Origin: a plasmid
Reading direction: 5' to 3' (one strand)
Length of the DNA: 64,000 nucleotides
Assembly: GCF_988243305.1 (NCBI RefSeq)
Contig: NZ_OZ547138.1
The translations under genes were made by a program, and so were the position numbers. The notes below the pieces were generated by a model. The model saw only the letters and a program-made list of their open reading frames with translations. It had not been told where the DNA came from and did not search any database. Within the stretch, counting starts at the first letter, position 1; the number at the start of each line of letters is the position of its first letter. Positions 1 to 64,000 of the stretch are shown in pieces.

Positions 1-36
1 TGTTATCTTGTTATCTTGTTATCTCAAGGTGTTATC
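1..36. repeat. Inverted-orientation copies of the 8-bp GATAACAA-type repeat (TTGTTATC x3 plus a partial copy), cut by the window edge; candidate second centromere-like site downstream of the partition operon
   Basis: tgttatcttgttatcttgttatc at 1-24 is the reverse complement of the tandem repeat at 1084-1147. Confidence 0.5.
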
Positions 37-334
37 TTTGTTTTACTTCTGCTATCAATCGTGATACCTCTGTTTTTGATAGTGTTTTAAGTGCTTCTAC
101 CGCCGCCCTGACAACATCAGAACGATTCACTCTGCCTTTACCTGAAACCATCTCAGCCGTTATAAGGGCATCAATGTCTTTTAGGTTTTCTTCAAAAAAA
201 GAAATACTCACTGGTTTTGCTTTGCTTACAACCGATGATTTATCTGATGACTTTTTGGTATTATCAAGGCCAGCCGTGCCACCGTTAATAAATGCTGCCT
301 CGTCACGAGGTGAAGTGTTTGCTCTATTTCTCAC
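32..334 (-). CDS. Small partition partner protein (ParG/ParB-like, putative RHH centromere-binding protein)
   Basis: 100-aa ORF overlapping the ParA stop by 4 nt (ATGA); basic C-terminal region; position immediately downstream of ParA. Confidence 0.5.
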   Translation of the reverse strand: MRNRANTSPRDEAAFINGGTAGLDNTKKSSDKSSVVSKAKPVSISFFEENLKDIDALITAEMVSGKGRVNRSDVVRAAVEALKTLSKTEVSRLIAEVKQR

Positions 335-957
335 AGAATAACCTCTTTCACTAACGCTTCGATTTCTTGCTGGGCTTTATCATTTTGCGTTTCAAAAATT
401 GTCATTGATTCGGCCCAAGCATCTCGATGTGCTTTACGATCACATACCCGGGAGTTTGCCAGATGCATTTCAGGGTAATCCTTAAGTACTTCAGCTGCCT
501 CATTGGCTTCATTAACAAACATATTTGTGGGCGTCATGTTTAAAACGAGATATCCCCGAACATCCTCATTAAAATCTTTTGCTGCTGTAAAAACGGAGCA
601 TGTATGAGGCACAACATCCAGGTCCATCTGAGATGGGCGCAAAGGAGAAATGAATACATCTGCGGCCATCAATCCACTACGCATTTCTGCGCTATCACGG
701 CCAGCACAGTCTGCAATAACAAAATCATAGGATTTTTCGTGTTCCTTTAACATGGCTTTGATGTTACCTGTCGCGCCTGTAACCGGAATATGAGGGAGAT
801 CTTCAGGGCGATTGTTGTACCAGGTTAATACTGATTTCTGGTCATCTGCGTCGACAATAATCACTCTATTGCCTAGTGACATCAGATACGCAGCTATAGA
901 TACCGCCAGTGTACTTTTACCTACCCCACCCTTTTGACTACCTAATACTATTATCAT
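331..957 (-). CDS. ParA-family (ParF-like, type Ib) partition ATPase
   Basis: Deviant Walker A motif GSQKGGVGKST near the N-terminus; 208 aa; followed by small partner gene and flanked by repeats. Confidence 0.85.
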   Translation of the reverse strand: MIIVLGSQKGGVGKSTLAVSIAAYLMSLGNRVIIVDADDQKSVLTWYNNRPEDLPHIPVTGATGNIKAMLKEHEKSYDFVIADCAGRDSAEMRSGLMAADVFISPLRPSQMDLDVVPHTCSVFTAAKDFNEDVRGYLVLNMTPTNMFVNEANEAAEVLKDYPEMHLANSRVCDRKAHRDAWAESMTIFETQNDKAQQEIEALVKEVIL

Positions 958-1036
958 TATAGCCTCATATTAAGCTGTTAAGTTAACAACTTAATATTGC
1001 CATCTGAACACGAACCATGCAATTATTTTTGTTATG

Positions 1037-1057
1037 TTAACAACTTAGTAAGTTGTT
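1037..1057. promoter_or_regulatory. Perfect palindrome TAACAACTTA-g-TAAGTTGTTA in the partition operon promoter region; candidate operator
   Basis: 10-bp inverted repeat arms; related half-site TTAACAACTTA also at 975-990. Confidence 0.35.
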
Positions 1058-1083
1058 AAGTATTTGATTTATAGATTAATTAA

Positions 1084-1147
1084 GATAACAAGACAACAAG
1101 ATAACAAGATAACAAGATAACAAGATAACAAGATAACAAGATAACAA
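1084..1147. repeat. Eight tandem 8-bp repeats (GATAACAA, one GACAACAA variant); candidate partition centromere (parC/parH-like) or iteron array
   Basis: Direct tandem repeats read from the sequence upstream of the ParA gene start. Confidence 0.6.
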
Positions 1148-1168
1148 TATTATGGGTGGATTACATAT

Positions 1169-2440
1169 TCATAACTGGGCTACTGGCAAATCTGTCCATC
1201 TGGTGGTATACGCAGGAGAAAGCATTTCCCGTTTCATTTGCCATTCAGGGGCGGTTCCTCGCCCCGCAAACCACACTTTCCCTTTTCCCGACTGGTTCAG
1301 TTCATCGAGTGTTTTCATTAACTTTTCACTGTTTTTACGGGGCTGGATTTCATCAAATAATCCCGGCTGCGCTATACCCGATGGTGTGAAATCAGCCAGC
1401 ATGACTCCTGCCTTCATATAGCGGTACCCTTCACGCCAGACATGGTTTAAGGCTCTGCATGCGGCGGCAATAATGTCCCGGCTGTCCTGTGTGGGCAATG
1501 GAAGCTTTTCCACAGCGGCATTGCTGTAACAGGGTTCTTTTACTGCAAAGGGGGATGTCCGTACAAATGTCGTCACCTGCCGGCAATACTGACGCTCCCC
1601 ACGTAGTTTCTCTGCGGCCCGCTCTGCATACTGAACAACAGCCTGGTGCATGGCATCTTTGTCTGTGATTCGTTCACCAAAACTGCGACTACAGACAATC
1701 TGCTGTTTTGCCGGTGGTGCTTCTTCCAGGGATATGCAGGACTCGCCGTTGAGTTCGCGTACCGTACGCTCAAGAATGACGCTGAAGTTTTTCCGGATGA
1801 ATGCCGTGTTAGCCTGCGCCAGCTGCAGTGCTGTGTTAATACCCAGCGCATTCAGCTTTTCCGTCAGTCTGCGTCCTACTCCCCAGACCTCACCAACTGG
1901 CTGCAGCCCCAGTAGCTTCAAGGTCCGATTACGGTTTTCTGCCGTCAGCGCGACCACACCGGAAAACTGTGGCCATTGCTTTGTTGCCCACTGGGCACTT
2001 TTAGCCAGCGTTTTTGTAGGCGCAATGCCCACCCCCATGGTGAGTCCTGTCCAGCTCTTTACCTGTTCCCTGAGCTGATGACCAAAAATCTCCGGAGAGA
2101 TGCAATGATTTATCCCCCGCAAATCAATGAACATTTCATCAATTGAGTAGGGCTCAACTGCGGGAGAAAGCGACTCCAGAACAGCCATAACCCGTTGGCT
2201 CATGCTGTGGTACAGCGCATAATTGCTGGAAAATACATGTATTTTCTTCTCCAGGCGCATTTGTCTCACCTGAAACCAGGGCTGCCCCATTCTGATGCCA
2301 AGGGCTTTTGCCTCCGGGCTGCGCGCGATCACACAGCCATCGTTATTGCTGAGTACGATGACCGGTTCGTTGCGAAGGTCCGGGCGGAAAACTTTTTCAC
2401 ATGAGGCGTAGAAACTGTTGATATCAGCCAGTGCAAACAT
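1169..2440 (-). CDS. impB: Error-prone Y-family DNA polymerase subunit (UmuC/ImpB/MucB family)
   Basis: 423-aa translation starts MFALADINSFYASCE, the conserved UmuC N-terminus; operon with impA and impC. Confidence 0.9.
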   Translation of the reverse strand: MFALADINSFYASCEKVFRPDLRNEPVIVLSNNDGCVIARSPEAKALGIRMGQPWFQVRQMRLEKKIHVFSSNYALYHSMSQRVMAVLESLSPAVEPYSIDEMFIDLRGINHCISPEIFGHQLREQVKSWTGLTMGVGIAPTKTLAKSAQWATKQWPQFSGVVALTAENRNRTLKLLGLQPVGEVWGVGRRLTEKLNALGINTALQLAQANTAFIRKNFSVILERTVRELNGESCISLEEAPPAKQQIVCSRSFGERITDKDAMHQAVVQYAERAAEKLRGERQYCRQVTTFVRTSPFAVKEPCYSNAAVEKLPLPTQDSRDIIAAACRALNHVWREGYRYMKAGVMLADFTPSGIAQPGLFDEIQPRKNSEKLMKTLDELNQSGKGKVWFAGRGTAPEWQMKREMLSPAYTTRWTDLPVAQL

Positions 2441-2877
2441 CAGCGTAACTCCCGCGTCCTGTGTATCACGTGAGTGACAACACCAAAAATACAGATGTTT
2501 TCCGGATACAGTGTGCGGAACTCCGGGCTGTCTGAAACCGGCTCCAGTGCCGGGCGTGGGCGCAACAGCAGTCGTTTGACGGTGAACTCACCGTCGATCT
2601 CAGCGATAACGATGTCCCCGTGTTGTGGTTTTTCGGCCCTGTCCACTACCAGCAGATCACCATTCTGCACGCCAGCCTGGTTCATCGATTCACCGCTGGC
2701 GCGCAGAAAGAAGGTGGCTGCAGGTCTGCTGATGCAATAGCTGTTCAGATCCAGTTCCTGCTCAGCATAATCAGTGGCAGGCGAAGGAAAACCGGCCTGG
2801 CAACGATCGGCAAACAACGGTCGCACGTAACTGTCATCGCCTGAAGGGTCAGCCGGACGGTGATAAACGGTACTCAT
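2440..2877 (-). CDS. impA: UmuD/ImpA-like LexA-type S24 self-cleaving protein
   Basis: 145 aa with LexA-like C-terminal domain (GDSM..VVDRA..K); start/stop overlap with impB. Confidence 0.85.
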   Translation of the reverse strand: MSTVYHRPADPSGDDSYVRPLFADRCQAGFPSPATDYAEQELDLNSYCISRPAATFFLRASGESMNQAGVQNGDLLVVDRAEKPQHGDIVIAEIDGEFTVKRLLLRPRPALEPVSDSPEFRTLYPENICIFGVVTHVIHRTRELR

Positions 2878-3122
2878 GCTGCAGGCAGCCAGCTGTCGTC
2901 CTGCCAGATTTCTTCCAGCAGAGACAGGATACGTTCTTTATCCTTGTCGTTGCGGGCTCCTGTGACAGATACAGACGGGGCGCTGCCCTGGTCTATACGC
3001 AGCCAGATTTCCGGGTAGTGTGGTTTCAGACGTTGTTCGATTTCATTCTGTAGCGCCTGAAGTGTGCCTGATTTGAGGTTTTTTGTGCTCTGGCGGTCGA
3101 AAAGAATTTCAATGCGGATCAT
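2874..3122 (-). CDS. impC: ImpC small protein (first gene of the impCAB operon)
   Basis: Internal ATG at 3122 gives an 82-aa product MIRIEILFDRQ...; the longer ORF start at 3293 lacks support; LexA box directly upstream. Confidence 0.7.
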   Translation of the reverse strand: MIRIEILFDRQSTKNLKSGTLQALQNEIEQRLKPHYPEIWLRIDQGSAPSVSVTGARNDKDKERILSLLEEIWQDDSWLPAA

Positions 3123-3146
3123 GTTCTCATCTCCCTTTTCTTTATG

Positions 3147-3162
3147 CTGTATGTTTATACAG
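3147..3162. promoter_or_regulatory. LexA box (SOS operator) CTGTATGTTTATACAG upstream of impC
   Basis: Matches the CTGT-N8-ACAG consensus; located 25 bp upstream of the impC start. Confidence 0.6.
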
Positions 3163-3516
3163 TATTCTAATAACTGAATCCGCACACAGTCAAATGTCAT
3201 TGTTGTGACTAAAAAACGCTCAATTCTCTGAGTGTGTGGCTGTATGCCTGCTGTGGGCTGCTGTGTCCAGCTTATCCACAGCATTTTGCGCACGGTTCTG
3301 TGAATAAAATACCTGGTTACCCAGGCCGTGCCGGCACGTTAACCGGGCTGCATCCGATGCAAGTGTGTCGCTGTCGCCGGCCTCCTCACCCGGTCACGTT
3401 TCGTCGTTCCTCCTCCACGCGCTGCGGCTTCGGGGCCGCACCTGCATTCGTATGCGGTCGCCCGGTTACAGGTGCGGCACGGCCTGATGGAGGCCGCATG
3501 TGAGAGGAGAATTCCC

Positions 3517-4443
3517 ATGCCAAACTGGTGCTCGAATCGTATGTATTTTTCTGGTGAACCGGCACAGATCGCTGAGATTAAACGACTGGCCAGCGGCGCA
3601 GTCACACCGTTTTATCGCCGCGCCACAAATGAAGGTATTCAGCTGTTTCTGGCCGGAAGTGCCGGACTTCTGCAGACCACTGAAGATGTGCAGTTTGAAC
3701 CGTGCCCCGGACTGACGGCTGCCGGACGTGGTGTTGTATCGCCGGAGAATATCGCGTTCACACGCTGGCTGACACACCTGCAGAACGGTGTGCTACTGGA
3801 TGAACAAAACTGCCTGATGCTGCATGAACTCTGGCTGCAGAGCGGTACTGGACAGCGTCGCTGGGAAGGATTACCGGACGATGTCAGGGATACCATCACC
3901 GCACTTTTCACCGCAAAAAGAGGTGACTGGTGTGGCTTCTGGAGTAACGAGGATGTATCGGTGTGGTGGAACCGTCTGTGTGACAACGTACTGCCGGAAA
4001 AAACCATGCCGTTTGACCTGCTGACGGTTTTGCCGACCCGCCTGGATATTGAAGTGAATGGCTTTAACGGCGGTGTTCTGAACGGTGTTCCTTCTGCATA
4101 TCACTGGTATACAGAACGGTATGGCGTGAAGTGGCCTTGTGGGTATGACCTGAATATCAGCAGTCAGGGGGAAAACTTCATTCAGGTAGATTTCGACACG
4201 CCGTGGTGTCAGCCGGAAAGCGACGTTGTTGCAGAATTAAGCCGCCGTTTCAGCTGCACAATGGAGCACTGGTATGCCGAACAGGGCTGCAATTTCTGTG
4301 GCTGGCAGCGATATGAGCGTGGCGAGCTTGTTGATGTGCTGTGGGGGGAGCTGGAATGGTCTTCCCCGACAGATGACGATGAGCTGCCGGAAGTCACCGG
4401 ACCTGCGTGGATAGTCGACAATGTGGCGCATTATGGCGGATGA
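3517..4443 (+). CDS. Conserved leading-region hypothetical protein (Cys/Trp-rich)
   Basis: ORF with GAGGAG RBS 7 nt upstream of ATG 3517; the longer frame from 3472 lacks an RBS. Confidence 0.5.
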   Translation: MPNWCSNRMYFSGEPAQIAEIKRLASGAVTPFYRRATNEGIQLFLAGSAGLLQTTEDVQFEPCPGLTAAGRGVVSPENIAFTRWLTHLQNGVLLDEQNCLMLHELWLQSGTGQRRWEGLPDDVRDTITALFTAKRGDWCGFWSNEDVSVWWNRLCDNVLPEKTMPFDLLTVLPTRLDIEVNGFNGGVLNGVPSAYHWYTERYGVKWPCGYDLNISSQGENFIQVDFDTPWCQPESDVVAELSRRFSCTMEHWYAEQGCNFCGWQRYERGELVDVLWGELEWSSPTDDDELPEVTGPAWIVDNVAHYGG

Positions 4444-4455
4444 AGTATGACGGAG

Positions 4456-4485
4456 ACGGGCGGGCAACCGCCCGTTTCTTTTCCG
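4456..4485 (+). terminator. Rho-independent terminator candidate
   Basis: Hairpin ACGGGCGGG-caac-CGCCCGT followed by TTCTTTTCC. Confidence 0.5.
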
Positions 4486-4827
4486 GTAAAGGATGTCGCC
4501 GGGCTCCTCTTTTTACTGCGCCGGCTGACGCGGCGCGGCAGGAACGCTGCCTGTGGTCAGTGTCCCGCGTCCGGTGGGCACGGGACGGGCGCTTTTACCG
4601 CTCCCGGCTGGCACCGGTGACAGTGTACGCCAGCCCGTCGCCCTTTTCTGATGAACGCCCTTCAAGCCGCTTTCGCGGCATAGCCTTGCCGTCAGAAAGA
4701 CGACGGCTGCGGTATTCCACGGTCGGCCTGACCCGTTACCGGACGCGGTGAACAGCCCACAGGCAGCGGGGAACGGGCACCACAGGGGTGCCCTCCCGGT
4801 GTCCTCTGTAAGAGAAGGAGCGTTGTT

Positions 4828-5511
4828 ATGTCCCGTTTTGTCCTCGGTAACTGCATCGATGTTATGGCCCGTATTCCTGATAACGCCATTGATTTCATAC
4901 TGACTGACCCGCCGTACCTCGTCGGTTTTCGTGACCGTTTCGGGCGCACCATCGCTGGCGATAAAACCGATGAATGGCTGCAACCGGCCTGTAATGAAAT
5001 GTACCGCGTACTCAAAAAAGACGCGCTGATGGTGAGCTTCTACGGCTGGAACCGCGTCGATCGCTTTATGGCCGCCTGGAAAAATGCGGGATTCAGCGTT
5101 GTTGGTCACCTGGTCTTCACCAAAAACTACACATCGAAGGCCGCATATGTGGGCTATCGCCACGAATGCGCCTACATCCTGGCAAAAGGCCGTCCACGTC
5201 TGCCACAAAACCCGCTGCCGGACGTGCTGGGCTGGAAATATTCGGGCAATCGTCATCACCCGACGGAAAAGCCCGTTACCAGCCTGCAACCGCTGATTGA
5301 GAGCTTCACACACCCGAACGCAATTGTGCTGGACCCGTTTGCAGGCAGCGGCTCAACCTGCGTCGCTGCCCTCCAGTCCGGACGCCGGTATATCGGTATC
5401 GAGCTGCTTGAGCAGTATCACCGTGCCGGGCAGCAACGCCTTGCCGCCGTGCAACGGGCCATGCAGCAGGGGGCCGCGAATGATGACTGGTTTATGCCGG
5501 AGGCTGCGTAA
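4828..5511 (+). CDS. Orphan N6-adenine DNA methyltransferase (beta-class, DPPY motif)
   Basis: Motif LTDPPYL near the N-terminus and FAGSGST near the C-terminus; no adjacent restriction endonuclease gene. Confidence 0.8.
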   Translation: MSRFVLGNCIDVMARIPDNAIDFILTDPPYLVGFRDRFGRTIAGDKTDEWLQPACNEMYRVLKKDALMVSFYGWNRVDRFMAAWKNAGFSVVGHLVFTKNYTSKAAYVGYRHECAYILAKGRPRLPQNPLPDVLGWKYSGNRHHPTEKPVTSLQPLIESFTHPNAIVLDPFAGSGSTCVAALQSGRRYIGIELLEQYHRAGQQRLAAVQRAMQQGAANDDWFMPEAA

Positions 5512-5733
5512 ATGAACTATGCCGGACACGAAAAACTGCGCGCCGACGTGGCGGAGGTGGCCAATGCCATGTGCGACCTGCGTACAACCATGAATGAGAT
5601 GGAGCAGCGGTACAGCTTTAATGCCGACACCCTGCCGGAACGTCTGGTGCGTCAGACGCTGTTTCGCGCAAACCGCCTCCTGATGGAGGCATATACCGAA
5701 ATTCTTGAACTGGATGCGTGCTTCAAAGATTAA
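5512..5733 (+). CDS. Small hypothetical protein, translationally coupled to the methyltransferase
   Basis: Start codon overlaps the methylase stop (TAAATG); 73 aa. Confidence 0.35.
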   Translation: MNYAGHEKLRADVAEVANAMCDLRTTMNEMEQRYSFNADTLPERLVRQTLFRANRLLMEAYTEILELDACFKD

Positions 5734-5745
5734 GGAGGAGACGAA

Positions 5746-6180
5746 ATGTACGGAACATGCGAAACGCTCTGCCGTGAGCTGGCAGCAAAGTATCCGGGAA
5801 ACACGCCGCTGATGCTGCTTATCTGGTCCCCGGAAGAGATTCAGGCCCTCGCTGACGGAATGGATATTTCTCTGTCCGATCATGAAATCAGAACCGTCCT
5901 GGCGCGCCTGGAGGACATCCCGGAAGACCAGCGGACTGAATCCGGTATTTCTTCCGGTGCGGCGATGGAGATTATCAATAACGTGAGAGAAAACCGCCAG
6001 GTGACCGTCCCTGCTGAACTGCTGGCGTCCCTGATTCAGACCGCCGAACAGGCACTGTGGAAACGTGAGTGGGCCGCCCGTGATAACGGCCTCGCCGTCC
6101 CGGAATGCGTCACCCGCCGACAGGCGGTGGTTAATCAGGCCCGCGCCCTGCTGAAAAACAACACACGCGAAAACGACTGA
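5746..6180 (+). CDS. Hypothetical leading-region protein; paralog of the ORF at 7881-8303
   Basis: 144 aa; GGAG RBS; shares motif R..VTVPA..L and acidic character with 7881-8303. Confidence 0.5.
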   Translation: MYGTCETLCRELAAKYPGNTPLMLLIWSPEEIQALADGMDISLSDHEIRTVLARLEDIPEDQRTESGISSGAAMEIINNVRENRQVTVPAELLASLIQTAEQALWKREWAARDNGLAVPECVTRRQAVVNQARALLKNNTREND

Positions 6181-6224
6181 TGTTATCGCCGCCTGCGGGC
6201 GGCGATTCAGGGAGACCATGAATC

Positions 6225-6995
6225 ATGAACGAAACGCTGAATGCACTGATTTATCGCCACGCCAGCAACCTGCTGCTGGCGCAGGGCTGGCCGGAAGAGA
6301 CGGATGTTGACCAGCGTAATCCGAAGTATCCGGGCTGGATCAGCATTTACGTGCGGCTGGATGTGCCCCGGCTGGCGACGTTACTTATCAACCGTCACGG
6401 CGGCGTACTGCCGCCGCTCCTGGCCTCCGCCATTCAGAAACTGACCGGAACCGGGGCGGAACTGGTACTGTCCGGCAGTCAGTGGCAGTCGCTGCCGGTA
6501 CTTCCGGCAGACGGAACACAGGTGTTTTTCCCGTATGCCGGAGAATGGCTGACCGAAGACGAAATCAGGGCAGTTCTTGATGCAGTGCGCAATGCAGTAC
6601 GAAGCATCTGTTACCAAGTGGCAGAAGATGCCCGGCGTATCCGGGCGGCGCTGACCACCACCGGTCAGACGTTGCTGACCCGCCAGACGCGCCGCTTTCG
6701 TCTGGTTGTGAAGGAAAGCGATTACCCCTGCTGGCTTGATGAAGATGACGAAAATCTGCCCGTGGTGCTCGATGCCATTCTGAACCGTGGCGCTCGTTTT
6801 TCGTCGGTGGAAATGTATCTGGTCAGTGAGTGTGTGGAGCATATCCTGTCCAGTGGGCTGGCCTGCGATGTGCTGCGTATACCTGATGAACCGTCCCGTC
6901 GCTGGTTTGACCGGGATATTCTGCGGGAGGTGGTCCTGGAAGCCCGGACTGAAATCCGCAGCATGGCGGATGCACTGGCGAAAATCCGGAAATGA
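6225..6995 (+). CDS. Hypothetical leading-region protein
   Basis: 256-aa ORF in the same orientation as neighbours. Confidence 0.45.
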
Positions 6996-7051
6996 TGACG
7001 CTGGCGGGGAAAATCTCCGCCTTTTCCAGCCGGTCCCCGGAAAGAGCAAAA

Positions 7052-7390
7052 GGATGTCGCCGCAGGCTCCGCTTTACCCGGCCATGCGGGGCATGGCCTT
7101 GTGGGTTTTCAGTTATGTGGCCTCAGCGTCGTGTGCGGGCTGTGCCGTGCCTCCATCGTAGCCGGGCTTCTGCGGGCGGGTTGCAAGGTAAGGTGAACCG
7201 CTGCGGTCACCCGGTCCCTCCTTCCCGTCTGCCGTGATTTTCCGGTCGTTCACCCGCTCAGATTTCGCGGTCTCACCCTCCAACTCCCGTCAGCCGTGCG
7301 CGTCAGGCTGCGGCTTCCCTTGCGCCCTTGCAACCCTGCAGGTCCGGCAAAGATGGAGGCACGGCACCGCCCGGTGTCGCGGAATATGTG
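7052..7390. repeat. Structured GC-rich repeat, family A copy 1 (ssi/Frpo-like candidate single-strand promoter) upstream of klcA
   Basis: About 340 bp near-identical to 14001-14340; both end just upstream of an antirestriction gene start. Confidence 0.6.
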
Positions 7391-7408
7391 AACAACGGAG
7401 GAAATCCC

Positions 7409-7834
7409 ATGCAGTATGCGAAACCTGTCACTCTGAACGTTGAAGAGTGCGACCGTCTGTCTTTTCTGCCTTACCTGTTTGGCCTGGATTTTCTGTATGC
7501 CGAAGCGTCTGTATACGCGCTGGCGAAAAAAATGATGCCGGAATATGAAGGCGGATTCTGGCACTTCATCCGCCTGCCGGACGGTGGCGGTTACATGATG
7601 CCGGATGGCGACCGTTTTCATCTGGTCAACGGTGAAAACTGGTTTGACCGTACCGTGAGTGCTGATGCCGCAGGCATCATTTTGACTTCCCTTGTGATTA
7701 ACCGCCAGTTGTGGCTGTACCACGACAGCGGGGATGCAGGGTTGACACACCTGTACAGGATGCGCGATGCGCAGTTGTGGAGCCACATCGAATTTCACCC
7801 CGAATGCAACGCGATTTACGCGGCACTTGACTGA
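7409..7834 (+). CDS. klcA: KlcA/ArdB-family antirestriction protein
   Basis: Internal start MQYAKPVTLNVEECDRLSFLPY with GGAGG RBS gives 141 aa typical of KlcA. Confidence 0.8.
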   Translation: MQYAKPVTLNVEECDRLSFLPYLFGLDFLYAEASVYALAKKMMPEYEGGFWHFIRLPDGGGYMMPDGDRFHLVNGENWFDRTVSADAAGIILTSLVINRQLWLYHDSGDAGLTHLYRMRDAQLWSHIEFHPECNAIYAALD

Positions 7835-7880
7835 TTAACGGACGGGGCGGCAATGCCGCCCCTGTAAAGGAGACGAGAAC

Positions 7881-8303
7881 ATGTACTGTACTGTTAAAGA
7901 AATCATCCGCGATGTACTGGATACAGACGTGCCGGACAGTGAATGCGTTTTTGCCGTGGTGCTGACCCGTGGGGATGTGCGTCACATAGCCCAGGACTGG
8001 AACCTGTCAGACGATGAGCTGGAAACCGTCATGCAGCGACTGGACGATGCCTTTGAGCATGGTGCGGATGTCAGCGTTGTTCACGACGTTGTTCGTGAAC
8101 TGATGGAAGAAAAGCGCGCCAGCCGTCATGTGACAGTCCCGGCGGTGATGCTGGAAAAAGTGATGGCGCTGGCAGGCAGTGAAATGAAGCGCCTGTATGC
8201 CGTCGGGAGTGAGAACGGGGGCGACGGTGACGCATTCGTCAGGGAGGAACGCGAAGCAATGGACGTTGTGTTACAGGCGCTGGACGGGGAGACGATGTCA
8301 TGA
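7881..8303 (+). CDS. Hypothetical leading-region protein; paralog of the ORF at 5746-6180
   Basis: 140 aa; related to 5746-6180. Confidence 0.5.
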   Translation: MYCTVKEIIRDVLDTDVPDSECVFAVVLTRGDVRHIAQDWNLSDDELETVMQRLDDAFEHGADVSVVHDVVRELMEEKRASRHVTVPAVMLEKVMALAGSEMKRLYAVGSENGGDGDAFVREEREAMDVVLQALDGETMS

Positions 8304-8491
8304 ATATCAGCACAGAAACCCGCGAAATTCTGCGTAATTACAGGGCCGTGATTAATGCGCGGCGTCGTGAAATGGGGCAGAAACCGCTCACCACCGCGCA
8401 GATTGTTGATGAAATCTGCGATTTTGTGGCGAATCAGCAGGCGGTTTTCCTGGGCGGTCACTACATCCTTCAGGGCAGCAGAAACAGGTGA
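8300..8491 (+). CDS. Small hypothetical protein
   Basis: 63 aa; start overlaps the preceding stop (ATGA). Confidence 0.3.
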   Translation: MNISTETREILRNYRAVINARRREMGQKPLTTAQIVDEICDFVANQQAVFLGGHYILQGSRNR

Positions 8492-8693
8492 TACAGGGGC
8501 AGGCGGTGGAGGCCGCCTGTCAGCCCGCGCGAAAACCCCAGGCAGGCTGACGCCTGCCGGAAACGCGGGGTGCAGCGCCTGCGGCGCTGCCGGCCCGGCT
8601 TTCCGGTCAGAAGGTAGTGTATGGCTGTATGCAGGGAACAGGAGTGATATTCCGTGACACTGTCACCGTTTCTGGCTGTCTTTTATTGCGCCC

Positions 8694-9200
8694 ACTTCGG
8701 CTCCCGGCTGCCTGGCGGCATCCGGTCGTCAGGCCCGACTCCGACGGGCAGCTGCTGGCGCACCCGCCAGTCTCCGCCGAACCCGCTGGCGCGGTTTCGG
8801 GCTGCCGCTACGGTCCGATGCGTGAAAACCCGGCTTGCAGCGACCGTTCCGGTCGCGCCGCCCCTGTCGCGCCGTGACCTGCGCTCCCTGCACACCTGAC
8901 GGTGTGTGAGGAAACTGCGCCTGATGGCGCAGCAGTCCTCCCTCCTGCCGCCACTCCTGCGGCCTGTTTCCCGCTGTGGACTTTCCGGGGGGCAGACGTA
9001 ACCCCCTCCCGTTCCATCTGTCCAGGGTGAGATGCACCGGCCACAAAATTTTTAGCCATGAACCCGGCAAAAAATTTTGCGTCCGCCCCCGGACAGCTGC
9101 CCCGTGAGGCGGTAAACGGGCCCCCATCGGAAAGGTCCACTGCGGGGAGAAAACCCTGTGAAGTGGACGGCAGGAGGAGCTTTCGCTCCTCTGAAGGGGC
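8694..9200. repeat. Structured GC-rich repeat, family B copy 1 (ssi/Frpo-like) upstream of ssb
   Basis: About 500 bp homologous to 15041-15545 and, in part, 18071-18395. Confidence 0.6.
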
Positions 9201-9260
9201 ACATGAACGTCCCGTCGCCGGTATCCGGTTTATCTCACATCTTTCAGTCAGGAGGTTCTT

Positions 9261-9788
9261 ATGAGTGCACGTGGTATCAACAAGGTCATCCTCGTCGGGC
9301 GTCTGGGCAATGATCCGGAGGTCCGTTACATCCCCAACGGGGGCGCAGTGGCAAACCTGCAGGTGGCCACGTCAGAAAGCTGGCGCGACAAACAGACGGG
9401 GGAGATGCGGGAGCAGACGGAATGGCACCGCGTGGTGCTGTTCGGCAAGCTCGCGGAAGTGGCAGGTGAATATCTGCGCAAGGGCGCGCAGGTCTACATC
9501 GAGGGGCAACTCCGTACCCGTAGCTGGGAAGATAACGGTATCACCCGTTACGTCACTGAAATTCTTGTTAAGACCACGGGCACCATGCAGATGCTGGGGA
9601 GTGCACCACAGCAGAACGCTCAGGCGCAACCGAAGCCTCAGCAGTACGGCCAGCCACAGAGTGCTGACGCAACGAAAAAAGGGAGCGCGAAAACGAAAGG
9701 CCGTGGACGTAAGGCTGCGCAGCCGGAGCCTCAGCCGCAACCGCCGGAGGGTGAGGATTACTGGTTTTCAGACGATATCCCGTTCTGA
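9261..9788 (+). CDS. ssb: Plasmid single-stranded DNA-binding protein
   Basis: 175 aa, N-terminal OB-fold sequence [19 protein letters not shown], Gln/Pro-rich linker, acidic tail DDIPF. Confidence 0.95.
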
Positions 9789-9838
9789 ATGACTGACTGT
9801 GAAAACCGCCCCGTCCAGTGCGGGGCATCACCGGAGAT

Positions 9839-10078
9839 ATGAGGATGAGCGAATATTTCAGAATATTTCAGGGGCTGCCTGACGGCTCCTTTACCCGCGA
9901 ACAGGCTGAAGCCGTTGCCGCACAGTACCGGAATGTCTTTATCGAGGATGATCAGGGAACGCATTTTCGCCTGGTTGTCCGCAATAACAGTGGCCTGGTC
10001 TGGCGTACCTGGAATTTTGAGGACGGTGCCGGGTACTGGATGAACCATGTCATCCGGAATTTCGGCATTCTTAAGTAA
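9839..10078 (+). CDS. Small hypothetical protein (start uncertain: 9818 GTG, 9839 or 9845 ATG)
   Basis: ORF downstream of ssb in the same orientation. Confidence 0.35.
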
Positions 10079-10136
10079 GAGAGGTGCCGGACGCGCGAAC
10101 GTCCGGCAGGACATAAGCAATTATAAGGGGATGATT

Positions 10137-12095
10137 ATGCCTGTAACGAAGTGTGAACCAGAAACCACCCGCAAAGCAAGCCGTAAATCTGTAAAAACGC
10201 AGGAAACTGTCCTGTCTGCCCTGCTGGCGCAGACGGAGGAAGTGAGCGTGCCGCTGGCCTCGCTGATTAAATCACCGCTGAATGTGCGCACGGTGCCGTA
10301 TTCTGCGGAGTCCGTCAGCGAACTGGCGGAGTCCATTAAGGGCGTTGGCCTGTTGCAGAATCTGGTCGTGCATACCCTGCCTGGTGACCGTTACGGTGTC
10401 GCCGCAGGTGGTCGCCGACTGGCTGCACTCAACATGCTGGCAGAGCGTGGCATTATTCCGGCTGACTGGCCTGTACGCGTGAAGGTTATTCCGCAGGAGC
10501 TGGCGACTGCCGCATCAATGACTGAAAACGGTCATCGTCGGGATATGCACCCTGCCGAACAGATTGCCGGATTCCGTGCGATGGCGCAGGAAGGCAAAAC
10601 GCCTGCACAAATCGGTGATTTGCTGGGCTATTCGCCCCGCCACGTTCAGCGAATGCTGAAACTGGCAGACCTTGCGCCTGTCATCCTCGATGCGCTGGCA
10701 GAAGACCGCATCACCACAGAGCACTGTCAGGCGCTGGCGCTGGAGAACGACACCGCGCGTCAGGTGCAGGTGTTTGAAGCCGCCTGCCAGTCGGGATGGG
10801 GCGGTAAACCGGAAGTACAGACCATTCGTCGTCTGGTGACCGAAAGTGAAGTGGCGGTGGCGGGGAACAGTAAATTCCGCTTTGTGGGGGCTGATGCCTT
10901 CTCGCCAGATGAACTGCGCACTGATTTGTTCAGCGACGACGAGGGTGGCTATGTGGACTGTGTTGCGCTCGATGCCGCCCTGCTGGAAAAACTCCAGGCT
11001 GTTGCAGAGTTCCTTCGGGAAGCCGAAGGCTGGGGATGGTGCGCCGGACGCATGGAGCCTGTCGGTGAGTGCCGTGAGGATGCCGGAACATACCGCTGTC
11101 TGCCGGAGCCGGAAGCGGTGCTGACGGAGGCGGAAGAAGAACGCCTGAACGAACTGATGACGCGTTACGACGCGCTGGAAAACCAGTGTGAGGAATCCGA
11201 CCTGCTGGAAGCAGAAATGAAGCTGATTGACTGCATGGCGAAGGTCAGGGCGTGGACGCCGGAGATGCGTGCCGGAAGTGGCGTGGTGGTGTCCTGGCGT
11301 TATGGAAACGTATGTGTCCAGCGTGGTGTGCAGTTGCGCAGTGAAGATGACGCGACTGATGACGCTGACCGCACGGAACAGGTGCAGGAGAAAGCGTCAG
11401 TGGAGGAAATCAGTCTGCCGTTGCTGACGAAAATGTCTTCCGAACGCACGCTGGCAGTCCAGGCAGCACTGATGCAGCAACCGGACAAATCCCTGACACT
11501 GCTGGCATGGACGCTCTGCCTGAATGTGTTTGACAGCGGAGCGTACAGTAAACCAGCACAAATCAGCCTGGAATGTAAACATTATTCGCTGACCAGCGAT
11601 GCGCCGTCAGGGAAGGAAGGTGCCGCATTCCTGGCGCTGATGGCAGAAAAAGCCCGTCTTGCGGCCCTGTTACCGGAGGGATGGTCACGGGACATGACGA
11701 CGTTCCTGTCACTCAGTCAGGAGGTGCTGTTATCCCTGCTCAGTTTCTGCACCGCATGCAGCCTTAACGGTGTCCAGACCCGCGAGTGTGGTCGCACGTC
11801 ACGCAGTCCGCTTGACTCACTGGAGAGCGCCATCGGTTTTCACATGCGCGACTGGTGGCAGCCGACGAAAGCAAACTTCTTCGGACACCTGAAAAAGCCG
11901 CAGATTATCGCAGCCCTGAATGATGCCGGACTGTCCGGTGCCGCACGGGACGCAGAGAAGATGAAGAAAGGCGATGCCGCTGAACATGCAGAGTTCCATA
12001 TGAAAGACAACCGCTGGGTGCCTGGCTGGATGTGTTCACCACGTCCACAGACGGATGCCACTGAACGCGCCGATAACCTGGCTGATGCCGCCTGA
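10137..12095 (+). CDS. ParB-like nuclease domain protein of the leading region
   Basis: N-terminal ParB/Srx-like region (LQNLVVHTLPGDRYGVAAGGRRLAAL); about 650 aa; start ATG 10137 preferred (AAGGGG RBS). Confidence 0.7.
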   Translation: MPVTKCEPETTRKASRKSVKTQETVLSALLAQTEEVSVPLASLIKSPLNVRTVPYSAESVSELAESIKGVGLLQNLVVHTLPGDRYGVAAGGRRLAALNMLAERGIIPADWPVRVKVIPQELATAASMTENGHRRDMHPAEQIAGFRAMAQEGKTPAQIGDLLGYSPRHVQRMLKLADLAPVILDALAEDRITTEHCQALALENDTARQVQVFEAACQSGWGGKPEVQTIRRLVTESEVAVAGNSKFRFVGADAFSPDELRTDLFSDDEGGYVDCVALDAALLEKLQAVAEFLREAEGWGWCAGRMEPVGECREDAGTYRCLPEPEAVLTEAEEERLNELMTRYDALENQCEESDLLEAEMKLIDCMAKVRAWTPEMRAGSGVVVSWRYGNVCVQRGVQLRSEDDATDDADRTEQVQEKASVEEISLPLLTKMSSERTLAVQAALMQQPDKSLTLLAWTLCLNVFDSGAYSKPAQISLECKHYSLTSDAPSGKEGAAFLALMAEKARLAALLPEGWSRDMTTFLSLSQEVLLSLLSFCTACSLNGVQTRECGRTSRSPLDSLESAIGFHMRDWWQPTKANFFGHLKKPQIIAALNDAGLSGAARDAEKMKKGDAAEHAEFHMKDNRWVPGWMCSPRPQTDATERADNLADAA

Positions 12096-12146
12096 TGAAC
12101 AACCACACCGCCCCGCCGGAGACGGGGCGGCAGAGGGAGAAATACG

Positions 12147-12584
12147 ATGATGAATACCGAACTGACACTGAATGCCCTGCAGTCCATGAATGCCCAGGAA
12201 TATGAAGAAATCCGTGCTGCGGGAAGCGATATGCGCCGTAATCTCACTCACGAGGTGATGCGTGAAGTGGACGCACCGGCTAACTGGATGATGAACGGAG
12301 AGTATGGCAGCGAGTTCGGGGGCTTTTTCCCCGTCCAGGTTCGTTTCACGCCAGCCCACGAACGTTTCCACCTGGCATTATGTTCGCCGGGAGACGTCTC
12401 TCAGCTCTGGATGCTGGTTCTGGTGAATGGTGGTGGACAGCCTTTCGCCGTCGTTCAGGTGCAACATATCTTCACGCCTGTCGCGATCAGTCACACGCTG
12501 GCGCTTGCCGCGACACTGGATGCGCAGGGATACAGTGTTAACGACATCATCCATATCCTGATGGCAGAAGGAGGTCAGGCATGA
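12147..12584 (+). CDS. psiB: Plasmid SOS inhibition protein B
   Basis: 145 aa; [23 protein letters not shown]...HILMAEGGQ matches the PsiB family. Confidence 0.9.
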
Positions 12585-13300
12585 GCGCACGTTCACGGGC
12601 ACTGATCCCCCTCAGCGCAGAACAACAGGCCGCCATGCAGGCGGTGGCTGTCACAGAACAACGTCGTCGTCAGGGACGCACACTTTCAGCATGGCCTTAT
12701 GCCACCGCTTTCTTTCGCTGCCTGAATGGCAGTCGCCGGATTTCGCTGACCGATCTCCGCTTTTTTGCCCCTGCGCTGACGAAGGAGGAATTTCATGGCA
12801 ACCGTCTCCTGTGGCTGGCTGCCGTGGATAAACTGATTGAAAGTTTTGGGGAAGTCTGTGTTCTTCCCCTGCCATCCGATGCGGGGCACCGTCTGTTCCC
12901 GTCCGTGCCTTTTCGTGAAGGTGAGCGTCGTCGTCAGAAAACCACGCTGACAGAGCAGAAATACAGCCGCCAGCGGGAACGTGAGGCAGAACGACGGGAA
13001 CTGGAATACCAGACATGTTTTGCTCAGGCGCAGATTGACCTTGCGTTTCATACTCCCGCCACGGTCGGAAGCTGGTTGTCCCGCTGGTCTGGTGTTGTTG
13101 AGGAGCATGATCTGGAAACGATTTTCTGGGGGTGGTGCGGGCGTTTTCCATCACTGTCATCATTTGACCGGTTTTTCTGGCAGGAGGAACCACTCTGGCG
13201 GCTGATTTTTGAAGCCGGTGAGGCCGGTCGTGGTGCACCGGTACAGGTACGTGCACTTGAGCAGTGGATGATCCCGAACAAGCTGGAGAACGTAATATGA
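12581..13300 (+). CDS. psiA: Plasmid SOS inhibition protein A
   Basis: 239 aa immediately downstream of psiB with overlapping start/stop, the conserved psiB-psiA arrangement. Confidence 0.85.
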
Positions 13301-13893
13301 TGAAATCAGACGAAAAATACCAGGTTCCCGCGTGGATGCGACCTCTGTTGCCGTTGCTCTGCAACACCGGGGGGAACGATCCGGAAGAACTGCTGAATGA
13401 TACAGAAACCACTGCCAGTGCGAATGTTGTCCGTTATGTACTGATAGTTGCTGTGCGGTCGCAGGTTGATCTGCTGCAGCTTCTGTACAGGAAAGGGCTG
13501 TTGCGCACAGAGATACCAGGTGGCTTTTCACCGGAAGAAGCGCAGGCACTCCTGGATAATCTGGTGCGCAGCCATATCAGCAAGGCGCTGTCGGGCGAGC
13601 GAATGGCAGCCCGTGACAGAAATGCCGATCTGGCCTGGATTGGACAGCAACTGGTCGATGCCGCCTGGTTTGTCCGTGCCACACTGGAAGCGCATGGGAT
13701 GAGCGTCGGAAATGAGAGTCCCCCTGCTCCGCCGGAGACAATGCCGGACATACAGACACGGGAACTGGTGATGTTGATCAAGCGACTGGCATCATCGCTG
13801 AAAGCGGTGAAACCGGACAGTTGTGTGGTGCGTGAAGCGCAGGACTGGCTGCGCGACAGAAAACTTGTGAGCATCACGGATGTTCTCCGGTGA
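13297..13893 (+). CDS. Hypothetical leading-region protein
   Basis: ATG 13297 overlaps the psiA stop; about 198 aa. Confidence 0.45.
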   Translation: MMKSDEKYQVPAWMRPLLPLLCNTGGNDPEELLNDTETTASANVVRYVLIVAVRSQVDLLQLLYRKGLLRTEIPGGFSPEEAQALLDNLVRSHISKALSGERMAARDRNADLAWIGQQLVDAAWFVRATLEAHGMSVGNESPPAPPETMPDIQTRELVMLIKRLASSLKAVKPDSCVVREAQDWLRDRKLVSITDVLR

Positions 13894-14000
13894 ACCAGTG
13901 GAGGTATGCTTGAGGGGCAGGGACATGCCAGTCATGATCGTTTCATATCAGGGGTGGTCTGGAGGTCATGCGGTGTGCTCCCTGCTCTCGCCGGAATAAG

Positions 14001-14340
14001 GAAGTCGCCGGCGGCTCCGCTTTTACCCGGCCATGCGGGGCATGGCCTTGTGGGTTTTCAGTTATGTGGCCGCCGTGTCGTGTGCGGGCTGTGCCGTGCC
14101 TCCATCGTAGCCGGGCTTCTGCGGGCGGGATGCAAGGTAAGATGAACCGCTGCGGTCACCCGGTCCCTCCTTCCCGTCTGCCGTGATTTTCCGGTCGTTC
14201 ACCCGCTCAGATTTCGCGGTCTCACCCTCCAACTCCCGTCAGCCGTGCGCGTCGGGCTGCGGCTTTCCTTGCGCCCTTGCATCCCTGCAGGCCCGGCAAA
14301 GATGGAGGCACGGCACCGCCCGGTGTCGCAGAACATGTGA
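14001..14340. repeat. Structured GC-rich repeat, family A copy 2 (ssi/Frpo-like) upstream of ardA
   Basis: Near-identical to 7052-7390. Confidence 0.6.
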
Positions 14341-14357
14341 CTATGGAGGATTCGGGA

Positions 14358-14858
14358 ATGTCTGTTGTTGCACCTGCTGTATACGTTGGAACCTGGCACA
14401 AATACAACTGTGGAAGCATCGCCGGACGCTGGTTTGACCTGACCACGTTTGATGATGAGCGCGACTTTTTCGCCGCCTGCCGTGCTCTTCACCAGGATGA
14501 AGCCGATCCTGAACTGATGTTTCAGGATTATGAGGGATTCCCGGGGAATATGGCCTCTGAATGTCATATCAACTGGGCCTGGGTTGAAGGCTTCCGCCGG
14601 GCACGGGATGAAGGCTGCGAAGAGGCTTATCGTCTCTGGGTGGATGATACCGGTGAGACGGATTTTGACAGCTTCCGCGATGCCTGGTGGGGCGAGGCTG
14701 ACAGTGAGGAGGCTTTTGCGGTTGAGTTCGCCAGTGATACCGGCCTGCTGGCTGACGTGCCGGAGACGGTGGCGCTCTATTTTGACTATGAGGCGTATGC
14801 GCGGGATTTATTCCTGGACTCCTTCACCTTTATTGACGGTCATGTGTTCCGTCGGTGA
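14358..14858 (+). CDS. ardA: ArdA antirestriction protein (DNA mimic, anti type I R-M)
   Basis: Internal start MSVVAPAVYVGTWHKYNCGSIAGRWFDL gives 166 aa, highly acidic; about 5 kb from oriT as in IncI1. Confidence 0.9.
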   Translation: MSVVAPAVYVGTWHKYNCGSIAGRWFDLTTFDDERDFFAACRALHQDEADPELMFQDYEGFPGNMASECHINWAWVEGFRRARDEGCEEAYRLWVDDTGETDFDSFRDAWWGEADSEEAFAVEFASDTGLLADVPETVALYFDYEAYARDLFLDSFTFIDGHVFRR

Positions 14859-15040
14859 TTTACTCCCCCGCTCCGGCGGGGGTATGGCCTGCCAGGCCGC
14901 CGGAAAACCCTGGCAGGCTTACGCCTGCCTGAAATGCAGGAGGGCCGCGCCTGCGGCGCTGCCCTTCCTGCCCGTCATGGTGTGAGGCATTTTTCTGTTA
15001 TGTCGTTTCTGTTGTTCTGATTTCCGGAGGCGGGGACACC

Positions 15041-15545
15041 TTCGGCTCCCGGCTGCCTGGCGGCATCCGGTCGTCAGGCCCGACTCCGACAGGCAGCTGC
15101 TGGCGCACCCGCCAGTCTCCGCCGAACCCGCTGGCGCGGTTTCGGGCTGCCGCTACGGTCCGATGTCTGAAAAACCAGGCTTGCAGCGACCGTTCCGGTC
15201 GCGCCGCCTCTGTCGCGCCGTGACCTGCGCTCCCTGCACACCTGACGGTGTGTAAGGAAACTGCGCCTGATGGCGCAGTTGTCTGCCCTTCCGCCGCCAC
15301 CCCTGCGGCCTGTTTCCCGCTGTGGACTTTCCGGGGGCTGAAGCGGCCACAACACGTGTCAGCCGTCCAGGGGGGAGATGTACCAGCCACAAAACTTTTT
15401 GCCGCAAGCGTCAAAAACTTTTGCGTCTGCCCCCGGACAACTGCCCCGTGCCGTGGCTGTCGCTGCCCCATCGGAAAGGTCCACTGCGGGGAGAAACCCC
15501 GAAGAAGTGGACGGCAGAAGGGGCTTTCGCCCCTCCGGGGGAGCA
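15041..15545. repeat. Structured GC-rich repeat, family B copy 2 (ssi/Frpo-like)
   Basis: Homologous to 8694-9200. Confidence 0.6.
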
Positions 15546-15589
15546 ACCGGTCGGCCCGGCGACCTGATTCAGCAGAAGGAGACGTTTTC

Positions 15590-16024
15590 ATGACAGTCAG
15601 CAGCACGATTTCCGTTTTTTGCCGCGACGGGGTGTTCCGTACCGTTTACTGCCACCTGCACGGTGAGCCGACCTGGAACGGTCGCATCCTGCATACCCAC
15701 TATGCCACCGGTCAGCAGGCCGAAGCCCTGGTTGAACACGGTGATATCCGTTGCCTCGGTCCCCGTTGCGACAAACCCGCCGGGCATACGCTTCAGAACC
15801 CGGTGGACGGTGTGACGGCTTATTACGGACGTGACAGTGGTTTCCGGATGGACAGTGAGGCGCGTGAGTACCGTTCTTTCAGGGAGGCCATCGCCACGGA
15901 AAGCACTGAAGAGGTGCGCTTCCATTATGTGTTCATCGACGGCTACTGGAAGGTGATGTACCGCACGCCGGAAGGCTGGAAGATGAAGTCGCTTGCGCTG
16001 GCACTGCGCCGCTGTCCGAAATGA
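15590..16024 (+). CDS. Hypothetical Cys/His-containing protein directly downstream of an ssi-like element
   Basis: ATG 15590 with AGAAGGAG RBS; 144 aa (MTVSSTISVFCRDGVF...). Confidence 0.5.
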   Translation: MTVSSTISVFCRDGVFRTVYCHLHGEPTWNGRILHTHYATGQQAEALVEHGDIRCLGPRCDKPAGHTLQNPVDGVTAYYGRDSGFRMDSEAREYRSFREAIATESTEEVRFHYVFIDGYWKVMYRTPEGWKMKSLALALRRCPK

Positions 16025-16030
16025 AAAAAA

Positions 16031-16051
16031 GGCAGGGCGATAAACCCTGCC
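16031..16051. terminator. Hairpin GGCAGGG-cgataaa-CCCTGCC flanked by an A-run; candidate (bidirectional) terminator
   Basis: Inverted repeat immediately after the stop of the 15590-16024 ORF. Confidence 0.3.
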
Positions 16052-16117
16052 TCTCTCCGCCGGCGCTTCCCCGCCAGGAAGCCCGGCATCTCAATCACTA
16101 TCTATGGAGATTATGCC

Positions 16118-16384
16118 ATGAGACCATCAATTATCTTCGCAACCGCCGAGTATGTAAAGCGTCTGCGTGAAGAGTGCCTGCGGGAGAATAAACCCCTGCA
16201 CCGCCATACCCGCTTCAGACGTCAGGAGCTGGCACAGGATGAGATTAACCCGGACGTCCTGGCGATGAGCGGTCATATCGCCAGACGCTGCAGTGAGCAG
16301 AAGCGGGTGCGTATCCCCGCTATGAAAGCCAGCGAATGGGGCCACCTGCTCCGCGCGCTTGAAATTGAACGGGTCTGCCACTGA
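16118..16384 (+). CDS. Small hypothetical protein
   Basis: 88 aa; GGAG RBS. Confidence 0.35.
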   Translation: MRPSIIFATAEYVKRLREECLRENKPLHRHTRFRRQELAQDEINPDVLAMSGHIARRCSEQKRVRIPAMKASEWGHLLRALEIERVCH

Positions 16385-16448
16385 TTAACCCTTGCCGTCT
16401 GCCTGTGCAGGCGGCAGGATACGTTCAGACATCTCACCAGGAGGAACC

Positions 16449-17351
16449 GTGAGTAAGAAGAAAAACACCACAACGCCCACGCCGCATGATGCCGCGTTCC
16501 GGTCGTTCCTGGCGAATCCCGACGTCGCCAGAGATTTTCTGGAACTGCATCTTCCGGCGGAGTACCGGCAGTTGTGCGACCTGTCCACGCTGAAGCTGGA
16601 ACCCGCCACCTTTGTAGAGCCGGACCTGCATCAGTACGCCAGCGATATCCTCTGGAGCGTGAAAACCACCGGGGGTGAAGACGGCTATGTTTATACGCTC
16701 ATCGAGCACCAGAGCACCGAAAATCTGTACATGCCTTTTCGCATGTTACGTTACAGTGTGGCGGCGATGCAGAGACATCTGGAGCAGCACAAAACGTTGC
16801 CACTGGTGATTCCGGTGCTGTTCTATCACGGTGAGCGCAGCCCGTACCCGTACAGCATGAACTGGCTGGACTGTTTTGAGAATCCGGCACTTGCGGCTAA
16901 AATATACACAAAGCCGTTTCCGCTGGTTGATATCACTGTCGTTGATGACAATGAAATCATGAATCATCGCCGGATGGCCGCACTGACGCTGCTGATGAAG
17001 CATATCCGCCATCGTGACATGATGGAGCTGCTGGACAAACTCCCGAAGGTCATGGTGGAAATTTCAGACGAGCAGGTGCGTGTTCTGATTCATTACATCG
17101 TTAACGCAGGGGACTCTGTATCACCGGAATTTATGCGGGCGCTGGCTGAGCGTCTGCCGCAGCATGAGGATAAACTGATGACTATCGCAGAACGTCTTGA
17201 GCAAAAAGGTCGCCAGGAGGGCAGGATGGAAGGTGCGCTTGAAAAAGCCCTGGCTATTGCGTGCCAGCTTCAGAAAATGGGGATGACGCCGGAGCAGATT
17301 AAGCAGGCTACCGGGCTTTCCGATGACGAACTGAAGAAAATCACTCACTGA
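16449..17351 (+). CDS. Rpn-family (YhgA-like) recombination-promoting nuclease / putative transposase
   Basis: GTG start with AGGAGG RBS; about 300 aa with the YhgA-like core (ASDILWSV...YTLIEHQS) and the characteristic repeated C-terminal tail (ERLEQKGRQEGRMEGALEKA). Confidence 0.7.
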   Translation: MSKKKNTTTPTPHDAAFRSFLANPDVARDFLELHLPAEYRQLCDLSTLKLEPATFVEPDLHQYASDILWSVKTTGGEDGYVYTLIEHQSTENLYMPFRMLRYSVAAMQRHLEQHKTLPLVIPVLFYHGERSPYPYSMNWLDCFENPALAAKIYTKPFPLVDITVVDDNEIMNHRRMAALTLLMKHIRHRDMMELLDKLPKVMVEISDEQVRVLIHYIVNAGDSVSPEFMRALAERLPQHEDKLMTIAERLEQKGRQEGRMEGALEKALAIACQLQKMGMTPEQIKQATGLSDDELKKITH

Positions 17352-17363
17352 TGAGAGTATCAC

Positions 17364-17389
17364 AGCCCGGCAAAATGCCGGGCTTTTTA
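17364..17389 (+). terminator. Rho-independent terminator after the Rpn gene
   Basis: Hairpin AGCCCGGC-aaaat-GCCGGGCT followed by TTTTT. Confidence 0.55.
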
Positions 17390-17413
17390 TCCAGCAGGAG
17401 CAGAGCAAACAGT

Positions 17414-17584
17414 ATGACGCTTGCAGAACGTCTTATACAGAAAGGTTTTGAAAAAGGCGCTCTTGAAGTGGCGCGGGAAATAGCCTGTCGGCTTCGGGAT
17501 ATGGGCTGGCCGCCGAAACGGATTCAGGAGGCTACCGGACTTTCCGGTGAAGAACTGAAAAAACTGTTTCCTGATGAGCAGTAG
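17414..17584 (+). CDS. Small protein homologous to the Rpn C-terminal domain (free-standing RpnS-like candidate)
   Basis: 56 aa from ATG 17414 (CAGGAG RBS); MTLAERLIQKG..GALEVAREIACRLRDMGWPPKRIQEATGLSGEELKKL aligns with the Rpn tail TIAERLEQKG..GALEKALAIACQLQKMGMTPEQIKQATGLSDDELKKI. Confidence 0.45.
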   Translation: MTLAERLIQKGFEKGALEVAREIACRLRDMGWPPKRIQEATGLSGEELKKLFPDEQ

Positions 17585-17614
17585 CCTGGCATTCAGCCAG
17601 GCTGTGAATCACGC

Positions 17615-17866
17615 TCACACATCCTCTGCCGTTTCCCCCAGTTCATTTTCCAGACGCCTGATGATATCTGCCTTACGCATCCCCTGCATGTGAGGCAGCA
17701 GGTCACGGACTGAAAGAGCCTGGGTGGTCCTCCAGACGGTGACGTCCACCTGTTCCGCATTTTCCCAGGCGTGCCATGTTCTCTGCGTCACGCCAAATTC
17801 TCTGGCCGCTTTTTCGCGTGACCAGAGCATGCTTTTTCGCCAGATTCGCAGTTCCCAGTCGGTCAT
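17615..17866 (-). CDS. Small HTH (XRE-like) DNA-binding protein
   Basis: 83 aa; segment LWSREKAAREFGVTQRTWHAWE resembles an HTH; palindromic operators in its upstream region. Confidence 0.5.
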   Translation of the reverse strand: MTDWELRIWRKSMLWSREKAAREFGVTQRTWHAWENAEQVDVTVWRTTQALSVRDLLPHMQGMRKADIIRRLENELGETAEDV

Positions 17867-17880
17867 AAAATACCTTTGAA

Positions 17881-17968
17881 AAAGTGAAAAAACTTCACTT
17901 TATTTTATCACCATAATCACCAAATCAGCGCGAAAAATAAGTGTGAAAAAGTGAAGAAATTTCACTTT
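17881..17968. promoter_or_regulatory. Two palindromic operator-like sites AAAGTGAA-N5-TTCACTTT (17881-17901 and 17948-17968)
   Basis: Two near-identical 21-bp palindromes 67 bp apart in an AT-rich intergenic region upstream of the HTH gene. Confidence 0.4.
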
Positions 17969-18070
17969 TTTTAATTGCAGATGTCGTGCTGTTTTCTCTG
18001 TTTTCACCTGTGCGGGAGTGGTGTGCCAGTGACCACCACATGCCATTGTTGTGCCGTCGTTTTTCTTCAG

Positions 18071-18395
18071 TCGCGCCGGATGCGGCGCTCCCTGCACACC
18101 TGACGGTGTGTAAGGCCACTGCGCCTGATGGCGCAGCTGTCTCTGCCTGTCTGCCGCCGCACTGCGGCCTGTTCTCCGCAGACGGACTTTCCGGGGGAAC
18201 ATACACGACCACATCCCGTTTCAGTTATCCAGGGGAGAGATGTACCAGCCACAAAACTTTTTGCCGCAGGCGTCAAAAACTTTTGCGTCTGCCCCCGGAC
18301 AACTGCCCCGTGACGTGGTGAGCATCCCCCGTCGGAAAGGTCCACTGCGGGGAAATCCCCGAAGACCCGGACGGCAGAAGGAGCTTCGCTCCTCC
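18071..18395. repeat. Structured GC-rich repeat, family B copy 3 (partial; ssi/Frpo-like)
   Basis: Homologous to the right-hand 330 bp of 8694-9200 and 15041-15545. Confidence 0.55.
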
Positions 18396-18442
18396 GGGAA
18401 ATGACCTGGCTGACCCGGCAGTCGTGACGATGAGGAGACAAT

Positions 18443-19294
18443 GTGATGAATCAGACTTTACCCACTGCTGACCTGAATACTGCCGGCACGACAGATATTA
18501 TTCCGTCTGTGGCCATCGACCGCATTATCGCGCAGCGTAACGAAGGTATTGCACTGTTCATGCAGGCGATGGAATGCCTGGCGACAGCACGCAGGATTCT
18601 GCTCGATGCTTCTGGTGACATTTTTCTCTACGGGTTTGAAGACTGCGTGACTGACTCTGTTCGATGCATGGATAAACCGGAAGAAGCAAAAAAGAATATC
18701 ACCCGTCTTGCCGACCGTAAAATCTGGGACCGCCTGATGGCGGATACGGGGATGTACACCTTCATGAGTTCATGCCAGCGTGATGAGTGGAACAGCCAGC
18801 TGATGAGCGACACCTGTCCTGAAATCACCCTGGACAATGTGCTGGCAACTTTTCGCCATCTGAATGCCAGCAAGATGCAGACATTTGAACAGAGACTGAT
18901 TGATGTCTACCGGAAATTGTCATGGGATTACAGAACCAATAATCCCTGCCGTCTGGGCAAGAAAATCATTATTGAAAACCTGCTGTACCGCTGGAGTAAC
19001 GGGCGTGTGACGCTGGACTGCAGCGGACGGGAGGCACTGGATGACCTGGTACGTCCGTTTTATCTGCTGGAGGGACGCAACGTTCCTGACTTCAGGAACA
19101 GCATCGGGGCGCAGTATGGTGAATATCTCGGGAACGGCGATAATGTCGGTAAGCTGTTAGAAGGGGAATATTTTACGGTGCGTGGCTACCAGAAAGGGAC
19201 CGTACACATTGTCTTTAAGCGTCCTGACCTTGTTGAAAAACTGAATGATATTATTGCACGGCATTATCCTGGTGCATTGCCGCCACGAGTCTGA
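18443..19294 (+). CDS. Hypothetical protein directly downstream of an ssi-like element
   Basis: 283-aa ORF with GAGGAG RBS, followed by a terminator. Confidence 0.5.
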   Translation: MMNQTLPTADLNTAGTTDIIPSVAIDRIIAQRNEGIALFMQAMECLATARRILLDASGDIFLYGFEDCVTDSVRCMDKPEEAKKNITRLADRKIWDRLMADTGMYTFMSSCQRDEWNSQLMSDTCPEITLDNVLATFRHLNASKMQTFEQRLIDVYRKLSWDYRTNNPCRLGKKIIIENLLYRWSNGRVTLDCSGREALDDLVRPFYLLEGRNVPDFRNSIGAQYGEYLGNGDNVGKLLEGEYFTVRGYQKGTVHIVFKRPDLVEKLNDIIARHYPGALPPRV

Positions 19295-19304
19295 TTAAAC
19301 AGAA

Positions 19305-19336
19305 AAGCCCTGGTATTTATGCCGGGGCTTTTTTTC
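19305..19336 (+). terminator. Rho-independent terminator candidate
   Basis: Imperfect hairpin AGCCCTGG...CCGGGGCT followed by TTTTTTT. Confidence 0.5.
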
Positions 19337-19378
19337 TGTAATCATCATAATCTCAGAACACGATGTGACATTGTCACA

Positions 19379-19714
19379 TCAATTGTTGTTCATATCGATG
19401 CCATCTTTCCTGCCTGAATCTGTCTTTTTAGGTGCTGTTTTAGAGGAAGAACGGCGGGATGGTTTTTTCGATTCTGCTTCCCGAATAATGTCGCGAAGTG
19501 CTTTCTCTCCTACTTCATACCCTGCATTTTTGAGCGTGTCACGAACATCTGCCAGTGTATAACCCTTTGTCCTTACCAGGACAATGATGTCATCACGAAT
19601 GGCATCAAGAAAATCACGCAATGTTTTCCGTTGAGCGGTGAGGTCCGGCAATTCCGATAAGGCAGCTTTTGCCAGCTGGATGTCATCATCTGAGTAAAAT
19701 TTTTTAGAAGCCAT
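19379..19714 (-). CDS. Hypothetical protein with basic Ser/Lys-rich C-terminal tail, divergent from nikA next to oriT
   Basis: ATG 19714 (MASKKFYSDDDIQ) with GAGAGA RBS; 111 aa. Confidence 0.45.
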   Translation of the reverse strand: MASKKFYSDDDIQLAKAALSELPDLTAQRKTLRDFLDAIRDDIIVLVRTKGYTLADVRDTLKNAGYEVGEKALRDIIREAESKKPSRRSSSKTAPKKTDSGRKDGIDMNNN

Positions 19715-19769
19715 TGGCACTTTCTCTCTGTTTTATGTTGAAGCCTGATTTTATCACCAAAACTGCCTC

Positions 19770-19935
19770 CTGGCAGGGCTGCGCCCTGCCTCTGCCGTCT
19801 GCATAAGACTATGATGCACAAAAATAACAGGCTATAATTGACCGAAAAACGGGACAGGATGTGGGAATGTCGGACCGCGCACGCGCACTCAGACATTCCC
19901 CACCTGGTCAGGGCTTTGCCCCGACACCCCGGTAA
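19770..19935 (-). other. oriT: Origin of transfer (oriT) region with inverted repeats; nick predicted on the minus strand
   Basis: Intergenic region immediately upstream of nikA-nikB; inverted repeats GGCAGGGC-tgc-GCCCTGCC (19783-19801) and GGAATGTC...GACATTCC (19864-19900); sequence resembles my recollection of the R64 nick region. Confidence 0.5.
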
Positions 19936-19945
19936 GGAGCAGACC

Positions 19946-20278
19946 ATGAGTGAGAAGAAAACCCGAACGGGCAGTGAGAACAGGAAGAGAATTGTAAAAT
20001 TCACGGCGAGATTCACGGAGGATGAGGCTGAAATCGTAAGAGAAAAAGCGGAGTCAAGTGGACAGACGGTTTCAACATTTATACGAAGTTCTTCACTGGA
20101 TAAGGTGGTTAACTGCCGTACTGACGACCGTATGATTGATGAGATTATGCGTCTTGGCCGCCTTCAGAAGCATCTGTTTGTGGAGGGAAAACGCACTGGT
20201 GATAAGGAGTATGCAGAGGTTCTTGTTGCCATTACTGAATATGTCAATGCTCTGCGAAGAGACTTAATGGGACGCTGA
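19946..20278 (+). CDS. nikA: Relaxosome accessory protein NikA (RHH, oriT binding)
   Basis: 110 aa MSEKKTRTGSENRKRIVKFTARFTEDEAEIV with AAGGAG RBS; directly upstream of the relaxase. Confidence 0.9.
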   Translation: MSEKKTRTGSENRKRIVKFTARFTEDEAEIVREKAESSGQTVSTFIRSSSLDKVVNCRTDDRMIDEIMRLGRLQKHLFVEGKRTGDKEYAEVLVAITEYVNALRRDLMGR

Positions 20279-20289
20279 GATAACTGCTG

Positions 20290-23001
20290 ATGAATGCCAT
20301 TATTCCGCACAAAAGACGTGACGGCAGGTCTTCCTTTGAAGACCTGATTGCGTACACGTCTGTGCGGGATGATGTGCAGGAAAATGAGCTCACAGAAGAC
20401 AGCGAAATCAAGAGTGATGTCCCTCACCGCAACCGTTTCAGACGGCTTGTTGATTATGCAACACGCCTGCGTAACGAAAAATTTGTCTCCCTGATTGATG
20501 TGATGAAGGACGGCAGTCAGTGGGTAAATTTCTATGGCGTAACCTGTTTCCATAACTGCAATTCACTGGAAACAGCTGCTGAAGAGATGCAGTACAAGGC
20601 GGACAAAGCTGTTTTTTCCCGTAATGATACAGACCCCGTTTTCCACTACATTCTTTCCTGGCCTGCGCATGAAAGCCCGCGTCCTGAGCAGCTTTTTGAC
20701 TGTGTGCGTCACACACTGAAATCTCTTGAACTCTCAAAACATCAGTACGTGGCTGCCGTTCATACGGACACGGATAATCTGCATGTGCATGTTGCCGTGA
20801 ATCGTGTACATCCTGAAACTGGTTATATTAACTGGCTTTCCTGGAGCCAGGAAAAACTCAGCCGTGCATGTCGTGAACTTGAACTTAAGCACGGATTCGC
20901 GCCTGATAATGGCTGCTTTGTGCATGCACCCGGCAACCGTATTGTGCGCAAAACAGCGCTGGTACGTGAGCGCCGTAATGCCTGGCGACGCGGGAAAAAG
21001 CAGACGTTCAGGGAATATATTGCGCAGATGTCGATTGCCGGGCTGCGTGAAGAGCCCGCACAAGACTGGTTGTCTTTGCATAAACGGCTGGCCAGTGATG
21101 GTCTGTATATCACGATGCAGGAAGGGGAACTGGTGGTGAAGGATGGCTGGGACAGAGCGCGGGAAGGTGTTGCACTCAGTTCGTTCGGACCGTCATGGAC
21201 AGCTGAAAAACTGGGGCGGAAACTGGGGGAATATCAGCCTGTACCGACAGATATTTTCAGTCAGGTGGGGACACCCGGTCGTTATGATCCGGAAGCCATA
21301 AACGTTGATATCCGGCCGGAAAAAGTGGCAGAAACGGAGAGTCTGAAACAGTACGCCTGCCGTCATTTTGCCGAACGCTTACCGGAAATGGCGAGAAATG
21401 GTGAGCTGGAAAGTTGCCTGGATGTGCACAGAACTCTGGCAAAGGCTGGATTATGGATGGGGATCCAGCACGGGCATCTGGTACTGCATGATGGATTTGA
21501 TAAACAACAGACACCAGTACGTGCAGACAGTGTGTGGCCGTTAATGACGCTGGATTATATGCAGGATCTGGATGGTGGATGGCAGCCTGTACCGAAGGAT
21601 ATTTTTACTCAGGTTATACCCGGAGAACGATTCCGGGGACGTAATCTTGGTACTCAGGCTGTCAGTGATTACGAATGGTATCGTATTCGGATGGGGACAG
21701 GTCCACAGGGAGCAATAAAGCGCGAACTGTTTTCCGATAAGGAAAGTCTGTGGGGGTACACGACTGTTCAGTGTGAGTCGTTGATTGAAGATATGATCGC
21801 GGGCGGGAATTTCAGCTGGCAGGCGTGCCATGAGATGTTTGCGCGTAAAGGGCTTATGTTGCAGAAACAGCATCATGGTCTTGTGATTGTGGATGCGTTT
21901 AATCATGAGCTCACACCAGTGAAGGCCAGCAGTATCCACCCGGATTTGACGTTATCCAGGGCTGAGCCGCAGGCAGGGCCATTTGAGATTGCAGGTGCAG
22001 ATATATTTGAACGGGTGAAGCCTGAATGTCGCTACAATCCGGAACTTGCTGCCAGCGATGAAGTGGAGCTCGGCTTCCGGCGCGATCCTGTACTGCGTCG
22101 TGAACGCCGTGAAGCCCGTGCAGCTGCGCGGGAAGATTTGCGCGCGCGTTATCTTGCATGGAAGGAGCACTGGCGTAAACCCGACTTACGTTACGGAGAA
22201 CGGTTACGGGAAATTCATGCTGCCTGCCGTCGGCGCAAGGCGTATATCCGTGTGCAGTTCCGGGATCCACAATTGCGTAAGCTGCATTACCATATTGCAG
22301 AAGTGCAGCGTATGCAGGCGCTGATCAGGCTGAAGGAGAGTGTGAAGGAAGAGCGGTTGTCACTGATTGCGGAGGGTAAGTGGTATCCTTTGTCCTACCG
22401 GCAGTGGGTGGAGCAACAGGCGGTACAGGGAGACAGAGCTGCATTATCACAGTTACGTGGCTGGGATTATCGTGATCGTCGCAAAGACAAGCGACGAACA
22501 ACGAATGCCGACCGCTGCGTGATTCTCTGTGAACCGGGAGGAACTCCACTTTATGAAGACACTGGCGTTCTCGAAGCCCGTCTGCAGAAAGATGGCAGTG
22601 TGCGTTTTCGTGATCGGAGGAATGGCGAGTTAGTCTGTGTGGATTATGGGGACCGTGTGGTGTTCTACCATCATCAGGACAGAAATGAACTGGTGGATAA
22701 GCTGAATCTGATTGCTCCTGTATTGTTTGATCGTGAGCCAAGAATGGGTTTTGAACCGGAAGGCTCATATCAACAGTTTAATGATGTATTTGCGGAAATG
22801 GTGGCCTGGCATAATGCAGCTGGAATAACCGGAAGTGGACACTTTGTAATCAGCCGCCCGGATGTGGATTTACATCGTCAGCGTAGTGAACAGTACTACC
22901 ACGAATATATCAGGCAACAGAAAAGCATATCCGGGGGGCATGGCGCATCTTATGCTCCAGTTCAGGATAATGAGTGGACGCCACCATCACCTGGAATGTA
23001 G
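20290..23001 (+). CDS. nikB: MOBP-family relaxase NikB
   Basis: 903-aa ORF with relaxase histidine motif HVHVAVNRVHPETG; nikA-nikB organisation typical of IncI-complex plasmids. Confidence 0.9.
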   Translation: MNAIIPHKRRDGRSSFEDLIAYTSVRDDVQENELTEDSEIKSDVPHRNRFRRLVDYATRLRNEKFVSLIDVMKDGSQWVNFYGVTCFHNCNSLETAAEEMQYKADKAVFSRNDTDPVFHYILSWPAHESPRPEQLFDCVRHTLKSLELSKHQYVAAVHTDTDNLHVHVAVNRVHPETGYINWLSWSQEKLSRACRELELKHGFAPDNGCFVHAPGNRIVRKTALVRERRNAWRRGKKQTFREYIAQMSIAGLREEPAQDWLSLHKRLASDGLYITMQEGELVVKDGWDRAREGVALSSFGPSWTAEKLGRKLGEYQPVPTDIFSQVGTPGRYDPEAINVDIRPEKVAETESLKQYACRHFAERLPEMARNGELESCLDVHRTLAKAGLWMGIQHGHLVLHDGFDKQQTPVRADSVWPLMTLDYMQDLDGGWQPVPKDIFTQVIPGERFRGRNLGTQAVSDYEWYRIRMGTGPQGAIKRELFSDKESLWGYTTVQCESLIEDMIAGGNFSWQACHEMFARKGLMLQKQHHGLVIVDAFNHELTPVKASSIHPDLTLSRAEPQAGPFEIAGADIFERVKPECRYNPELAASDEVELGFRRDPVLRRERREARAAAREDLRARYLAWKEHWRKPDLRYGERLREIHAACRRRKAYIRVQFRDPQLRKLHYHIAEVQRMQALIRLKESVKEERLSLIAEGKWYPLSYRQWVEQQAVQGDRAALSQLRGWDYRDRRKDKRRTTNADRCVILCEPGGTPLYEDTGVLEARLQKDGSVRFRDRRNGELVCVDYGDRVVFYHHQDRNELVDKLNLIAPVLFDREPRMGFEPEGSYQQFNDVFAEMVAWHNAAGITGSGHFVISRPDVDLHRQRSEQYYHEYIRQQKSISGGHGASYAPVQDNEWTPPSPGM

Positions 23002-23021
23002 GGATGAGGAGTGGATATTAA

Positions 23022-23055
23022 AAATCTTAACTTGTATTAGTTAAGATTTTCTTTG
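23022..23055 (+). terminator. Rho-independent terminator after nikB
   Basis: Perfect 11-bp inverted repeat AAATCTTAACT-tgtatt-AGTTAAGATTT followed by a T-rich tract. Confidence 0.55.
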
Positions 23056-23104
23056 CTCTGACAGAGCTATGGTACTGAGATCTATATGGATTGAGGAGCA
23101 ATAT

Positions 23105-23500
23105 ATGGGGGTAAAGAAAATCGTTATGCTGGCTATTTTAGTCAGCTTTGTGGCGGGATGTGCGCCATTACATCCTTCAAATTGCCATAAAACTACAGCC
23201 CTGGGTAGTTGCAGTTCAGGACGTTGGGATGATCAGGATGAATGGGGGGAGCAAGCACGGGGAATCAGGGATGCAATTAATGCTAAACTTGATGATCCGC
23301 AAAAATGGAAAAGGAAAAAATGCAGGTTGCATATGGAATTCTCCCGGGATGGCACGGCGTTAAAAATATCAACCAGTAATGGCGATAAAGCCTATTGCGA
23401 AGCGATAAAGTCAGCAGCCCATAAAGCTAAATTCCCGGCCTTCAACAATCCGGAAGTTTATAGAGATTTTCAAAAATCCGGCTTTGACATGCGCGGTTAG
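23105..23500 (+). CDS. Putative lipoprotein
   Basis: Internal start MGVKKIVMLAILVSFVAGC gives a signal peptide with lipobox VAGC. Confidence 0.55.
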   Translation: MGVKKIVMLAILVSFVAGCAPLHPSNCHKTTALGSCSSGRWDDQDEWGEQARGIRDAINAKLDDPQKWKRKKCRLHMEFSRDGTALKISTSNGDKAYCEAIKSAAHKAKFPAFNNPEVYRDFQKSGFDMRG

Positions 23501-23785
23501 CTCCACGACATATCTGTAGGGCTAACAGAAGACTGTCAGGTTGGCTGATTACTACACTGGAACCTGAGGTACTTTGCCTCAGGTTATGTTGACATACTCA
23601 AAAATAGATTCTTACATTATCCCGGTAACGGCGTCCTTCATCGGCCTGCCAGTTACCATCAATGGTATTGGTACCCTCGTTCTTTCTGTCTGTGATGTTA
23701 ATAAGGGCAAAATTAATCAGCATGTCTGGCAGGAATGATTCCGCGTCTGGCACAGCCAGGCACCTGATGGCATGAAATGCCGCTA

Positions 23786-23812
23786 AGCCCGCGTAATTGC
23801 GGGCTTTTTTTT
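23786..23812 (+). terminator. Strong orphan rho-independent terminator hairpin (possible small-RNA 3' end)
   Basis: AGCCCGC-gtaatt-GCGGGCT followed by eight T; no protein gene ends nearby on this strand. Confidence 0.4.
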
Positions 23813-24042
23813 GTTTGTGTTTGGCACGATCTGGCAACGGGAGGAAGCGCCAAGCACCGTTTGAGCATGGCATTAAAGCTGGTATTATGGTTTGGCGATG
23901 CCATGATTGATGCCGATACCATGCTGCGTTCTTTTGTGTGTTCATGGTATTAATATTCTATAAGTTACTGTTTCGTAAGAAAAAATACGATAAATTCGAG
24001 ATTTTTTCAGCATGGTATCGGAGACGAAGAAGGACAAGGTAC

Positions 24043-24591
24043 ATGCTGACCGATACCAAGCTGCGCAATCTCAAGCCCAGGGACAAACTCTACAAAGTGA
24101 ATGACCGGGAAGGTCTCTATGTGGCAGTGACTCCAGCCGGCTCCATCTCGTTCCGTTACAACTACTCAATCAACGGTCGGCAGGAGACCATCACCTTTGG
24201 GCGTTATGGTGTCGGTGGCATCACCCTGGCCGAAGCCCGCGAGCTGTTGGGTGACGCCAAGAAGATGGTTGCGGCGGGCAAGTCGCCGGCCAAGGAGAAA
24301 GCCCGAGACAAGGCGCGGGTGAAAGATGCAGAGACGTTCGGTGCCTGGGCGGAGAAGTGGCTGCGTGGCTACCAGATGGCCGACTCCACCCGCGATATGC
24401 GCCGCTCGGTTTATGAGCGTGAGCTGAAGCCGAAATTCAGCAATCAGAAGCTGGTGGAGATCACCCACGAAGACTTGCGGGCGCTGGCTGATGCCATTGT
24501 TGAGCGAGGCGCACCGGCCACCGCCGTTCATGTGCGTGAAATCGTGTTGCAGGTATTTCGCTGGGCCATCGAGCGTGGGCAGAAGGTCGAA
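24043..24591 (+). pseudogene. int: N-terminal fragment of a P4-like tyrosine integrase, truncated by IS26
   Basis: MLTDTKLRNLKPRDKLYKVNDREGLYVAVTPAGSISFRYNY is a typical integrase arm-binding N-terminus; the frame runs into the IS26 terminal repeat at 24592. Confidence 0.6.
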
Positions 24592-25411
24592 GGCACTGTT
24601 GCAAATAGTCGGTGGTGATAAACTTATCATCCCCTTTTGCTGATGGAGCTGCACATGAACCCATTCAAAGGCCGGCATTTTCAGCGTGACATCATTCTGT
24701 GGGCCGTACGCTGGTACTGCAAATACGGCATCAGTTACCGTGAGCTGCAGGAGATGCTGGCTGAACGCGGAGTGAATGTCGATCACTCCACGATTTACCG
24801 CTGGGTTCAGCGTTATGCGCCTGAAATGGAAAAACGGCTGCGCTGGTACTGGCGTAACCCTTCCGATCTTTGCCCGTGGCACATGGATGAAACCTACGTG
24901 AAGGTCAATGGCCGCTGGGCGTATCTGTACCGGGCCGTCGACAGCCGGGGCCGCACTGTCGATTTTTATCTCTCCTCCCGTCGTAACAGCAAAGCTGCAT
25001 ACCGGTTTCTGGGTAAAATCCTCAACAACGTGAAGAAGTGGCAGATCCCGCGATTCATCAACACGGATAAAGCGCCCGCCTATGGTCGCGCGCTTGCTCT
25101 GCTCAAACGCGAAGGCCGGTGCCCGTCTGACGTTGAACACCGACAGATTAAGTACCGGAACAACGTGATTGAATGCGATCATGGCAAACTGAAACGGATA
25201 ATCGGCGCCACGCTGGGATTTAAATCCATGAAGACGGCTTACGCCACCATCAAAGGTATTGAGGTGATGCGTGCACTACGCAAAGGCCAGGCCTCAGCAT
25301 TTTATTATGGTGATCCCCTGGGCGAAATGCGCCTGGTAAGCAGAGTTTTTGAAATGTAAGGCCTTTGAATAAGACAAAAGGCTGCCTCATCGCTAACTTT
25401 GCAACAGTGCC
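24592..25411 (+). mobile_element. IS26: IS26 (820 bp) copy 1
   Basis: 14-bp terminal inverted repeats GGCACTGTTGCAAA (24592) and TTTGCAACAGTGCC (25411); no 8-bp target duplication. Confidence 0.95.
24655..25359 (+). CDS. tnpA: IS26 transposase Tnp26
   Basis: 234 aa MNPFKGRHFQRDIILWAVRWYCKYGISYRELQEM. Confidence 0.95.
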   Translation: MNPFKGRHFQRDIILWAVRWYCKYGISYRELQEMLAERGVNVDHSTIYRWVQRYAPEMEKRLRWYWRNPSDLCPWHMDETYVKVNGRWAYLYRAVDSRGRTVDFYLSSRRNSKAAYRFLGKILNNVKKWQIPRFINTDKAPAYGRALALLKREGRCPSDVEHRQIKYRNNVIECDHGKLKRIIGATLGFKSMKTAYATIKGIEVMRALRKGQASAFYYGDPLGEMRLVSRVFEM

Positions 25412-25480
25412 GGATTGAATATAACCGACGTGACTGTTACATTTAGGTGGCTAAACCCGTCAAGCCCTCAGGAGTGAATC

Positions 25481-26386
25481 ATGACCGTAGTCACGACCGC
25501 CGATACCTCCCAACTGTACGCACTTGCAGCCCGACATGGGCTCAAGCTCCATGGCCCGCTGACTGTCAATGAGCTTGGGCTCGACTATAGGATCGTGATC
25601 GCCACCGTCGACGATGGACGTCGGTGGGTGCTGCGCATCCCGCGCCGAGCCGAGGTAAGCGCGAAGGTCGAACCAGAGGCGCGGGTGCTGGCAATGCTCA
25701 AGAATCGCCTGCCGTTCGCGGTGCCGGACTGGCGCGTGGCCAACGCCGAGCTCGTTGCCTATCCCATGCTCGAAGACTCGACTGCGATGGTCATCCAGCC
25801 TGGTTCGTCCACGCCCGACTGGGTCGTGCCGCAGGACTCGGAGGTCTTCGCGGAGAGCTTCGCGACCGCGCTCGCCGCCCTGCATGCCGTCCCCATTTCC
25901 GCCGCCGTGGATGCGGGGATGCTCATCCGTACACCGACGCAGGCCCGTCAGAAGGTGGCCGACGACGTTGACCGCGTCCGACGCGAGTTCGTGGTGAACG
26001 ACAAGCGCCTCCACCGGTGGCAGCGCTGGCTCGACGACGATTCGTCGTGGCCAGATTTCTCCGTGGTGGTGCATGGCGATCTCTACGTGGGCCATGTGCT
26101 CATCGACAACACGGAGCGCGTCAGCGGGATGATCGACTGGAGCGAGGCCCGCGTTGATGACCCTGCCATCGACATGGCCGCGCACCTTATGGTCTTTGGT
26201 GAAGAGGGGCTCGCGAAGCTCCTCCTCACGTATGAAGCGGCCGGTGGCCGGGTGTGGCCGCGGCTCGCCCACCACATCGCGGAGCGCCTTGCGTTCGGGG
26301 CGGTCACCTACGCACTCTTCGCCCTCGACTCGGGTAACGAAGAGTACCTCGCTGCGGCGAAGGCGCAGCTCGCCGCAGCGGAATGA
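25481..26386 (+). CDS. mph(A): Macrolide 2'-phosphotransferase Mph(A)
   Basis: 301 aa MTVVTTADTSQLYALAARHGLKLHG; part of the canonical IS26-mph(A)-mrx-mphR(A)-IS6100 module. Confidence 0.95.
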   Translation: MTVVTTADTSQLYALAARHGLKLHGPLTVNELGLDYRIVIATVDDGRRWVLRIPRRAEVSAKVEPEARVLAMLKNRLPFAVPDWRVANAELVAYPMLEDSTAMVIQPGSSTPDWVVPQDSEVFAESFATALAALHAVPISAAVDAGMLIRTPTQARQKVADDVDRVRREFVVNDKRLHRWQRWLDDDSSWPDFSVVVHGDLYVGHVLIDNTERVSGMIDWSEARVDDPAIDMAAHLMVFGEEGLAKLLLTYEAAGGRVWPRLAHHIAERLAFGAVTYALFALDSGNEEYLAAAKAQLAAAE

Positions 26387-27621
26387 GCGAACGTCGATAT
26401 AGCCCGCTCGCGACGCTGTTCGCGGCGACCTTTCTCTTCCGGATCGGCAACGCGGTGGCGGCCCTCGCGCTTCCATGGTTCGTCCTGTCTCATACAAAGA
26501 GCGCGGCCTGGGCGGGCGCCACGGCCGCTAGCAGCGTCATCGCGACCATCATCGGCGCGTGGGTTGGTGGTGGCCTCGTCGATCGGTTCGGGCGCGCGCC
26601 CGTCGCATTGATCTCGGGTGTGGTGGGCGGCGTGGCCATGGCGAGCATCCCACTGCTCGATGCCGTTGGCGCCCTCTCGAACACTGGGCTGATCGCTTGC
26701 GTGGTGCTCGGTGCCGCGTTCGACGCACCCGGTATGGCCGCGCAGGACAGTGAGCTGCCCAAACTCGGCCACGTCGCCGGGCTCTCCGTTGAGCGCGTCT
26801 CGTCACTGAAAGCGGTGATCGGGAACGTCGCGATTCTAGGTGGCCCGGCCCTTGGGGGGGCCGCAATCGGCCTGCTTGGCGCTGCGCCAACGCTCGGGCT
26901 GACGGCGTTCTGCTCCGTCCTTGCAGGTCTGCTCGGCGCGTGGGTGCTTCCCGCGCGTGCCGCTCGGACGATGACCACGACGGCGACTCTCTCCATGCGC
27001 GCCGGCGTCGCTTTTCTCTGGAGCGAACCCCTGCTGCGCCCTCTCTTTGGTATAGTGATGATCTTCGTGGGCATCGTTGGCGCCAACGGCAGCGTCATCA
27101 TGCCTGCGCTGTTTGTAGATGCAGGACGCCAAGTAGCAGAGCTCGGGCTGTTCTCCTCAATGATGGGGGCTGGTGGTCTCCTTGGCATTGCCATTCATGC
27201 GTCGGTCGGCGCCCGGATATCAGCGCAGAACTGGCTGGCGGTGGCATTTTGTGGCTCTGCGGTGGGCTCGCTTCTGCTTTCACAGTTGCCAGGCGTGCCG
27301 GTGCTGATGTTGTTGGGCGCGCTCGTGGGACTGCTGACCGGCTCAGTCTCTCCCATTCTCAACGCTGCCATCTACAACCGCACGCCGCCAGAACTTCTCG
27401 GCCGGGTACTCGGCACGGTCTCGGCGGTGATGCTGTCAGCCTCGCCCATGGTTATGCTTGCGGCCGGCGCGTTTGTCGACCTTGCTGGTCCGCTCCCTGG
27501 CCTCGTTGTATCGGCCGTGTTTGCGGGGCTCGTGGCTCTACTCTCGCTCCGTCTTCAATTTGCTACAATGGCGGCGGCAGCCACAGCCTCCGCCCCAACC
27601 CATACAGAAGGTGAACACTGA
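26383..27621 (+). CDS. mrx: MFS-type membrane protein Mrx
   Basis: 412-aa polytopic membrane protein; start overlaps the mph(A) stop. Confidence 0.9.
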   Translation: MSERRYSPLATLFAATFLFRIGNAVAALALPWFVLSHTKSAAWAGATAASSVIATIIGAWVGGGLVDRFGRAPVALISGVVGGVAMASIPLLDAVGALSNTGLIACVVLGAAFDAPGMAAQDSELPKLGHVAGLSVERVSSLKAVIGNVAILGGPALGGAAIGLLGAAPTLGLTAFCSVLAGLLGAWVLPARAARTMTTTATLSMRAGVAFLWSEPLLRPLFGIVMIFVGIVGANGSVIMPALFVDAGRQVAELGLFSSMMGAGGLLGIAIHASVGARISAQNWLAVAFCGSAVGSLLLSQLPGVPVLMLLGALVGLLTGSVSPILNAAIYNRTPPELLGRVLGTVSAVMLSASPMVMLAAGAFVDLAGPLPGLVVSAVFAGLVALLSLRLQFATMAAAATASAPTHTEGEH

Positions 27622-28205
27622 TGCCCCGCCCCAAGCTCAAGTCCGATGACGAGGTACTCGAGGCCGCCACCGTAGTGCTGAAGCGTTGCGGTCCCATAGA
27701 GTTCACGCTCAGCGGAGTAGCAAAGGAGGTGGGGCTCTCCCGCGCAGCGTTAATCCAGCGCTTCACCAACCGCGATACGCTGCTGGTGAGGATGATGGAG
27801 CGCGGCGTCGAGCAGGTGCGGCATTACCTGAATGCGATACCGATAGGCGCAGGGCCGCAAGGGCTCTGGGAATTTTTGCAGGTGCTCGTTCGGAGCATGA
27901 ACACTCGCAACGACTTCTCGGTGAACTATCTCATCTCCTGGTACGAGCTCCAGGTGCCGGAGCTACGCACGCTTGCGATCCAGCGGAACCGCGCGGTGGT
28001 GGAGGGGATCCGCAAGCGACTGCCCCCAGGTGCTCCTGCGGCAGCTGAGTTGCTCCTGCACTCGGTCATCGCTGGCGCGACGATGCAGTGGGCCGTCGAT
28101 CCGGATGGTGAGCTAGCTGATCATGTGCTGGCTCAGATCGCTGCCATCCTGTGTTTAATGTTTCCCGAACACGACGATTTCCAACTCCTCCAGGCACATG
28201 CGTAA
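27621..28205 (+). CDS. mphR(A): TetR-family repressor MphR(A)
   Basis: 194 aa with N-terminal HTH; start overlaps the mrx stop. Confidence 0.9.
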   Translation: MPRPKLKSDDEVLEAATVVLKRCGPIEFTLSGVAKEVGLSRAALIQRFTNRDTLLVRMMERGVEQVRHYLNAIPIGAGPQGLWEFLQVLVRSMNTRNDFSVNYLISWYELQVPELRTLAIQRNRAVVEGIRKRLPPGAPAAAELLLHSVIAGATMQWAVDPDGELADHVLAQIAAILCLMFPEHDDFQLLQAHA

Positions 28206-28643
28206 ACGGAGGTGTGCAGAGTCCCTGCGGCAGGCGACGAACACGACCGTCGTCGATTAGTACCGGTACGGTCGGTGGTATCGAAGTCTTGATCACCACT
28301 CAGGTCTACGGCTTACAAATGGTGACCATCCCGATACTTGCGTCAGAGCACCGGGCCGATTCTTTGACAGTGAATCACTCCCGTAAGGTTGTGCCGGTGT
28401 GGGTGTCCCGGGTCGAGACGATACTCCGCCAATGCGCCCAGCAAACAACCTGGCCATCGCAGGTGGTGGGGAGCGGTGTGGCGGATGAGTTGGACAAGTT
28501 GGTGTAGCAGCACGAGCACGGCGAGATAACATCGCAGGAGTTCGACATGCTCAAGAGACAGCTGATTGCGAATCGCGATGCAGATTCATAACCCGATTGC
28601 GGGTTGGCTTCACTCCACCATCACCGAGCAGACTAGCACGGCG

Positions 28644-29523
28644 GGCTCTGTTGCAAAGATTGGCGGCAGTCAGAGGTAGGCTGTCGCTCTGCGCCGATCA
28701 GGCGGCTGCTGCGAAATGGTGGTTGAGCATGCCCATGGCCTCCGTCAGCGCCGAGGGCCCAATGCCAAAAGCTCTCTCCACAAGGCGCACCTCGCCCCTG
28801 ATGCCGGGCTGCAGGCACCAGGGGCGAGCCTGTCCTTTGCGCAGGGCTCGCATGACTTCGAATCCCTTGATCGTGGCATAGGCCGTGGGGATCGATTTGA
28901 AACCGCGCACCGGCTTGATCAGTATCTTGAGCTTTCCGTGATCGGCCTCGATCACGTTATTGAGATACTTCACCTGCCGGTGGGCCGTCTCCCGGTCCAG
29001 CTTTCCTTCGCGCTTCAATTCGGTGATCGCTGCACCATAGCTCGGCGCTTTGTCGGTATTGAGCGTGGCAGGCTTTTCCCAGTGCTTCAGGCCTCGCAGG
29101 GCCTTGCCCAGGAACCGCTTCGCTGCCTTGGCGCTGCGGGTCGGCGACAGGTAGAAATCGATCGTGTCGCCCCGCTTGTCGACTGCCCGGTACAGGTAGG
29201 TCCACTTGCCCCGCACCTTGACGTAGGTTTCATCCAGGCGCCAGCTCGGATCAAAGCCACGCCGCCAGAACCAGCGCAGCCGCTTCTCCATCTCCGGGGC
29301 GTAGCACTGGACCCAGCGATAGATCGTCGTATGGTCGACCGAAATGCCGCGTTCCGCCAGCATTTCCTCAAGGTCGCGATAGCTGATCGGATAGCGACAA
29401 TACCAGCGCACCGCCCACAGGATCACATCACCCTGGAAATGGCGCCACTTGAAATCCGTCATCGTTCCGTCCGTCCAATCTCCGCCAAGCATGCTCAAGC
29501 TTCACGATTTTTGCAACAGAGCC
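28644..29523 (-). mobile_element. IS6100: IS6100 (880 bp)
   Basis: Terminal inverted repeats GGCTCTGTTGCAAA (28644) and TTTGCAACAGAGCC (29523). Confidence 0.95.
28698..29462 (-). CDS. tnpA: IS6100 transposase
   Basis: MTDFKWRHFQGDVILWAVRWYCRYPISYRDLEEM, IS6-family transposase. Confidence 0.9.
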   Translation of the reverse strand: MTDFKWRHFQGDVILWAVRWYCRYPISYRDLEEMLAERGISVDHTTIYRWVQCYAPEMEKRLRWFWRRGFDPSWRLDETYVKVRGKWTYLYRAVDKRGDTIDFYLSPTRSAKAAKRFLGKALRGLKHWEKPATLNTDKAPSYGAAITELKREGKLDRETAHRQVKYLNNVIEADHGKLKILIKPVRGFKSIPTAYATIKGFEVMRALRKGQARPWCLQPGIRGEVRLVERAFGIGPSALTEAMGMLNHHFAAAA

Positions 29524-29688
29524 CACACGAGTATTGAGCATAGTCGAGATTGGTGCAGATCACTTCTGATATTGAACTGTCAGGAGCTGGCTGCACAACA
29601 GCCATTACGCCCAATCAACTGGTGCAGTCGTCTTCTGAAAATGACAATCCAGTTAGGGTATAGCTCAACCTGACATAGAAGCAAAAAC

Positions 29689-29994
29689 TCAACCACCTTC
29701 TACCAACTCTCCGAACAGCTCCTTGACCTTTGTTTTCGCATCAGCAAGTGCAGTTCTGCCTTGTTCAGTGATGTCATAAACACGCCGTTCACGTCGCCCG
29801 GTGCGTTCGTGGCGTGAGGTCAGATAGCCTTTTTTTTCCAGGCCGTGCAGCATCGGGTACACGGTGCCAGCGCTCATCTCGTAGCCGTGTCGGCGTAGCT
29901 CTTCGATGATCCCCAGCCCAAAGACAGGTTCCTCGGCTGCATGGTGAAGGATGTGCAGGCGGATCAAACCGCCGTAGAGGTCTTTGTCAGTCAT
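29689..29994 (-). CDS. padR: PadR-family transcriptional regulator
   Basis: 101 aa with PadR-like winged HTH (GYEMSAGTVYPMLHGLEKKGYL); canonical partner of chrA in class 1 integron 3' regions. Confidence 0.8.
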   Translation of the reverse strand: MTDKDLYGGLIRLHILHHAAEEPVFGLGIIEELRRHGYEMSAGTVYPMLHGLEKKGYLTSRHERTGRRERRVYDITEQGRTALADAKTKVKELFGELVEGG

Positions 29995-30004
29995 TTTTTG
30001 TGCC

Positions 30005-31210
30005 TCACAGAGCGACGCTCAACAGCCACCCAGCTGCACCGCTACCGAGGACAACCAGCCACGGCGGGAGCTTCCAGAACATAAGTGCGACAAGGGCAAC
30101 TAATGCCAAGCCGAAGTCTTGCGGCTGAAAGATGGCGCTAGTCCATACAGGCTGATACAGCGCGGCCAGCAGCAAGCCGACTACAGCGGCATTGATCCCG
30201 GCCAGCGCAGCTTGGATGCCTGTATTGCGGCGCAAACGCTCCCAAAATGGCATTGATCCGACGACCAGCAAGAACGAGGGCGCGAAGATAGCCAGCAGAC
30301 ACACAATGCCGCCGATCCAGCCCGACGGGGCGGTGTTCATCGAGGCACCAAGAAACGCGGCGAACGTGAACAAAGGGCCGGGCACCGCTTGAGCTGCCCC
30401 GTACCCCGCGAGAAAGGATTCATTGTTGACCCAGCCGGAGGGCACCACTTCGGCTTGCAGTAATGGCAGCACAACGTGACCACCGCCGAACACCAGTGAT
30501 CCGACACGATAGAAGGAATCCACCATTGCCATGGTTTGACTTGGCATCAGTTCGGCCAACACCGGCAGGCCAATCAGCAAGACAAAGAACAGCGAGAGCC
30601 AAAGCACGCCGGCCCGGTGACTGACCGTGATAGGTAGGGGGTCATGCTCAACAACTTTCGCTGGCTTGAACAATAACCGGCCTGCGATGCCTGCGATAGC
30701 AATCACGCCAACCTGTCCCCACGCGGACGGCACAAGTAAAACGACGCAGGTAGCAATTGCCATGATGGTGACTCGCAGCCCATCCGTGCATAGGTTACGC
30801 GCCATGCCCCATACTGCTTGAGCGACCACGGCCACAGCCACCACTTTTAAGCCATGCAACGCGCCCTGCGAGACGTAATCGCCATAGCTGGAGATGCCGA
30901 GCGCAAAAAGGATCAAGGCTATGGCAGACGGCAGCGTGAAGCCAGCCCAAGCAGCCAGCGCCCCGCTGTATCCAGCCCGAGACAGTCCTACCGCTATGCC
31001 GACCTGGCTGCTTGCAGGCCCTGGCAAGAACTGACAAAGCGCGACCAAGTCAGCATAGCTCCGTTCGGAGAGCCAGCGCCGCCGTGTGACAAATTCGGCG
31101 CGGAAGTAGCCCAAGTGCGCAATGGGGCCGCCAAAAGATGTCAATCCAAGCCGCAGAAAAATAAGAAAGACCGACCATGGTCTGCTGTCATCGGTAGGGT
31201 TATTCGTCAT
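30005..31210 (-). CDS. chrA: Chromate ion transporter ChrA
   Basis: 401-aa polytopic membrane protein with CHR-family repeats. Confidence 0.9.
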   Translation of the reverse strand: MTNNPTDDSRPWSVFLIFLRLGLTSFGGPIAHLGYFRAEFVTRRRWLSERSYADLVALCQFLPGPASSQVGIAVGLSRAGYSGALAAWAGFTLPSAIALILFALGISSYGDYVSQGALHGLKVVAVAVVAQAVWGMARNLCTDGLRVTIMAIATCVVLLVPSAWGQVGVIAIAGIAGRLLFKPAKVVEHDPLPITVSHRAGVLWLSLFFVLLIGLPVLAELMPSQTMAMVDSFYRVGSLVFGGGHVVLPLLQAEVVPSGWVNNESFLAGYGAAQAVPGPLFTFAAFLGASMNTAPSGWIGGIVCLLAIFAPSFLLVVGSMPFWERLRRNTGIQAALAGINAAVVGLLLAALYQPVWTSAIFQPQDFGLALVALVALMFWKLPPWLVVLGSGAAGWLLSVAL

Positions 31211-31365
31211 ACTTTCGCCTTCATGATCTGCAACGAGTTGATCAATAATAAGCGAAATTCGATAACGAAATTCGATATAAATCTAGAAAAAAATACCTCT
31301 ATGTGTACTACGCAGTTTTAGCTGTGGCTTTCACAGGAGCACGCTTACTTACGGCTTAGCGTGCT

Positions 31366-31569
31366 TTATTTTCCGTTTTCTGAGGCGATCCCTAGGAGCT
31401 CGGATCTCAGGACGAAGGTCTCCGCGAATGTCCGGTCGATCCGCGCGACGTCCCAGGCGGGCGTTCCCTTGGCGGACATCCACGCCGCAGCGTCGTGCAT
31501 CAGCCGCACAACCTCGTCGATATCACCCGAGCAGGCGACCCGAACGTTCGGAGGCTCCTCGCTGTCCAT
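31366..31569 (-). pseudogene. orf5: Truncated orf5 (GNAT acetyltransferase remnant of the 3'-conserved segment)
   Basis: MDSEEPPNVRVACSGDIDEVVRLMHDAAAWM is the orf5 N-terminus; ORF is only 67 aa. Confidence 0.6.
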
Positions 31570-31696
31570 TCGCTCCCCTGGCGCGGTATGAACCGCCGCC
31601 TCATAGTGCAGTTTGATCCTGACGAGCCCAGCATGTCTGCGCCCACCTTCGCGGAACCTGACCAGGGTCCGCTAGCGGGCGGCCGGAAGGTGAATG

Positions 31697-32536
31697 CTAG
31701 GCATGATCTAACCCTCGGTCTCTGGCGTCGCGACTGCGAAATTTCGCGAGGGTTTCCGAGAAGGTGATTGCGCTTCGCAGATCTCCAGGCGCGTGGGTGC
31801 GGACGTAGTCAGCGCCATTGCCGATCGCGTGAAGTTCCGCCGCAAGGCTCGCTGGACCCAGATCCTTTACAGGAAGGCCAACGGTGGCGCCCAAGAAGGA
31901 TTTCCGCGACACCGAGACCAATAGCGGAAGCCCCAACGCCGACTTCAGCTTTTGAAGGTTCGACAGCACGTGCAGCGATGTTTCCGGTGCGGGGCTCAAG
32001 AAAAATCCCATCCCCGGATCGAGGATGAGCCGGTCGGCAGCGACCCCGCTCCGTCGCAAGGCGGAAACCCGCGCCTCGAAGAACCGCACAATCTCGTCGA
32101 GCGCGTCTTCGGGTCGAAGGTGACCGGTGCGGGTGGCGATGCCATCCCGCTGCGCTGAGTGCATAACCACCAGCCTGCAGTCCGCCTCAGCAATATCGGG
32201 ATAGAGCGCAGGGTCAGGAAATCCTTGGATATCGTTCAGGTAGCCCACGCCGCGCTTGAGCGCATAGCGCTGGGTTTCCGGTTGGAAGCTGTCGATTGAA
32301 ACACGGTGCATCTGATCGGACAGGGCGTCTAAGAGCGGCGCAATACGTCTGATCTCATCGGCCGGCGATACAGGCCTCGCGTCCGGATGGCTGGCGGCCG
32401 GTCCGACATCCACGACGTCTGATCCGACTCGCAGCATTTCGATCGCCGCGGTGACAGCGCCGGCGGGGTCTAGCCGCCGGCTCTCATCGAAGAAGGAGTC
32501 CTCGGTGAGATTCAGAATGCCGAACACCGTCACCAT
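31697..32536 (-). CDS. sul1: Sulfonamide-resistant dihydropteroate synthase Sul1
   Basis: 279 aa from [21 protein letters not shown]; overlaps the qacEdelta1 stop as in the 3'-CS. Confidence 0.97.
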
Positions 32537-32877
32537 GGCGTCGGCCTCCGCAGCGACTTCCACGATGGGGATCGGGCGAGCAAAAAGGCAGCAATTATGA
32601 GCCCCATACCTACAAAGCCCCACGCATCAAGCTTTTGCCCATGAAGCAACCAGGCAATGGCTGTAATTATGACGACGCCGAGTCCCGACCAGACTGCATA
32701 AGCAACACCGACAGGGATGGATTTCAGAACCAGAGAAAGAAAATAAAATGCGATGCCATAACCGATTATGACAACGGCGGAAGGGGCAAGCTTAGTAAAG
32801 CCCTCGCTAGATTTTAATGCGGATGTTGCGATTACTTCGCCAACTATTGCGATAACAAGAAAAAGCCAGCCTTTCAT
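32530..32877 (-). CDS. qacEdelta1: Truncated SMR efflux protein QacEdelta1
   Basis: 115 aa [27 protein letters not shown]. Confidence 0.95.
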
Positions 32878-33082
32878 GATATATCTCCCAATTTGTGTAG
32901 GGCTTATTATGCACGCTTAAAAATAATAAAAGCAGACTTGACCTGATAGTTTGGCTGTGAGCAATTATGTGCTTAGTGCATCTAACGCATAGTTGAGCGG
33001 CGGGCGCAGCCCGTCCGCTTGAACGCCGAGTTAGGCATCAGATGCCCTCGGCGCGGGTCGATGCACTTTTCGCACATGCCGC
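32878..33082 (-). other. attC: attC recombination site of the aadA5 cassette plus cassette/3'-CS boundary
   Basis: Intergenic segment between the aadA5 stop and qacEdelta1 with GTTAG/CTAAC core-like repeats; boundaries approximate. Confidence 0.45.
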
Positions 33083-33871
33083 TCAACGCAAGATTCTCTC
33101 AATCGTTGCTTTGGCATATCGAACGAACGCGGCCGTCTCTTCGACGCGCATTGCTAGGTCGTCGTCCTCGCTACCCAGGTACGCCGCGCGTGCCTTGCAG
33201 ATGAGGGGCCGATGCTCGGCAGGCAAACGCTCCGATACCCATGCGGCAGCAACGTCCTTAGGAGCAATGAGACCAGTTGAAGCGCTGTACCAAATGCGAG
33301 CAAGAGCAAGAACGACGTTCCGCTCGTCACCCTTCCAATCCGACTCTGCATTCCACTGGGCAATAGTGTCGAAAAGCGCCTTGGAGAAATGCTCCTTCGG
33401 CACCGGCTCGAAAAACGTGGCTGCGGATGGGCCTAGAAGCGCAAGGCTGTGTTGCCTCGCCTTGGTCAGCAAAATCGCAAGATCGTGATCCAGAACGGCA
33501 GGCTCGAACGTTCCGGAAAGGATGTCGTGGCGGAGCCACTCACCGAACTGAAGCTCACGCCGCGCCGGATAGCGCCAAGGCACTACTTCGCTTCGAGCGA
33601 CAACAGTTAGCTCCAGCGGTCGCCATGTTCCGCCATCGCCTGGCGGTGATGAGACTTTCAGCAAATCGAGCATTAGCGCCTGCCGGAGCGAATCGTTAGG
33701 TGCGGCGCTGACGGTCACGAGCAAGTCTATGTCGCTGTCCGGCTTCAGCCCTCCATCGATCGCAGATCCGAACAGGTGGATTGTGTCCAGTGTCGCAGCC
33801 AGATGGCGCTCGATCACCGCGCGAGCGTGGGACAGCTGCTTGAAAACTTGTGCAGGGAAAAATTCACCCAT
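33083..33871 (-). CDS. aadA5: Aminoglycoside (3'') adenylyltransferase, aadA5-type
   Basis: 262 aa MGEFFPAQVFKQLSHARAVIERHL; aadA family; sequence recalled as aadA5 (dfrA17-aadA5 array). Confidence 0.85.
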   Translation of the reverse strand: MGEFFPAQVFKQLSHARAVIERHLAATLDTIHLFGSAIDGGLKPDSDIDLLVTVSAAPNDSLRQALMLDLLKVSSPPGDGGTWRPLELTVVARSEVVPWRYPARRELQFGEWLRHDILSGTFEPAVLDHDLAILLTKARQHSLALLGPSAATFFEPVPKEHFSKALFDTIAQWNAESDWKGDERNVVLALARIWYSASTGLIAPKDVAAAWVSERLPAEHRPLICKARAAYLGSEDDDLAMRVEETAAFVRYAKATIERILR

Positions 33872-34001
33872 GATGCCTAACGTTAAGTTCAGCGGCAGCT
33901 TTTAAGTTGCGGCTTTGTGGAATACTTTTGCGCAGCAAAACCACAAAGACGCGACTTAAAAGCTGTCCAAGGAGCGAAGCGACTGGTGCTGCAACGCATT
34001 G
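33872..34001 (-). other. attC: attC site of the dfrA17 cassette
   Basis: Short intergenic segment between cassettes; boundaries approximate. Confidence 0.45.
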
Positions 34002-34475
34002 TTAGCCTTTTTTCCAAATCTGGTATGTATAATTTATATTAGACATAAAAAACTGTTCAAAAACCAAATTGAAATTCTCAGGCATTATAGGGAATTTGAT
34101 ATCACCTTCGACTTCAACGTGAACAGTAGACAAATGAATTATATCTGCTTTTTCAATAAGGCTATTATAGATTTGACCCCCGCCAGAGACATATACATGA
34201 TCTGTAACTTTTGATAGCTCTTTCAAAGCATTTTCTATTGAAGGAAAAACTAGGACGTTTTCATTTGAGCTTGAAATTCCGTTCTTTGACACTACTGCAT
34301 ATTTGCGATTTGGAAGAACACCCATAGAGTCAAATGTTTTTCTTCCGACAAGGAGCCATTGATTATATGTGAGCGCTTTAAAGAGTAGTTGCTCACCTTT
34401 TACTGACCACGGGATATCAGGACCACTACCGATTACGCCATTTTCTGACACTGCAGAAATCAATGATATTTTCAA
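34002..34475 (-). CDS. dfrA17: Trimethoprim-resistant dihydrofolate reductase, dfrA17-type
   Basis: 157 aa from [23 protein letters not shown]; first cassette next to attI1. Confidence 0.85.
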
Positions 34476-34632
34476 TTTAACTCCCTTAATGGCTAACTTT
34501 GTTTTAGGGCGACTGCCCTGCTGCGTAACATCGTTGCTGCTCCATAACATCAAACATCGACCCACGGCGTAACGCGCTTGCTGCTTGGATGCCCGAGGCA
34601 TAGACTGTACAAAAAAACAGTCATAACAAGCC
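34476..34632 (-). other. attI1: attI1 integration site region of the class 1 integron
   Basis: Region between the intI1 start and the first cassette. Confidence 0.6.
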
Positions 34633-35646
34633 ATGAAAACCGCCACTGCGCCGTTACCACCGCTGCGTTCGGTCAAGGTTCTGGACCAGTTGCGTGAGCG
34701 CATACGCTACTTGCATTACAGTTTACGAACCGAACAGGCTTATGTCCACTGGGTTCGTGCCTTCATCCGTTTCCACGGTGTGCGTCACCCGGCAACCTTG
34801 GGCAGCAGCGAAGTCGAGGCATTTCTGTCCTGGCTGGCGAACGAGCGCAAGGTTTCGGTCTCCACGCATCGTCAGGCATTGGCGGCCTTGCTGTTCTTCT
34901 ACGGCAAGGTGCTGTGCACGGATCTGCCCTGGCTTCAGGAGATCGGAAGACCTCGGCCGTCGCGGCGCTTGCCGGTGGTGCTGACCCCGGATGAAGTGGT
35001 TCGCATCCTCGGTTTTCTGGAAGGCGAGCATCGTTTGTTCGCCCAGCTTCTGTATGGAACGGGCATGCGGATCAGTGAGGGTTTGCAACTGCGGGTCAAG
35101 GATCTGGATTTCGATCACGGCACGATCATCGTGCGGGAGGGCAAGGGCTCCAAGGATCGGGCCTTGATGTTACCCGAGAGCTTGGCACCCAGCCTGCGCG
35201 AGCAGCTGTCGCGTGCACGGGCATGGTGGCTGAAGGACCAGGCCGAGGGCCGCAGCGGCGTTGCGCTTCCCGACGCCCTTGAGCGGAAGTATCCGCGCGC
35301 CGGGCATTCCTGGCCGTGGTTCTGGGTTTTTGCGCAGCACACGCATTCGACCGATCCACGGAGCGGTGTCGTGCGTCGCCATCACATGTATGACCAGACC
35401 TTTCAGCGCGCCTTCAAACGTGCCGTAGAACAAGCAGGCATCACGAAGCCCGCCACACCGCACACCCTCCGCCACTCGTTCGCGACGGCCTTGCTCCGCA
35501 GCGGTTACGACATTCGAACCGTGCAGGATCTGCTCGGCCATTCCGACGTCTCTACGACGATGATTTACACGCATGTGCTGAAAGTTGGCGGTGCCGGAGT
35601 GCGCTCACCGCTTGATGCGCTGCCGCCCCTCACTAGTGAGAGGTAG
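34633..35646 (+). CDS. intI1: Class 1 integron integrase IntI1
   Basis: 337 aa [53 protein letters not shown]. Confidence 0.97.
34720..34748 (-). promoter_or_regulatory. Pc: Cassette promoter Pc, hybrid variant (-35 TGGACA, 17-bp spacer, -10 TAAACT) inside intI1
   Basis: Read on the minus strand: TGGACA-taagcctgttcggttcg-TAAACT. Confidence 0.7.
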
Positions 35647-35823
35647 GGCAGCGCAAGTCAATCCTGGCGGATTCACTACCCCTGCGCGAAGGCCATCGGT
35701 GCCGCATCGAACGGCCGGTTGCGGAAAGTCCTCCCTGCGTCCGCTGATGGCCGGCAGCAGCCCGTCGTTGCCTGATGGATCCAACCCCTCCGCTGCTATA
35801 GTGCAGTCGGCTTCTGACGTTCA

Positions 35824-35848
35824 GTGCAGCCGTCTTCTGAAAACGACA
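35824..35848. mobile_element. IRi, 25-bp inverted repeat marking the intI1 end of the class 1 integron
   Basis: GTGCAGCCGTCTTCTGAAAACGACA is the reverse complement of TGTCGTTTTCAGAAGACGGCTGCAC. Confidence 0.8.
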
Positions 35849-36199
35849 ATGGAGGTGGTAGCCGAGGGTGTGGAAACACCCGACTGCCTTGCGTGGTTGC
35901 GGCAGGCGGGTTGCGACACGGTGCAGGGTTTCCTGTTCGCCAGGCCGATGCCGGCGGCGGCCTTCGTCGGCTTCGTCAACCAATGGAGGAACACCACCAT
36001 GAACGCCAATGAACCGAGCACCAGTTGCTGCGTGTGCTGCAAGGAAATCCCGCTCGATGCCGCCTTCACGCCGGAAGGGGCCGAGTACGTGGAGCATTTC
36101 TGCGGGCTGGAGTGCTATCAGCGCTTCCAGGCGCGGGCCAGCACTGCGACCGAAACCAGCGTCAAACCGGACGCTTGTGATTCGCCGCCGTCAGGTTGA
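35849..36199 (+). CDS. tnpM: TnpM (urf2M-derived putative transposition modulator of Tn21)
   Basis: 116-aa ORF starting immediately after IRi ([28 protein letters not shown]), the Tn21 signature of integron insertion. Confidence 0.7.
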
Positions 36200-36374
36200 G
36201 GCATACCCTAACTTGATGTCAGGCAGGGCCGCGCCGCTTCGTCAGAATAGAGTCTGCTTTCCCATTTTTTGACACATGCCCGCGAAGGTTATAGATTTCA
36301 GCCTGACAGAAATGGGCTTTGAGGCACAACGGAACAGAAAGTGCACTTAAGCCGCCTTCAACCAAGGAGACATC
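36200..36374. other. res: res (resolution) site region of the Tn21-family transposon
   Basis: Intergenic region between tnpM and tnpR; assigned by position. Confidence 0.5.
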
Positions 36375-36935
36375 GTGCAGGGGCACCGCATCGGCTACGT
36401 CCGGGTCAGCAGCTTTGACCAGAACCCGGAACGCCAGCTGGAACAAACCCAGGTGAGCAAGGTGTTCACCGACAAGGCATCGGGCAAGGACACCCAGCGC
36501 CCCCAGCTCGAAGCGCTGCTGAGCTTCGTCCGCGAAGGCGATACAGTGGTGGTGCACAGCATGGATCGGCTGGCCCGCAACCTCGATGACCTGCGTCGCT
36601 TGGTACAGAAGCTGACTCAGCGCGGCGTGCGCATCGAGTTCCTGAAGGAGGGCCTGGTGTTCACTGGCGAGGACTCGCCGATGGCCAACCTGATGCTGTC
36701 GGTGATGGGGGCCTTCGCTGAGTTCGAGCGCGCCCTGATCCGCGAGCGGCAGCGTGAGGGCATCGCCTTGGCCAAGCAGCGTGGCGCGTACCGGGGCCGC
36801 AAGAAAGCCCTGTCCGATGAGCAGGCTGCTACCCTGCGGCAGCGAGCGACGGCCGGCGAGCCCAAGGCGCAGCTTGCCCGCGAGTTCAACATCAGCCGGG
36901 AAACCCTCTACCAGTACCTCCGCACGGACGACTGA
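36375..36935 (+). CDS. tnpR: Serine resolvase TnpR (Tn21 subgroup)
   Basis: 186 aa MQGHRIGYVRVSSFDQNPERQLE with catalytic serine and C-terminal HTH. Confidence 0.9.
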   Translation: MQGHRIGYVRVSSFDQNPERQLEQTQVSKVFTDKASGKDTQRPQLEALLSFVREGDTVVVHSMDRLARNLDDLRRLVQKLTQRGVRIEFLKEGLVFTGEDSPMANLMLSVMGAFAEFERALIRERQREGIALAKQRGAYRGRKKALSDEQAATLRQRATAGEPKAQLAREFNISRETLYQYLRTDD

Positions 36936-36938
36936 CAC

Positions 36939-39869
36939 ATGCCGCGTCGCTTGATCCTCTCGGCCACGGAGCGGGACACCCTGCTTGCGCTGCCGGAAAG
37001 CCAGGATGACCTGATCCGCTACTACACCTTCAACGACTCCGACCTGTCGCTGATCCGCCAGCGACGCGGCGACGCCAACCGCCTCGGCTTCGCCGTGCAG
37101 CTCTGCCTGCTGCGCTACCCCGGTTACGCGCTGGGAACCGACAGCGAGCTGCCCGAGCCGGTCATCCTGTGGGTGGCGAAGCAAGTCCAGGCCGAGCCGG
37201 CGAGCTGGGCAAAGTACGGCGAGCGCGACGTGACCCGTCGCGAGCATGCCCAGGAACTGCGCACCTACCTGCAACTGGCCCCGTTCGGCCTGTCCGACTT
37301 CCGCGCCCTGGTGCGCGAGCTAACCGAGCTGGCCCAGCAGACCGACAAAGGCTTGCTGCTGGCCGGTCAGGCCCTGGAGAGCCTACGGCAGAAACGACGC
37401 ATCCTGCCGGCGCTGAGCGTGATTGACCGGGCCTGCTCGGAAGCCATTGCGCGAGCCAATCGGCGGGTCTACCGCGCCCTGGTCGAACCACTCACGGACT
37501 CGCATCGGGCCAAGCTGGACGAGCTGTTGAAGCTCAAGGCCGGCAGCAGCATCACCTGGTTGACCTGGCTGCGCCAGGCACCGCTGAAACCCAACTCTCG
37601 GCACATGCTGGAACACATCGAGCGGCTGAAGACATTTCAGTTGGTGGACTTGCCCGAAGGCCTGGGCCGGCACATCCACCAGAACCGCCTGCTCAAGCTG
37701 GCCCGCGAGGGTGGGCAGATGACGCCCAAAGACCTCGGTAAGTTCGAGCCGCAGCGCCGCTACGCGACCCTGGCCGCCGTGGTGCTGGAGAGCACCGCGA
37801 CCGTGATCGATGAGCTGGTCGATCTGCATGACCGCATCCTGGTCAAGCTGTTCAGCGGCGCGAAGCACAAGCATCAGCAGCAGTTCCAGAAGCAGGGCAA
37901 GGCGATCAACGACAAGGTGCGCCTGTACTCCAGGATCGGCCAGGCGCTGCTGGAAGCGAAGGAAAGCGGCAGCGACCCCTATGCCGCCATCGAGGCGGTG
38001 ATTCCCTGGGACGAGTTCACCGAGAGCGTCAGCGAGGCCGAGCTGCTGGCCCGGCCGGAAGGCTTCGACCACCTGCACCTGGTCGGCGAGAACTTCGCCA
38101 CCCTGCGCCGTTACACGCCGGCCGCGCAAGGCGTGCTGGCAGCCGTGCAGACCCTGCGTGAGATGAACGCCGACAACCTGCGCAAGGTGCCGGCCGATGC
38201 ACCCACGGCCTTCATCAAGCCGCGCTGGAAGCCGCTGGTGATCACCCCGGAAGGCCTCGACCGGAAATTCTACGAAATCTGCGCCCTGTCCGAGCTGAAG
38301 AACGCCCTGCGCTCCGGCGACATCTGGGTCAAGGGCTCGCGGCAGTTCCGCGACTTCGACGACTACCTGCTGCCGGCCGAGAAGTTCGCCGCACTCAAGC
38401 GCGAGCAGGCCCTGCCCCTGGCGATCAACCCGAACAGCGACCAGTACCTGGAAGAGCGTTTGCAGCTGCTGGACGAGCAGTTGGCCACCGTCACCCGCCT
38501 GGCCAAGGACAACGAGCTGCCCGATGCCATCCTCACCGAGTCAGGGCTGAAAATCACCCCGCTGGATGCGGCGGTGCCGGATCGGGCGCAGGCGCTGATC
38601 GACCAAACCAGCCAGTTACTGCCGCGCATCAAGATCACCGAACTGCTGATGGACGTGGACGACTGGACGGGCTTCAGCCGCCACTTCACCCACTTGAAGG
38701 ACGGGGCCGAGGCCAAAGACAGGACGTTGCTGCTGTCCGCAATCCTCGGTGATGCGATCAACCTCGGGCTGACCAAGATGGCCGAGTCGAGCCCCGGCCT
38801 GACCTACGCCAAGCTGTCCTGGCTGCAAGCCTGGCACATCCGCGACGAAACCTATTCGGCGGCCTTGGCCGAGCTGGTCAACCACCAGTATCGCCACGCC
38901 TTTGCCGCCCACTGGGGCGACGGCACGACCTCATCCTCCGATGGCCAGCGCTTCCGCGCGGGTGGCCGGGGCGAGAGCACCGGGCACGTCAACCCGAAGT
39001 ACGGTAGCGAGCCGGGACGGCTGTTCTATACCCATATCTCCGACCAGTACGCGCCGTTCAGCACCCGCGTGGTGAATGTCGGCGTCCGCGATTCCACCTA
39101 TGTGCTCGACGGCCTGCTGTACCACGAGTCCGACCTGCGGATCGAGGAGCACTACACCGACACGGCCGGCTTCACCGATCACGTCTTTGCCCTGATGCAC
39201 CTGCTAGGCTTCCGCTTCGCGCCGCGCATCCGCGACCTCGGCGAAACCAAGCTGTACGTGCCGCAGGGCGTGCAAGCCTACCCGACGTTGCGCCCGCTGA
39301 TCGGCGGCACCCTGAACATCAAGCACGTGCGTGCCCACTGGGACGACATCCTGCGCCTGGCCAGCTCGATCAAGCAGGGCACCGTCACCGCCTCGCTGAT
39401 GCTGCGCAAGCTCGGCAGCTACCCGCGCCAGAACGGACTGGCCGTGGCCCTGCGCGAGCTGGGCCGGATCGAGCGCACGCTGTTCATCCTGGACTGGCTG
39501 CAAAGTGTTGAACTGCGCCGCCGCGTGCATGCCGGCCTGAACAAAGGTGAGGCGCGCAACTCGCTGGCCAGGGCGGTGTTCTTCAACCGCCTTGGGGAAA
39601 TCAGGGATCGGAGCTTCGAGCAGCAGCGCTACCGGGCCAGCGGCCTCAACCTGGTGACGGCGGCTATCGTGCTGTGGAACACGGTGTACCTGGAACGCGC
39701 CACCCAGGGGTTGGTCGAGGCCGGCAAGCCGGTGGACGGCGAGCTGCTGCAATTCCTGTCGCCGCTGGGCTGGGAGCACATCAACCTAACCGGCGATTAC
39801 GTCTGGCGGCAGAGCCGCAGACTGGAAGACGGGAAGTTTCGGCCCTTACGGATGCCCGGAAAACCTTAG
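36939..39869 (+). CDS. tnpA: Tn3-family transposase TnpA (Tn21 subgroup; 3' end in a Tn1721-type IR)
   Basis: 976-aa [34 protein letters not shown]; the stop lies inside the 38-bp terminal repeat. Confidence 0.9.
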
Positions 39870-39902
39870 CGTACGATTTTTTCCGAATTCTGCGGGCTCC
39901 CC
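39865..39902. mobile_element. 38-bp Tn3-family terminal inverted repeat, Tn1721-type
   Basis: CTTAGCGTACGATTTTTTCCGAATTCTGCGGGCTCCCC, reverse complement of GGGGAGCCCGCAGAATTCGGAAAAAATCGTACGCTAAG. Confidence 0.8.
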
Positions 39903-40200
39903 TATCTCATCTGCGCAAGGCAGAACGTGAAGACGGCCGCCCTGGACCTCGCCCGCGAGCGCCAGGCGCACGAGGCCGGCGCGCGGACCCGCGCCACGGC
40001 CCACGAGCGGACGCCGCAGCAGGAGCGCCAGAAGGCCGCCAGAGAGGCCGAGCGCGGCCGTGAGGCTTGGACGCTAGGGCAGGGCATGAAAAAGCCCGTA
40101 GCGGGCTGCTACGGGCGTCTGACGCGGTGGAAAGGGGGAGGGGATGTTGTCTACATGGCTCTGCTGTAGTGAGTGGGTTGCGCTCCGGCAGCGGTCCTGA

Positions 40201-40851
40201 TCAATCGTCACCCTTTCTCGGTCCTTCAACGTTCCTGACAACGAGCCTCCTTTTCGCCAATCCATCGACAATCACCGCGAGTCCCTGCTCGAACGCTGCG
40301 TCCGGACCGGCTTCGTCGAAGGCGTCTATCGCGGCCCGCAACAGCGGCGAGAGCGGAGCCTGTTCAACGGTGCCGCCGCGCTCGCCGGCATCGCTGTCGC
40401 CGGCCTGCTCCTCAAGCACGGCCCCAACAGTGAAGTAGCTGATTGTCATCAGCGCATTGACGGCGTCCCCGGCCGAAAAACCCGCCTCGCAGAGGAAGCG
40501 AAGCTGCGCGTCGGCCGTTTCCATCTGCGGTGCGCCCGGTCGCGTGCCGGCATGGATGCGCGCGCCATCGCGGTAGGCGAGCAGCGCCTGCCTGAAGCTG
40601 CGGGCATTCCCGATCAGAAATGAGCGCCAGTCGTCGTCGGCTCTCGGCACCGAATGCGTATGATTCTCCGCCAGCATGGCTTCGGCCAGTGCGTCGAGCA
40701 GCGCCCGCTTGTTCCTGAAGTGCCAGTAAAGCGCCGGCTGCTGAACCCCCAACCGTTCCGCCAGTTTGCGTGTCGTCAGACCGTCTACGCCGACCTCGTT
40801 CAACAGGTCCAGGGCGGCACGGATCACTGTATTCGGCTGCAACTTTGTCAT
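40201..40851 (-). CDS. tetR(A): Tetracycline repressor TetR(A)
   Basis: 216 aa from MTKLQPNTVIRAALDLLNEVGVDGLTTRKLAERLGVQQPALYWHF. Confidence 0.95.
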   Translation of the reverse strand: MTKLQPNTVIRAALDLLNEVGVDGLTTRKLAERLGVQQPALYWHFRNKRALLDALAEAMLAENHTHSVPRADDDWRSFLIGNARSFRQALLAYRDGARIHAGTRPGAPQMETADAQLRFLCEAGFSAGDAVNALMTISYFTVGAVLEEQAGDSDAGERGGTVEQAPLSPLLRAAIDAFDEAGPDAAFEQGLAVIVDGLAKRRLVVRNVEGPRKGDD

Positions 40852-40956
40852 GCTTGACACTTTATCACTGATAAACATAATATGTCCACCAACTTATCAG
40901 TGATAAAGAATCCGCGCGTTCAATCGGACCAGCGGAGGCTGGTCCGGAGGCCAGAC

Positions 40957-42156
40957 GTGAAACCCAACAGACCCCTGATCGTAATTCTGAGCACTGTCGC
41001 GCTCGACGCTGTCGGCATCGGCCTGATTATGCCGGTGCTGCCGGGCCTCCTGCGCGATCTGGTTCACTCGAACGACGTCACCGCCCACTATGGCATTCTG
41101 CTGGCGCTGTATGCGTTGATGCAATTTGCCTGCGCACCTGTGCTGGGCGCGCTGTCGGATCGTTTCGGGCGGCGGCCGGTCTTGCTCGTCTCGCTGGCCG
41201 GCGCTGCTGTCGACTACGCCATCATGGCGACGGCGCCTTTCCTTTGGGTTCTCTATATCGGGCGGATCGTGGCCGGCATCACCGGGGCGACTGGGGCGGT
41301 AGCCGGCGCTTATATTGCCGATATCACTGATGGCGATGAGCGCGCGCGGCACTTCGGCTTCATGAGCGCCTGTTTCGGGTTCGGGATGGTCGCGGGACCT
41401 GTGCTCGGTGGGCTGATGGGCGGTTTCTCCCCCCACGCTCCGTTCTTCGCCGCGGCAGCCTTGAACGGCCTCAATTTCCTGACGGGCTGTTTCCTTTTGC
41501 CGGAGTCGCACAAAGGCGAACGCCGGCCGTTACGCCGGGAGGCTCTCAACCCGCTCGCTTCGTTCCGGTGGGCCCGGGGCATGACCGTCGTCGCCGCCCT
41601 GATGGCGGTCTTCTTCATCATGCAACTTGTCGGACAGGTGCCGGCCGCGCTTTGGGTCATTTTCGGCGAGGATCGCTTTCACTGGGACGCGACCACGATC
41701 GGCATTTCGCTTGCCGCATTTGGCATTCTGCATTCACTCGCCCAGGCAATGATCACCGGCCCTGTAGCCGCCCGGCTCGGCGAAAGGCGGGCACTCATGC
41801 TCGGAATGATTGCCGACGGCACAGGCTACATCCTGCTTGCCTTCGCGACACGGGGATGGATGGCGTTCCCGATCATGGTCCTGCTTGCTTCGGGTGGCAT
41901 CGGAATGCCGGCGCTGCAAGCAATGTTGTCCAGGCAGGTGGATGAGGAACGTCAGGGGCAGCTGCAAGGCTCACTGGCGGCGCTCACCAGCCTGACCTCG
42001 ATCGTCGGACCCCTCCTCTTCACGGCGATCTATGCGGCTTCTATAACAACGTGGAACGGGTGGGCATGGATTGCAGGCGCTGCCCTCTACTTGCTCTGCC
42101 TGCCGGCGCTGCGTCGCGGGCTTTGGAGCGGCGCAGGGCAACGAGCCGATCGCTGA
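40957..42156 (+). CDS. tet(A): Tetracycline efflux MFS transporter Tet(A)
   Basis: 399 aa from GTG (VKPNRPLIVILSTVALDAVGIGLIMPVLPGLLRDL); divergent from tetR(A). Confidence 0.95.
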   Translation: MKPNRPLIVILSTVALDAVGIGLIMPVLPGLLRDLVHSNDVTAHYGILLALYALMQFACAPVLGALSDRFGRRPVLLVSLAGAAVDYAIMATAPFLWVLYIGRIVAGITGATGAVAGAYIADITDGDERARHFGFMSACFGFGMVAGPVLGGLMGGFSPHAPFFAAAALNGLNFLTGCFLLPESHKGERRPLRREALNPLASFRWARGMTVVAALMAVFFIMQLVGQVPAALWVIFGEDRFHWDATTIGISLAAFGILHSLAQAMITGPVAARLGERRALMLGMIADGTGYILLAFATRGWMAFPIMVLLASGGIGMPALQAMLSRQVDEERQGQLQGSLAALTSLTSIVGPLLFTAIYAASITTWNGWAWIAGAALYLLCLPALRRGLWSGAGQRADR

Positions 42157-42187
42157 TCGTGGAAACGATAGGCCTATGCCATGCGGG

Positions 42188-43072
42188 TCAAGGCGACTTC
42201 CGGCAAGCTATACGCGCCCTAGGAGTGCGGTTGGAACGTTGGCCCAGCCAGATACTCCCGATCACGAGCAGGACGCCGATGATTTGAAGCGCACTCAGCG
42301 TCTGATCCAAGAACAACCATCCTAGCAACACGGCGGTCCCCGGGCTGAGAAAGCCCAGTAAGGAAACAACTGTAGGTTCGAGTCGCGAGATCCCCCGGAA
42401 CCAAAGGAAGTAGGTTAAACCCGCTCCGATCAGGCCGAGCCACGCCAGGCCGAGAACATTGGTTCCTGTAGGCATCGGGATTGGCGGATCAAACACTAAA
42501 GCTACTGGAACGAGCAGAAGTCCTCCGGCCGCCAGTTGCCAGGCGGTAAAGGTGAGCAGAGGCACGGGAGGTTGCCACTTGCGGGTCAGCACGGTTCCGA
42601 ACGCCATGGAAACCGCCCCCGCCAGGCCCGCTGCGACGCCGACAGGATCTAGCGCTGCGTTTGGTGTCAACACCAACAGCGCCACGCCCGCAGTTCCGCA
42701 AATAGCCCCCAGGACCGCCATCAATCGTATCGGGCTACCTAGCAGAGCGGCAGAGATGAACACGACCATCAGCGGCTGCACAGCGCCTACCGTCGCCGCG
42801 ACCCCGCCCGGCAGGCGGTAGACCGAAATAAACAACAAGCTCCAGAATAGCGAAATATTAAGTGCGCCGAGGATGAAGATGCGCATCCACCAGATTCCCG
42901 TTGGAATCTGTCGGACGATCATCACGAGCAATAAACCCGCCGGCAACGCCCGCAGCATCGCGACCGTCATCGGTGAGAAGTTCGGCAGGTATTGGGTGGT
43001 GACAATGTAGGTGCTGCCCCAAATGGCAGGTGCTATCGCTGTGAACAATAAATCGGGCGTGCGTAATGACAT
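42188..43072 (-). CDS. pecM: EamA-family membrane protein PecM (Tn1721 tet module)
   Basis: 294-aa polytopic membrane protein convergent with tet(A). Confidence 0.8.
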   Translation of the reverse strand: MSLRTPDLLFTAIAPAIWGSTYIVTTQYLPNFSPMTVAMLRALPAGLLLVMIVRQIPTGIWWMRIFILGALNISLFWSLLFISVYRLPGGVAATVGAVQPLMVVFISAALLGSPIRLMAVLGAICGTAGVALLVLTPNAALDPVGVAAGLAGAVSMAFGTVLTRKWQPPVPLLTFTAWQLAAGGLLLVPVALVFDPPIPMPTGTNVLGLAWLGLIGAGLTYFLWFRGISRLEPTVVSLLGFLSPGTAVLLGWLFLDQTLSALQIIGVLLVIGSIWLGQRSNRTPRARIACRKSP

Positions 43073-43463
43073 GCGATTACAAGACCTCCGCTACGGCGAT
43101 GGGTTTTTGAGAGTTGCAGGCGCCGCGATGACCGCACCCTGACTTGGACTGGCCCTGCCTCGCACCAATCCACCTGCGGCTATGGCCGCGATCATGCGAG
43201 GCCCGAAAATTACACGACCTGTACACGTCCGCCGAACCCGGAACGCAACAGAGCTTCGTGGGCATCCCGATCCGGGTCGTAGCAGCAGTCCTGGACCAAA
43301 CGCACGTCGTAGTCCGCATCACTAGCCCAGGCGACGCTTGAAAGAACAACGCCGGTGGTGCTTATCCCGGCCATGACAAGCGTGCTTACGCCGCGCGTCC
43401 GAAGGTCGGCGTCGAGCGCCGTGCCATAAAAGACGCTGGCTCGCGGACATGCATAGAAAAGGT

Positions 43464-44283
43464 GGCACTGTTGCAAAGTTAGCGATGAGGCAGCCTTTTG
43501 TCTTATTCAAAGGCCTTACATTTCAAAAACTCTGCTTACCAGGCGCATTTCGCCCAGGGGATCACCATAATAAAATGCTGAGGCCTGGCCTTTGCGTAGT
43601 GCACGCATCACCTCAATACCTTTGATGGTGGCGTAAGCCGTCTTCATGGATTTAAATCCCAGCGTGGCGCCGATTATCCGTTTCAGTTTGCCATGATCGC
43701 ATTCAATCACGTTGTTCCGGTACTTAATCTGTCGGTGTTCAACGTCAGACGGGCACCGGCCTTCGCGTTTGAGCAGAGCAAGCGCGCGACCATAGGCGGG
43801 CGCTTTATCCGTGTTGATGAATCGCGGGATCTGCCACTTCTTCACGTTGTTGAGGATTTTACCCAGAAACCGGTATGCAGCTTTGCTGTTACGACGGGAG
43901 GAGAGATAAAAATCGACAGTGCGGCCCCGGCTGTCGACGGCCCGGTACAGATACGCCCAGCGGCCATTGACCTTCACGTAGGTTTCATCCATGTGCCACG
44001 GGCAAAGATCGGAAGGGTTACGCCAGTACCAGCGCAGCCGTTTTTCCATTTCAGGCGCATAACGCTGAACCCAGCGGTAAATCGTGGAGTGATCGACATT
44101 CACTCCGCGTTCAGCCAGCATCTCCTGCAGCTCACGGTAACTGATGCCGTATTTGCAGTACCAGCGTACGGCCCACAGAATGATGTCACGCTGAAAATGC
44201 CGGCCTTTGAATGGGTTCATGTGCAGCTCCATCAGCAAAAGGGGATGATAAGTTTATCACCACCGACTATTTGCAACAGTGCC
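43464..44283 (-). mobile_element. IS26: IS26 (820 bp) copy 2, inverted relative to copy 1
   Basis: Terminal repeats GGCACTGTTGCAAA (43464) and TTTGCAACAGTGCC (44283); no target duplication. Confidence 0.95.
43516..44220 (-). CDS. tnpA: IS26 transposase Tnp26
   Basis: Protein identical to the copy at 24655-25359. Confidence 0.95.
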   Translation of the reverse strand: MNPFKGRHFQRDIILWAVRWYCKYGISYRELQEMLAERGVNVDHSTIYRWVQRYAPEMEKRLRWYWRNPSDLCPWHMDETYVKVNGRWAYLYRAVDSRGRTVDFYLSSRRNSKAAYRFLGKILNNVKKWQIPRFINTDKAPAYGRALALLKREGRCPSDVEHRQIKYRNNVIECDHGKLKRIIGATLGFKSMKTAYATIKGIEVMRALRKGQASAFYYGDPLGEMRLVSRVFEM

Positions 44284-45151
44284 AGCTGAAACAGGCGCCA
44301 TAGTAGGTCGCATAGGTGATGCATCAAATCGGCTTAGCGAACACACCCGAGGCCTACTAAAGGATATTGAGTCAAGCAATGTACTTACAGTTGAGCAGCA
44401 GGCAGAGACAGATCAAATAGCAACGGCAGTAAACCAAATGGTGGCAAGCATTCAAGAGGTTGCGAGCAATGCACAGCATGCTGCAGATGCGGCCGGAAGA
44501 GCAGACACTGAGACGGCATCTGGCCAGCGTCTGGTAGCCCACACAAGCCAGTCAATCACTGCCCTTGAAGGTGAAATTAGGCAAGCCACTCAGGTTATTC
44601 ATGAGCTTGAAGGTCAAAGTAACGAGATATCAAAAGTTCTTGACGTTATACGAGGGATCGCCGAGCAAACGAATTTGTTGGCACTCAACGCAGCAATTGA
44701 GGCCGCGCGTGCTGGTGAGCAGGGGCGTGGTTTTGCTGTTGTCGCCGATGAGGTTCGCAGTCTTGCTGCTCGCACACAGCAATCGACAACGGATATTCAA
44801 AGCATGATCAGCGCTCTACAAGAGCGAGCGCAATCCGCTGTTACAGTCATGGAGCAAAGTAGTCGGCAAGCGCACACGAGTGTAGCTCACGCAGAGGAAG
44901 CAGCTACAGCTCTTGATGGAATTGGCCAACGCGTTAACGAAATTACCGACATGAACGCGCAAATAGCGACTGCGGTCGAGCAGCAGGGAGCAGTAAGTGA
45001 AGACATAAACCGCAGTATTATCAATATACGCGATGCTGCTGATACCAATGTACAGACCGGGCAGAATAATTTGCAAAGTGCGAAATCTGTCGCTCAGTTA
45101 ACTAGCGCTCTGAGCGAACTGGCAAAACAGTTTTGGGAAAAACGAGGATAA
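44284..45151 (+). pseudogene. C-terminal fragment of a methyl-accepting chemotaxis-like protein (Tn1721 mcp/orfI-like), N-terminus removed by IS26
   Basis: MCP signalling-domain sequence ([33 protein letters not shown]); frame begins at the IS26 boundary. Confidence 0.6.
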
Positions 45152-45302
45152 CGCTTTTCAGTATCTCGACAGGGATAACTTACTTTACCATCGGTTATCC
45201 CTTTTAGCCGCACAAATTTTAGCCATGGCTTTTCAGGAAGTCAGGGCTATCAGAATGGCCTTAGAAAGCCTAGTCAAAGAGCTGTCACGAGAACACCGTT
45301 AG

Positions 45303-45340
45303 CTTAGCGTACGATTTTTTCCGAATTCTGCGGTTCCCCC
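45303..45340. mobile_element. 38-bp Tn3-family terminal inverted repeat, Tn1721-type, second copy
   Basis: CTTAGCGTACGATTTTTTCCGAATTCTGCGGTTCCCCC; same orientation as the copy at 39865. Confidence 0.75.
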
Positions 45341-45516
45341 TAGAAAGCTTCTTTAAATCATTAAAGGCTGAGTTGATTTGGCGCAGACACTGGCAAACAA
45401 GGCGAGATATTGAGATTGCAATCTTCGAATATATAAATGGCTTTTATAATCCACGCCGAAGACATTCAACACTCGGCTGGAAATCGCCGGTGGCATTTGA
45501 GAAAAAAGCCGCTTAA
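45341..45516 (+). pseudogene. 3' fragment of an IS3-family transposase gene (integrase-core C-terminus; IS1133-like remnant as in Tn5393)
   Basis: Translation ...IFEYINGFYNPRRRHSTLGWKSPVAFEKKAA* is a typical IS3-family OrfB C-terminus; abuts the Tn1721 IR. Confidence 0.5.
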
Positions 45517-45622
45517 AATGAGAGATAGACCGGAACACAACCGGTGCAAGTCCATAGCAACTCGTTTCTTTTCGCAGGTTGAGCCACCTCCGCGCTTCAT
45601 CAGAAAACTGAAGGAACCTCCA

Positions 45623-46426
45623 TTGAATCGAACTAATATTTTTTTTGGTGAATCGCATTCTGACTGGTTGCCTGTCAGAGGCGGAGAATCTGGTGATTTT
45701 GTTTTTCGACGTGGTGACGGGCATGCCTTCGCGAAAATCGCACCTGCTTCCCGCCGCGGTGAGCTCGCTGGAGAGCGTGACCGCCTCATTTGGCTCAAAG
45801 GTCGAGGTGTGGCTTGCCCCGAGGTGATCAACTGGCAGGAGGAACAGGAGGGTGCATGCTTGGTGATAACGGCAATTCCGGGAGTACCGGCGGCTGATCT
45901 GTCTGGAGCGGATTTGCTCAAAGCGTGGCCGTCAATGGGGCAGCAACTTGGCGCTGTTCACAGCCTATCGGTTGATCAATGTCCGTTTGAGCGCAGGCTG
46001 TCGCGAATGTTCGGACGCGCCGTTGATGTGGTGTCCCGCAATGCCGTCAATCCCGACTTCTTACCGGACGAGGACAAGAGTACGCCGCAGCTCGATCTTT
46101 TGGCTCGTGTCGAACGAGAGCTACCGGTGCGGCTCGACCAAGAGCGCACCGATATGGTTGTTTGCCATGGTGATCTCTGCATGCCGAACTTCATGGTGGA
46201 CCCTAAAACTCTTCAATGCACGGGTCTGATCGACCTTGGGCGGCTCGGAACAGCAGATCGCTATGCCGATTTGGCACTCATGATTGCTAACGCCGAAGAG
46301 AACTGGGCAGCGCCAGATGAAGCAGAGCGCGCCTTCGCTGTCCTATTCAATGTATTGGGGATCGAAGCCCCCGACCGCGAACGCCTTGCCTTCTATCTGC
46401 GATTGGACCCTCTGACTTGGGGTTGA
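45623..46426 (+). CDS. strA: Streptomycin phosphotransferase APH(3'')-Ib
   Basis: 267 aa from TTG (MNRTNIFFGESHSDWLPVRGGESGDFVFRRGDG). Confidence 0.9.
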   Translation: MNRTNIFFGESHSDWLPVRGGESGDFVFRRGDGHAFAKIAPASRRGELAGERDRLIWLKGRGVACPEVINWQEEQEGACLVITAIPGVPAADLSGADLLKAWPSMGQQLGAVHSLSVDQCPFERRLSRMFGRAVDVVSRNAVNPDFLPDEDKSTPQLDLLARVERELPVRLDQERTDMVVCHGDLCMPNFMVDPKTLQCTGLIDLGRLGTADRYADLALMIANAEENWAAPDEAERAFAVLFNVLGIEAPDRERLAFYLRLDPLTWG

Positions 46427-47262
46427 TGTTCATGCCGCCTGTTTTTCCTGCTCATTGGCACGTTTCGCAACCTGTTCTCATTGCGGACACCTTTTCCAGC
46501 CTCGTTTGGAAAGTTTCATTGCCAGACGGGACTCCTGCAATCGTCAAGGGATTGAAACCTATAGAAGACATTGCTGATGAACTGCGCGGGGCCGACTATC
46601 TGGTATGGCGCAATGGGAGGGGAGCAGTCCGGTTGCTCGGTCGTGAGAACAATCTGATGTTGCTCGAATATGCCGGGGAGCGAATGCTCTCTCACATCGT
46701 TGCCGAGCACGGCGACTACCAGGCGACCGAAATTGCAGCGGAACTAATGGCGAAGCTGTATGCCGCATCTGAGGAACCCCTGCCTTCTGCCCTTCTCCCG
46801 ATCCGGGATCGCTTTGCAGCTTTGTTTCAGCGGGCGCGCGATGATCAAAACGCAGGTTGTCAAACTGACTACGTCCACGCGGCGATTATAGCCGATCAAA
46901 TGATGAGCAATGCCTCGGAACTGCGTGGGCTACATGGCGATCTGCATCATGAAAACATCATGTTCTCCAGTCGCGGCTGGCTGGTGATAGATCCCGTCGG
47001 TCTGGTCGGTGAAGTGGGCTTTGGCGCCGCCAATATGTTCTACGATCCGGCTGACAGAGACGACCTTTGTCTCGATCCTAGACGCATTGCACAGATGGCG
47101 GACGCATTCTCTCGTGCGCTGGACGTCGATCCGCGTCGCCTGCTCGACCAGGCGTACGCTTATGGGTGCCTTTCCGCAGCTTGGAACGCGGATGGAGAAG
47201 AGGAGCAACGCGATCTAGCTATCGCGGCCGCGATCAAGCAGGTGCGACAGACGTCATACTAG
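46426..47262 (+). CDS. strB: Streptomycin phosphotransferase APH(6)-Id
   Basis: 278 aa from MFMPPVFPAHWHVSQPVLIADTFSSLVWKV; overlaps the strA stop. Confidence 0.9.
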   Translation: MFMPPVFPAHWHVSQPVLIADTFSSLVWKVSLPDGTPAIVKGLKPIEDIADELRGADYLVWRNGRGAVRLLGRENNLMLLEYAGERMLSHIVAEHGDYQATEIAAELMAKLYAASEEPLPSALLPIRDRFAALFQRARDDQNAGCQTDYVHAAIIADQMMSNASELRGLHGDLHHENIMFSSRGWLVIDPVGLVGEVGFGAANMFYDPADRDDLCLDPRRIAQMADAFSRALDVDPRRLLDQAYAYGCLSAAWNADGEEEQRDLAIAAAIKQVRQTSY

Positions 47263-47330
47263 ATATCAAGCGACTTCTCCTATCCCCTGGGAACACATCA
47301 ATCTTACCGGAGAATATCGTTGGCCAAAGC

Positions 47331-47368
47331 CTTAGCGTAGGATTTCGCCCTCTCCCGCAAACGACCCC
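47331..47368. mobile_element. Tn5393-type 38-bp terminal inverted repeat downstream of strB
   Basis: CTTAGCGTAGGATTTCGCCCTCTCCCGCAAACGACCCC, a Tn3-family GGGG...CTAAG repeat. Confidence 0.7.
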
Positions 47369-47381
47369 AGGAGGAAAGGGC

Positions 47382-47606
47382 ATGAAGAAGCCGAACCAAG
47401 ACGACGAGCCGTTTTTCATCACCGAGGAGATTGCGGCCGAAATGATCGCCGGCGGCTATGAGTTCGAGCTGCCGCCCATTCCTTGCACCATCCGCCTACG
47501 CGACGTGCTGGAGCGCATGACCGATGCTGAGCTAGCATTGCAGCCGGGCGAGATCGCCGACCAGGAGCGTGAACGCTGCCGGCGCAAGCCGTGTTCAACC
47601 TCATGA
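47382..47606 (+). CDS. Small hypothetical ORF just outside the Tn5393 IR
   Basis: AGGAGG RBS 6 nt upstream of ATG; 74 aa; function unknown. Confidence 0.3.
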   Translation: MKKPNQDDEPFFITEEIAAEMIAGGYEFELPPIPCTIRLRDVLERMTDAELALQPGEIADQERERCRRKPCSTS

Positions 47607-47705
47607 TCTGGTCATGGTATTTTTCATGGCACTGAGCCTGATAGTTCTTGCAAATTGTTGTCACTAAAGGGTTTTGTGTGCTTGTTTACAATCGAGTGGG
47701 AGTGA
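47606..47705. repeat. ISCR2-associated end-like sequence, copy M (motifs CATGGTATTTTTCATGG and CTTGTTTACAATCGAGTGGGA)
   Basis: Shares two motifs at identical 51-nt spacing with 50893-50995. Confidence 0.4.
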
Positions 47706-47816
47706 CGGGCACTGGCTGGCAATGTCTAGCAACGGCAGGCATTTCGGCTGAGGGTAAAAGAACTTTCCGCTAAGCGATAGACTGTATGTAAACACAGTAT
47801 TGCAAGGACGCGGAAC

Positions 47817-49310
47817 ATGCCTCATGTGGCGGCCAGGACGGCCAGCCGGGATCGGGATACTGGTCGTTACCAGAGCCACCGACCCGAGCAAACCCTTCTC
47901 TATCAGATCGTTGACGAGTATTACCCGGCATTCGCTGCGCTTATGGCAGAGCAGGGAAAGGAATTGCCGGGCTATGTGCAACGGGAATTTGAAGAATTTC
48001 TCCAATGCGGGCGGCTGGAGCATGGCTTTCTACGGGTTCGCTGCGAGTCTTGCCACGCCGAGCACCTGGTCGCTTTCAGCTGTAAGCGTCGCGGTTTCTG
48101 CCCGAGCTGTGGGGCGCGGCGGATGGCCGAAAGTGCCGCCTTGCTGGTTGATGAAGTACTGCCTGAACAACCCATGCGTCAGTGGGTGTTGAGCTTCCCG
48201 TTTCAGCTGCGTTTCCTGTTTGCCAGCCGGCCCGAGATCATGGGGTGGGTGCTGGGCATCGTTTACCGCGTCATTGCCACGCACCTGGTCAAGAAAGCGG
48301 GCCATACCCACCAAGTGGCCAAGACGGGCGCGGTCACCCTGATCCAGCGTTTTGGATCGGCGCTCAATCTGAATGTTCACTTCCACATGCTGTTTCTCGA
48401 CGGTGTGTATGTCGAGCAATCCCACGGCTCAGCGCGTTTCCGCTGGGTCAAGGCGCCGACCAGCCCAGAGCTCACCCAGCTGACGCACACCATCGCCCAC
48501 CGGGTGGGTCGCTATCTGGAACGGCAAGGCCTGCTGGAACGGGATGTCGAAAACAGCTATCTGGCCTCGGATGCGGTGGATGACGACCCGATGACACCCC
48601 TGCTGGGGCACTCGATCACTTACCGTATCGCTGTCGGTTCACAGGCGGGGCGAAAGGTGTTCACTTTGCAAACTCTGCCGACCAGTGGTGATCCGTTCGG
48701 TGACGGGATTGGCAAGGTAGCCGGGTCCAGCCTGCACGCCGGCGTGGCGGCCAGGGCCGATGAACGCAAGAAGCTCGAACGGCTGTGCCGGTACATCAGC
48801 CGCCCGGCGGTATCCGAGAAGCGGCTGTCGTTAACACGAGGCGGCAACGTGCGCTACCAGCTCAAGACGCCGTACCGGGACGGCACCACGCACGTCATTT
48901 TCGAACCATTGGATTTCATTGCAAGGCTGGCCGCCCTGGTACCGAAGCCCAGAGTCAACCTAACCCGCTTCCACGGGGTGTTCGCACCCAACAGTCGGCA
49001 CCGGGCGTTGGTCACGCCGGCAAAACGGGGCAGGGGCAACAAGGTCAGGGTGGCTGATGAACCGGCAACACCAGCACAACGGCGAGCGTCGATGACATGG
49101 GCGCAACGGCTCAAGCGTGTTTTCAATATCGACATCGAGACCTGCAGCGGCTGCGGCGGCGCCATGAAAGTCATCGCCTGCATTGAAGACCCTATAGTGA
49201 TCAAGCAGATCCTTGATCACCTGAAGCACAAAGCCGAAACCAGCGGGACCAGGGCGTTACCCGAAAGCCGGGCGCCACCGGCTGAGCTGCTCCTGGGTCT
49301 GTTTGACTGA
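47817..49310 (+). CDS. rcr2: ISCR2 rolling-circle (IS91-family) transposase
   Basis: 497 aa with Cys-rich zinc-binding N-terminus (CESCHAEHLVAFSCKRRGFCPSCGARRM) and HUH-type core; classic sul2 neighbour. Confidence 0.9.
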   Translation: MPHVAARTASRDRDTGRYQSHRPEQTLLYQIVDEYYPAFAALMAEQGKELPGYVQREFEEFLQCGRLEHGFLRVRCESCHAEHLVAFSCKRRGFCPSCGARRMAESAALLVDEVLPEQPMRQWVLSFPFQLRFLFASRPEIMGWVLGIVYRVIATHLVKKAGHTHQVAKTGAVTLIQRFGSALNLNVHFHMLFLDGVYVEQSHGSARFRWVKAPTSPELTQLTHTIAHRVGRYLERQGLLERDVENSYLASDAVDDDPMTPLLGHSITYRIAVGSQAGRKVFTLQTLPTSGDPFGDGIGKVAGSSLHAGVAARADERKKLERLCRYISRPAVSEKRLSLTRGGNVRYQLKTPYRDGTTHVIFEPLDFIARLAALVPKPRVNLTRFHGVFAPNSRHRALVTPAKRGRGNKVRVADEPATPAQRRASMTWAQRLKRVFNIDIETCSGCGGAMKVIACIEDPIVIKQILDHLKHKAETSGTRALPESRAPPAELLLGLFD

Positions 49311-49485
49311 CGAGCCTGAAGGCCAACGATACCAATCAAAATGCTGCGTTCACAGCGCCGCGGCAGGGATCCGCCGTGCTGGTTGTCGGAAAAGGAGCCG
49401 CTAGTGGGAAAGAGGAGGGTAAATTTTCAGCGTTGCTGGCTCCCCGTCAGCCGGATTGGGTTGCATCGCAGGGGTGTCGAAAGAG

Positions 49486-49788
49486 TCAACTGCGGTCCAA
49501 AGCTGTTGGACTTGGGTGAAAAGGGCGTTTATTCTTCCTATACGTTGTCGGCAGCGGGCCAAAAAGGAATACGTCCATGCCCATCGAGGTGAAACCGGCT
49601 GTGAGCGCGGGTTCAAGCATATAGCCCGACAGGCGCGTATCCTTGCCGATCACGACACGATGGCGGTGGTCACCGCGACGAAAGACACGGCCAGCCGCCA
49701 TGCCGACGCGCAAGGCGGTTTCCGCCGTCATCGCGCCTTCGTTGGCTTTGCCACGAATACCGTCTGTGCCGAAATATTTGCGCACCAT
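49486..49788 (-). pseudogene. glmM: Truncated phosphoglucosamine mutase gene (glmM remnant)
   Basis: N-terminus [18 protein letters not shown] of GlmM followed by out-of-context sequence; lies between ISCR2 and sul2. Confidence 0.7.
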
Positions 49789-49874
49789 AAGGTCGATTAT
49801 CCTGTCGTCGGGTCGCCCTCAAAGGGGACATGCCTGCTGAACCGCGAATATAGAGAAATATCCCGAATGTGCAG

Positions 49875-50690
49875 TTAACGAATTCTTGCGGTTTCTTTCA
49901 GCGCCGCCAATACCGCCAGCCCGTCGCGCAAGGGGCGCGGCTCGTGTGTGCGGATGAAGTCAGCTCCACCTGCGGCGGCGGCAAGCTCTGCAGCGAGTGT
50001 CGCGGCCCCGACATCCCCCGGACCACGGCCTGTGAGCGCGCGCAGAAAGGATTTGCGCGAAACAGACAGAAGCACCGGCAAATCGAAGCGCAGCCGCAAT
50101 TCATCGAACCGCGCCAGCACCGAGAGCGAGGTTTCGGGAGCAGCCCCCAGAAAAAACCCCATGCCGGGATCAAGGACAAGGCGGTTGCGTTTGATACCGG
50201 CACCCGTCAGCGCCGCGATGCGCGCGTCAAAGAACGCCGCAATGTGATCCATGATGTCGCCAGCGGGTGCCTCGCGCCGATCTGCCTGCCCGTCTTGCAC
50301 CGAATGCATAACGACGAGTTTGGCAGATGATTTCGCCAATTGCGGATAGAACGCAGCGTCTGGAAAACCGCGAATATCATTGAGATAGGCCACACCACGC
50401 GACAAGGCATAGGCTTGCGTCGCGGGTTGATAACTGTCGAGCGAGACGGGAATGCCATCTGCCTTGAGCGCGTCCAGCACCGGCGCGATACGCGCGATTT
50501 CTGTGTCGGACGAAACAGGCGCGGCGTCGGGATTGCTGGATGCCGGACCGAGGTCGATCACATCTGCCCCCTCGGCCATCAGCTTACGCGCCTGCGCAAT
50601 GGCTGCGTCTGGCGCCAGATACCGGCCTCCATCGGAGAAACTGTCCGAGGTTATGTTGACGATGCCGAAAATGATGAGCGATTTATTCAT
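49875..50690 (-). CDS. sul2: Sulfonamide-resistant dihydropteroate synthase Sul2
   Basis: 271 aa MNKSLIIFGIVNITSDSFSDGGRY. Confidence 0.95.
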   Translation of the reverse strand: MNKSLIIFGIVNITSDSFSDGGRYLAPDAAIAQARKLMAEGADVIDLGPASSNPDAAPVSSDTEIARIAPVLDALKADGIPVSLDSYQPATQAYALSRGVAYLNDIRGFPDAAFYPQLAKSSAKLVVMHSVQDGQADRREAPAGDIMDHIAAFFDARIAALTGAGIKRNRLVLDPGMGFFLGAAPETSLSVLARFDELRLRFDLPVLLSVSRKSFLRALTGRGPGDVGAATLAAELAAAAGGADFIRTHEPRPLRDGLAVLAALKETARIR

Positions 50691-50892
50691 GGGGGCTTCT
50701 ATAATAATAATAATCGAGCATGAGTCTCATACGGATGCTCGGGTCGAAAGGGAATCCCCAGGCGAGTAACCTGTTTGCGGTGATCCATTAGCTGCAGGAG
50801 CAGAATAGCATACATCTGGAAGCAAAGCCAGGAAAGCGGCCTATGGAGCTGTGCGGCAGCGCTCAGTAGGCAATTTTTCAAAATATTGTTAA

Positions 50893-50995
50893 GCCTTTTC
50901 TGAGCATGGTATTTTTCATGGTATTACCAATTAGCAGGAAAATAAGCCATTGAATATAAAAGATAAAAATGTCTTGTTTACAATAGAGTGGGATC
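50893..50995. repeat. ISCR2-associated end-like sequence, copy R, beyond sul2
   Basis: CATGGTATTTTTCATGG ...51 nt... CTTGTTTACAATAGAGTGGGA. Confidence 0.4.
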
Positions 50996-51146
50996 TGGGA
51001 ATTCATACCAATATCCATAGAAGTGAATCTATTACGAACGTGGGGAACCCTGGCACCATTTTTTGTGCTGCCCATATTTGTTTTCATGTATAATTCATAA
51101 TCAAAGCGTTCATCCTGATTTAGCTTAACTGATTAAAATCCGTAGA

Positions 51147-51440
51147 TTATGATTTTATCAGTTTTGTGACTTTATTTATTATGGGGAGCTTACCCAGTAT
51201 TTCGAAATTATCGGGAGAACACTTGTACCATCTGTTTGAGCCTGCAAGTATTTCTCTGTCCCATCGTCTGACCCTCTCCCCGTTTCTGAGTATGCATATC
51301 ATATAGTTTTCGGGCACCATCAGTGTCCGGGCTGCCAGAAGACTATTTTTAAACGTCAGGGAAGTGATATTGATATCTTCTCCGGAATTTTTACGATAAA
51401 TAACAGACCATGAGTTTGTTTCCGGGCTACTAATACACAT
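51147..51440 (-). CDS. Hypothetical protein downstream of trbC
   Basis: 97-aa ORF; weak support. Confidence 0.3.
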   Translation of the reverse strand: MCISSPETNSWSVIYRKNSGEDINITSLTFKNSLLAARTLMVPENYMICILRNGERVRRWDREILAGSNRWYKCSPDNFEILGKLPIINKVTKLIKS

Positions 51441-51553
51441 TTATTGTACCTCTGGTGATGGATTGAAATCCTGAATCCTCCGCTTACTATGGTGAGCGGA
51501 GGAGATTAATAATCGCGTAAAGGTTGTTATTAAAATCAGCCATACAGGTGTTA

Positions 51554-53857
51554 TCAGAATCTTTTTTTACGACTCTCTTGTTTTCCACCTGATGGTGTCT
51601 GAGCGACATTTTTTTTATGGGGCGGGGATGCAGTTAGATCCGGTACAGGTAACAGCATCTCCAGGGGGAGCAGAGTATTCAGAATCGCCTTCACTGAAGG
51701 TATATCTTCAGGACCGGAGTGTTCCTCTTCCGGACGATTCAGTGTGATATAACATACCCGGCGTTCTTCCCTGGTTGTGTTATTGATAGTGTGCACAGCC
51801 TTTTTCCACAGTTCGTTTGCCCGGGATTCGATATCTGTATCATATTGCGGAAGCAGATCCAGTGATGTCTGCGCTGTTGCCAACTGGCGCTGGAATGTAT
51901 CAATGATACGGTAAGGCTCTGTACGGTTTTTACGACGTTTACGGGATGGTTTTGCTGTCAGTACACCGATGATGCTGCTGACATGCTCCGGTGTGGGGAG
52001 CCTGCGCTGCACTGTCCTGGGGACGAGACGGCGGAGACGCTCCAGCCGGGGGGCTTCAACGGAAATATAGCGGTTGATGACCACCGGATCACTGTCGCAA
52101 CTTTTCTCGCTGTCCGGAATATACACAGAGGCTGACGGCACCACATCCCCCTGGAAAACGGTAAAGAACTCACCAGCATTCAGTCTGATCAAATCCTGCA
52201 CGTCGATTTTGCTTTCCATCTGGATGGTGATCTGGTTACCGTCCACCCAGGACTCACCCATCACACCATCGTGGCGCTGCAGGCTGCCCATTCTGGCCCG
52301 TGCCTCTTCACCGGCGGCATTTTTCACCGTTCTTGCCGTTTTGTCGTCACTGACAATGCGTCCGGCGAATTTGGTGCCGGCGTTCTGCATCAGTGTGGCG
52401 GTGTTGGTGGCGGAGGTCTGCCCTTCAATTCGCTCCTGATCCTGCGCCGTCATTATCAGGGAAAACTCCAGTGAACGTACCTGGGTGGCCTCCACAGCAA
52501 TGCGGTCTGTGTAGTAGGCACCGACTTCGTCAAGGATACAGATATAGGGGAAGCTGCCTTTGTATTTTTTGACTTCCAGGGTCTGTGCATCTGTGCCTTC
52601 CAGCCGGTAGCCCAGGTCACGGGCGAGGAGCATGCTCTGCTGGGTGACGAACATACGACCGAGTGCCGACGTGGTATGAGCCGATGTGTCCAGTGCAGGG
52701 ATCATCACAATCAGAATGCGGTCGCTGTGAATACTGTCGCGAATATCGATGTCGCCGGCATCTGCCGCAAAGACGTCCCCGAAGGTTTCGGCAAAGGTTG
52801 TGAACGTTTCCGAGAACTGACCGGAGAGATAAGCATGCTGTTTACGGGGCTCCTCAGTCCAGGCTGACGGCGTTCTCACCAGTGACATATCGAATCCCGG
52901 GACATCCTGCAGGTAGTTTCGCAGTGGTGCGATAGCTTCTTCCGGCCACTGGTCATCAAGGCCACGGCAATAGAGTTTTGCCATCCCTTCCAGCGTCATA
53001 TGTTCCCGTAACATCTGCAGGGACATGGTTTTACCTTCCCGGACGCACCAGAATTTTGTGCCAAAGACCAGGGCCTTGTTCATGGCTATCGCCCGTGACT
53101 GCCATTCACCGCCCTGAACGTTCTGGGGCAGCATGGACTGCATGGTTTCGGCGGTGAAGGCTTCGGTGCTGAATGCGAACGGGTTCCAGGTGTTTGACTG
53201 TGGGCGGGATTTTTCGCCGCTCTGAATGATTTCACTGCGGGATTTTCCGCCGTTCATGAAGTTGATGACTTCGATATCATCCTCCCTGCCAAAACGTCGG
53301 GAGAGATACCAGATTGTCCTCGTGGTATCGTTCTGTGCCTTTCCGTCAACAAAGGTAAAGCCTCTTCCCCAGCAGAGCGGGTTGAGCAGCCAGGCAAAGG
53401 TGGTTTCTGTTTTACCGCCACCGGTGGTGGCAAAAAACATGACATGCCGGGTGAGGTCATCCATGCTCAGCCAGAGCTCACGACCGATATCGTTGATACG
53501 GCGGTAACCGACATAAAAAATCCCCCGGGCGGGGAATGTTTCATCCGCTTCATACTGAAACAGGGTGGGCCAGAAGCTGAAGAGGCTTCTCCTGACCTTT
53601 CTGTCCTGGGAGGGGTCATCAAGGCTGAGTGTCATGGGCATACGCAGGGGGCATCGCCAGCGTTGCAGCATGAATATCACGGAGGTGACCAGGGTGAACA
53701 GCAGGCAGACAGGAAGGGCCAGTGGCCATATCAGCGCCGTAATGATACTGCCGGCCAGACACAGACCAGTGATGTTCAGGTTATGCAGTGCATTCCACAA
53801 CGGGTTTCCCCAGGCCGTGCGGTGTATGAGGTCAGGATTAACGTGGTGCTGGCTCAT
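51554..53857 (-). CDS. trbC: Conjugal transfer ATPase TrbC (type IVB coupling-protein-like, Walker A)
   Basis: 767 aa; N-terminal transmembrane segments, Walker A FFATTGGGKTET; trbA-trbB-trbC operon convergent with nikB. Confidence 0.8.
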   Translation of the reverse strand: MSQHHVNPDLIHRTAWGNPLWNALHNLNITGLCLAGSIITALIWPLALPVCLLFTLVTSVIFMLQRWRCPLRMPMTLSLDDPSQDRKVRRSLFSFWPTLFQYEADETFPARGIFYVGYRRINDIGRELWLSMDDLTRHVMFFATTGGGKTETTFAWLLNPLCWGRGFTFVDGKAQNDTTRTIWYLSRRFGREDDIEVINFMNGGKSRSEIIQSGEKSRPQSNTWNPFAFSTEAFTAETMQSMLPQNVQGGEWQSRAIAMNKALVFGTKFWCVREGKTMSLQMLREHMTLEGMAKLYCRGLDDQWPEEAIAPLRNYLQDVPGFDMSLVRTPSAWTEEPRKQHAYLSGQFSETFTTFAETFGDVFAADAGDIDIRDSIHSDRILIVMIPALDTSAHTTSALGRMFVTQQSMLLARDLGYRLEGTDAQTLEVKKYKGSFPYICILDEVGAYYTDRIAVEATQVRSLEFSLIMTAQDQERIEGQTSATNTATLMQNAGTKFAGRIVSDDKTARTVKNAAGEEARARMGSLQRHDGVMGESWVDGNQITIQMESKIDVQDLIRLNAGEFFTVFQGDVVPSASVYIPDSEKSCDSDPVVINRYISVEAPRLERLRRLVPRTVQRRLPTPEHVSSIIGVLTAKPSRKRRKNRTEPYRIIDTFQRQLATAQTSLDLLPQYDTDIESRANELWKKAVHTINNTTREERRVCYITLNRPEEEHSGPEDIPSVKAILNTLLPLEMLLPVPDLTASPPHKKNVAQTPSGGKQESRKKRF

Positions 53858-54962
53858 TGTGATACTCCTCGCTATCTGTTGCTTTCAGGAAGAGGCGAAC
53901 GGAAGTGGCGTCTTTCAGGATGCCGGACGGCAGGTGCCAGCCGGTATCTGATAACACCCAGGGGGTTCCGCCAAAACCGAACTGGCGGAAAGCCTGGTTA
54001 TTGACATCGATGGCAGCACGTGCGGCGGTCAGACACTGTCCATCCTGTGCGGCCGGTGCATCGCCGGTGGGGGCCATACCACTGTCAGCGGAATACAGCT
54101 GATGCCATCCGGTCGCCCGTTTTTGTGAGTCCGGTTCACACAGCAGCGGAGCAGTCCGCTTTGTACTGGACTCCCCGCCAATCACGGAGACCGGATAAAT
54201 CACCACGCTGAATTCCCGGGCCAGTTGCTTAAGCGCGGGTTCCAGCAGACGGCAGTTGATGCATGCGGGGTCAAGGAAGGCGTACAGCGTGCGTTCATGA
54301 CCAGTGGACAGGTTAATGGTGAACATCCCCCGGTCTGCGTTGCGTTTAAGTACTGTGGCCAGATTACGGCGGGCCTCAGCGGCCTGAACGTGTTGTTCTT
54401 CCGTCACTGCCGTCGGGGCGGGGGCAGAAGAAGGTTCCTGCTGTGTGGGAGCCGGGCGGGCCGGGATGCTGTTAACATGATGTTCCGTATGTGGGCGTGG
54501 TGTCTCTGTGTCGGTTACTGGTTCAGCTCTCCATTCCTGAGATGTAGGGTAAGCCAGCGTGGAAGGGGGCTCTGCCTTCATCCAGTGGTAACCTGCAACT
54601 GTCGCCGGCAGAGCAATTCCGGCGATAAAGCCACACATCAGTGTCCGCCAGAAGCCATTTTTCCGGGAGGGATGTTTTCCTTTTCCGGCATATTCGGCAT
54701 CCAGGCAGGCATCAATCGCTGAGAGCATTCTGCCGATGTGATGTCCGGGACGTTCTGCATCAACGGTATCAACAAGCACCGTTTCGGTTATTTCGCGAAA
54801 AGGGGAACTGAAGGACAGGTGCATCAGCCTGTTATTACGGTTAATCAGTGCGCCCAGTTCTGTGACTGGCAGGATGGCAATCACCTCCCGATTACCGTCA
54901 GGGTACAGGGCGATCAGGGACAGGTGTTTATTATTCAGTGTTGCAGTGTAGTGGATGGTCAT
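53838..54962 (-). CDS. trbB: Conjugal transfer protein TrbB (thioredoxin-like, CxxC)
   Basis: 374 aa with CINC motif, Pro/Thr-rich linker and a transmembrane segment. Confidence 0.7.
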   Translation of the reverse strand: MTIHYTATLNNKHLSLIALYPDGNREVIAILPVTELGALINRNNRLMHLSFSSPFREITETVLVDTVDAERPGHHIGRMLSAIDACLDAEYAGKGKHPSRKNGFWRTLMCGFIAGIALPATVAGYHWMKAEPPSTLAYPTSQEWRAEPVTDTETPRPHTEHHVNSIPARPAPTQQEPSSAPAPTAVTEEQHVQAAEARRNLATVLKRNADRGMFTINLSTGHERTLYAFLDPACINCRLLEPALKQLAREFSVVIYPVSVIGGESSTKRTAPLLCEPDSQKRATGWHQLYSADSGMAPTGDAPAAQDGQCLTAARAAIDVNNQAFRQFGFGGTPWVLSDTGWHLPSGILKDATSVRLFLKATDSEEYHNEPAPR

Positions 54963-56293
54963 TGTTCTTTTTCCTTGTCGGCGGGATGCTGTTTTTCGGT
55001 GGTTTCGGTGGTTTCGGTGGTTTCGGTGGTTTCGGTGGTTTCGGTGGTTTCGGTGGTTTCGGTGGTTTCGGTGGTTTCACCAGTGTCAGTGTCTTCGTCG
55101 TTATCATGGCGGCGGGGTATCACGTCATCCGTGAGTGACCAGCGGGTCCTGATCTGACGTTTACGATCGCGATCTGGCTGAGGTTCGTCCCATATCAGGC
55201 CCAGCCCCAGCATGTCCCGTCGAAGCCCTTCAATGGCCTCTTCCACACAGGGTTCCGGGCAGGGGAGGCCGAGACGGCTGGCTTCATTTTCTGCCCGGGC
55301 AACGGCCACCACGCCGGCCCCTTCGATGAAGCCTTTTGTGGTGTTTGCCCGGTGAAGGGCATAGAAGAGCGTCCGGTCAACGCCCTTGAGCCACAGCCAG
55401 TTCGGAGGCGTCAGGCGCAAATCATGTGCGTAAAGCCAGACCAGACCGCTGCGAACGTAACGGTGCTGCCTGAGCCACTGTTGTGCGCCTTCTGTTTTGA
55501 TGACCCGGATAAAGGCGTTTCTGGCCAGTGAATACACCGGCGTGCTGAAACGCCCCTGGTCCCGTTTACTTTTGAGCCTGCAGGAGAGATTGAGGTTGTT
55601 CATCAGGGCTACCGCTGCTTTCCGGTCACCGAGGAAGAACTGCAGGCCAAAGATGGCAAAGAGCGCTTTTTCATGTGGGGCCATGTCTTTCCAGCTGGTC
55701 AGTGGTTGCCCCAGTTGCGCCATGAAGCACTGGCGTGTGGACGCAACATCGAGCTGCATGTTGCGGATAAGGTTGTTCTGCTCCACAAAGACTTCGGGGG
55801 TTAGTGCGACACGGCGCTCGGGACGTTTTTGTCCGTGGAAGAGTCTGTTGTTGTCTCCATCAGCCAGAACGGGGGCGATCGCCGGTGACAGAGCTGAAAA
55901 AATATGGGGCAGTGTGTGGATATTCAGTGGCCTGCGGGTAAAACGGGGCTGGGCCGGATGGTGAAACCACATCCACAGAAAGCCGAATGTCATGGGAAGC
56001 AGAATCAACCAGAGGATCCCCACTGTCCGGGACATAACATCCAGCCACTGGCCGAAAGTGATGGTTGCCGCGTTGTTAGCAGTGATGGCCAGCAGGTTGT
56101 AACGGGGGGCGGCAAAGTTGTGAAAGGGCCCCCAGTCAATCATGCCCCACAGTGTGTGCAGGATCAGGCAGGAGGCGAAGACGATTTCAGGTAAAAAGCG
56201 CCAGATGATAATCGCAAAGAGCAGGCATATGGCACCGACGATATACCATATAGCCATTGGATCTTCGGCGGCAGACGTCTGTTGGTAAGACAC
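54959..56293 (-). CDS. trbA: Conjugal transfer membrane protein TrbA with C-terminal TET tandem repeat
   Basis: 444-aa polytopic membrane protein, first gene of the trb operon; C-terminus GETTETTETTETTETTETTETTETTE. Confidence 0.7.
   Translation of the reverse strand: MSYQQTSAAEDPMAIWYIVGAICLLFAIIIWRFLPEIVFASCLILHTLWGMIDWGPFHNFAAPRYNLLAITANNAATITFGQWLDVMSRTVGILWLILLPMTFGFLWMWFHHPAQPRFTRRPLNIHTLPHIFSALSPAIAPVLADGDNNRLFHGQKRPERRVALTPEVFVEQNNLIRNMQLDVASTRQCFMAQLGQPLTSWKDMAPHEKALFAIFGLQFFLGDRKAAVALMNNLNLSCRLKSKRDQGRFSTPVYSLARNAFIRVIKTEGAQQWLRQHRYVRSGLVWLYAHDLRLTPPNWLWLKGVDRTLFYALHRANTTKGFIEGAGVVAVARAENEASRLGLPCPEPCVEEAIEGLRRDMLGLGLIWDEPQPDRDRKRQIRTRWSLTDDVIPRRHDNDEDTDTGETTETTETTETTETTETTETTETTETTEKQHPADKEKEQ
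54994..55080. repeat. Tandem 9-bp repeat (GGTTTCGGT, about 9.5 copies) within the 3' end of trbA
   Basis: Perfect tandem repeats read directly; encode the (TTE)n tract on the minus strand. Confidence 0.85.
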
Positions 56294-56436
56294 GGGGATT
56301 CCTCCATCGATAAATAGATAAATTTCGGGATGAGGCTGAGTGGAATTAATGCGAACAATCGCCGGTAATGACTGGGCAGGGCTGAATTCAGCAGGGCATT
56401 TTCACAGGAACAGCAGAAGGTGGTGAGAGACAGGCA

Positions 56437-56535
56437 CAAAAAAGCCGACTGGTGAGGCCGGCTTTTTTGCGATCCCAGGGAGAGTGGGTGGCTCTGGCCC
56501 GGAGGAAGTCTCTTTTCAACTAACGTTACCAGAAT
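56437..56535 (-). ncRNA. Candidate antisense antitoxin small RNA 1 (predicted, type I TA unit 1)
   Basis: Minus-strand promoter-like TTGCGA-17-TATTCT near 56560-56590, 34-nt segment complementary to the toxin-1 5' UTR (motif 56491-56524 versus 56727-56758), terminated by a hairpin plus T-run on the minus strand (56437-56467). Confidence 0.35.
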
Positions 56536-56829
56536 ATCGTTATATTCACCTGATCGCAATCTGTTCGTTACAGTCTATTGTTCCGGGAGTAGCGATATCG
56601 CCTGAAACAAGTATAATCAGCAAGTTAGCCTTGTCTGGAGACTTACCTTCGCATCAATCCATCGGGACTATGGATCTGTGCTATTCAAAGACCTGGCCGG
56701 ACAAACAGGTGGTGCTGCGTCTGGTGCTCTGGCCGGAGGAAGTCTCTTTTCAGCTAACAATGAAAGAGCTGTTGTGACAGGCAATGTAAGAGTAAACAAC
56801 AGTGATTTCCTCCATTGATGGAGAAACGG

Positions 56830-56925
56830 ATGATTAACCTGTTAATCATCGTTCTCAGGGCGGTTGTTGCTGTGGCTAACGCAGTGATAGCAATCCTGGA
56901 ACTGATCCGGGAACTGGTTGACTGA
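56830..56925 (+). CDS. Candidate DinQ/TisB-like type I toxin, 31-aa hydrophobic peptide (copy 1)
   Basis: MINLLIIVLRAVVAVANAVIAILELIRELVD; RBS GGAG embedded in the palindrome CTCCATTGATGGAG; strong terminator downstream. Confidence 0.55.
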   Translation: MINLLIIVLRAVVAVANAVIAILELIRELVD

Positions 56926-56946
56926 TAATCCCGGAAACGTACTTAA

Positions 56947-56975
56947 GGGCAGAGGGTCACCGCCCTCTGCCCTTT
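56947..56975 (+). terminator. Rho-independent terminator of toxin unit 1
   Basis: 10-bp stem GGGCAGAGGG-tcaccg-CCCTCTGCCC followed by TTT. Confidence 0.6.
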
Positions 56976-57163
56976 AATAATCTACGGACAGATTACTTTC
57001 TGTACTTCCAGAGCCTGTTTCTGTGAGTCAAACATGAGCTGGTTTTTACCGACTACACCCAAGTAAATATATTCGATATCTCCCATTTGCCGTATTTTCG
57101 TAAAATTCAACAGGAAATATTCAACGGGAGTGAGAGAACTGCTGTCCGGGGAGGAGGTACAGA

Positions 57164-57262
57164 CGCAAAAAAACCGACTGGTGAGGCCGGTTTTTTTGCG
57201 ATTCCGGATCGAAGTTGGTAGCCCTGACCGGAAGATAACTGCCTATAACTGACTATGAAATA
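57164..57262 (-). ncRNA. Candidate antisense antitoxin small RNA 2 (predicted, type I TA unit 2)
   Basis: Minus-strand promoter-like TTGCAG-17-TATTAT near 57285-57315, segment 57221-57252 matching the toxin-2 5' UTR motif (57410-57441), hairpin plus T-run 57166-57197. Confidence 0.35.
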
Positions 57263-57513
57263 ATACGGCTGAAATAATATTTCTGCAAGCACAGTATAAG
57301 TATATACTCGGTGTGTCAGCTTTGAGGCACGTTCTTTCCGGCATATCGTTCACCGGGATGAACAGGTTGCAAGTCCTGGCCAAAACATCAGGTGGTGCTG
57401 GTTTTGGTGCTCTGGCCGGAGAAGAACTGTCTATAACTGACACTATAGAAAACGTGGCGACAGGCAATGTAAGGGCAAACCACGGTGTTCTTTCTCCATT
57501 GATGGAGAAGCGG

Positions 57514-57609
57514 ATGATTAACCTGTTAATCATCGTTCTCAGGGCGGTTGTTGCTGTGGCTAACGCAGTGATAGCAATCCTGGAACTGATCCGGGAACTG
57601 GTTGACTGA
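57514..57609 (+). CDS. Candidate DinQ/TisB-like type I toxin, 31-aa peptide (copy 2, identical coding sequence)
   Basis: Coding sequence identical to 56830-56925, same RBS palindrome and terminator. Confidence 0.55.
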   Translation: MINLLIIVLRAVVAVANAVIAILELIRELVD

Positions 57610-57630
57610 TAATCCCGGAAACGTACTTAA

Positions 57631-57659
57631 GGGCAGAGGGTCACCGCCTTCTGCCCTTT
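57631..57659 (+). terminator. Rho-independent terminator of toxin unit 2
   Basis: GGGCAGAGGG-tcaccg-CCTTCTGCCC followed by TTT. Confidence 0.6.
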
Positions 57660-57997
57660 AACAAAATATGCTCAGGTTAAAAATCGAAAACCTTCCTGCA
57701 CTTCCTGTGCCTGTTCCCGTGAGTCAAACATGAGCCGGCTTTTACCCGGAACTCCCCAGGAAATATATTCTACATCCACCCACCATTTTCCGTATTCTTC
57801 ATACGGTCCGGATATCACTTTAGTGACAAATGCATCAACCAGGTTCATTTTTACACCTTTCTGTTATTCTGCTTATTACGACCAGCAGACAGCAAATATT
57901 AAAAATAACGCGGCGGTAAAAATGGCAATTTTTTCCATGCTGTATTTTTGCCATTTATTTTCTTTGAAATGGTTTTTTTCTTCATATCAGCAAATAA

Positions 57998-58465
57998 TTA
58001 TTTCTTATTCTGTTTTCTCCAGGTCCATGGTGGTACCGGATTTTTATCTGCCCATAATCCCCGCTTCAGGGCGCGGGCATCACGCTGGAGCGGCGGGAGA
58101 GTATAGTCATTATTGTAGTCCGGGTACACCCAGGCAGCGCCGTTACGGACCTGCCAGCGATTTGCTTCTGTGCCGTCAGCGGTATAGACCCGGCCGAGAA
58201 TACGGCCATACCTGTCTGTCTGCGCGTATTGCACGGTTACGGGCTTTCCGGCCACCAGGTCCTTCAGCTGAGTGGCTGACCAGCGTCCAAAGGGCTGTTT
58301 CTTTTCCGGTGCATCAATATTAGCCAGACGGACCCTGACAGGCTTTTTGTCCTGTAATATTTCCAGCGTATCACCATCAAGAACGCGGATGACGTGCCCC
58401 TGAATCTGTGCGGCACAGAGAGAGGCGGAAAAAATAATGGTGAGTGAAAATATATATTTTATCAT
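57998..58465 (-). CDS. nuc: Secreted thermonuclease-like endonuclease (SNase family, plasmid nuc-type)
   Basis: 155 aa with signal peptide and SNase-like motifs (VIRVLDGDTLEI, RLANIDAPE, DRYGRILGRV). Confidence 0.8.
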   Translation of the reverse strand: MIKYIFSLTIIFSASLCAAQIQGHVIRVLDGDTLEILQDKKPVRVRLANIDAPEKKQPFGRWSATQLKDLVAGKPVTVQYAQTDRYGRILGRVYTADGTEANRWQVRNGAAWVYPDYNNDYTLPPLQRDARALKRGLWADKNPVPPWTWRKQNKK

Positions 58466-58567
58466 TTCATCGTCTCCTTTTTATTTATGAAAACAGGTGC
58501 AATTAATATTGCGAAATAATAACGTTCAGGTGTGTTTTTTTTGGCAGTGTGATACTTCACGCAGGGC

Positions 58568-59248
58568 ATGAATTCCAGTACGCTGATATCCGTGATGATA
58601 CGGCAACAGATATCCGGTGACGGTATGCAGGAACATATTGATTATCAGATTGAGAAATATCAGTTCAGGGCCAGGAATGAGTCACCGCGACTGATGCGCC
58701 AGTGGGAAGATGTCATGCGTGAATGCCGTGATACCGGAGCAGGAGCCAGGGAGCGGCTGCGGATTGCCTTACTTAATGTTGATTATGTGACCAGTTTTGA
58801 ACTGCCGTTTCGTCTGCTGTTAACCCGGACACCGCAGATGATTGACAGCGTGCGGCGGGAATGGCAGCTCAGCCAGAAAAAAGTTGTATTCAATGAGCGG
58901 CAGCGGGGATGTGTATACAGTCTGCAGAATGACTTATCCGGCGTGCCGGATAGCTTCAGTTACAGTCTTGCGACGCGAATACGGCGGGCGGACAGCTATG
59001 GCATGACGACGCGTTGTTTCACTGATATAGCCGGGCAGGTTAAAGCCCCGACAGCACGGCTGAAACTGGCGCTGGAAAGCGGGTTAATTGTCACCGCGCT
59101 GGATGGTCTGTTCTGGCTTGGTATTCAACGTATTGCCGCAGATGTGCAGCGGCTGCGTCAGTCCGGAATGACAATCATCACCCGGGATGTTGAGGTCTCA
59201 GACTCGCTGACCGGAACCACACGGGTTGTTTCCGGGTACAGCCTTTGA
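58568..59248 (+). CDS. Hypothetical protein (start uncertain, possibly ATG 58626)
   Basis: 226-aa ORF; no recognisable motif. Confidence 0.4.
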   Translation: MNSSTLISVMIRQQISGDGMQEHIDYQIEKYQFRARNESPRLMRQWEDVMRECRDTGAGARERLRIALLNVDYVTSFELPFRLLLTRTPQMIDSVRREWQLSQKKVVFNERQRGCVYSLQNDLSGVPDSFSYSLATRIRRADSYGMTTRCFTDIAGQVKAPTARLKLALESGLIVTALDGLFWLGIQRIAADVQRLRQSGMTIITRDVEVSDSLTGTTRVVSGYSL

Positions 59249-59449
59249 TTTATGCAACAAAGTATCGCAGCGTCGAATATGAGCTATGGCCAGATTTTTG
59301 TTAATCGTGGTTGTTGCAACATGTAAGGCGAATGACCACACTATTCTGGCACGCTCGTAATCATGCTGAAATTCTGCTTCCTGTCCTGCCGTGATGAGTT
59401 CCGACCAGGACATACGGCGAAGTGTATGTCTGTCAGTAATATCCGTCAT
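59198..59449 (-). CDS. Small hypothetical protein (fourth gene of a coupled four-gene cluster)
   Basis: 83 aa; start overlaps the upstream gene stop by 4 nt. Confidence 0.35.
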   Translation of the reverse strand: MTDITDRHTLRRMSWSELITAGQEAEFQHDYERARIVWSFALHVATTTINKNLAIAHIRRCDTLLHKSKAVPGNNPCGSGQRV

Positions 59450-59661
59450 GAGCTCTCAGCCTCCTCCTTCGTATTTCCGTCAGAAACACAAACGCCCCGC
59501 AGAGAAAATTCGCCAACATTCTCCTTTTTAATGGCGCGCAATGCATCGCGGCAGGCCCGTTCGGTATGAAAGGCCTGGCTGTGCACCGCCAGTGTGGGCT
59601 GACGGGCATCACCGGAAGAGACATTAAAGGGCGATGAAAGCCAGAAAATCAGTAGCCACAT
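59446..59661 (-). CDS. Small hypothetical protein with N-terminal hydrophobic segment (third gene)
   Basis: 71 aa; MWLLIFWLSSPF signal-like N-terminus. Confidence 0.35.
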   Translation of the reverse strand: MWLLIFWLSSPFNVSSGDARQPTLAVHSQAFHTERACRDALRAIKKENVGEFSLRGVCVSDGNTKEEAESS

Positions 59662-59664
59662 GCG

Positions 59665-60048
59665 TCACACCTCGTCCTTTTTATGCGGGTATCTGGACAG
59701 AATATTGAGCGCCTGTAATGGCGCTTCATGCATTTCACGGATACAACGGGCATCGGTGATATTTTCCCGGTAATGTGTGGTTTCCAGCATCATATGATGC
59801 ATATGGAGCATCCGGGCCAGGGCTGCGCGGAGTTCTTCAATATGTTGTTCATGGGAATGCTGGCGGGGCTGTATCCGGCAGAGAGGGATAACCTCCACAT
59901 CATCCGGGTGCGCGCGAAGCCACGCGTCAGTGACTGCAATGTCGTCAGTGTAAAACCATGTGCCGGATGTCCCGTTGGCCAGAAAACGCATTTTCCAGGT
60001 TTCTGGGGTGGCGGTTGTGTTGTTATCTTTCATGGTGCCACCACTCAT
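59665..60048 (-). CDS. Hypothetical protein (second gene)
   Basis: 127 aa; start overlaps the upstream gene stop. Confidence 0.4.
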   Translation of the reverse strand: MSGGTMKDNNTTATPETWKMRFLANGTSGTWFYTDDIAVTDAWLRAHPDDVEVIPLCRIQPRQHSHEQHIEELRAALARMLHMHHMMLETTHYRENITDARCIREMHEAPLQALNILSRYPHKKDEV

Positions 60049-60236
60049 TCAACAGGCTTAATGCTGTCCAGGCGCAGTCTGCTCAGACTGTCGTGGCTGC
60101 CACAGCGGCGTCCAGTGCTTTTGCTGTAGCACTCCTGCCCCCTGATACACCATGCCGTTGGCGTTTCGTAGAGGCTGACACGTCGGGTTTTATCTTTAAT
60201 GATGAGAAGCCCGGTGTGAGTTTTTGTCTTTTTCAT
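60045..60236 (-). CDS. Small hypothetical protein (first gene)
   Basis: 63 aa. Confidence 0.3.
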   Translation of the reverse strand: MKKTKTHTGLLIIKDKTRRVSLYETPTAWCIRGQECYSKSTGRRCGSHDSLSRLRLDSIKPVE

Positions 60237-60323
60237 CGGTGGGGTACAAACGCAGAAATTTTGTTGTCATCAGTTTTTGCCTGCAGAGGCCTGAAAAGAC
60301 AGCGTTTTCAGGCCCTGTTCAGG

Positions 60324-60566
60324 TTAGTGAATATTCTTGCCTGGCTTTTCGGCAATATCAATCCCCTGAAGTTGCATGGATATCCCATGCCCATTGAGCA
60401 TCTGGCTGTCCATGGAATGGATACCGCATGTCATCATCAGGTTGTAACAAAGCGTACTCAGCATGGTGAGCGCCTCTTCTGAGGATTTACAATGTGTATT
60501 CATAAGGGCCAGAAACTGCTCAACAACATCCGGGTTAATGCTGGTACTGTGTATTTCATCCTTCAT
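60324..60566 (-). CDS. Small hypothetical protein (start taken at MKDEIHST)
   Basis: 80 aa from an internal ATG with a weak RBS; the longer ORF extends to 60644. Confidence 0.35.
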   Translation of the reverse strand: MKDEIHSTSINPDVVEQFLALMNTHCKSSEEALTMLSTLCYNLMMTCGIHSMDSQMLNGHGISMQLQGIDIAEKPGKNIH

Positions 60567-60747
60567 GATGTGTCCTTGTTTTTTATTATTTTGCATTTCA
60601 GAAAATAACACGATGCCTGCAGCCCGGAAAACAGATGTGTGCACACGTAGTCACTTTCCGGCTTTATTTCTGTCCCTGACACAAAATACGTGGTGGCATG
60701 AAAAGGATTGTGGCGGACAGGAAAACGATTAGAATAGCGGCGGGCGC

Positions 60748-61041
60748 TTGAGGCTGTATGCCGAAAGCGTTTTGTGGACGGCATGTAGCAGAAAGCCCCA
60801 GGCGATTTTTTTATCAATCAACCCAGGGCCCACTGTAATGCCTAGACAACATTATAGTAGCCCGATGACGGCCGAAAGGCAATGGAGGGGCTGCGATGCC
60901 ACAACGAACGTTTTTAATGATGTTAATCGTCGTCTGTGTGACGATACTGTGTTTTGTCTGGATGGTGAGGGATTCGCTTTGCGGATTTCGTATCGAGCAG
61001 GGAAATACGGTGTTTGTGGCAACGTTAGCCTACGAAGTTAA
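60748..61041 (+). CDS. pndC: Candidate PndC (mok-like frame overlapping pndA; true start uncertain)
   Basis: ORF overlapping pndA in another frame, as in hok/mok-type loci. Confidence 0.35.
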   Translation: MRLYAESVLWTACSRKPQAIFLSINPGPTVMPRQHYSSPMTAERQWRGCDATTNVFNDVNRRLCDDTVFCLDGEGFALRISYRAGKYGVCGNVSLRS

Positions 61042-61048
61042 ACGTTAA
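60896..61048 (+). CDS. pndA: Hok-family type I toxin PndA
   Basis: 50 aa MPQRTFLMMLIVVCVTILCFVWMVRDSLCGFRIEQGNTVFVATLAYEVKR, GGAGG RBS. Confidence 0.85.
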   Translation: MPQRTFLMMLIVVCVTILCFVWMVRDSLCGFRIEQGNTVFVATLAYEVKR

Positions 61049-61185
61049 CGGGCAACACGGCGGCAGGACATCTGCCGCCGGATTGTTGCGAAGGCTGACC
61101 TCAATGCGCCTTGTTTGTCTTTTTTACCGGACGACTGCTGGATGCTGCTGTCCGGCAGCTATTATTTTTTCCGTCCTGTGCGTCA

Positions 61186-62772
61186 TCAATTATGACAGTC
61201 GCTCTCATTTGGTTGTCTCTGGTTAGATGTATTATTAGATATTTTCGGGGTAATTCGATAAAAGTTATCCACTTCAGCACCAGACTGAATGATATATGCA
61301 ATAAGATCTAAACGATGAATCTCGTATCGTGTACGTAACTCCATCATTTCACGCCATGCTAAAATCCTTGATGTTTTCAGTTCAGCCTCTATAAGTTTCC
61401 ATGTGTTTGTTGAGATGGCATGTTCTTCCAGCTGACGTAACGAGAACCTATCACTAATGACCAACCATCCCCATCCTCGAGTATGTGCCCATTTGCGACC
61501 TGCATTACTTTTTATTCTCGTGAGACTCAAGGTCATTCGGTCTGTTGGCTTCACTTCCATAAGTAGGCACCGACCATCAACTGTCGCAATGAGTAAATCT
61601 GGATAGTATTTTTTTGATTTGTTTTTAAAACAATATGGAATAGAAAATGGTTGTTCTTGATAGAAAAGAACCTGATCGCAACATTCTAATAGATTCATTA
61701 TTTTAAACTCAAGCCCTGATTCGTACTGGACTGTACGACCTAATTTTTGAGAGTAAAAGAATCCAGATATGTCAGTATCATTAACCGCTCTCTGTGAACA
61801 TAGCTGTTCTACGGGGGGAGGAGGTGCGATATATTTTGGCCAATGTGTATTGTCTAGCCATTTACTGAATATGAACTCAACTCTTTCTTTCTTGATTCGG
61901 GCTCTTTCCTGAGCGTGAGCGTGTGCTAATTCTGCTCTTCGTTCACGTAACTTCTGCTTTTGTAATTGTGATATTAATGAGAGCGAATTTTTTATTTCAT
62001 CTCGTCTTGCTTTAGGAATGCCTGCGGCAAAAATGATGAATTTGGCGGCTAACTCAGAGGATGTAACGAAATCCCGATGAACAATACGATAAATCCATAC
62101 TGCTATATCATATGGTGAATTACCTATTGAGTTAATAAGGGCTTTAAGGCAAGCTCCAGGTGTCCCTTCATAGCGAGATTTAGCAGCTAGTAAGCCAAGG
62201 GCTCGTTCCTGAAGTTGTCTTACCCTTTCACGGGAAATTCCTAATTTGACGGCAATATCTGCCAGAGAATGAGGTGAATCATCTGTGCCGAGTCGCATTA
62301 GAAGAATATATTGATGTCGTTTATTAGATAAACTTTCGATAGCAGAATGAATTAGCATAATGACATCATGTTCATCGGCTATATAATCTTTAAAATCTGT
62401 ATTGGGTTGGCAGAGGGGGAGTGGGGTATTTTGTTTAAAACTATTCTTTTGTATTTCAACTTTATCATGAGCAATTGTTTTTGCAGTGCTCAATGATATT
62501 AAATTATTGATGATACTATTGTGTTCTTGGCGAGGAATCTTGTTGAAGTAATTGCTGAGATCATTCACCGTGTTTATATCGTTGAACTCAAGAAACTCAG
62601 AAGGAAGCAGGCGTTTGATTGCTCCACGTATTCCCCCGGACGATCGTTGATGTGTTTGAGTAAGTTTTTTTAGCGAGACGCCCTCCGCTATGGATACGAG
62701 AAGACGCTGTAACTCTTCAGTATTCCATGGAGTACCATGTCGTGCTGGAAAATTGCTGCGGGATTCAGACAT
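61186..62772 (-). CDS. Hypothetical protein combining a sigma-70 region-4-like HTH with a C-terminal PD-(D/E)xK (TnsA-like) nuclease-fold domain
   Basis: 528 aa; middle segment LADIAVKLGISRERVRQLQERALGLL; C-terminal YESGLEFK...YPDLLIATVDGRCLLMEVKP resembles the E...D...EVK catalytic arrangement of TnsA-like endonucleases. Confidence 0.5.
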   Translation of the reverse strand: MSESRSNFPARHGTPWNTEELQRLLVSIAEGVSLKKLTQTHQRSSGGIRGAIKRLLPSEFLEFNDINTVNDLSNYFNKIPRQEHNSIINNLISLSTAKTIAHDKVEIQKNSFKQNTPLPLCQPNTDFKDYIADEHDVIMLIHSAIESLSNKRHQYILLMRLGTDDSPHSLADIAVKLGISRERVRQLQERALGLLAAKSRYEGTPGACLKALINSIGNSPYDIAVWIYRIVHRDFVTSSELAAKFIIFAAGIPKARRDEIKNSLSLISQLQKQKLRERRAELAHAHAQERARIKKERVEFIFSKWLDNTHWPKYIAPPPPVEQLCSQRAVNDTDISGFFYSQKLGRTVQYESGLEFKIMNLLECCDQVLFYQEQPFSIPYCFKNKSKKYYPDLLIATVDGRCLLMEVKPTDRMTLSLTRIKSNAGRKWAHTRGWGWLVISDRFSLRQLEEHAISTNTWKLIEAELKTSRILAWREMMELRTRYEIHRLDLIAYIIQSGAEVDNFYRITPKISNNTSNQRQPNESDCHN

Positions 62773-63045
62773 GATTTTATCTTTATGTTTTCTAGGTACT
62801 GCCTTGAGTGTGTGGTTATGATAATTATTTATAATGATATTGTTATCTTTTATAGATAACTGATATGCAGAATTGTATTGATTTTGTCTACAGTGGGCAA
62901 GACAGTGCTAAGAATTTGTGGGGAAAACATAGAGACTCCATGCGGCGTCCTGAGATAGACGGCAGACAGGCATTCTGCCTGAAAAGAAAAAGCCGGTTCA
63001 GAGAAAACCGGCTGACGGATTATCGTCTAACAGTTGATAGCTACC

Positions 63046-63693
63046 TCAAAATACTTCTGCAACAGGAACACCGGCAACTTTTTCCCACTCTTTAACCCGA
63101 TACCGGATCATCTGTGGGAAACGTTCCTTGTACTCATATCCACGTGCAGCCATGGTGTGCATGGTGTTGGCCAGCGTCCTTGATGAGATGCCGGAGATTT
63201 CCAGTGGGATCATCGGCAGACTCACATATGTAGTGTGGATTTCCAGCTTGCCGTCTTCAGCAACCGTGCGGGTAAAGTTGTGAATATCCAGACCAATCAC
63301 ATCCATCACATTGTTCGGATAAATGCGCACATACAGCATGGTGCCGTTTTTAATGTCGATCCCGAAATAACAACTCTTCGAGAATGACAGTTGCTCATAA
63401 TCGCTGGTTGGAGCAAAGTGACAGCTTTCTTTTATCTGCTGAACAACCTGCTGGACTTTCTTTTTTTTCGCTCTGGTTCTCAGATATAGCCAGAGTAATG
63501 GGAGAATTATTAATGCCCAGCATCCATATGCAAAAATAAAATCCATTGTTTGAGATAAGGCTGAATCATGAACAATTAGTGTTCCGAAAAAAGCATAAAA
63601 TAATAAGCATGGTATGCCAAATATGAAATACGCATTGCGAACAAGGTAATAATATGGCCACCAGGAAGGATATCTGCTTTTTGTTGTACTCAT
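63046..63693 (-). CDS. Inner-membrane protein (two N-terminal TM helices plus soluble domain); possible entry-exclusion (ExcA-like) protein
   Basis: 215 aa; sits directly downstream of a partial gene that may be a traY-like transfer gene; exclusion assignment is positional only. Confidence 0.4.
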   Translation of the reverse strand: MSTTKSRYPSWWPYYYLVRNAYFIFGIPCLLFYAFFGTLIVHDSALSQTMDFIFAYGCWALIILPLLWLYLRTRAKKKKVQQVVQQIKESCHFAPTSDYEQLSFSKSCYFGIDIKNGTMLYVRIYPNNVMDVIGLDIHNFTRTVAEDGKLEIHTTYVSLPMIPLEISGISSRTLANTMHTMAARGYEYKERFPQMIRYRVKEWEKVAGVPVAEVF

Positions 63694-63780
63694 AATAAAC
63701 CCCCATATTCACCTGAATATATTTTAATCTCTTCAGGTGAATATGGCAATAGTGTTTTATTGGTTTTTCGATATTTTTAT

Positions 63781-64000
63781 TTATTGTTTTATTCCGTCTT
63801 TATCATCTCCATTAACATTTTTCAGTTTTTCTTCACGAACGCCAGGTGTTCTGCGCATATTGGTATTACCTCCGGCAATAATATCTTTGACTGAAGAAAC
63901 CATATTCCCCAGCATATTAACACCGTCACGTCCGCCCAGAAAATTAATTACATGGTCAGGCAGATAAGCCTGAAGCGCAAAAACGGCTGCAACCAGTGTG
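63781..64000 (-). CDS. 3' end of a gene running off the window (C-terminus ...KDIIAGGNTNMRRTPGVREEKLKNVNGDDKDGIKQ); possibly a conjugal transfer gene
   Basis: Open minus-strand frame from the window edge to stop TAA at 63781-63783; partial, absent from the ORF track. Confidence 0.4.
   Translation of the reverse strand, partial: TLVAAVFALQAYLPDHVINFLGGRDGVNMLGNMVSSVKDIIAGGNTNMRRTPGVREEKLKNVNGDDKDGIKQ

Follow-up and report, generated by a model that had tools for sequence, protein, structure and literature searches.

The first 1147 nucleotides of the plasmid DNA analyzed here (a stretch of 64,000 nucleotides, hereafter referred to as the window) very probably hold the type Ib ParABS partition locus of IncI1 plasmids, of the type found in pESBL and R64, in which two partition genes, parA and parB, lie between arrays of the octamer GATAACAA. 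The locus, its components, and its centromere have all been published before, and, apart from two palindromes in the promoter region (P1 and P2), it is an ordinary one. For the locus as a whole, we lean slightly toward a reading in which one protein, ParB, of predicted ribbon-helix-helix (RHH) fold, would recognize the direct array upstream of the genes, the promoter palindromes P1 and P2, which are built from octamers that vary at position 7, and a bipartite array downstream. What we add to the published picture is modest: the predicted RHH fold, two candidate variant-octamer operators, the bipartite downstream layout, the polymorphism of the arrays, and the interruption of the downstream one by a transposon.

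A megablast search of window positions 1-1300 against plasmids, in which 4333 records matched, yielded 100% DNA identity with the IncI1 plasmid pERB12a3 and about 99.3% identity with pESBL-EA11 from E. coli O104:H4. In both of these plasmids, the annotated ParA and ParB proteins are WP_000587689.1 and WP_001245884.1. The ParABS system of pESBL and R64 matches the present one in its proteins, in the GATAACAA octamer, in having two-sided arrays with an inverted junction after parB, and in the Tn2 end within the distal array. The sole difference between the loci of pESBL-EA11 and the window is the number of array units: By locus comparison, the window has 8 upstream units instead of 7, and the distal downstream units number 9 in pERB12a3 (the closest match of the window) versus 10 in pESBL-EA11.

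The partition locus was already known, since Daniel et al. (2020, Genes 11:1207; PMC7602700) studied exactly the par system of pESBL. These authors re-annotated the pESBL ParA with its Walker A motif, named the 100-amino acid (aa) protein Hp7 ParB, classed the system as type Ib, and compared it with those of pB171 and pSM19035. Centromere binding, focus formation, and mini-F stabilization are experimental results obtained there for identical proteins and repeats: An unstable mini-F was stabilized by the cloned pESBL par locus, GFP-ParB foci were seen only in pESBL-carrying cells, and, in EMSA, ParB shifted a probe with seven direct repeats (7DR) in seven steps and a probe with four plus four inverted repeats (8BS) in eight (PMC7602700). 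These stepwise complexes, one per octamer, suggest that one ParB unit occupies each octamer (PMC7602700). According to the supplementary oligonucleotides of that paper, 7DR comprises the upstream array with its flanks in the 7-copy version of pESBL, and 8BS, which represents the inverted junction downstream of parB, is TTGA(GATAACAA)3GATAACACC(TTGTTATC)3, the first arm of which is the reverse complement of window positions 1-27. Deletion of par from pESBL caused no visible destabilization of the plasmid, as this was masked by conjugative re-transfer and cell death (PMC7602700).

The parAB genes of R64 are 100% conserved in pESBL and occur in 48% of 460 I-complex plasmids (PMC10286972), and a parAB type present in about half of the I-complex resistance plasmids is of practical relevance. 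The same ParAB is carried on the plasmid with the ESBL gene of the 2011 E. coli O104:H4 outbreak strain, and close relatives are found on hundreds of Klebsiella plasmids. In a 2025 transcriptome paper on pESBL, we found no parAB content.

The partition proteins

The parA gene (positions 331..957, minus strand), identified from the list of open reading frames together with Pfam and NCBIfam, encodes a 208-aa Walker-type partition ATPase. A deviant Walker A motif, GSQKGGVGKST, spans residues 6-16, and the protein matches the Pfam families MipZ, AAA_31, and CbiA, with matches to the ATPase domain beginning at residue 2, as well as the NCBIfam family ParA_partition (E = 1e-45; 155.8 bits, which is under the 180-bit cut-off). 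Its nearest solved relative is the 206-aa ParF of plasmid TP228 (4dzz; E = 2.3e-14, over ParA residues 6-207), a distant relationship. ParA is without an N-terminal DNA-binding domain, which places the system in type Ib. An earlier note on this DNA, made from the sequence alone, had proposed precisely such a type Ib par operon flanked by two sets of centromere repeats, a reading that the identity to the pESBL locus supports. We picture ParA as a ParF-like Walker ATPase that would be bound to the nucleoid as an ATP dimer.

The parB gene (positions 32..334, minus strand) starts with a GTG codon that overlaps the parA stop codon by 4 nt (GTGA). Its product is the 100-aa centromere-binding protein Hp7/ParB of pESBL, as recognized from the list of open reading frames and the identical accession. 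Daniel et al. reported no homology of pESBL ParB to known ParB proteins and no DNA-binding motif (PMC7602700). Searches of ParB against Pfam, NCBIfam, and the PDB, the last by sequence and by profile, gave no meaningful match: Pfam detected neither a ParB/Spo0J nor an HTH domain, and no RHH family or solved RHH structure was matched by sequence or profile, nor was ParG of TP228, at E values up to 10 in the PDB. A small partner of this kind, other than an HTH-CTPase of the ParB/Spo0J family, is what a type Ib system would have. A database search returned 164 relatives of ParB, all about 100 aa long and all from Enterobacterales plasmids, with identities down to about 55% among the 120 matches listed. 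A few of these relatives are named RHH proteins by their source records.

An alignment of 24 relatives displayed a conservation pattern that appears typical of RHH proteins. The N-terminal peptide contains invariant residues (R2, N3, R4, E12, F15, I16, G18, and G19) within a tail consensus MRNRxxTPPRDExxFIxGG, after which follow a variable linker, an invariant K38-A-K-P-V-S-x-S45 segment, and two helices connected by an invariant N70-R-S-D cap. The layout predicted for ParB comprises a disordered N-terminal tail, an RHH domain, and an extra C-terminal helix. The AlphaFold model of the monomer (pLDDT 70.6) displayed helices with no called strand and had no Foldseek match in the PDB, and we therefore modeled residues 36-100 as a dimer, in the form of a glycine/serine-linked tandem, which is an artificial construct. 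This linked tandem gave an RHH-like dimer, in which the predicted DNA-reading strand is invariant across the compared loci in the 24-relative alignment. From the conservation pattern and this model, we infer that ParB is likely an RHH-fold dimer, a fold that is unproven given that the tandem construct is artificial. For the conserved N-terminal tail, the most likely role is to contact ParA and to stimulate its ATPase activity. The prediction assigns a fold to the ParB that Daniel et al. were unable to classify.

Palindromes in the parAB promoter region

An inverted-repeat search found two palindromes between the upstream array and parA. P1 (positions 1037-1047 / 1049-1059) has perfect 11-nt arms, TTAACAACTTA-g-TAAGTTGTTAA, and reads TTAACAAC TTACTAAG TTGTTAAC in gene orientation, where it lies upstream of the putative -35 element. 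The earlier note had listed a perfect palindrome with 10-bp arms; the palindrome is real and perfect, but its arms are 11 nt long, and the second palindrome had escaped that list. This second one, P2 (positions 967-981 / 983-997), has 15-nt arms with one mismatch (93%) and reads ATATTAAG TTGTTAAC TTAACAGC TTAATAT in gene orientation; it overlaps the putative -10 element and transcript start, and is followed by GAGG and then by the ATG of parA. The half-site TTAACAACTTA, when allowing for at most one mismatch, has four copies in the 64-kb window versus 0.34 expected, all of them in P1 and P2. Counted from the first unit of the array, the promoter-proximal unit of P1, TTGTTAAC (positions 1036-1043), lies exactly 13 × 8 bp away and is thus in register with the array. 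The units of the palindromes differ from the centromere unit mainly by a T to A change at position 7 (TTGTTAAC versus TTGTTATC), and they keep the TGTTA/TAACA core as well as the 3-nt gap of the ParB-bound inverted junction downstream of parB. On these likenesses in sequence and spacing, together with the conservation described below, we consider P1 and P2 to be, on balance, probable ParB operators, comparable to the ParG-bound sites of TP228; in this simplest reading, ParB at the palindromes would repress parAB and so autoregulate it.

As to the position of the promoter, we infer from reading the sequence a putative parAB promoter at 993..1022 on the minus strand, with a -35 element TTGCAT (1022..1017) and a spacer of 17 nt to CAATAT or of 18 nt to AATATT (998..993). 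A sigma-70 consensus scan at a 9-of-12 threshold missed this favored promoter. The only minus-strand promoter that the scan did report upstream of parA (981..953) is implausible, as its -10 element would lie over the start codon. With the promoter placed at 993..1022, ParB bound at P2 would occlude the -10 element and the transcription start, and P1 would provide a site upstream of the -35 element. Between P1 and the upstream array lies an A+T-rich spacer of about 24 bp (1057..1083, minus strand), which contains the invariant TATAAATCA (columns 13-21 of a five-locus alignment). Within this spacer, AATCAAATACTTA (gene orientation) fits the IHF consensus, WATCARNNNNTTR, and may be an IHF site. 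Alternatively, TATAAA in the spacer could be a -10 element.

Across five loci, with ParB identities down to 68%, P2, TTGC, and GGCAATATT are conserved while the promoter spacer between them drifts. P2 is kept almost base for base in pB207_F, in a Klebsiella plasmid whose locus neighbors a RepB gene, and in the Erwinia and Pantoea relatives, and in pB207_F, one core unit of P2 is the exact centromere octamer TTGTTATC. The Erwinia relative carries nine TTGTTATC units upstream and a downstream site made from TTGTTAAC/TTAACAAC units, and the more distant Enterobacter and Citrobacter-like relatives have a promoter-proximal palindrome, TTATCTTAATAAGATAA, of centromere-type units. Among IncI plasmids, P1 has a variable center and largely conserved outer arms, in which pCARB35_03 and pNDM-T2 each carry a single substitution. 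In R621a, P1 consists of three clean units, TTAACAAC TTGTTAAG TTGTTAAC.

It is possible, although we find it doubtful, that P1 and P2 are not ParB sites at all, being instead sites of another factor (a host or plasmid regulator) or relics of decayed octamers, with autoregulation exerted via the upstream array. The palindrome units carry an A at position 7. In the centromere arrays of the compared IncI-complex and Klebsiella plasmids, each unit has a T at this position and an A was never found, so that ParB might have only a low affinity for the palindromes, or a different protein might occupy them. The variable center of P1 points in the same direction, the conserved TATAAATCA beside the array could be a -10 element with its -35 element in the last octamers, and the upstream array of pB171 (parC1) regulates its operon (PMC7602700). 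Yet P2 has hardly changed among loci with ParB identities as low as 68%, even though the adjoining sequence drifts, the palindrome units retain the core and gap geometry of a junction that ParB binds, and a natural variant, pB207_F, has the exact parS octamer in P2. Within the 64 kb, the half-site is confined to P1 and P2, a distribution that would not be expected of a regulator acting across the plasmid, and the par cassette is self-sufficient on mini-F (PMC7602700). Daniel et al. make no mention of the promoter palindromes, nor do they assign a regulatory role to the upstream array (PMC7602700). Read as ParB operators, the two conserved variant-octamer palindromes offer a testable proposal for the autoregulation of parAB.

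Arrays upstream and downstream of parAB

The earlier note had reported eight tandem 8-bp repeats upstream of the parA-like gene, and these were confirmed at 1084..1147 (plus strand). This array, parS-up, is composed of seven GATAACAA units and one variant unit, GACAACAA, at 1092-1099, as seen in the sequence and with Tandem Repeats Finder, which reported a period of 8 with 8.2 copies and 96% matches at 1082-1147; the array starts 22 nt past the stop codon of impB. In the 64-kb window, GATAACAA occurs 12 times versus 1.12 expected, a count that none of 100 shuffles reached, and 9 of the 12 copies sit in the two par arrays. The octamers outside the arrays are only three isolated copies in the 64-kb window, which is near chance and gives no hint of a regulon spread over the plasmid. 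Both the octamer and its placement on either side of the genes, which the earlier note had thought worth recording, are already described in PMC7602700.

On the other side of the genes, the proximal block of the downstream centromere (parS-down) consists of three GATAACAA units at 1..24 on the minus strand, so that the minus-strand reading is the gene orientation (period 8, 3.0 copies, and 100% matches at 1-24, inverted, by Tandem Repeats Finder). A degenerate octamer, GATAACAC (30..37, minus strand, read from the sequence), holds the parB stop codon (TAA, 34..32); it is present in 8 of the 8 I-complex plasmid loci compared, and in 9 when including pB207_F, where it is GATAACAT. The at least three inverted copies that had been noticed past the partner gene are thus borne out at 1-24, with the degenerate octamer at 30-37 as a fourth. 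The window edge cuts the first inverted copy, and the downstream centromere is hence incomplete in the window. Leftward extension, which the earlier note had advised for counting the downstream repeats, revealed an additional inverted unit, beyond which 9-10 units run in the orientation of the upstream array: In pERB12a3, the sequence left of window position 1 continues with one further inverted unit, a CC junction, and nine units in the opposite orientation, which these distal units share with the upstream array. The description of the cassette as bracketed by repeats in opposite orientations therefore holds within the window, where the units at 1-24 are inverted, but not beyond its edge, where most units match the upstream orientation.

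The distal array of pERB12a3 is bounded by a 38-bp inverted repeat with blaTEM-1 adjacent, which we take, from its likeness to the Tn3 terminal repeat and from this neighboring gene, to be the end of a Tn2/Tn3-family transposon. The second end of the transposon was located in pESBL-EA11, at a distance of about 8 kb, beside 1.6 further octamers and the native flank, and a 5-bp GATAA duplication flanks both sides of the transposon. The site is without the transposon insertion in pCT, R621a, pCARB35_03, pN410, pNDM-T2, and the FDAARGOS_1256 plasmid, and these insertion-free plasmids have 1-3 inverted units, after which 5-10 units take the orientation of the upstream array. R621a and pCARB35_03 have one inverted unit only, over the parB stop codon, while the inverted units number 5 in the Tn2-bearing lineage of pESBL and the window. 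The downstream centromere tolerates the transposon insertion.

The number of units varied considerably between plasmids. By locus comparison, the upstream units range from 3 to 9 (with match lengths in agreement) and the downstream units from 5 to 10; the upstream array counts 3 units in pN410, 4 in pCARB35_03, 5 in R621a, 6 in pNDM-T2, 7 in pESBL-EA11, 8 in the window and in pCT, and 9 in the FDAARGOS_1256 plasmid. In the mechanism that we propose, ParB dimers of the predicted RHH fold would bind cooperatively, one unit per 8-bp GATAACAA repeat, and the partition complex would form as ParB coats the array upstream of the genes and the bipartite one downstream of them. If the palindromes are ParB operators, the variation in unit number and the splitting of the distal array by the transposon would tune both expression and centromere strength.

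We consider it improbable that the inverted units following parB serve mainly as a transcription terminator or as an mRNA-stabilizing hairpin, without being part of the centromere. In the lineage of the window, the transcript of the junction has a predicted hairpin with a folding energy of -53 kcal/mol (z = -10.4), and a terminator scan of 1-1400 found no terminator-like site, which leaves no other predicted terminator there. In R621a and pCARB35_03, however, the inverted block is a single unit, with a weak fold of -29 kcal/mol (z = -2.4) in R621a, and a separate GC-rich hairpin is located further downstream where the inverted block is a single unit; moreover, the junction probe was bound by ParB in vitro (PMC7602700). 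The single inverted unit of R621a and its weak fold indicate that a terminator role of the junction is not conserved, and we rejected the inverted-array hairpin as a conserved terminator, while such a role is possible in the lineage of the window. No Rfam family was found in 1-1400 at E values up to 1.

Replication control in IncI1 plasmids relies on RepZ and an antisense RNA and is not known to involve iterons. That the octamer arrays are replication iterons for a Rep protein encoded outside the window, the finding that the earlier note had named as fatal to its reading, is scarcely credible: Iterons are typically tandem short repeats and a Klebsiella relative has a RepB gene about 600 bp upstream of parA, but both arrays are direct targets of ParB, and mini-F can use the cloned locus as its partition site (PMC7602700), and the arrays travel with parAB among unrelated replicons (IncI1, IncK2/Z, IncFII, Klebsiella, Pantoea, and Erwinia plasmids), which together exclude the iterons.

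Comparison with other partition systems

With the ParFGH system of TP228, the present locus shares an ATPase of the ParF family and a small partner protein with a flexible N-terminal tail, the partner being a predicted RHH protein here. ParG of TP228 binds both parH (12 boxes) and the OF operator (8 boxes in mixed orientation), with an 8-bp period (PMC3130281). The sites in TP228 and in the present locus have this 8-bp period in common, with one dimer per box as the likely stoichiometry. They also share a layout in which a direct array lies upstream and boxes of mixed orientation come next, close to the promoter (PMC3130281). While parH is located upstream of parFG, we found no mention of a downstream TP228 site in PMC3130281. 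Binding to the operator has been demonstrated for ParG of TP228, whereas for the present ParB it is what we propose. The motifs are different, with ACTC plus an AT spacer in TP228 versus GATAACAA here, and ParB is without detectable sequence similarity to ParG, the common fold class being predicted only.

The par2 locus of pB171 (parC1-parA-parB-parC2) is likewise a type Ib operon between two centromere sites, a resemblance that concerns the layout only. To that extent, the pB171 par2-like dual sites invoked in the earlier note are found here, with arrays on both sides, and the comparison had already been drawn in PMC7602700. The upstream site of pB171 par2 is also regulatory (discussion in PMC7602700; constructs in PMC4270457). 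The two loci differ in the repeat unit and in its arrangement.

The delta-omega system of pSM19035 has an RHH protein on contiguous short repeats, both direct and inverted, and its sites double as centromere and operators. It differs from the present system in its 7-bp unit, which has another sequence, in its Gram-positive host, and in its larger ParA (delta), and its sites precede several promoters instead of being placed on both sides of a single operon. Daniel et al. cited pSM19035 as a dual-array system (PMC7602700).

A transposon end within the downstream centromere

In plasmids identical to the window, a 38-bp terminal repeat of the Tn2/Tn3 family (positions 3881-3918 and 4873-4910 of stretches L001 and L002, respectively) interrupts the downstream centromere array in its distal portion, to the left of window position 1. 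The other side of the split was located at 1935-1985 of a further stretch, L014: 1.6 octamers, still bordered by the native flank, had been cut off by the transposon and now lie at a distance of ~8 kb, with a 5-bp target duplication (GATAA) at the insertion. The pESBL partition locus works despite this split of its downstream array.

When folded as RNA, the inverted arrays 3' of parB are predicted to form a hairpin (-53 kcal/mol, z = -10.4; L001 3915-4045, minus strand). Because the corresponding region of R621a folds only weakly, we consider this structure to arise incidentally from the arrangement of the arrays.

Octamer arrays and the promoter spacer in relatives

The octamer arrays varied among relatives. 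In an Erwinia sp. contig (L018 1790-1900), whose ParB is 71% identical, the upstream array comprised nine TTGTTATC units, and the downstream site consisted wholly of TTGTTAAC/TTAACAAC units, i.e., the type that builds the promoter palindromes of the window. In pN410, six successive units 3' of parB were TTATTATC, with a G to A change at position 3. This one variant unit has thus spread across the array, suggesting that the array expanded through slippage or unequal exchange.

Between the upstream array and the promoter palindrome P1 (window 1057-1083), the element TATAAATCA was invariant in five diverged loci. Its form in the window, AATCAAATACTTA in gene orientation, matches the IHF consensus and may be an IHF site; alternatively, it could be a -10 hexamer.

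Related par loci in R621a and Salmonella Infantis

The parAB genes of R621a have been taken as unrelated to the R64 type (PMC10286972). In contrast, the R621a record encodes ParA and ParB identical to those of R64/pESBL, adjoining impB; presumably, R621a has a second annotated par system.

The Salmonella Infantis megaplasmid p160771_1 carries an orphan parB (within positions 1500-2900 of stretch L005) that is 91% identical, with R4G and G22D at positions invariant elsewhere, an IS-like fragment in place of parA, and downstream octamers reduced to about two. This par locus looks like a decaying remnant. The 90-95% identity band into which its parB falls held 146 plasmid records.

Neighboring genes

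The impCAB operon (UmuDC-like) lies directly upstream of parAB and points in the same direction. The impB stop codon and the first octamer are only 22 nt apart (window 1148-1169), and the interval contains no predicted terminator-like site, so transcription from the imp promoter may run on into the centromere and parAB. Further along, the leading region contains a DNA methylase ORF of 227 aa (window 4828-5511); pESBL reportedly carries a single-strand-specific methyltransferase, M.EcoGIX (PMC7736820).

Follow-up and report, generated by a model that had tools for sequence, protein, structure and literature searches.

An M.EcoGIX-type orphan methylase and the small gene yubE, predicted to be translationally coupled, in the leading region of an IncI-gamma/K1 conjugative plasmid

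The plasmid DNA analysed here (64,000 nucleotides, hereafter the window) carries in its leading region an orphan adenine methyltransferase gene that is recognisable, from its sequence and surroundings, as an allele of the already published M.EcoGIX system, followed directly by a 73-codon gene, yubE, whose translation appears to depend on signals lying within the methylase gene. We consider it highly probable that the two form an ecoGIXM-yubE leading-region module, in which methylation of the entering strand would be driven from a hairpin promoter and YubE would act as a separate factor. The present analysis supplies for this explanation the identity to M.EcoGIX, the neighbouring genes, the fold of the hairpin and the junction, and the methylation chemistry, the protection from restriction and the promoter come from published work on the 95%-identical enzyme. 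The interpretation given in a preliminary description of this DNA is supported, and it is already published for M.EcoGIX.

Results

The plasmid and its leading region

In a comparison with PLSDB the window showed 100% identity to the E. coli plasmid p1-S1-KEN-03-A (NZ_CP145695.1), which is typed there as conjugative, IncI-gamma/K1, MOBP and MPF_I; by this match the window is an IncI-gamma/K1 conjugative plasmid, within the IncI complex. The features discussed below, and the order of the genes around the methylase, are collected in Table 1. The leading region holds two DUF1380 paralogs, one after yubE and one after klcA (7881-8303), and this family accompanies YubE in almost all of the plasmid contexts examined. 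Just beyond nikB, a resistance island (approximately 24000-50700) splits the IncI transfer backbone; its genes include IS26, mph(A)-mrx-mphR, chrA, TnAs1, tet(A), strAB and sul2, together with a class 1 integron (dfrA17-aadA5-qacEdelta1-sul1).

Table 1. Features of the methylase-yubE locus and its surroundings (window coordinates unless another sequence is named).
Feature	Coordinates	Strand	Basis or remark
impCAB (umuDC-like)		-	first in the gene order around the methylase
DUF1281, then ~380-nt GC-rich gap, then methylase		+	gene order
Large GC-rich hairpin	4450..4800	- (transferred)	ssDNA fold and likeness to pESBL
Orphan beta-class N6-adenine DNA methyltransferase	4828..5511	+	227 aa; allele of M.EcoGIX / YubD / YfeA (F) / YfbB (R64)
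M.EcoGIX	54782-55465 of pESBL-EA11, NC_018659.1		reference protein for the 216/227 identity
Shine-Dalgarno GGAGG for yubE	5500..5504	+	within the methylase C-terminal P-E-A-A codons; 8 nt upstream
yubE, two-helix hairpin	5512..5733	+	73 aa; PF27407 YubE, phrog_4830; pESBL 'Hp9'; N15 gp50
DUF1380 protein (pESBL Hp10)	5746..6180	+	PF07128, E 3.6e-54; order as in pESBL and F
256-aa hypothetical (pESBL 'YchA'/Hp11)	6225..6995	+	ORF list; synteny with pESBL
Methylase, 73-aa ORF, DUF1380, 256-aa hypothetical		+	gene order, in series
klcA/ardB, DUF1380, ssb, parB-like, psiB, psiA, ardA, then nikA, nikB			gene order, after the 256-aa hypothetical
oriT region	19720..19945	-	nick core ATCCTG|T 19860-19854; inverted repeat 19864-19902
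nikA	19946-20278		directly downstream of the oriT region; PF21983
nikB relaxase	20290-23001		after nikA; PF03432

The direction of transfer could be read from the oriT region. In the nikA-proximal intergenic sequence the minus strand carries CACATCCTG|TCCCG at 19863-19850, beside an inverted repeat, and we take ATCCTG|T within it to be the nick core, following the RP4/R64 oriT consensus. A nick core on the minus strand makes this the transferred strand, and thereby the template for ardA, psiB, ssb and the methylase gene, which are all on the plus strand. The methylase gene lies 14.3-15.0 kb from the nick, with the promoter hairpin entering just after it. The placement of the gene in the leading region, proposed in the preliminary description, therefore holds: nikA and nikB occupy 19946-23001, the nick core is on the minus strand, and the methylase is encoded on the plus strand like ssb, psiB and ardA.

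The methylase and its relation to M.EcoGIX

Both open reading frames described earlier, one of 227 aa (4828-5511) and one of 73 aa (5512-5733), each on the plus strand, were confirmed. The longer product matches PF01555 (N6_N4_Mtase) over residues 21-201 with an E value of 1.2e-40 and 140.3 bits (cut-off 26.7), and NCBIfam NF010253 with 500.1 bits (cut-off 244). In its translation motif IV (DPPY, aa 27-30) stands ahead of motif I (DPFAGSGST, aa 169-177), and this N-terminal position of DPPY corresponds to the beta-class order of motifs. Over its full length the protein is identical to M.EcoGIX at 216 of 227 residues (95%), which, together with the two family matches and the motif order, upholds its assignment to the beta-class adenine methyltransferases. 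The enzyme had also been described as lacking a restriction partner. This agrees with its neighbours within about 4 kb (DUF1281, YubE, DUF1380, the 256-aa hypothetical protein, KlcA/ArdB, DUF1380 and SSB), among which no endonuclease gene was annotated or detected, the 256-aa hypothetical being a protein for which searches of Pfam and NCBIfam gave no match, and so conceivably a nuclease of a new kind. The gene for this last protein is the final one ahead of the next hairpin and klcA.

M.EcoGIX is encoded by pESBL, from E. coli O104:H4. Its likeness to the window enzyme extends to the length of 227 aa, the beta-class motif order and the neighbours on both sides, as well as to an upstream hairpin that is approximately 98% identical and an identical junction, TAA directly followed by ATG, with a 73-aa gene. 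The two loci differ in their replicons, M.EcoGIX being found on an IncI1 plasmid and the window allele on an IncI-gamma/K1 plasmid. The same family comprises YfeA of F, YfbB of R64 and 'YubD', and the 1.8-kb segment is present at 90% nucleotide identity or more on at least 5000 PLSDB plasmids.

The residues that distinguish the window enzyme from M.EcoGIX are not evenly spread: 10 of the 11 differences are clustered in aa 75-128, a stretch (window ~5050-5215) in which the allele matches that of the F plasmid. The gene looks mosaic, as if by recombination, perhaps in the part that recognises the target, and the clustered differences could shift its site preference relative to M.EcoGIX. Many synonymous changes relative to M.EcoGIX are also concentrated at window ~5050-5215.

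Contigs carrying the methylase or the methylase-yubE pair, with 71-100% protein identity to the window methylase, were also encountered in assemblies of unexpected taxa (L017, L020, L026, L040, L046 and L060), labelled as Collinsella, Oscillibacter, Streptomyces morookaense, Oscillospiraceae and Bacillus pumilus. These most likely reflect enterobacterial plasmid contamination or mis-binning.

Published function of M.EcoGIX

The function of this enzyme family has been studied in pESBL. Yamaichi et al. found that deletion of M.EcoGIX leaves maintenance of the plasmid and its transfer to permissive K-12 intact, and that without it transfer into EcoRI or EcoGIII recipients falls up to ~1000-fold (PMC4288162). 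[quoted passage not shown] In the same study EcoKMrr restricted plasmids expressing M.EcoGIX alone 10-10,000-fold, pESBL was protected only with the native orientation of oriT, protection being lost on inversion, and activity was lost on purification, PolI being invoked in the context of an unidentified cofactor (PMC7736820). Work from 2025 showed that the operon is strongly induced in transconjugants and mapped its transcription start by 5' RACE to the upstream hairpin, which was named a class 3 single-strand promoter (PMC12672017). Orphan methylases more generally are among the most enriched families of leading regions (Samuel et al.; PMC11541004). The preliminary description suggested methylome sequencing to define a target motif; such a methylome is already published for M.EcoGIX.

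Single-strand hairpins ahead of leading-region genes

Folded as single-stranded DNA, the minus strand of 4440-4830 reaches -110.2 kcal/mol (z -7.2), and none of 100 shuffled sequences was as stable. This region is approximately 98% identical to the pESBL sequence upstream of ecoGIXM, and by this likeness the hairpin would correspond to the published class 3 ssDNA promoter of the M.EcoGIX operon, a distinct class without sequence similarity to Frpo/ssi (PMC12672017). A sigma-70 scan of 4300-7400 gave no duplex promoter (0 matches), a relaxed search for -35/-10 pairs on both strands of the methylase hairpin gave no match of at least 8/12, and an Rfam scan returned only a sub-threshold match to Erse (20.5 bits against 138). 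Two further GC-rich intergenic regions form large ssDNA hairpins on the minus strand, one upstream of klcA/ardB (6996-7400, z -4.5) and one upstream of ssb (8880-9262, z -9.6), and these are consistent with the single-strand promoters published as class 2 and class 1 (Frpo/ssi), respectively. Frpo and ssi of F and ColIb-P9 are, as in the window, long hairpins of the transferred strand situated upstream of leading-region genes. The DUF1380 gene that comes next after yubE on the same strand is probably a member of the same early operon.

RefSeq annotates a 103-aa 'hypothetical protein' (WP_012615291.1, 4440-4751, plus strand) wholly within the promoter hairpin; this is probably a spurious call, with an Arg-rich, low-complexity translation.

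The methylase-yubE junction

The stop codon of the methylase (TAA, 5509-5511) is directly followed by the start codon of yubE (ATG, 5512-5514). The two frames thus adjoin with a 0-nt overlap, and the overlap of the small frame with the methylase stop that had been described earlier is not borne out. To place this junction among its relatives, methylase homologues were scanned in one genome per GTDB species (80 loci) and their flanks were searched with a YubE profile. Junctions in 37 relatives consisted of a 1-nt overlap (27), 0 nt (4), a 4-nt overlap (3) or a gap of 18-28 nt (3), so that 34 of the 37 are tight (-4 to 0 nt). CCGGAGGC lies 8-9 nt before the YubE ATG in 33 of these 34 tight-junction relatives, its place being taken by CCAGAGGC in the other, and the relatives with gapped junctions have a shorter methylase that lacks the PEAA tail. 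A tight stop/start with its Shine-Dalgarno sequence inside the methylase gene, recurring in 34/37 relatives, is what would be expected of translational coupling as suggested in the preliminary description, and we regard this coupling as a conserved design, as predicted from the junctions.

In 38 of 45 Enterobacterales-type loci (methylase at least 65% identical) YubE came directly after the methylase, and it was beside none of the 28 distant methylase homologues (51-58% identity, mostly alphaproteobacterial). The small ORFs that follow the methylase in Aeromonas and in a Pseudomonadota MAG gave no significant match to YubE. Individual loci depart from the common arrangement: in Citrobacter amalonaticus (L024, 3681-4055) codons 1-11 of yubE are joined in a fusion with an unrelated frame of 124 aa, and in Edwardsiella hoshinae (L038, 3681-3739) yubE is deleted and DUF1380 comes directly after the methylase.

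YubE as a protein family

The 73-aa protein is 99% identical to Hp9 of pESBL and matches phrog_4830 over positions 1-73 of 73 (E 2e-34). The label PF27407 is a precomputed annotation present on all homologues and the name yubE comes from the source annotation; the copies of Pfam and NCBIfam that were searched gave no match, that copy of Pfam being one without the PF27407 model. When 1.8 billion representative proteins were searched with a profile, 127 representatives of the YubE family were found. Of the divergent members 24 were retrieved at near full length; these are 72-74 aa long, mostly exactly 73, a length that is kept down to ~30% identity. Family members share the motifs MNYxGxExLR, ERLAGQ (ERLVRQ in the window protein) and ELDxxFKD, and their pairwise dN/dS of 0.05-0.29 indicates purifying selection. 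The AlphaFold2 model (pLDDT 91.8) consists of two helices, 7-32 and 41-72. Foldseek found only generic helical hairpins in the PDB (best E ~1), and a profile-based comparison with PDB sequences drew only coiled-coil noise. The literature searched contained no functional study of yubE, yfeB, PF27407 or N15 gp50; the name 'yfeB' is also in use, without any relation to YubE, in the gonococcal island.

We give next to no credence to the idea that the 73-aa frame arose by chance in GC-rich DNA, or that the real gene here is an antisense one. Long antisense frames do exist on the minus strand, at 4513-5313 (266 aa) and 5353-6219 (288 aa), and the absence of a match in the local Pfam and NCBIfam copies could be read in the same sense; however, the fixed length and motifs down to 30% identity, the low dN/dS, the phrog_4830 match and the confident fold all speak for a gene, and the antisense frames were rejected, being broken or absent in relatives. 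Judged by its conservation, then, the 73-aa ORF is a real gene, and what the preliminary description had listed as unexplained is a member of a named but uncharacterised family.

Divergence of YubE and its homologues in phages

YubE diverges far faster than the methylase: in one pair, for example, the methylases are 90% identical and the YubE proteins 34%. Identities of the two proteins are correlated with an r of 0.55, and pairs with methylases at least 95% identical can have YubE as low as 42%. Compared with F, yubE forms a local trough of 80% nucleotide identity between flanks of 94% on both sides, and compared with more distant plasmids everything other than the methylase has diverged. A swapped yubE cassette, a reading that this supports only weakly, was set aside.

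YubE homologues also occur in phages. N15 gp50 (33% identity, E 7e-6) and phiKO2 Gp50 (32% identity, E 1e-4) have the same length as the window protein and belong to the same PHROG. In both, a PF01555 methylase (gp52), a different and larger enzyme, lies 0.5-0.7 kb downstream of gp50, so that the YubE homologue precedes the methylase, whereas in the plasmids YubE comes after it. A promoter and a terminator stand between gp50 and the methylase; a small winged-helix protein, gp51, is paired with gp50 and follows it, and a toxin-antitoxin pair adjoins. Pairing of a YubE homologue with a winged-helix protein of about 75 aa (phrog_331) recurs in N15-like phage-plasmids and prophages, where the two genes lie divergently beside a RelE/HTH or HicAB toxin-antitoxin pair; N15 genes 50-51 correspond to L014 4001-4459, with like contexts in phiKO2 (L015), L003, L005, L006 and L010. 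This seems to be a second conserved context of YubE, apparently unstudied. One prophage copy of YubE had no methylase within 4 kb.

A linker-fusion AlphaFold2 model of methylase and YubE, computed with a shallow paired alignment of 22 rows and without PAE or a control, gave a pTM of 0.58, which is close to the value that we roughly estimated for two undocked domains. The pLDDT of YubE fell from 92 to about 80 in this model, with the same shallow 22-row alignment.

Discussion

Taken with the published work on M.EcoGIX, our observations suggest the following course of events. During conjugation the minus strand would be led into the recipient by its 5' end, starting at the nick (~19854), and about 15 kb later the GC-rich sequence at 4450-4800 would arrive and fold, as ssDNA, into a long hairpin. 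RNA polymerase would use this hairpin as a promoter before the complementary strand is made, giving transcripts that cover the methylase and yubE and, probably, the two genes after them. The methylase would mark single-stranded DNA with m6A at the loose SAY context, such that on duplex formation many restriction sites would be hemimethylated and escape cleavage, and conversion of the hairpin to duplex would silence the operon. YubE would be made from the methylase mRNA through the abutting stop and start codons and the Shine-Dalgarno sequence in the methylase tail.

What YubE would contribute to this process is a matter of weighing several lines of evidence. We suggest that YubE probably acts separately from the methylase, as a small factor of early establishment or anti-defence, and is not a subunit on which the enzyme depends. 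The activity of the methylase cloned alone (PMC7736820) and the wider methylase family, which does without YubE, argue against an obligatory subunit; that it is separable is indicated by the N15-like phage contexts and by its faster divergence. The conserved coupling and the PF01555 methylases near YubE in phages keep a link between the two alive, and since coupling is typical of proteins acting together, a physical or regulatory link may still exist. Existing genetic data on the small gene come from the pESBL transposon screen, in which Hp9 (YubE) was dispensable for maintenance and transfer, with an unrestricting K-12 strain as the only recipient (PMC4288162). If, as may be the case, the delta-GIX::gent allele used in the published work has a polar effect on yubE, part of its phenotype could in principle belong to YubE.

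Three other readings of the locus were weighed. The wording of the preliminary description, pre-methylation as an anti-restriction measure, implies that the methylase acts on the plasmid while this is still in the donor. This is the simple reading of a plasmid orphan methylase and is compatible with the sequence alone, yet we hold it to be very improbable, as no duplex sigma-70 promoter lies upstream, M.EcoGIX is silent in its native host, donors are unmodified, and inversion of oriT abolishes protection (PMC7736820). Of the earlier proposal, the anti-restriction role thus stands, by the 95% identity to M.EcoGIX, and the timing does not, methylation being expected on the entering strand in the recipient, with the donor silent. 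A tentative place has to be kept for YubE as a stoichiometric partner or regulator of the methylase, with the coupling setting a fixed proportion of the two proteins; such a partner could limit toxicity, target the methylase to ssDNA, PolI or SSB, or stabilise it. This would suit the tight junction and the conserved Shine-Dalgarno sequence in the methylase tail, the presence of YubE after the methylase in most Enterobacterales-type loci, the PF01555 methylase found no more than 0.7 kb from YubE in N15, in phiKO2 and in the metagenomic phage contigs L003 and L005, and the loss of activity of purified M.EcoGIX, for which PolI was invoked (PMC7736820). Against a partner stand methylation in vivo by the methylase cloned alone (PMC7736820), the methylase homologues outside Enterobacterales that lack YubE, the YubE copy without a methylase in a prophage and the placing of the N15 methylase in a late operon of its own, beyond a promoter and a terminator, as well as the loose tie between the identities of the two proteins and the fusion model, which with its 22-row alignment is a weak test.

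YubE could instead offset a cost of the promiscuous methylation, for example by blocking methylation-dependent restriction (Type IV, Mrr-like), to which the entering m6A-marked plasmid would be exposed, or by countering some other sensor of the host, a role that we consider rather unlikely. The restriction by EcoKMrr of plasmids that express M.EcoGIX alone (PMC7736820) would give such a protein its purpose, and YubE, as predicted from the junction, would be co-expressed at the very moment of methylation. In being small, acidic, fast-evolving and mosaic the protein moreover resembles many anti-defence proteins, and it occurs near methylases in N15-like phages. The proposal is, however, purely inferential; Pfam, NCBIfam, Foldseek against the PDB and the PDB profile search gave no sequence or fold similarity to known anti-restriction proteins, and the prophage copy of YubE has no methylase nearby. 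If true, it would explain the conserved weld to the methylase, the recurrence near phage methylases and the fast evolution. The weight that is left beyond a partner of the methylase and an antagonist of Mrr-like restriction goes to an independent early-establishment role of YubE of another kind.

Other plasmids and phages offer points of comparison for the methylase. M.EcoGIX has one characterised counterpart with single-strand-specific m6A activity at SAY, M.BceJIII of the Burkholderia plasmid pBCA072 (PMC7736820), which, as described, is likewise beta-class and plasmid-borne; a YubE partner is not expected beside M.BceJIII, since YubE homologues were found only in elements of Enterobacterales and their phages. 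The strategy of self-methylation against host restriction, with no cognate endonuclease, is shared with the orphan methyltransferases of phages. These phage enzymes (Dam-like and multispecific ones, for example) act on duplex DNA at defined sites, unlike the M.EcoGIX family, which acts on single strands, in a very loose context and only shortly after entry.

Among the leading-region genes of IncF and IncI plasmids, through which antibiotic resistance spreads, the methylase is one of the commonest, and its segment is present on at least 5000 PLSDB plasmids. Its part in the evasion of restriction has been established before, and to this the window contributes one more allele only. YubE is carried by thousands of resistance plasmids and is predicted to be expressed in the first minutes after entry into a new host, and the candidate roles at stake for it are those of a new anti-defence factor or of a modulator of the methylase.

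Follow-up and report, generated by a model that had tools for sequence, protein, structure and literature searches.

The two small acidic proteins encoded on either side of klcA in the window (the whole 64,000-nucleotide stretch of plasmid DNA analysed here) are diverged paralogs within one small Enterobacterales plasmid family, DUF1380 (PF07128), and both are genuine genes under purifying selection. They belong to two separate unidirectional gene blocks, each with a long hairpin-forming stretch at its 5′ side, and in every context examined the two clades of the family keep different neighbours: the YubF type (copy A) always lies 3′ of a methylase-YubE pair and the YubJ type (copy B) always 3′ of KlcA/ArdB, with no exceptions. 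The features concerned are the following.

4444..4827, no strand: structured intergenic DNA 5′ of the methylase, candidate 'class 3' ssDNA promoter of operon 1
4828..5511, + strand: N6/N4 DNA methylase, homologue of the M.EcoGIX-type single-strand-specific adenine methyltransferase (Pfam PF01555, E 1.2e-40), first gene of operon 1
5512..5733, + strand: YubE family protein, 73 aa (phrog_4830, E 2e-34)
5746..6180, + strand: DUF1380 paralog A (YubF/YcgB type), 144 aa, acidic, PF07128 match
6225..6995, + strand: YubG family protein, 256 aa (phrog_8919, E 4e-133), last gene of operon 1
6996..7408, no strand: structured intergenic DNA 5′ of klcA with a long hairpin at ~7135-7385, candidate 'class 2' ssDNA promoter of operon 2
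7409..7834, + strand: KlcA/ArdB-type antirestriction protein (YubI; PF03230, E 2.7e-26), first gene of operon 2
7881..8303, + strand: DUF1380 paralog B (YubJ/YcjA/YcgC type), 140 aa, very acidic, hhalign match to the A clade
8300..8491, + strand: basic protein of 63 aa (pI 9.8), located where F has YubK
8492..9260, no strand: highly structured copy of an Frpo/ssi-type 'class 1' ssDNA promoter, 5′ of ssb and 3′ boundary of operon 2

The coordinates, strand and lengths that the sequence-only reading gave for copies A and B are exact, and both products are acidic as it stated, with a pI of 4.80 and a net charge of −7 for copy A and a pI of 4.39 and a net charge of −17 for copy B. An AAGGAGG Shine-Dalgarno sequence lies 5′ of the copy A start. 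The dN/dS ratios (0.22-0.32 for copy A, 0.18 for copy B) are well under 1 and are accompanied by a third-position bias. RefSeq names both 'DUF1380 family protein' (WP_001546462.1, with the same coordinates as copy A, and WP_001546488.1 for copy B), in an identical plasmid with an IncI-gamma/K1 replicon and likewise in F and pESBL. These are the only two DUF1380 copies in the window.

The proposed paralogy holds well beyond what chance would give. BLASTP aligns the copies at 26% identity over 116 aa (E 4e-10), and their Smith-Waterman score of 97 compares with a mean of 29.4 (sd 5.2) for composition-preserving shuffles (z = 13), none of the 2000 shuffles reaching 97. Profiles of the A and B clades align almost end to end in hhalign (probability 99.6%, E 1.9e-23, 134 columns). 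The shared motif had been written as RHVTVPA; this literal form occurs in copy B only (SRHVTVPAVML, against NRQVTVPAELL in copy A), while R-[QH]-V-T-V-P-A is common to both. Throughout the DUF1380 family its R and first V hardly vary, and the N-terminal MY.T together with R.VTVPA is invariant in a 12-sequence alignment spanning both clades. Copy A matches PF07128 over profile positions 1-137/137 (183 bits, E 3.6e-54; gathering cut-off 26 bits), whereas copy B stays under that cut-off with 21.7 bits over positions 1-102 (E 2.2e-4). Precomputed PF07128.18 matches are found on some close B relatives, and distant B-type proteins are marked 'weak'; evidently the Pfam model was built from the A subfamily. 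The family phrog_9024 matches both copies, which have 404 and 512 homologues, and a joint A+B profile retrieves both clades, with 289 representatives in a whole-library profile search. Sub-threshold matches of copy A to PP-binding (E 0.005) and of copy B to FabG2 (17 bits, cut-off 339) were set aside as noise. A pairwise identity of merely 22-26% and the low Pfam score of copy B might speak for a chance or compositional likeness between two acidic helical ORFs, or for one or both not being genes, but the shuffles, the full-length profile alignment, the conserved motifs, the dN/dS ratios and the numbers of homologues refute this reading and leave it a negligible probability.

The duplication had been called ancient, and this is borne out: a neighbour-joining tree parts the family into YubF-like and YubJ-like clades, and both copies occur with the same neighbours in plasmids where each is 30-40% identical to its window counterpart. 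Copy A is the counterpart of F-plasmid YubF and copy B that of F YubJ. Duplication involved no more than the DUF1380 gene itself, whose neighbours are not paralogous; a larger duplicated segment is ruled out, YubE showing no similarity to the 63-aa ORF and YubG none to KlcA. A-type genes lie 3′ of a methylase-YubE pair in the window, in F and pESBL and at L004/5, L006-8, L011, L013, L015/16, L020 (with a truncated copy at L021) and L023; at L022 the A gene is preceded only by a truncated ORF of 34 aa. B-type genes have a PF03230 gene on their 5′ side in the window, in F and pESBL and at L004/5, L009, L013/14, L015/16, L017 and L022. These clade-specific neighbours hold from Escherichia to Enterobacter and Pectobacterium(-type) plasmids. 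We suggest that, after the duplication, each copy would have become tied to one of two anti-restriction modules.

The first block consists of the methylase, YubE, copy A and YubG. Its methylase has the same position as M.EcoGIX in pESBL and a dN/dS of 0.07. The YubE ATG directly abuts the methylase stop (TAAATG); the gene has a dN/dS of 0.15-0.16, and homologues at its position carry the precomputed Pfam family PF27407 'YubE'. YubG, annotated as 'YubG family protein' in one recent RefSeq record, has no Pfam match and no PDB sequence match (dN/dS 0.13). The second block consists of KlcA/ArdB, copy B and the 63-aa protein. The gene between the copies is indeed klcA, a PF03230 gene named 'antirestriction protein' in RefSeq (dN/dS 0.10). 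To say that the copies flank it is nevertheless loose, the 256-aa gene and a 413-bp structured intergenic region intervening between copy A and klcA. The translational coupling claimed for the 63-aa ORF is plain, its start lying inside the copy B stop codon (gtcATGAat, 4-nt overlap). This protein is presumably YubK, a name that follows from alphabetical gene order. It has 199 database relatives, the best 120 of the 199 all being close, and a dN/dS of 0.11 that is drawn from 7 differences only. A 58-aa homologue (47% identity, E 1e-20) with the same 4-nt overlap occurs on a divergent contig, for which the best plasmid matches are Pectobacterium plasmids at 88-89% nucleotide identity. The ORFs 3′ of two distant B-type genes (L009, L010) also overlap the stop codon, but they resemble non-coding translations and are unlike the 63-aa protein.

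Both blocks lie in the leading region, as had been proposed: oriT is located between mobC and mobA/nikA at ~19.8 kb of the window, with the genes 11-14 kb away on the non-relaxase side and ssb, psiB, psiA and ardA nearby. No sigma-70-like promoter was found in 4300-9400, where 2.0 would be expected. As single-stranded DNA, the region 5′ of the methylase folds at −107 kcal/mol (z = −5.3; none of 100 shuffles is as stable), and its position corresponds to that of the pESBL hairpin 5′ of M.EcoGIX, whose start site has been mapped by 5′ RACE (PMC12672017). RefSeq annotates most of this region (4440-4751) as a hypothetical CDS. Between first, second and third codon positions its substitutions are distributed 4, 1 and 3 against pL2-87 and 4, 2 and 1 against F, with no third-position bias and with an indel included. 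The region 5′ of klcA (−98 kcal/mol, z = −3.5) has a mean column identity of ~94% with its pESBL and F counterparts, and immediately 5′ of ardA, at 13998-14350, there is a second copy of 354 bp (95% identity), as PMC12672017 describes for class 2 promoters. The third region, highly structured (z = −8.0), has copies at 15040-15535 (88% identity) and 18070-18394 (80%); together these match ssi1-3 of IncI1 plasmids (PMC12672017). The same paper reports that the hairpins of the near-identical plasmids pESBL and F are ssDNA promoters and that expression of the KlcA and M.EcoGIX operons rises transiently within minutes of the DNA entering the recipient. The window shares the marks of early leading-region genes: both DUF1380 genes are transcribed towards oriT, and the hairpins 5′ of both operons are homologous to pESBL promoter regions mapped by 5′ RACE. 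By analogy, their position in these operons points to early expression of the window genes as well.

The 2.7-kb block is found in 3155 of 5426 complete E. coli genomes (58%), and DUF1380 matches extend over plasmids of Escherichia, Klebsiella, Salmonella, Shigella, Enterobacter, Citrobacter and Pectobacterium; neither protein is present in the phage genome collection. A pattern search of contigs for the B clade gave at least two further loci, on a 'Streptomyces morookaense' contig (94% identity) and in an Oscillospiraceae MAG (87%), which probably reflect contamination or mis-binning.

AlphaFold2 (AF2) models of copy A (pLDDT 88) and copy B (pLDDT 80) have six helices in the same order, with an N-terminal helical domain, a conserved linker and a C-terminal helical hairpin. 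Neither model has a PDB match in Foldseek at E ≤ 0.001, and the PDB sequence and profile matches, for example to a de novo design (E 1.5e-4, 34 residues aligned) and to calmodulins (E > 0.07), were rejected as noise. Because the models are six-helical and the nearly invariant residues of the family are only L, E, G, R, V and L, none of which looks catalytic, we infer that the proteins would be non-enzymatic.

By a slight lean, we favour the view that the paralogs are non-enzymatic acidic helical binding proteins, made early, which aid establishment in some recipients, most likely through a target in host defence or DNA processing. In outline, each would comprise a helical domain of ~80 residues at the N-terminus, an extended R-x-V-T-V-P-A linker and an antiparallel helical hairpin at the C-terminus; its synthesis would probably fall within the single-stranded phase, once the plasmid is in the new host, and the likeliest route would be binding of a host defence or DNA-processing protein, beside the anti-restriction gene that heads each operon. 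Help limited to some recipients would be in keeping with transposon data from pESBL, whose Hp10 is 92% identical to copy A and Hp12 96% identical to copy B. By TnSeq, Hp10, Hp12 and Hp13 are each 'non-essential' with probability 1.00, as are M.EcoGIX, KlcA, ArdA and PsiB, and with insertions in Hp10 or Hp12 the plasmid is still maintained and still transferred normally to a laboratory recipient that lacks defences; M.EcoGIX itself matters only with restriction systems in the recipient (PMC4288162). Sharing an operon with an anti-restriction gene does not prove a common pathway.

Each paralog might instead be the dedicated partner of the lead protein of its own operon, copy B as a cofactor, chaperone or potentiator of KlcA/ArdB and copy A as a subunit or regulator of the ssDNA methylase-YubE-YubG set, the duplication having yielded two adaptors for two different anti-restriction machines. 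The strict clade-specific synteny in every context examined, in Escherichia, Enterobacter and Pectobacterium-type plasmids, is consistent with such partnerships, as are the tight gene spacing and strong ribosome-binding sites. KlcA/ArdB alleviates Type I restriction in cells and not with purified components, which leaves room for a missing factor, and the modelled C-terminal helical hairpin would be a typical protein-binding module. However, the same KlcA type occurs without a B copy at L023, and in the material examined no DUF1380 gene adjoins the KlcA/ArdB homologues of IncP and IncN plasmids or of K-12 cryptic prophages. In RK2 the gene order is klcA-klcB-korC, with no known DUF1380 neighbour. 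M.EcoGIX cloned alone methylates DNA (PMC7736820). We consider dedicated partnership unlikely.

We also doubt that the paralogs serve establishment apart from host immunity, for example in second-strand synthesis, ssDNA protection, SOS or stress signalling or feedback on leading-region transcription. Here ssb, psiB, psiA and a ParB-like gene show that early genes need not be anti-restriction genes; the leading region is described as linking DNA processing with early expression (abstract of bioRxiv 10.64898/2026.01.09.698686), and the basic partner of copy B might suggest nucleic-acid binding. Both paralogs are, however, strongly acidic and without a DNA-binding motif, they lie 3′ of two anti-restriction genes and not of ssb or psiB, and the TnSeq data show no maintenance or transfer defect. 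More ambitious, and quite improbable in our estimate, is the proposal that DUF1380 forms a new anti-defence accessory class whose subfamilies are obligate or potentiating partners of the modules always preceding them, with the YubJ type as the missing factor of KlcA/ArdB and the YubF type working with the methylase, YubE and YubG.

Both genes are carried by IncF, IncI and IncK plasmids, which are major carriers of resistance genes in Enterobacteriaceae. Should they prove to act against host defences, or as cofactors for either KlcA or the ssDNA methylase, this would go some way to explaining how such plasmids become established. As a sequence observation the paralogy adds little to routine annotation, the DUF1380 label in routine RefSeq records making it already known; the useful remainder is the clade-specific fixed synteny, which offers a concrete hypothesis that is cheap to test experimentally and which, with the separate hairpin-led operons and the structure models, is the new part of the present analysis.

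A literature search returned no functional work, antirestriction included, on DUF1380, YubF (also called YcgB/YceB/YfcB) or YubJ (also YcjA/YcgC/YfeC). Samuel et al. 2024 (Nature 635:186) count both types with the largest leading-region families that lack characterisation, and suggest that many such families are anti-defence. In their list the YubF type ranks as family 7, with 3957 members, against 3145 for the YubJ type (supplementary file 3); the A type is labelled 'Uncharacterized; DUF1380' and the B type bears labels borrowed from its neighbours (Supplementary Table 1). The two types are clustered as two families, and the passages covered do not comment on paralogy or clade-specific synteny. 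The F plasmid has the same gene order as the window, and as family members the copies do not differ from the DUF1380 proteins of F and pESBL; the one nuance is the diverged subfamily of copy B, which the Pfam model picks up weakly. PADLOC gave no matches, and the PHROGs matches were to families of unknown function only. The PF03230 Antirestrict HMM matches neither paralog, its sole match being 7409-7834, and in the comparison with DNA mimics of the ArdA/Ocr type neither a PF07275 match nor a Foldseek PDB match was found, acidity alone being common to both. Although the paralogs thus differ from ArdA (PF07275, a DNA mimic) and KlcA/ArdB (PF03230) in sequence and in fold, a helical domain with a helical hairpin in place of theirs, they resemble them in being small, acidic and dispensable for a defenceless recipient, and in lying in the leading region, on the strand that can be transcribed from the T-strand, within ssDNA-promoter operons.

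The sequence-only reading described a pair of acidic paralogues flanking klcA, and both genes lie exactly at the positions that it gave and are acidic (pI 4.80 for copy A, 4.39 for copy B). Their surroundings are as follows.

4828-5511, + strand: methylase, M.EcoGIX type
5512-5733, + strand: 73-aa gene 5' of copy A, Pfam PF27407, "YubE"
5746-6180, + strand: copy A, 144 aa, DUF1380 (YubF type)
6225-6995, + strand: 256-aa gene 3' of copy A, "YubG family" in recent RefSeq records
7409-7834, + strand: klcA, PF03230
7881-8303, + strand: copy B, 140 aa, DUF1380 (YubJ type)
8300-8491, + strand: 63-aa ORF

Pairwise alignment and profile comparison both found significant similarity between the copies. 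They are 26% identical across 116 residues (BLASTP, E 4e-10), their Smith-Waterman score stands 13 standard deviations over shuffles and is reached by 0 of 2000 composition-preserving shuffles, and their subfamily profiles align end to end (hhalign, probability 99.6%, E 1.9e-23). Judged on sequence, the similarity is real. Both proteins begin with MY(G/C)T, and the motif ascribed to them is common to both as R-(Q/H)-V-T-V-P-A at residues 82-90, its R and first V being nearly invariant family-wide. There is no third DUF1380 copy within the 64-kb window.

As a pair of annotated DUF1380 members, YubF and YubJ, the two genes were known before, and they are extremely common. Copy A scores 183 bits against PF07128 (DUF1380) and copy B 21.7 bits, slightly below the Pfam cut-off of 26; RefSeq/PGAP names both "DUF1380 family protein" on the plasmid that matches the window at 100% identity here, and likewise on F and pESBL. 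Samuel et al. 2024 (supplementary file 3) attach the names YcgB/YceB/YfcB/YubF to the family of copy A and YcjA/YcgC/YfeC/YubJ to that of copy B. Given the RefSeq naming and the presence of the block 5746-8491 at ≥80% coverage in 3155 of 5426 complete E. coli genomes (nearly always plasmid-borne) and in at least 5000 PLSDB plasmids, the paralogous pair is ordinary. Public start-codon calls for the YubF-type gene differ (144, 155 and 184 aa; F plasmid 4966-5520; P0122, P0125, P0129), the 184-aa version running into YubE; both the family alignment and an AAGGAGG site favour the 144-aa version, which starts with MYGT.

A joint profile of both copies, run against 1.84 billion representative proteins, gave 289 matches at E ≤ 0.001, which include many fragments; by this measure the family is small. 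Matches in named plasmid records were from Enterobacterales in every case, and no family member was found in a phage genome collection. In a neighbour-joining tree, 27 full-length members fall into an A-like and a B-like clade. Four comparison loci (L004/5, L013, L015/16 and L022) keep both copies in the same order at only 30-40% identity to those of the window; the plasmids that these contigs match are from Enterobacter and, at greater distance (88-89% nucleotide identity), from Pectobacterium. The duplication is therefore older than the split of these plasmid backbones, as the proposal of an ancient event had it, and since the neighbouring genes are unrelated to one another the duplicated unit was the DUF1380 gene alone. 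Two short contigs, one labelled Streptomyces morookaense and the other an Oscillospiraceae MAG (L018, L019), carry genes nearly identical (94% and 87%) to the enterobacterial YubJ type; this is almost certainly assembly contamination or mis-binning.

Both copies are, on coding-sequence evidence, functional genes: relative to F and pL2-87, substitutions favour the third codon position, and dN/dS in A, B and the 63-aa ORF is 0.22-0.32, 0.18 and 0.11 (the last from 7 differences), respectively. In a pESBL transposon screen the orthologues Hp10 (of A), Hp12 (of B) and Hp13 were non-essential for maintenance and transfer (probability 1.00 each), as were M.EcoGIX, KlcA, ArdA and PsiB; M.EcoGIX mattered only with restriction systems in recipients (PMC4288162). 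AF2 models built on the 27-sequence alignment (pLDDT 88 for A, 80 for B) predict six helices in the same order, arranged as an N-terminal domain of ~80 residues, a conserved linker in extended form and, at the C terminus, a long antiparallel helical hairpin. A PDB search with both models found no significant resemblance, and none of the nearly invariant positions (L, E, G, R, V, L) has the look of a catalytic residue.

The suggested coupling of the 63-aa ORF holds for the second gene, whose stop codon it overlaps as ATGA. A homologue at L013 (5426-5602), found by synteny on a contig whose nearest plasmid matches are Pectobacterium plasmids, is 47% identical and has the same 4-nt overlap, so the ORF is a real, coupled gene. 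Relatives among the matches listed (best 120 of 199) are all at least 82% identical, the L013 version being lower. The protein is basic (pI 9.8) and matches no Pfam, PHROG or NCBIfam family; the ORF is missing from some lineages that have copy B.

The main addition of our analysis is context, namely a clade-specific coupling of the two DUF1380 types to two anti-restriction modules, which provides one testable lead. The A type is preceded by methylase-YubE in the window, F, pESBL, L004/5, L006-8, L011, L013, L015/16, L020 (truncated copy L021) and L023, that is, in all A-type contexts with upstream genes on the contig; at L022 the sole ORF upstream of A is a truncated one of 34 aa. The B type is preceded by a PF03230 KlcA/ArdB gene in the window, F, pESBL, L004/5, L009, L013/14, L015/16, L017 and L022. 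This rule covers all contexts with readable upstream genes. Methylase stop and YubE start abut directly (TAAATG, 5509-5514), which makes translational coupling of YubE to the methylase probable.

Such synteny, together with the reported in-vivo-only activity of KlcA/ArdB, agrees with a model in which KlcA and the methylase module each have one paralogue as a dedicated partner. We consider this unlikely: KlcA genes lacking a B neighbour weaken the proposal, as does M.EcoGIX, which still methylates DNA when cloned alone. The synteny rule also fails in reverse: L023 has KlcA of the same type without a B copy, and at L006-8 copy A is followed by ArdA, without KlcA or B. At L023 (6877-7978), KlcA is followed by ~1.1 kb of non-coding DNA rather than a DUF1380 gene, and then by ssb; this stretch holds a short tandem repeat, (TSD)n or (GIA)n according to frame. 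We favour a looser role, in which the DUF1380 copies would be acidic binding proteins of small size that are produced transiently once the plasmid is in its new host; they may aid plasmid establishment conditionally, probably working side by side with the anti-restriction gene that shares the operon.

The E. coli plasmid p1-S1-KEN-03-A (IncI-gamma/K1, MOBP, conjugative) is 100% identical to the window over this stretch. Placement of the pair in the leading region is borne out by the position of oriT and by the neighbouring genes, and the stretches 5' of three of these are strongly structured as single-stranded DNA.

~19.8 kb: oriT, between mobC and mobA/nikA, which makes 3.4-19 kb the leading region
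3.4-19 kb, all + strand, toward oriT: DUF1281, methylase, klcA, ssb, DUF905 gene, ParB-like gene, psiB, psiA, ardA
4444-4827: structured ssDNA 5' of methylase, fold z = -5.3, class 3 match
6996-7408: structured ssDNA 5' of klcA, fold z = -3.5, ~250-nt hairpin, class 2 match
8492-9260: structured ssDNA 5' of ssb, fold z = -8, class 1 match

A scan of 4300-9400 gave no sigma-70-like promoter, where 2.0 would be expected. The klcA-upstream element shows ~94% conservation in pESBL and F. Its region 7050-7402 recurs directly 5' of ardA (13998-14350; 354 bp, 95% identity), in agreement with the class 2 promoter pair reported for pESBL; the window copy departs from pESBL and F on both hairpin arms (~7170-7200 and 7330-7355), which looks like co-ordinated replacement of a promoter-forming segment. 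The ssb-upstream element has three copies (8695-9191, 15040-15535 and 18070-18394; 88% and 80% identity), presumably the ssi1-3/Frpo class 1 promoters; in the first copy RefSeq has a small hypothetical CDS (~8629-8877) and a fragment of a "pilus assembly protein" pseudogene, both likely spurious. RefSeq also places a 103-aa "hypothetical protein" (WP_012615291.1) at 4440-4751, with equivalents in F and pESBL. Its translation is rich in Arg/Gly/Pro, its DNA folds as a very stable ssDNA hairpin, and its few substitutions relative to F and pL2-87 lack third-position bias and include one indel. Rather than being a gene, the stretch probably serves the methylase operon as its class 3 promoter.

In pESBL transconjugants, expression of six leading-region operons rises by as much as ~500-fold within 15 min, and each operon is transcribed from an ssDNA promoter whose start was mapped by 5' RACE: class 1 ssi/Frpo, class 2 5' of klcA and ardA, and class 3 5' of M.EcoGIX; the KlcA and M.EcoGIX operons are induced in F as well (PMC12672017). 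From their operon positions, A and B would themselves be induced. The window has the same layout of structured elements and leading-region operons as pESBL, which puts copy A third in the class 3 operon and copy B second in a class 2 operon.

What the first reader, a model, noticed from the sequence alone, without database searches (positions are those of the whole stretch)
7052..18395. Five copies of two families of structured GC-rich repeats precede leading-region genes (ssi/Frpo-like single-strand promoter candidates)
Family A (about 340 bp, near-identical copies at 7052-7390 and 14001-14340) sits immediately upstream of klcA and ardA. Family B (about 500 bp; 8694-9200, 15041-15545 and partial 18071-18395) sits upstream of ssb, the 15590 ORF and the 18443 ORF. 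All are on the strand that would serve as template when the minus strand enters a recipient from oriT at about 19.8 kb, and all are rich in inverted repeats. This matches the known logic of single-strand promoters that drive early anti-defence and SOS-inhibition genes in F and ColIb-P9, and it marks every gene directly behind a copy as probably expressed early in the recipient.
Basis: partly seen in the sequence, partly recalled or inferred. Interest (0 to 1): 0.5.

Follow-up and report, generated by a model that had tools for sequence, protein, structure and literature searches.

The report
Known single-strand promoters of plasmid leading region
The five GC-rich repeats are real and are the already published hairpin "single-strand promoters" that let an IncI-type conjugative plasmid switch on anti-restriction and SOS-inhibition genes as soon as its DNA strand enters a new cell, so the finding is correct but not new.

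Summary
There are two copies of a ~350-bp repeat (7050-7402, 14000-14350) and three of a ~330-520-bp repeat (8693-9217, 15040-15561, 18067-18395), each just upstream of a + strand leading-region operon.

The window is an IncI-gamma/K1 plasmid, syntenic with IncI1 pESBL. oriT nic lies on the minus strand at 19854/19855, so the minus strand is the transferred strand.

Family B is the ColIb-P9 ssi/F Frpo element ("class 1", ssp1). Family A is not Frpo-like in sequence. It is the separately published "class 2" promoter (Frpo3/ssp2), which in F also stalls complementary-strand synthesis. Wen et al. 2025 mapped transcription starts in recipients for the pESBL orthologues.

My folds, covariation counts and strand asymmetries support hairpins on the transferred strand. 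For class 2 I find -35 TTGCAx and -10 TAnnnT only on the transferred strand, with -11 to -9 mismatched. For class 1 I could not find canonical hexamers.

Verdict: already known; interest low.

The parts
19854..19925 (-). oriT core. NikA-type repeat GGGGTGTCGGGGCAAAGCCCTGACCAGG, inverted repeat GGAATGTC/GACATTCC, and nick region CACATCCTG|TCCCG. The nick lies between 19855 and 19854, so the minus strand is the transferred (T) strand and descending coordinates enter first.
   Evidence: AJ238399 (ColIb-P9 leading region) places its first ssi at nt 1459, which equals 19854-18395. The nick-site consensus YATCCTG|Y for IncP/IncI is from established knowledge.
18067..18395 (-). Class 1 (ssi/Frpo, ssp1) hairpin promoter, copy B3. 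Complete 328-nt unit upstream of the DUF4942 gene (18446-19294).
   Evidence: Minus-strand ssDNA fold -113.6 kcal/mol, z -5.6. 97.6% identical to ColIb ssi at AJ238399:1459 and 98.8% to the pESBL copy. Sliding-scan peak -85.1.
15211..15539 (-). Class 1 hairpin promoter, copy B2 (repeat 15040-15561 including the upstream module), upstream of the 15590-16024 ORF.
   Evidence: Fold -174.1 kcal/mol, z -9.3. 85.5% identical to ColIb ssi at 4353. Scan peak -102.5 on minus against -86.7 on plus.
14086..14322 (-). Class 2 (Frpo3/ssp2) hairpin promoter, copy A2 (repeat 13998-14350), upstream of ardA (14358-14858). On the non-template arm, -35 TTGCAT is at 14135-14130 and -10 TACGAT at 14109-14104.
   Evidence: Fold -92.6, z -4.5. 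Motif match with 0 mismatches on the minus strand at 14093-14116. Hexamers. 88.9% identical to the pESBL ardA-upstream copy.
8865..9195 (-). Class 1 hairpin promoter, copy B1 (repeat 8693-9217 including the upstream module), upstream of the ssb-DUF905-parB-like-psiB-psiA operon (9261 onwards).
   Evidence: Fold -173.4 kcal/mol, z -11.0. 97.9% identical to ColIb ssi at 11381 and 98.8% to pESBL. Minus strand 25 kcal/mol more stable than plus.
7137..7373 (-). Class 2 hairpin promoter, copy A1 (repeat 7050-7402), upstream of the klcA/ardB-like antirestriction gene (7409-7834). -35 TTGCAA is at 7186-7181 and -10 TACGAT at 7160-7155. The + strand counterpart reads AAAGAT.
   Evidence: Folds (-72.2 kcal/mol, z -5.3 for 7125-7385). 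Motif. Hexamers. Covariation.
4509..4821 (-). Probable class 3 (ssp3) hairpin directly upstream of the M.EcoGIX-type methylase gene (4828-5511).
   Evidence: It is the only other segment passing the published criterion of < -75 kcal/mol per 300 nt (-90.5). Fold -110.2, z -7.2. 98.4% identical to pESBL and 95.4% to F. No similarity to classes 1 or 2.
3322..3486 (-). Third class-2-type (short-form) hairpin upstream of the DUF1281 gene (ATG 3517). -35 TTGCAT is at 3362-3357 and -10 TAACGT at 3341-3336. It is a candidate seventh ssDNA promoter.
   Evidence: Fold -50.3, z -4.2. Exact motif match at 3325-3348 on the minus strand, while the + arm reads TACAGG. It co-varies with class 2 in alignment A3. 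The non-template arm is 100% conserved in a Salmonella plasmid that is 84% identical overall. The same short form precedes methylase and klcA homologues elsewhere.
8693..8866 (-). Extra module on the promoter-distal side of B1 (equivalent 15040-15211 in B2, absent from B3). It is made of short hairpins, including GCGACCGGAACGGTCGC, which is also found next to F Frpo1/2.
   Evidence: z only -2.6. Function not established.

Best explanation
The repeats are single-strand DNA promoters of the plasmid leading region.

Mechanism. During conjugation the minus strand is nicked at 19854/5 and enters the recipient 5' end first, in descending coordinates. While single-stranded, each element folds into a long imperfect hairpin whose stem imitates a duplex sigma-70 promoter. 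Host RNA polymerase initiates in the stem and copies the incoming strand towards oriT. This produces mRNA for the operon immediately behind each copy:
- B3: the DUF4942 gene.
- B2: the 15590 ORF cluster.
- A2: ardA.
- B1: ssb to psiB and psiA.
- A1: klcA.

Complementary-strand synthesis then irons the hairpins into ordinary duplex, in which the hexamers are defective, and expression stops.

Classes. Family B is class 1 (ColIb-P9 ssi / F Frpo, ssp1), whose transcripts can also prime DNA synthesis. Family A is class 2 (Frpo3/ssp2), which in F additionally acts as a UvrD-resolved roadblock that prolongs the single-stranded state.

Shown here: the repeats, the hairpins, covariation, strand asymmetry and homology. 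Shown in the literature on orthologues: recipient-specific transcription and start sites. Inferred: that this particular plasmid behaves the same way.
For: Homology and synteny
- The window is 100% identical to an IncI-gamma/K1 plasmid and gene-for-gene syntenic with pESBL.
- By position, B1 is 98.8%, B2 87.6%, B3 98.8% and A1/A2 88.6-88.9% identical to the pESBL elements.
- B1 and B3 are 97.9% and 97.6% identical to the ColIb-P9 ssi units.

Structure
- Minus-strand ssDNA folds have z-scores of -3.8 to -11.
- A 300-nt sliding scan of 1-24 kb gives exactly six minus-strand segments below -75 kcal/mol. These are the five copies plus 4501-4800, matching the six promoters of PMC12672017.
- Class 1 copies: 97% of cells paired, 11 pairs with changes on both sides, 0/500 shuffles as high.
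- Class 2 family: 23 of 58 pairs with changes on both sides against 7.9 in shuffles; 91% paired against 40% or less when the pairing is slid.

Strand specificity
- Class 1 is 17-25 kcal/mol more stable on the minus strand and has 5-10 G.T pairs per copy.
- Class 2 has TAnnnT only on the minus arm.
- In 63 distinct class-2-type hairpins from other genomes, -12 is paired in 57/63. Positions -11, -10 and -9 are paired in only 12, 8 and 12 of 63. The duplex-form hexamer is TAnnnT in 2/63. TTG lies at a fixed 15 nt (52) or 20 nt (6) upstream.
- There is no + strand consensus duplex promoter upstream of any of these operons.

Literature
- PMC12672017, PMC9849209, PMC11541004, 10.64898/2026.01.09.698686 and 10.1101/2025.04.03.647016.
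Against: - For class 1 I found no TAnnnT hexamer anywhere on the transferred strand of B1 or B2. I also found no -35/-10 pair better than 7 of 12. The 'canonical boxes' cited in the literature could therefore not be reproduced with my simple scans.
- Class 2 has an unusual 15-nt spacer, or 20 nt on the non-template arm in this plasmid.
- The minus-over-plus stability advantage of class 2 is only about 3 kcal/mol.
- The TAnnnT in the 63-hairpin survey was imposed by the search pattern. Only the mismatch pattern, the TTG spacing and the downstream genes are independent evidence.
- There are no expression data for this plasmid itself.
- I could not see the published figures that mark the boxes and start sites.
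Confidence: 0.9

Rival explanations
1. The elements are primarily DNA-replication signals on the incoming strand: single-strand initiation sites that supply primers, or structural roadblocks. Gene expression would be secondary.
For: The ssi elements were first isolated as priming signals. Frpo RNA primes DNA synthesis in vitro, and rifampicin-sensitive early conversion is seen next to ssp1 in F. ssp2 stalls complementary-strand synthesis at the end of its stem until UvrD acts.
Against: Every copy sits 35-70 nt upstream of a start codon of an anti-defence or establishment gene, here and in 59 hairpins from other genomes. [quoted passage not shown] The pESBL orthologues have mapped transcription starts. 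The replication roles are additional functions, not alternatives.
Confidence: 0.06
2. The repeats act at the RNA or duplex level. They would be ordinary duplex promoters, or 5'-UTR structures or terminators of + strand transcripts, and the hairpins on the transferred strand would be incidental.
For: Inverted repeats fold on both strands. Plus-strand folds are also stable, for example -85 to -156 kcal/mol. Weak terminator-like hits occur at 7085-7103 and 14034-14052.
Against: No + strand consensus promoter lies upstream of any operon. G.T pairs and the TAnnnT hexamers exist only on the minus strand. Class 1 is 17-25 kcal/mol weaker on the plus strand. No Rfam family matches. Expression of the orthologues is confined to the period before duplex conversion.
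Confidence: 0.03
3. The repeats are selfish or recombinogenic intergenic repeats, or remnants of a mobile module, with no dedicated function.
For: Recombination between Frpo repeats deletes or inserts a 9.7-kb leading-region block in IncI plasmids. The two class 2 copies within one plasmid are homogenised: 95-96% identical within a plasmid against 86-89% between plasmids.
Against: Compensatory base changes maintain the stems. The -10 interior is kept unpaired across 63 variants. Position and orientation relative to genes and to oriT are fixed.
Confidence: 0.01

Closest known systems
ColIb-P9 ssi units / F plasmid Frpo1-Frpo2 (class 1 ssDNA promoters, ssp1a/b)
   Same: Family B copies are 85-98% identical to the three 328-nt ColIb-P9 units and occupy the same positions as in ColIb-P9 and pESBL. 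They share the apex block and a 3' flanking block with F Frpo1/2. They have the same long imperfect hairpin on the transferred strand and the same downstream genes (ssb-psiB-psiA).
   Different: The host plasmid is IncI-gamma/K1 rather than IncI1. B2 is only 85-88% identical to its IncI1 counterpart. B1 and B2 carry an extra ~170-bp upstream module. I could not locate canonical -35/-10 boxes.
Class 2 ssDNA promoter of pESBL (upstream of klcA and ardA) = F Frpo3 = ssp2
   Same: Family A copies are 87-89% identical to these elements and lie upstream of the same two genes. They share the same promoter stem (GCCGTG/CACGGC, CCGGGC/GCCCGG, TTGCAx, TAnnnT with a mismatched interior) and the same apical domain.
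   Different: This plasmid carries a sub-variant in which the spacer segment of both arms is replaced. The -10 is TACGAT instead of TAAGAT, and the non-template arm has 20 nt instead of 15 nt between the hexamers. Roadblock activity has been shown only for F ssp2.
Class 3 ssDNA promoter of pESBL (upstream of M.EcoGIX) = ssp3
   Same: Window 4380-4830 is 98.4% identical to pESBL and 95.4% to F. It lies directly upstream of the methylase gene and is the sixth segment passing the published energy threshold.
   Different: I infer its identity with 'class 3' from position and threshold, not from the published figure.
Low-certainty candidates Frpo*1 and Frpo*3, and candidate Frpo'4, of Samuel et al. 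2024 (insect gut metagenome)
   Same: Frpo'4 is a long-form class 2 homologue. Frpo*1 and Frpo*3 share the short-form promoter stem with window 3322-3486.
   Different: They come from another element and have never been tested. The window's short-form copy precedes a DUF1281 gene.

Membership tests
Class 1 ssDNA promoter (ssi/Frpo, ssp1) | Sequence homology to the 328-nt ColIb-P9 ssi units and to F Frpo | tested here: met
   B1 is 97.9%, B3 97.6% and B2 85.5% identical to the ColIb units. Two blocks of 76-94% identity match F Frpo1/2.
Class 1 ssDNA promoter (ssi/Frpo, ssp1) | Located in the leading region, with the hairpin on the transferred strand and the downstream genes templated by that strand | tested here: met
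   The nic is on the minus strand at 19854/5 and the genes are on the + strand. The units lie 1.46, 4.3 and 10.7 kb from nic.
Class 1 ssDNA promoter (ssi/Frpo, ssp1) | Long, stable, imperfect stem-loop in single-stranded form | tested here: met
   z-scores -5.6 to -11. 97% of cells paired with compensatory changes. Minus strand favoured by 17-25 kcal/mol.
Class 1 ssDNA promoter (ssi/Frpo, ssp1) | -35 and -10 boxes reconstituted in the stem, with mismatches at the -10 | tested here: inconclusive
   No TAnnnT on the T strand of B1/B2 and no pair at or above 8 of 12. What is conserved is TTGTGG after an A/T-rich apex, a 10-nt bulge GGTACATCTC and an invariant G.T.
Class 1 ssDNA promoter (ssi/Frpo, ssp1) | Transcription by sigma-70 RNA polymerase only in single-stranded form, early in recipients | not testable with these tools
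   Reported for the pESBL orthologues by RNA-seq and 5' RACE and for F Frpo1/2 by deletion analysis.
Class 2 ssDNA promoter (Frpo3/ssp2) | Homology to the pESBL klcA- and ardA-upstream hairpins and to the F yfgB-upstream hairpin | tested here: met
   86-89% identity over ~360 bp. Same flanking genes.
Class 2 ssDNA promoter (Frpo3/ssp2) | Hairpin on the transferred strand with -35/-10 on the non-template arm and a defective duplex version | tested here: met
   TTGCAA or TTGCAT and TACGAT on the minus arm; AAAGAT on the plus arm. The -11 to -9 bubble is conserved in 63 hairpins. Covariation.
Class 2 ssDNA promoter (Frpo3/ssp2) | Recipient-specific transcription start in the stem; roadblock to complementary-strand synthesis | not testable with these tools
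   Shown for pESBL and F only.
Class 2-type promoter, applied to window 3322-3486 | Shares the promoter stem, strand, hexamers and distance to a start codon with class 2 | tested here: met
   Exact motif on the minus strand. It co-varies in A3. The ATG lies ~31 nt beyond the hairpin base. The short form precedes methylase and klcA homologues elsewhere.
Class 2-type promoter, applied to window 3322-3486 | Early transcription in recipients | not testable with these tools
   Not among the six induced operons named in PMC12672017. Its 300-nt energy of -69.6 falls short of that paper's -75 threshold.
Rfam structured RNA families | Match to a curated covariance model | tested here: not met
   Only three chance-level hits (E 0.3-0.8), none reaching the gathering score.

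The most novel reading that the evidence does not exclude
The window holds a seventh ssDNA promoter that has apparently not been described. It is a short-form class-2-type hairpin at 3322-3486 that would drive the DUF1281 gene at the far end of the leading region.

Class 2 would then be one branch of a wider family of modular hairpin-promoter cassettes in Enterobacterales plasmids. These cassettes are swapped between ardA, klcA, the ssDNA methylase and DUF1281 genes. The family is defined by a GCCGTG/CACGGC clamp, a TTG at a fixed 15 nt from the -10, and a conserved three-base bubble at -11 to -9.
Probability: 0.45. Interest if true: 0.35.

Novelty: already known. Interest (0 to 1): 0.2.

Why it matters
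These elements set the first minute of a plasmid's life in a new host. They time the burst of anti-restriction (ArdA, KlcA/ArdB), methylase, SSB and SOS-inhibitor (PsiB) synthesis that lets resistance plasmids get past host defences.

That role has been established since 1997-2004 for class 1 and since 2024-2026 for classes 2 and 3. This window therefore adds only a further IncI-gamma/K1 example.

Three modest additions come from this analysis. There is a sequence and structure signature that finds class-2-type promoters genome-wide. The -10 interior is systematically unpaired while the duplex version is dead. And there is a candidate extra promoter upstream of DUF1281.

Tried and rejected
- Rfam search of 5-21 kb: nothing.
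- Record lookups for AB021078, AP001918 and AP005147: not held. I used NC_018659 and NC_002483 instead.
- First guess that the class 3 promoter lay in the 3123-3540 intergenic region. I rejected this after the sliding energy scan put the sixth strong hairpin at 4501-4800. The 3.3-kb hairpin turned out to be class-2-like instead.
- The first sliding scan timed out and was rerun in parallel.
- Consensus sigma-70 scans for class 1 on either arm, a TAnnnT/TTGnnn census, and several manual registers. The registers tried were a promoter near the apex, a promoter near the base, a promoter on the 5' arm reading round the loop, and the bulge acting as the -10. None gave a conserved canonical pair.
- The TTGACG-17-TTTTGT on the 5' arm of F Frpo has no counterpart in the IncI units.
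- NCBIfam named only the methylase.
- PMC3008174 (hairpin review) is not held. The supplement of PMC12672017 is not held, so the published box and start-site positions could not be compared.
- About half of the genome-wide motif hits were chance matches in GC-rich genomes with no partner arm. I discarded them.

Full report
**1. Observation**

A repeat search of 6.0-20.5 kb recovers both families.

- Family A: 7073-7372 and 14022-14321 are 97% identical without gaps. With flanks, the aligned repeat is about 7050-7402 and 13998-14350 at 94.9%.
- Family B: 8693-9217 and 15040-15561 are 79-97% identical by segment. The copy at 18067-18395 shares the gene-proximal ~330 bp at 80-84%.
- BLAST of each element against the whole window finds no other copies.
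- Every copy ends a few tens of bases before a + strand start codon. These are the klcA-like antirestriction gene (7409), ssb (9261), ardA (14358), the 15590 ORF and the DUF4942 ORF (18446).

**2. Context and strand**

The region is 100% identical to an E. coli IncI-gamma/K1, MOBP/MPF_I plasmid. It is gene-for-gene syntenic with the IncI1 plasmid pESBL-EA11 and, over much of its length, with the F leading region.

Between the mobC-like gene and nikA, the minus strand reads GGGGTGTCGGGGCAAAGCCCTGACCAGG ... GGAATGTC ... GACATTCC CACATCCTG TCCCG. This is the IncI/IncP-type nick region (established knowledge), which places nic between 19855 and 19854 on the minus strand.

There is independent support. 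The ColIb-P9 leading-region record lists its first ssi unit at nt 1459, and 19854 - 18395 = 1459.

The minus strand is therefore the transferred strand and enters in descending coordinates. All leading genes lie on the + strand, templated by the incoming strand and read towards oriT.

**3. Identity of the elements**

Against pESBL, by position, B1 is 98.8% identical, B2 87.6%, B3 98.8% and A1/A2 88.6-88.9%.

[quoted passage not shown] 2024 include the three ColIb-P9 units. B1, B3 and B2 are 97.9%, 97.6% and 85.5% identical to them. B1 and B2 instead carry an additional ~170-bp module on the promoter-distal side.

F Frpo1/2 share only two blocks with family B: the A/T-rich apex and a 3' flanking block. 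Family A has no similarity to family B or to Frpo.

**4. What is published**

- Wen et al. 2025 (PMC12672017) selectively killed donors, sequenced recipient RNA and found six strongly induced leading-region operons in pESBL. Each is preceded by a large hairpin. [quoted passage not shown]
- The class 2 element was also found independently as 'Frpo3' in F.
- It was listed as candidate Frpo'4 by Samuel et al..
- It was shown as 'ssp2' to be a cis-acting roadblock to complementary-strand synthesis, resolved by UvrD, which prolongs expression from downstream ssDNA promoters.
- Couturier et al. [quoted passage not shown]

**5. Independent checks of structure**

Folded as ssDNA, the minus strands give the following:

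| Copy | MFE (kcal/mol) | z |
|---|---|---|
| A1 | -88.7 | -3.8 |
| A2 | -92.6 | -4.5 |
| B1 | -173.4 | -11.0 |
| B2 | -174.1 | -9.3 |
| B3 | -113.6 | -5.6 |

I repeated the published mining procedure (300-nt windows, DNA parameters) over 1-24 kb. It gives exactly six minus-strand segments below -75 kcal/mol: the five copies and 4501-4800.

Among seven IncI class 1 copies, the consensus hairpin has 97% of cells paired and 11 pairs changed on both sides. No shuffle out of 500 reaches this, and slid pairings fall to 42-48%.

For class 2 and its relatives, 23 of 58 pairs show changes on both sides against 7.9 in shuffles, with 91% paired against 40% or less when slid.

**6. Strand specificity**

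Class 1 is 17-25 kcal/mol more stable on the minus strand than on the plus strand. It has 5-10 G.T pairs per copy, which would be C.A mismatches on the other strand. Class 2 differs by only ~3 kcal/mol.

Class 2 nevertheless carries a clear asymmetry in sequence. The motif GCCCGGYTANNNTNNNGNCACGGC occurs without mismatch three times, all on the minus strand, against 0.03 expected by chance. The partner arms on the + strand read AAAGAT or TACAGG instead of TAnnnT.

**7. Promoter boxes, class 2**

On the non-template (3') arm of A1, TTGCAA (7186-7181) and TACGAT (7160-7155) lie in the stem. A2 has TTGCAT and TACGAT.

A scan of one genome per species with the motif gave 125 matches. Of these, 59 have the partner arm and form 185- or 245-nt hairpins. 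Almost every one of the 59 lies 40-70 nt upstream of an ardA, klcA, ssDNA-methylase or DUF1281 homologue in Enterobacterales.

In 63 distinct hairpins indexed without gaps from the GCCGTG/CACGGC clamp:

- Position -12 is paired in 57.
- Positions -11, -10 and -9 are paired in only 12, 8 and 12.
- Positions -8 and -7 are paired in 50 and 47.
- A TTG lies exactly 15 nt (52 cases) or 20 nt (6 cases, this plasmid's variant) upstream.
- The hexamer that the duplex would present is TAnnnT in only 2.

The TAnnnT itself was imposed by the search pattern. The bubble, the TTG spacing and the downstream genes were not.

This is the signature expected of a promoter that works only as a hairpin. It matches the requirement, described for Frpo (Masai and Arai 1997, cited from memory), for mismatches at the -10. 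The 15-nt spacing is shorter than the usual 17, and I cannot explain it.

**8. Promoter boxes, class 1**

I could not reproduce canonical boxes. No TAnnnT exists on the transferred strand of B1 or B2, and no -35/-10 pair exceeds 7 of 12.

The conserved features are these:

- An A/T-rich apex followed by TTGTGG.
- A 10-nt bulge (GGTACATCTC) on the 3' arm.
- An invariant G.T that creates a T in CCCCTGGAC only in the hairpin form.
- A 3x3 internal loop.

The function of class 1 therefore rests on homology to experimentally characterised copies, not on my hexamer test.

**9. Rival readings**

- There is no + strand consensus duplex promoter upstream of any of these operons. The single + strand hit in 17 kb lies inside a gene. 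There is also no Rfam match. Both argue against ordinary promoters or RNA elements.
- The replication roles (priming, roadblock) are documented and are additional functions, not alternatives.
- Recombination between copies does occur in IncI plasmids. The two class 2 copies are homogenised within each plasmid: 95-96% identical within a plasmid against 86-89% between plasmids, next to an ardA gene that is 99.2% conserved. Maintained stems and a fixed position argue against repeats without function.

**10.

The hairpin at about 4509-4821 folds to -110.2 kcal/mol with z -7.2. It is 98.4% identical to pESBL and 95.4% to F, and it is unrelated to classes 1 and 2. It sits directly upstream of the methylase gene and is most likely the published class 3.

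A further hairpin at 3322-3486 folds to -50.3 kcal/mol with z -4.2. It carries the class 2 promoter stem with TTGCAT-15-TAACGT on the minus arm, and it precedes the DUF1281 gene by ~31 nt.

- It is present in about 4,400 plasmids, mostly at 95% identity or more.
- In a Salmonella plasmid that is 84% identical overall and has a different upstream context, the non-template arm is unchanged and the element again precedes DUF1281.
- It is not among the six published promoters, and it falls short of that study's energy threshold (-69.6 kcal/mol).
- Whether it fires is unknown.

**11. Verdict**

The finding is real and correctly interpreted, but it is already known. Interest is low. The only possibly new item is the third class-2-type hairpin, together with the family-wide -10 bubble signature.

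Noticed in passing
window 3322-3486 (minus strand): A third class-2-type hairpin lies upstream of the DUF1281 gene (ATG 3517). It carries -35 TTGCAT and -10 TAACGT only on the transferred strand. It is not among the six published pESBL promoters. It is conserved in ~4,400 plasmids, including F.
   Followed up: yes
window 4509-4821 (minus strand): A strong hairpin (z -7.2) lies directly upstream of the methylase gene and is probably the published class 3 promoter. It overlaps the RefSeq 'hypothetical protein' ORF at 4440-4751, which may therefore be a spurious call.
   Followed up: partly
window 7050-7402 and 13998-14350; L003 7012-7364 and 13958-14310: The two class 2 copies are 95-96% identical within each plasmid but only 86-89% identical between the window and pESBL. 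The neighbouring ardA gene is 99.2% identical between the two plasmids. The spacer segment of both hairpin arms has been replaced together, which looks like gene conversion between copies.
   Followed up: partly
window 8693-8866 and 15040-15211: An extra ~170-bp module of short hairpins lies on the promoter-distal side of B1 and B2 and is absent from B3. Its GCGACCGGAACGGTCGC hairpin is also next to F Frpo1/2 and the Salmonella Frpo* candidates. The fold z-score is only -2.6 and the function is unknown.
   Followed up: partly
loci L006-L118 (genome-contig scan): Class-2-type hairpins come in a ~185-nt and a ~245-nt form. They are exchanged between ardA, klcA, methylase and DUF1281 genes in Pantoea, Erwinia, Yersinia, Enterobacter, Rahnella and others. 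The TTG lies a fixed 15 nt from the -10, which is shorter than the usual sigma-70 spacing.
   Followed up: partly
L010, L011, L013, L016, L023, L055: Contigs labelled Streptomyces morookaense, Oscillibacter, Oscillospiraceae and Collinsella carry enterobacterial leading-region genes at 88-99% protein identity. The most likely cause is contamination or mis-binned plasmid contigs.
   Followed up: no
window 17867-17908 and 17934-17975: Two AT-rich 42-nt direct repeats (83% identical), each containing an inverted repeat AAGTGAA...TTCACTT, lie between the minus-strand helix-turn-helix regulator genes and copy B3. They may be operator sites.
   Followed up: no
window 3147-3193 (minus strand): The best consensus promoter of the region (TTGACT-18-TAGAAT) is followed by CTGTATAAACATACAG, a LexA-box-like palindrome. 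It heads the divergent DinI-like/umuDC-like operon.
   Followed up: no
window ~9175-9190 and the equivalent ends of B2 and B3: The gene-proximal end of each class 1 unit forms a small separate hairpin (GGAGC-GAAA/GAA-GCTCC) with one compensatory A-T to G-C change between copies. In the mRNA sense it would be a UUCG-type stem-loop in the leader.
   Followed up: no
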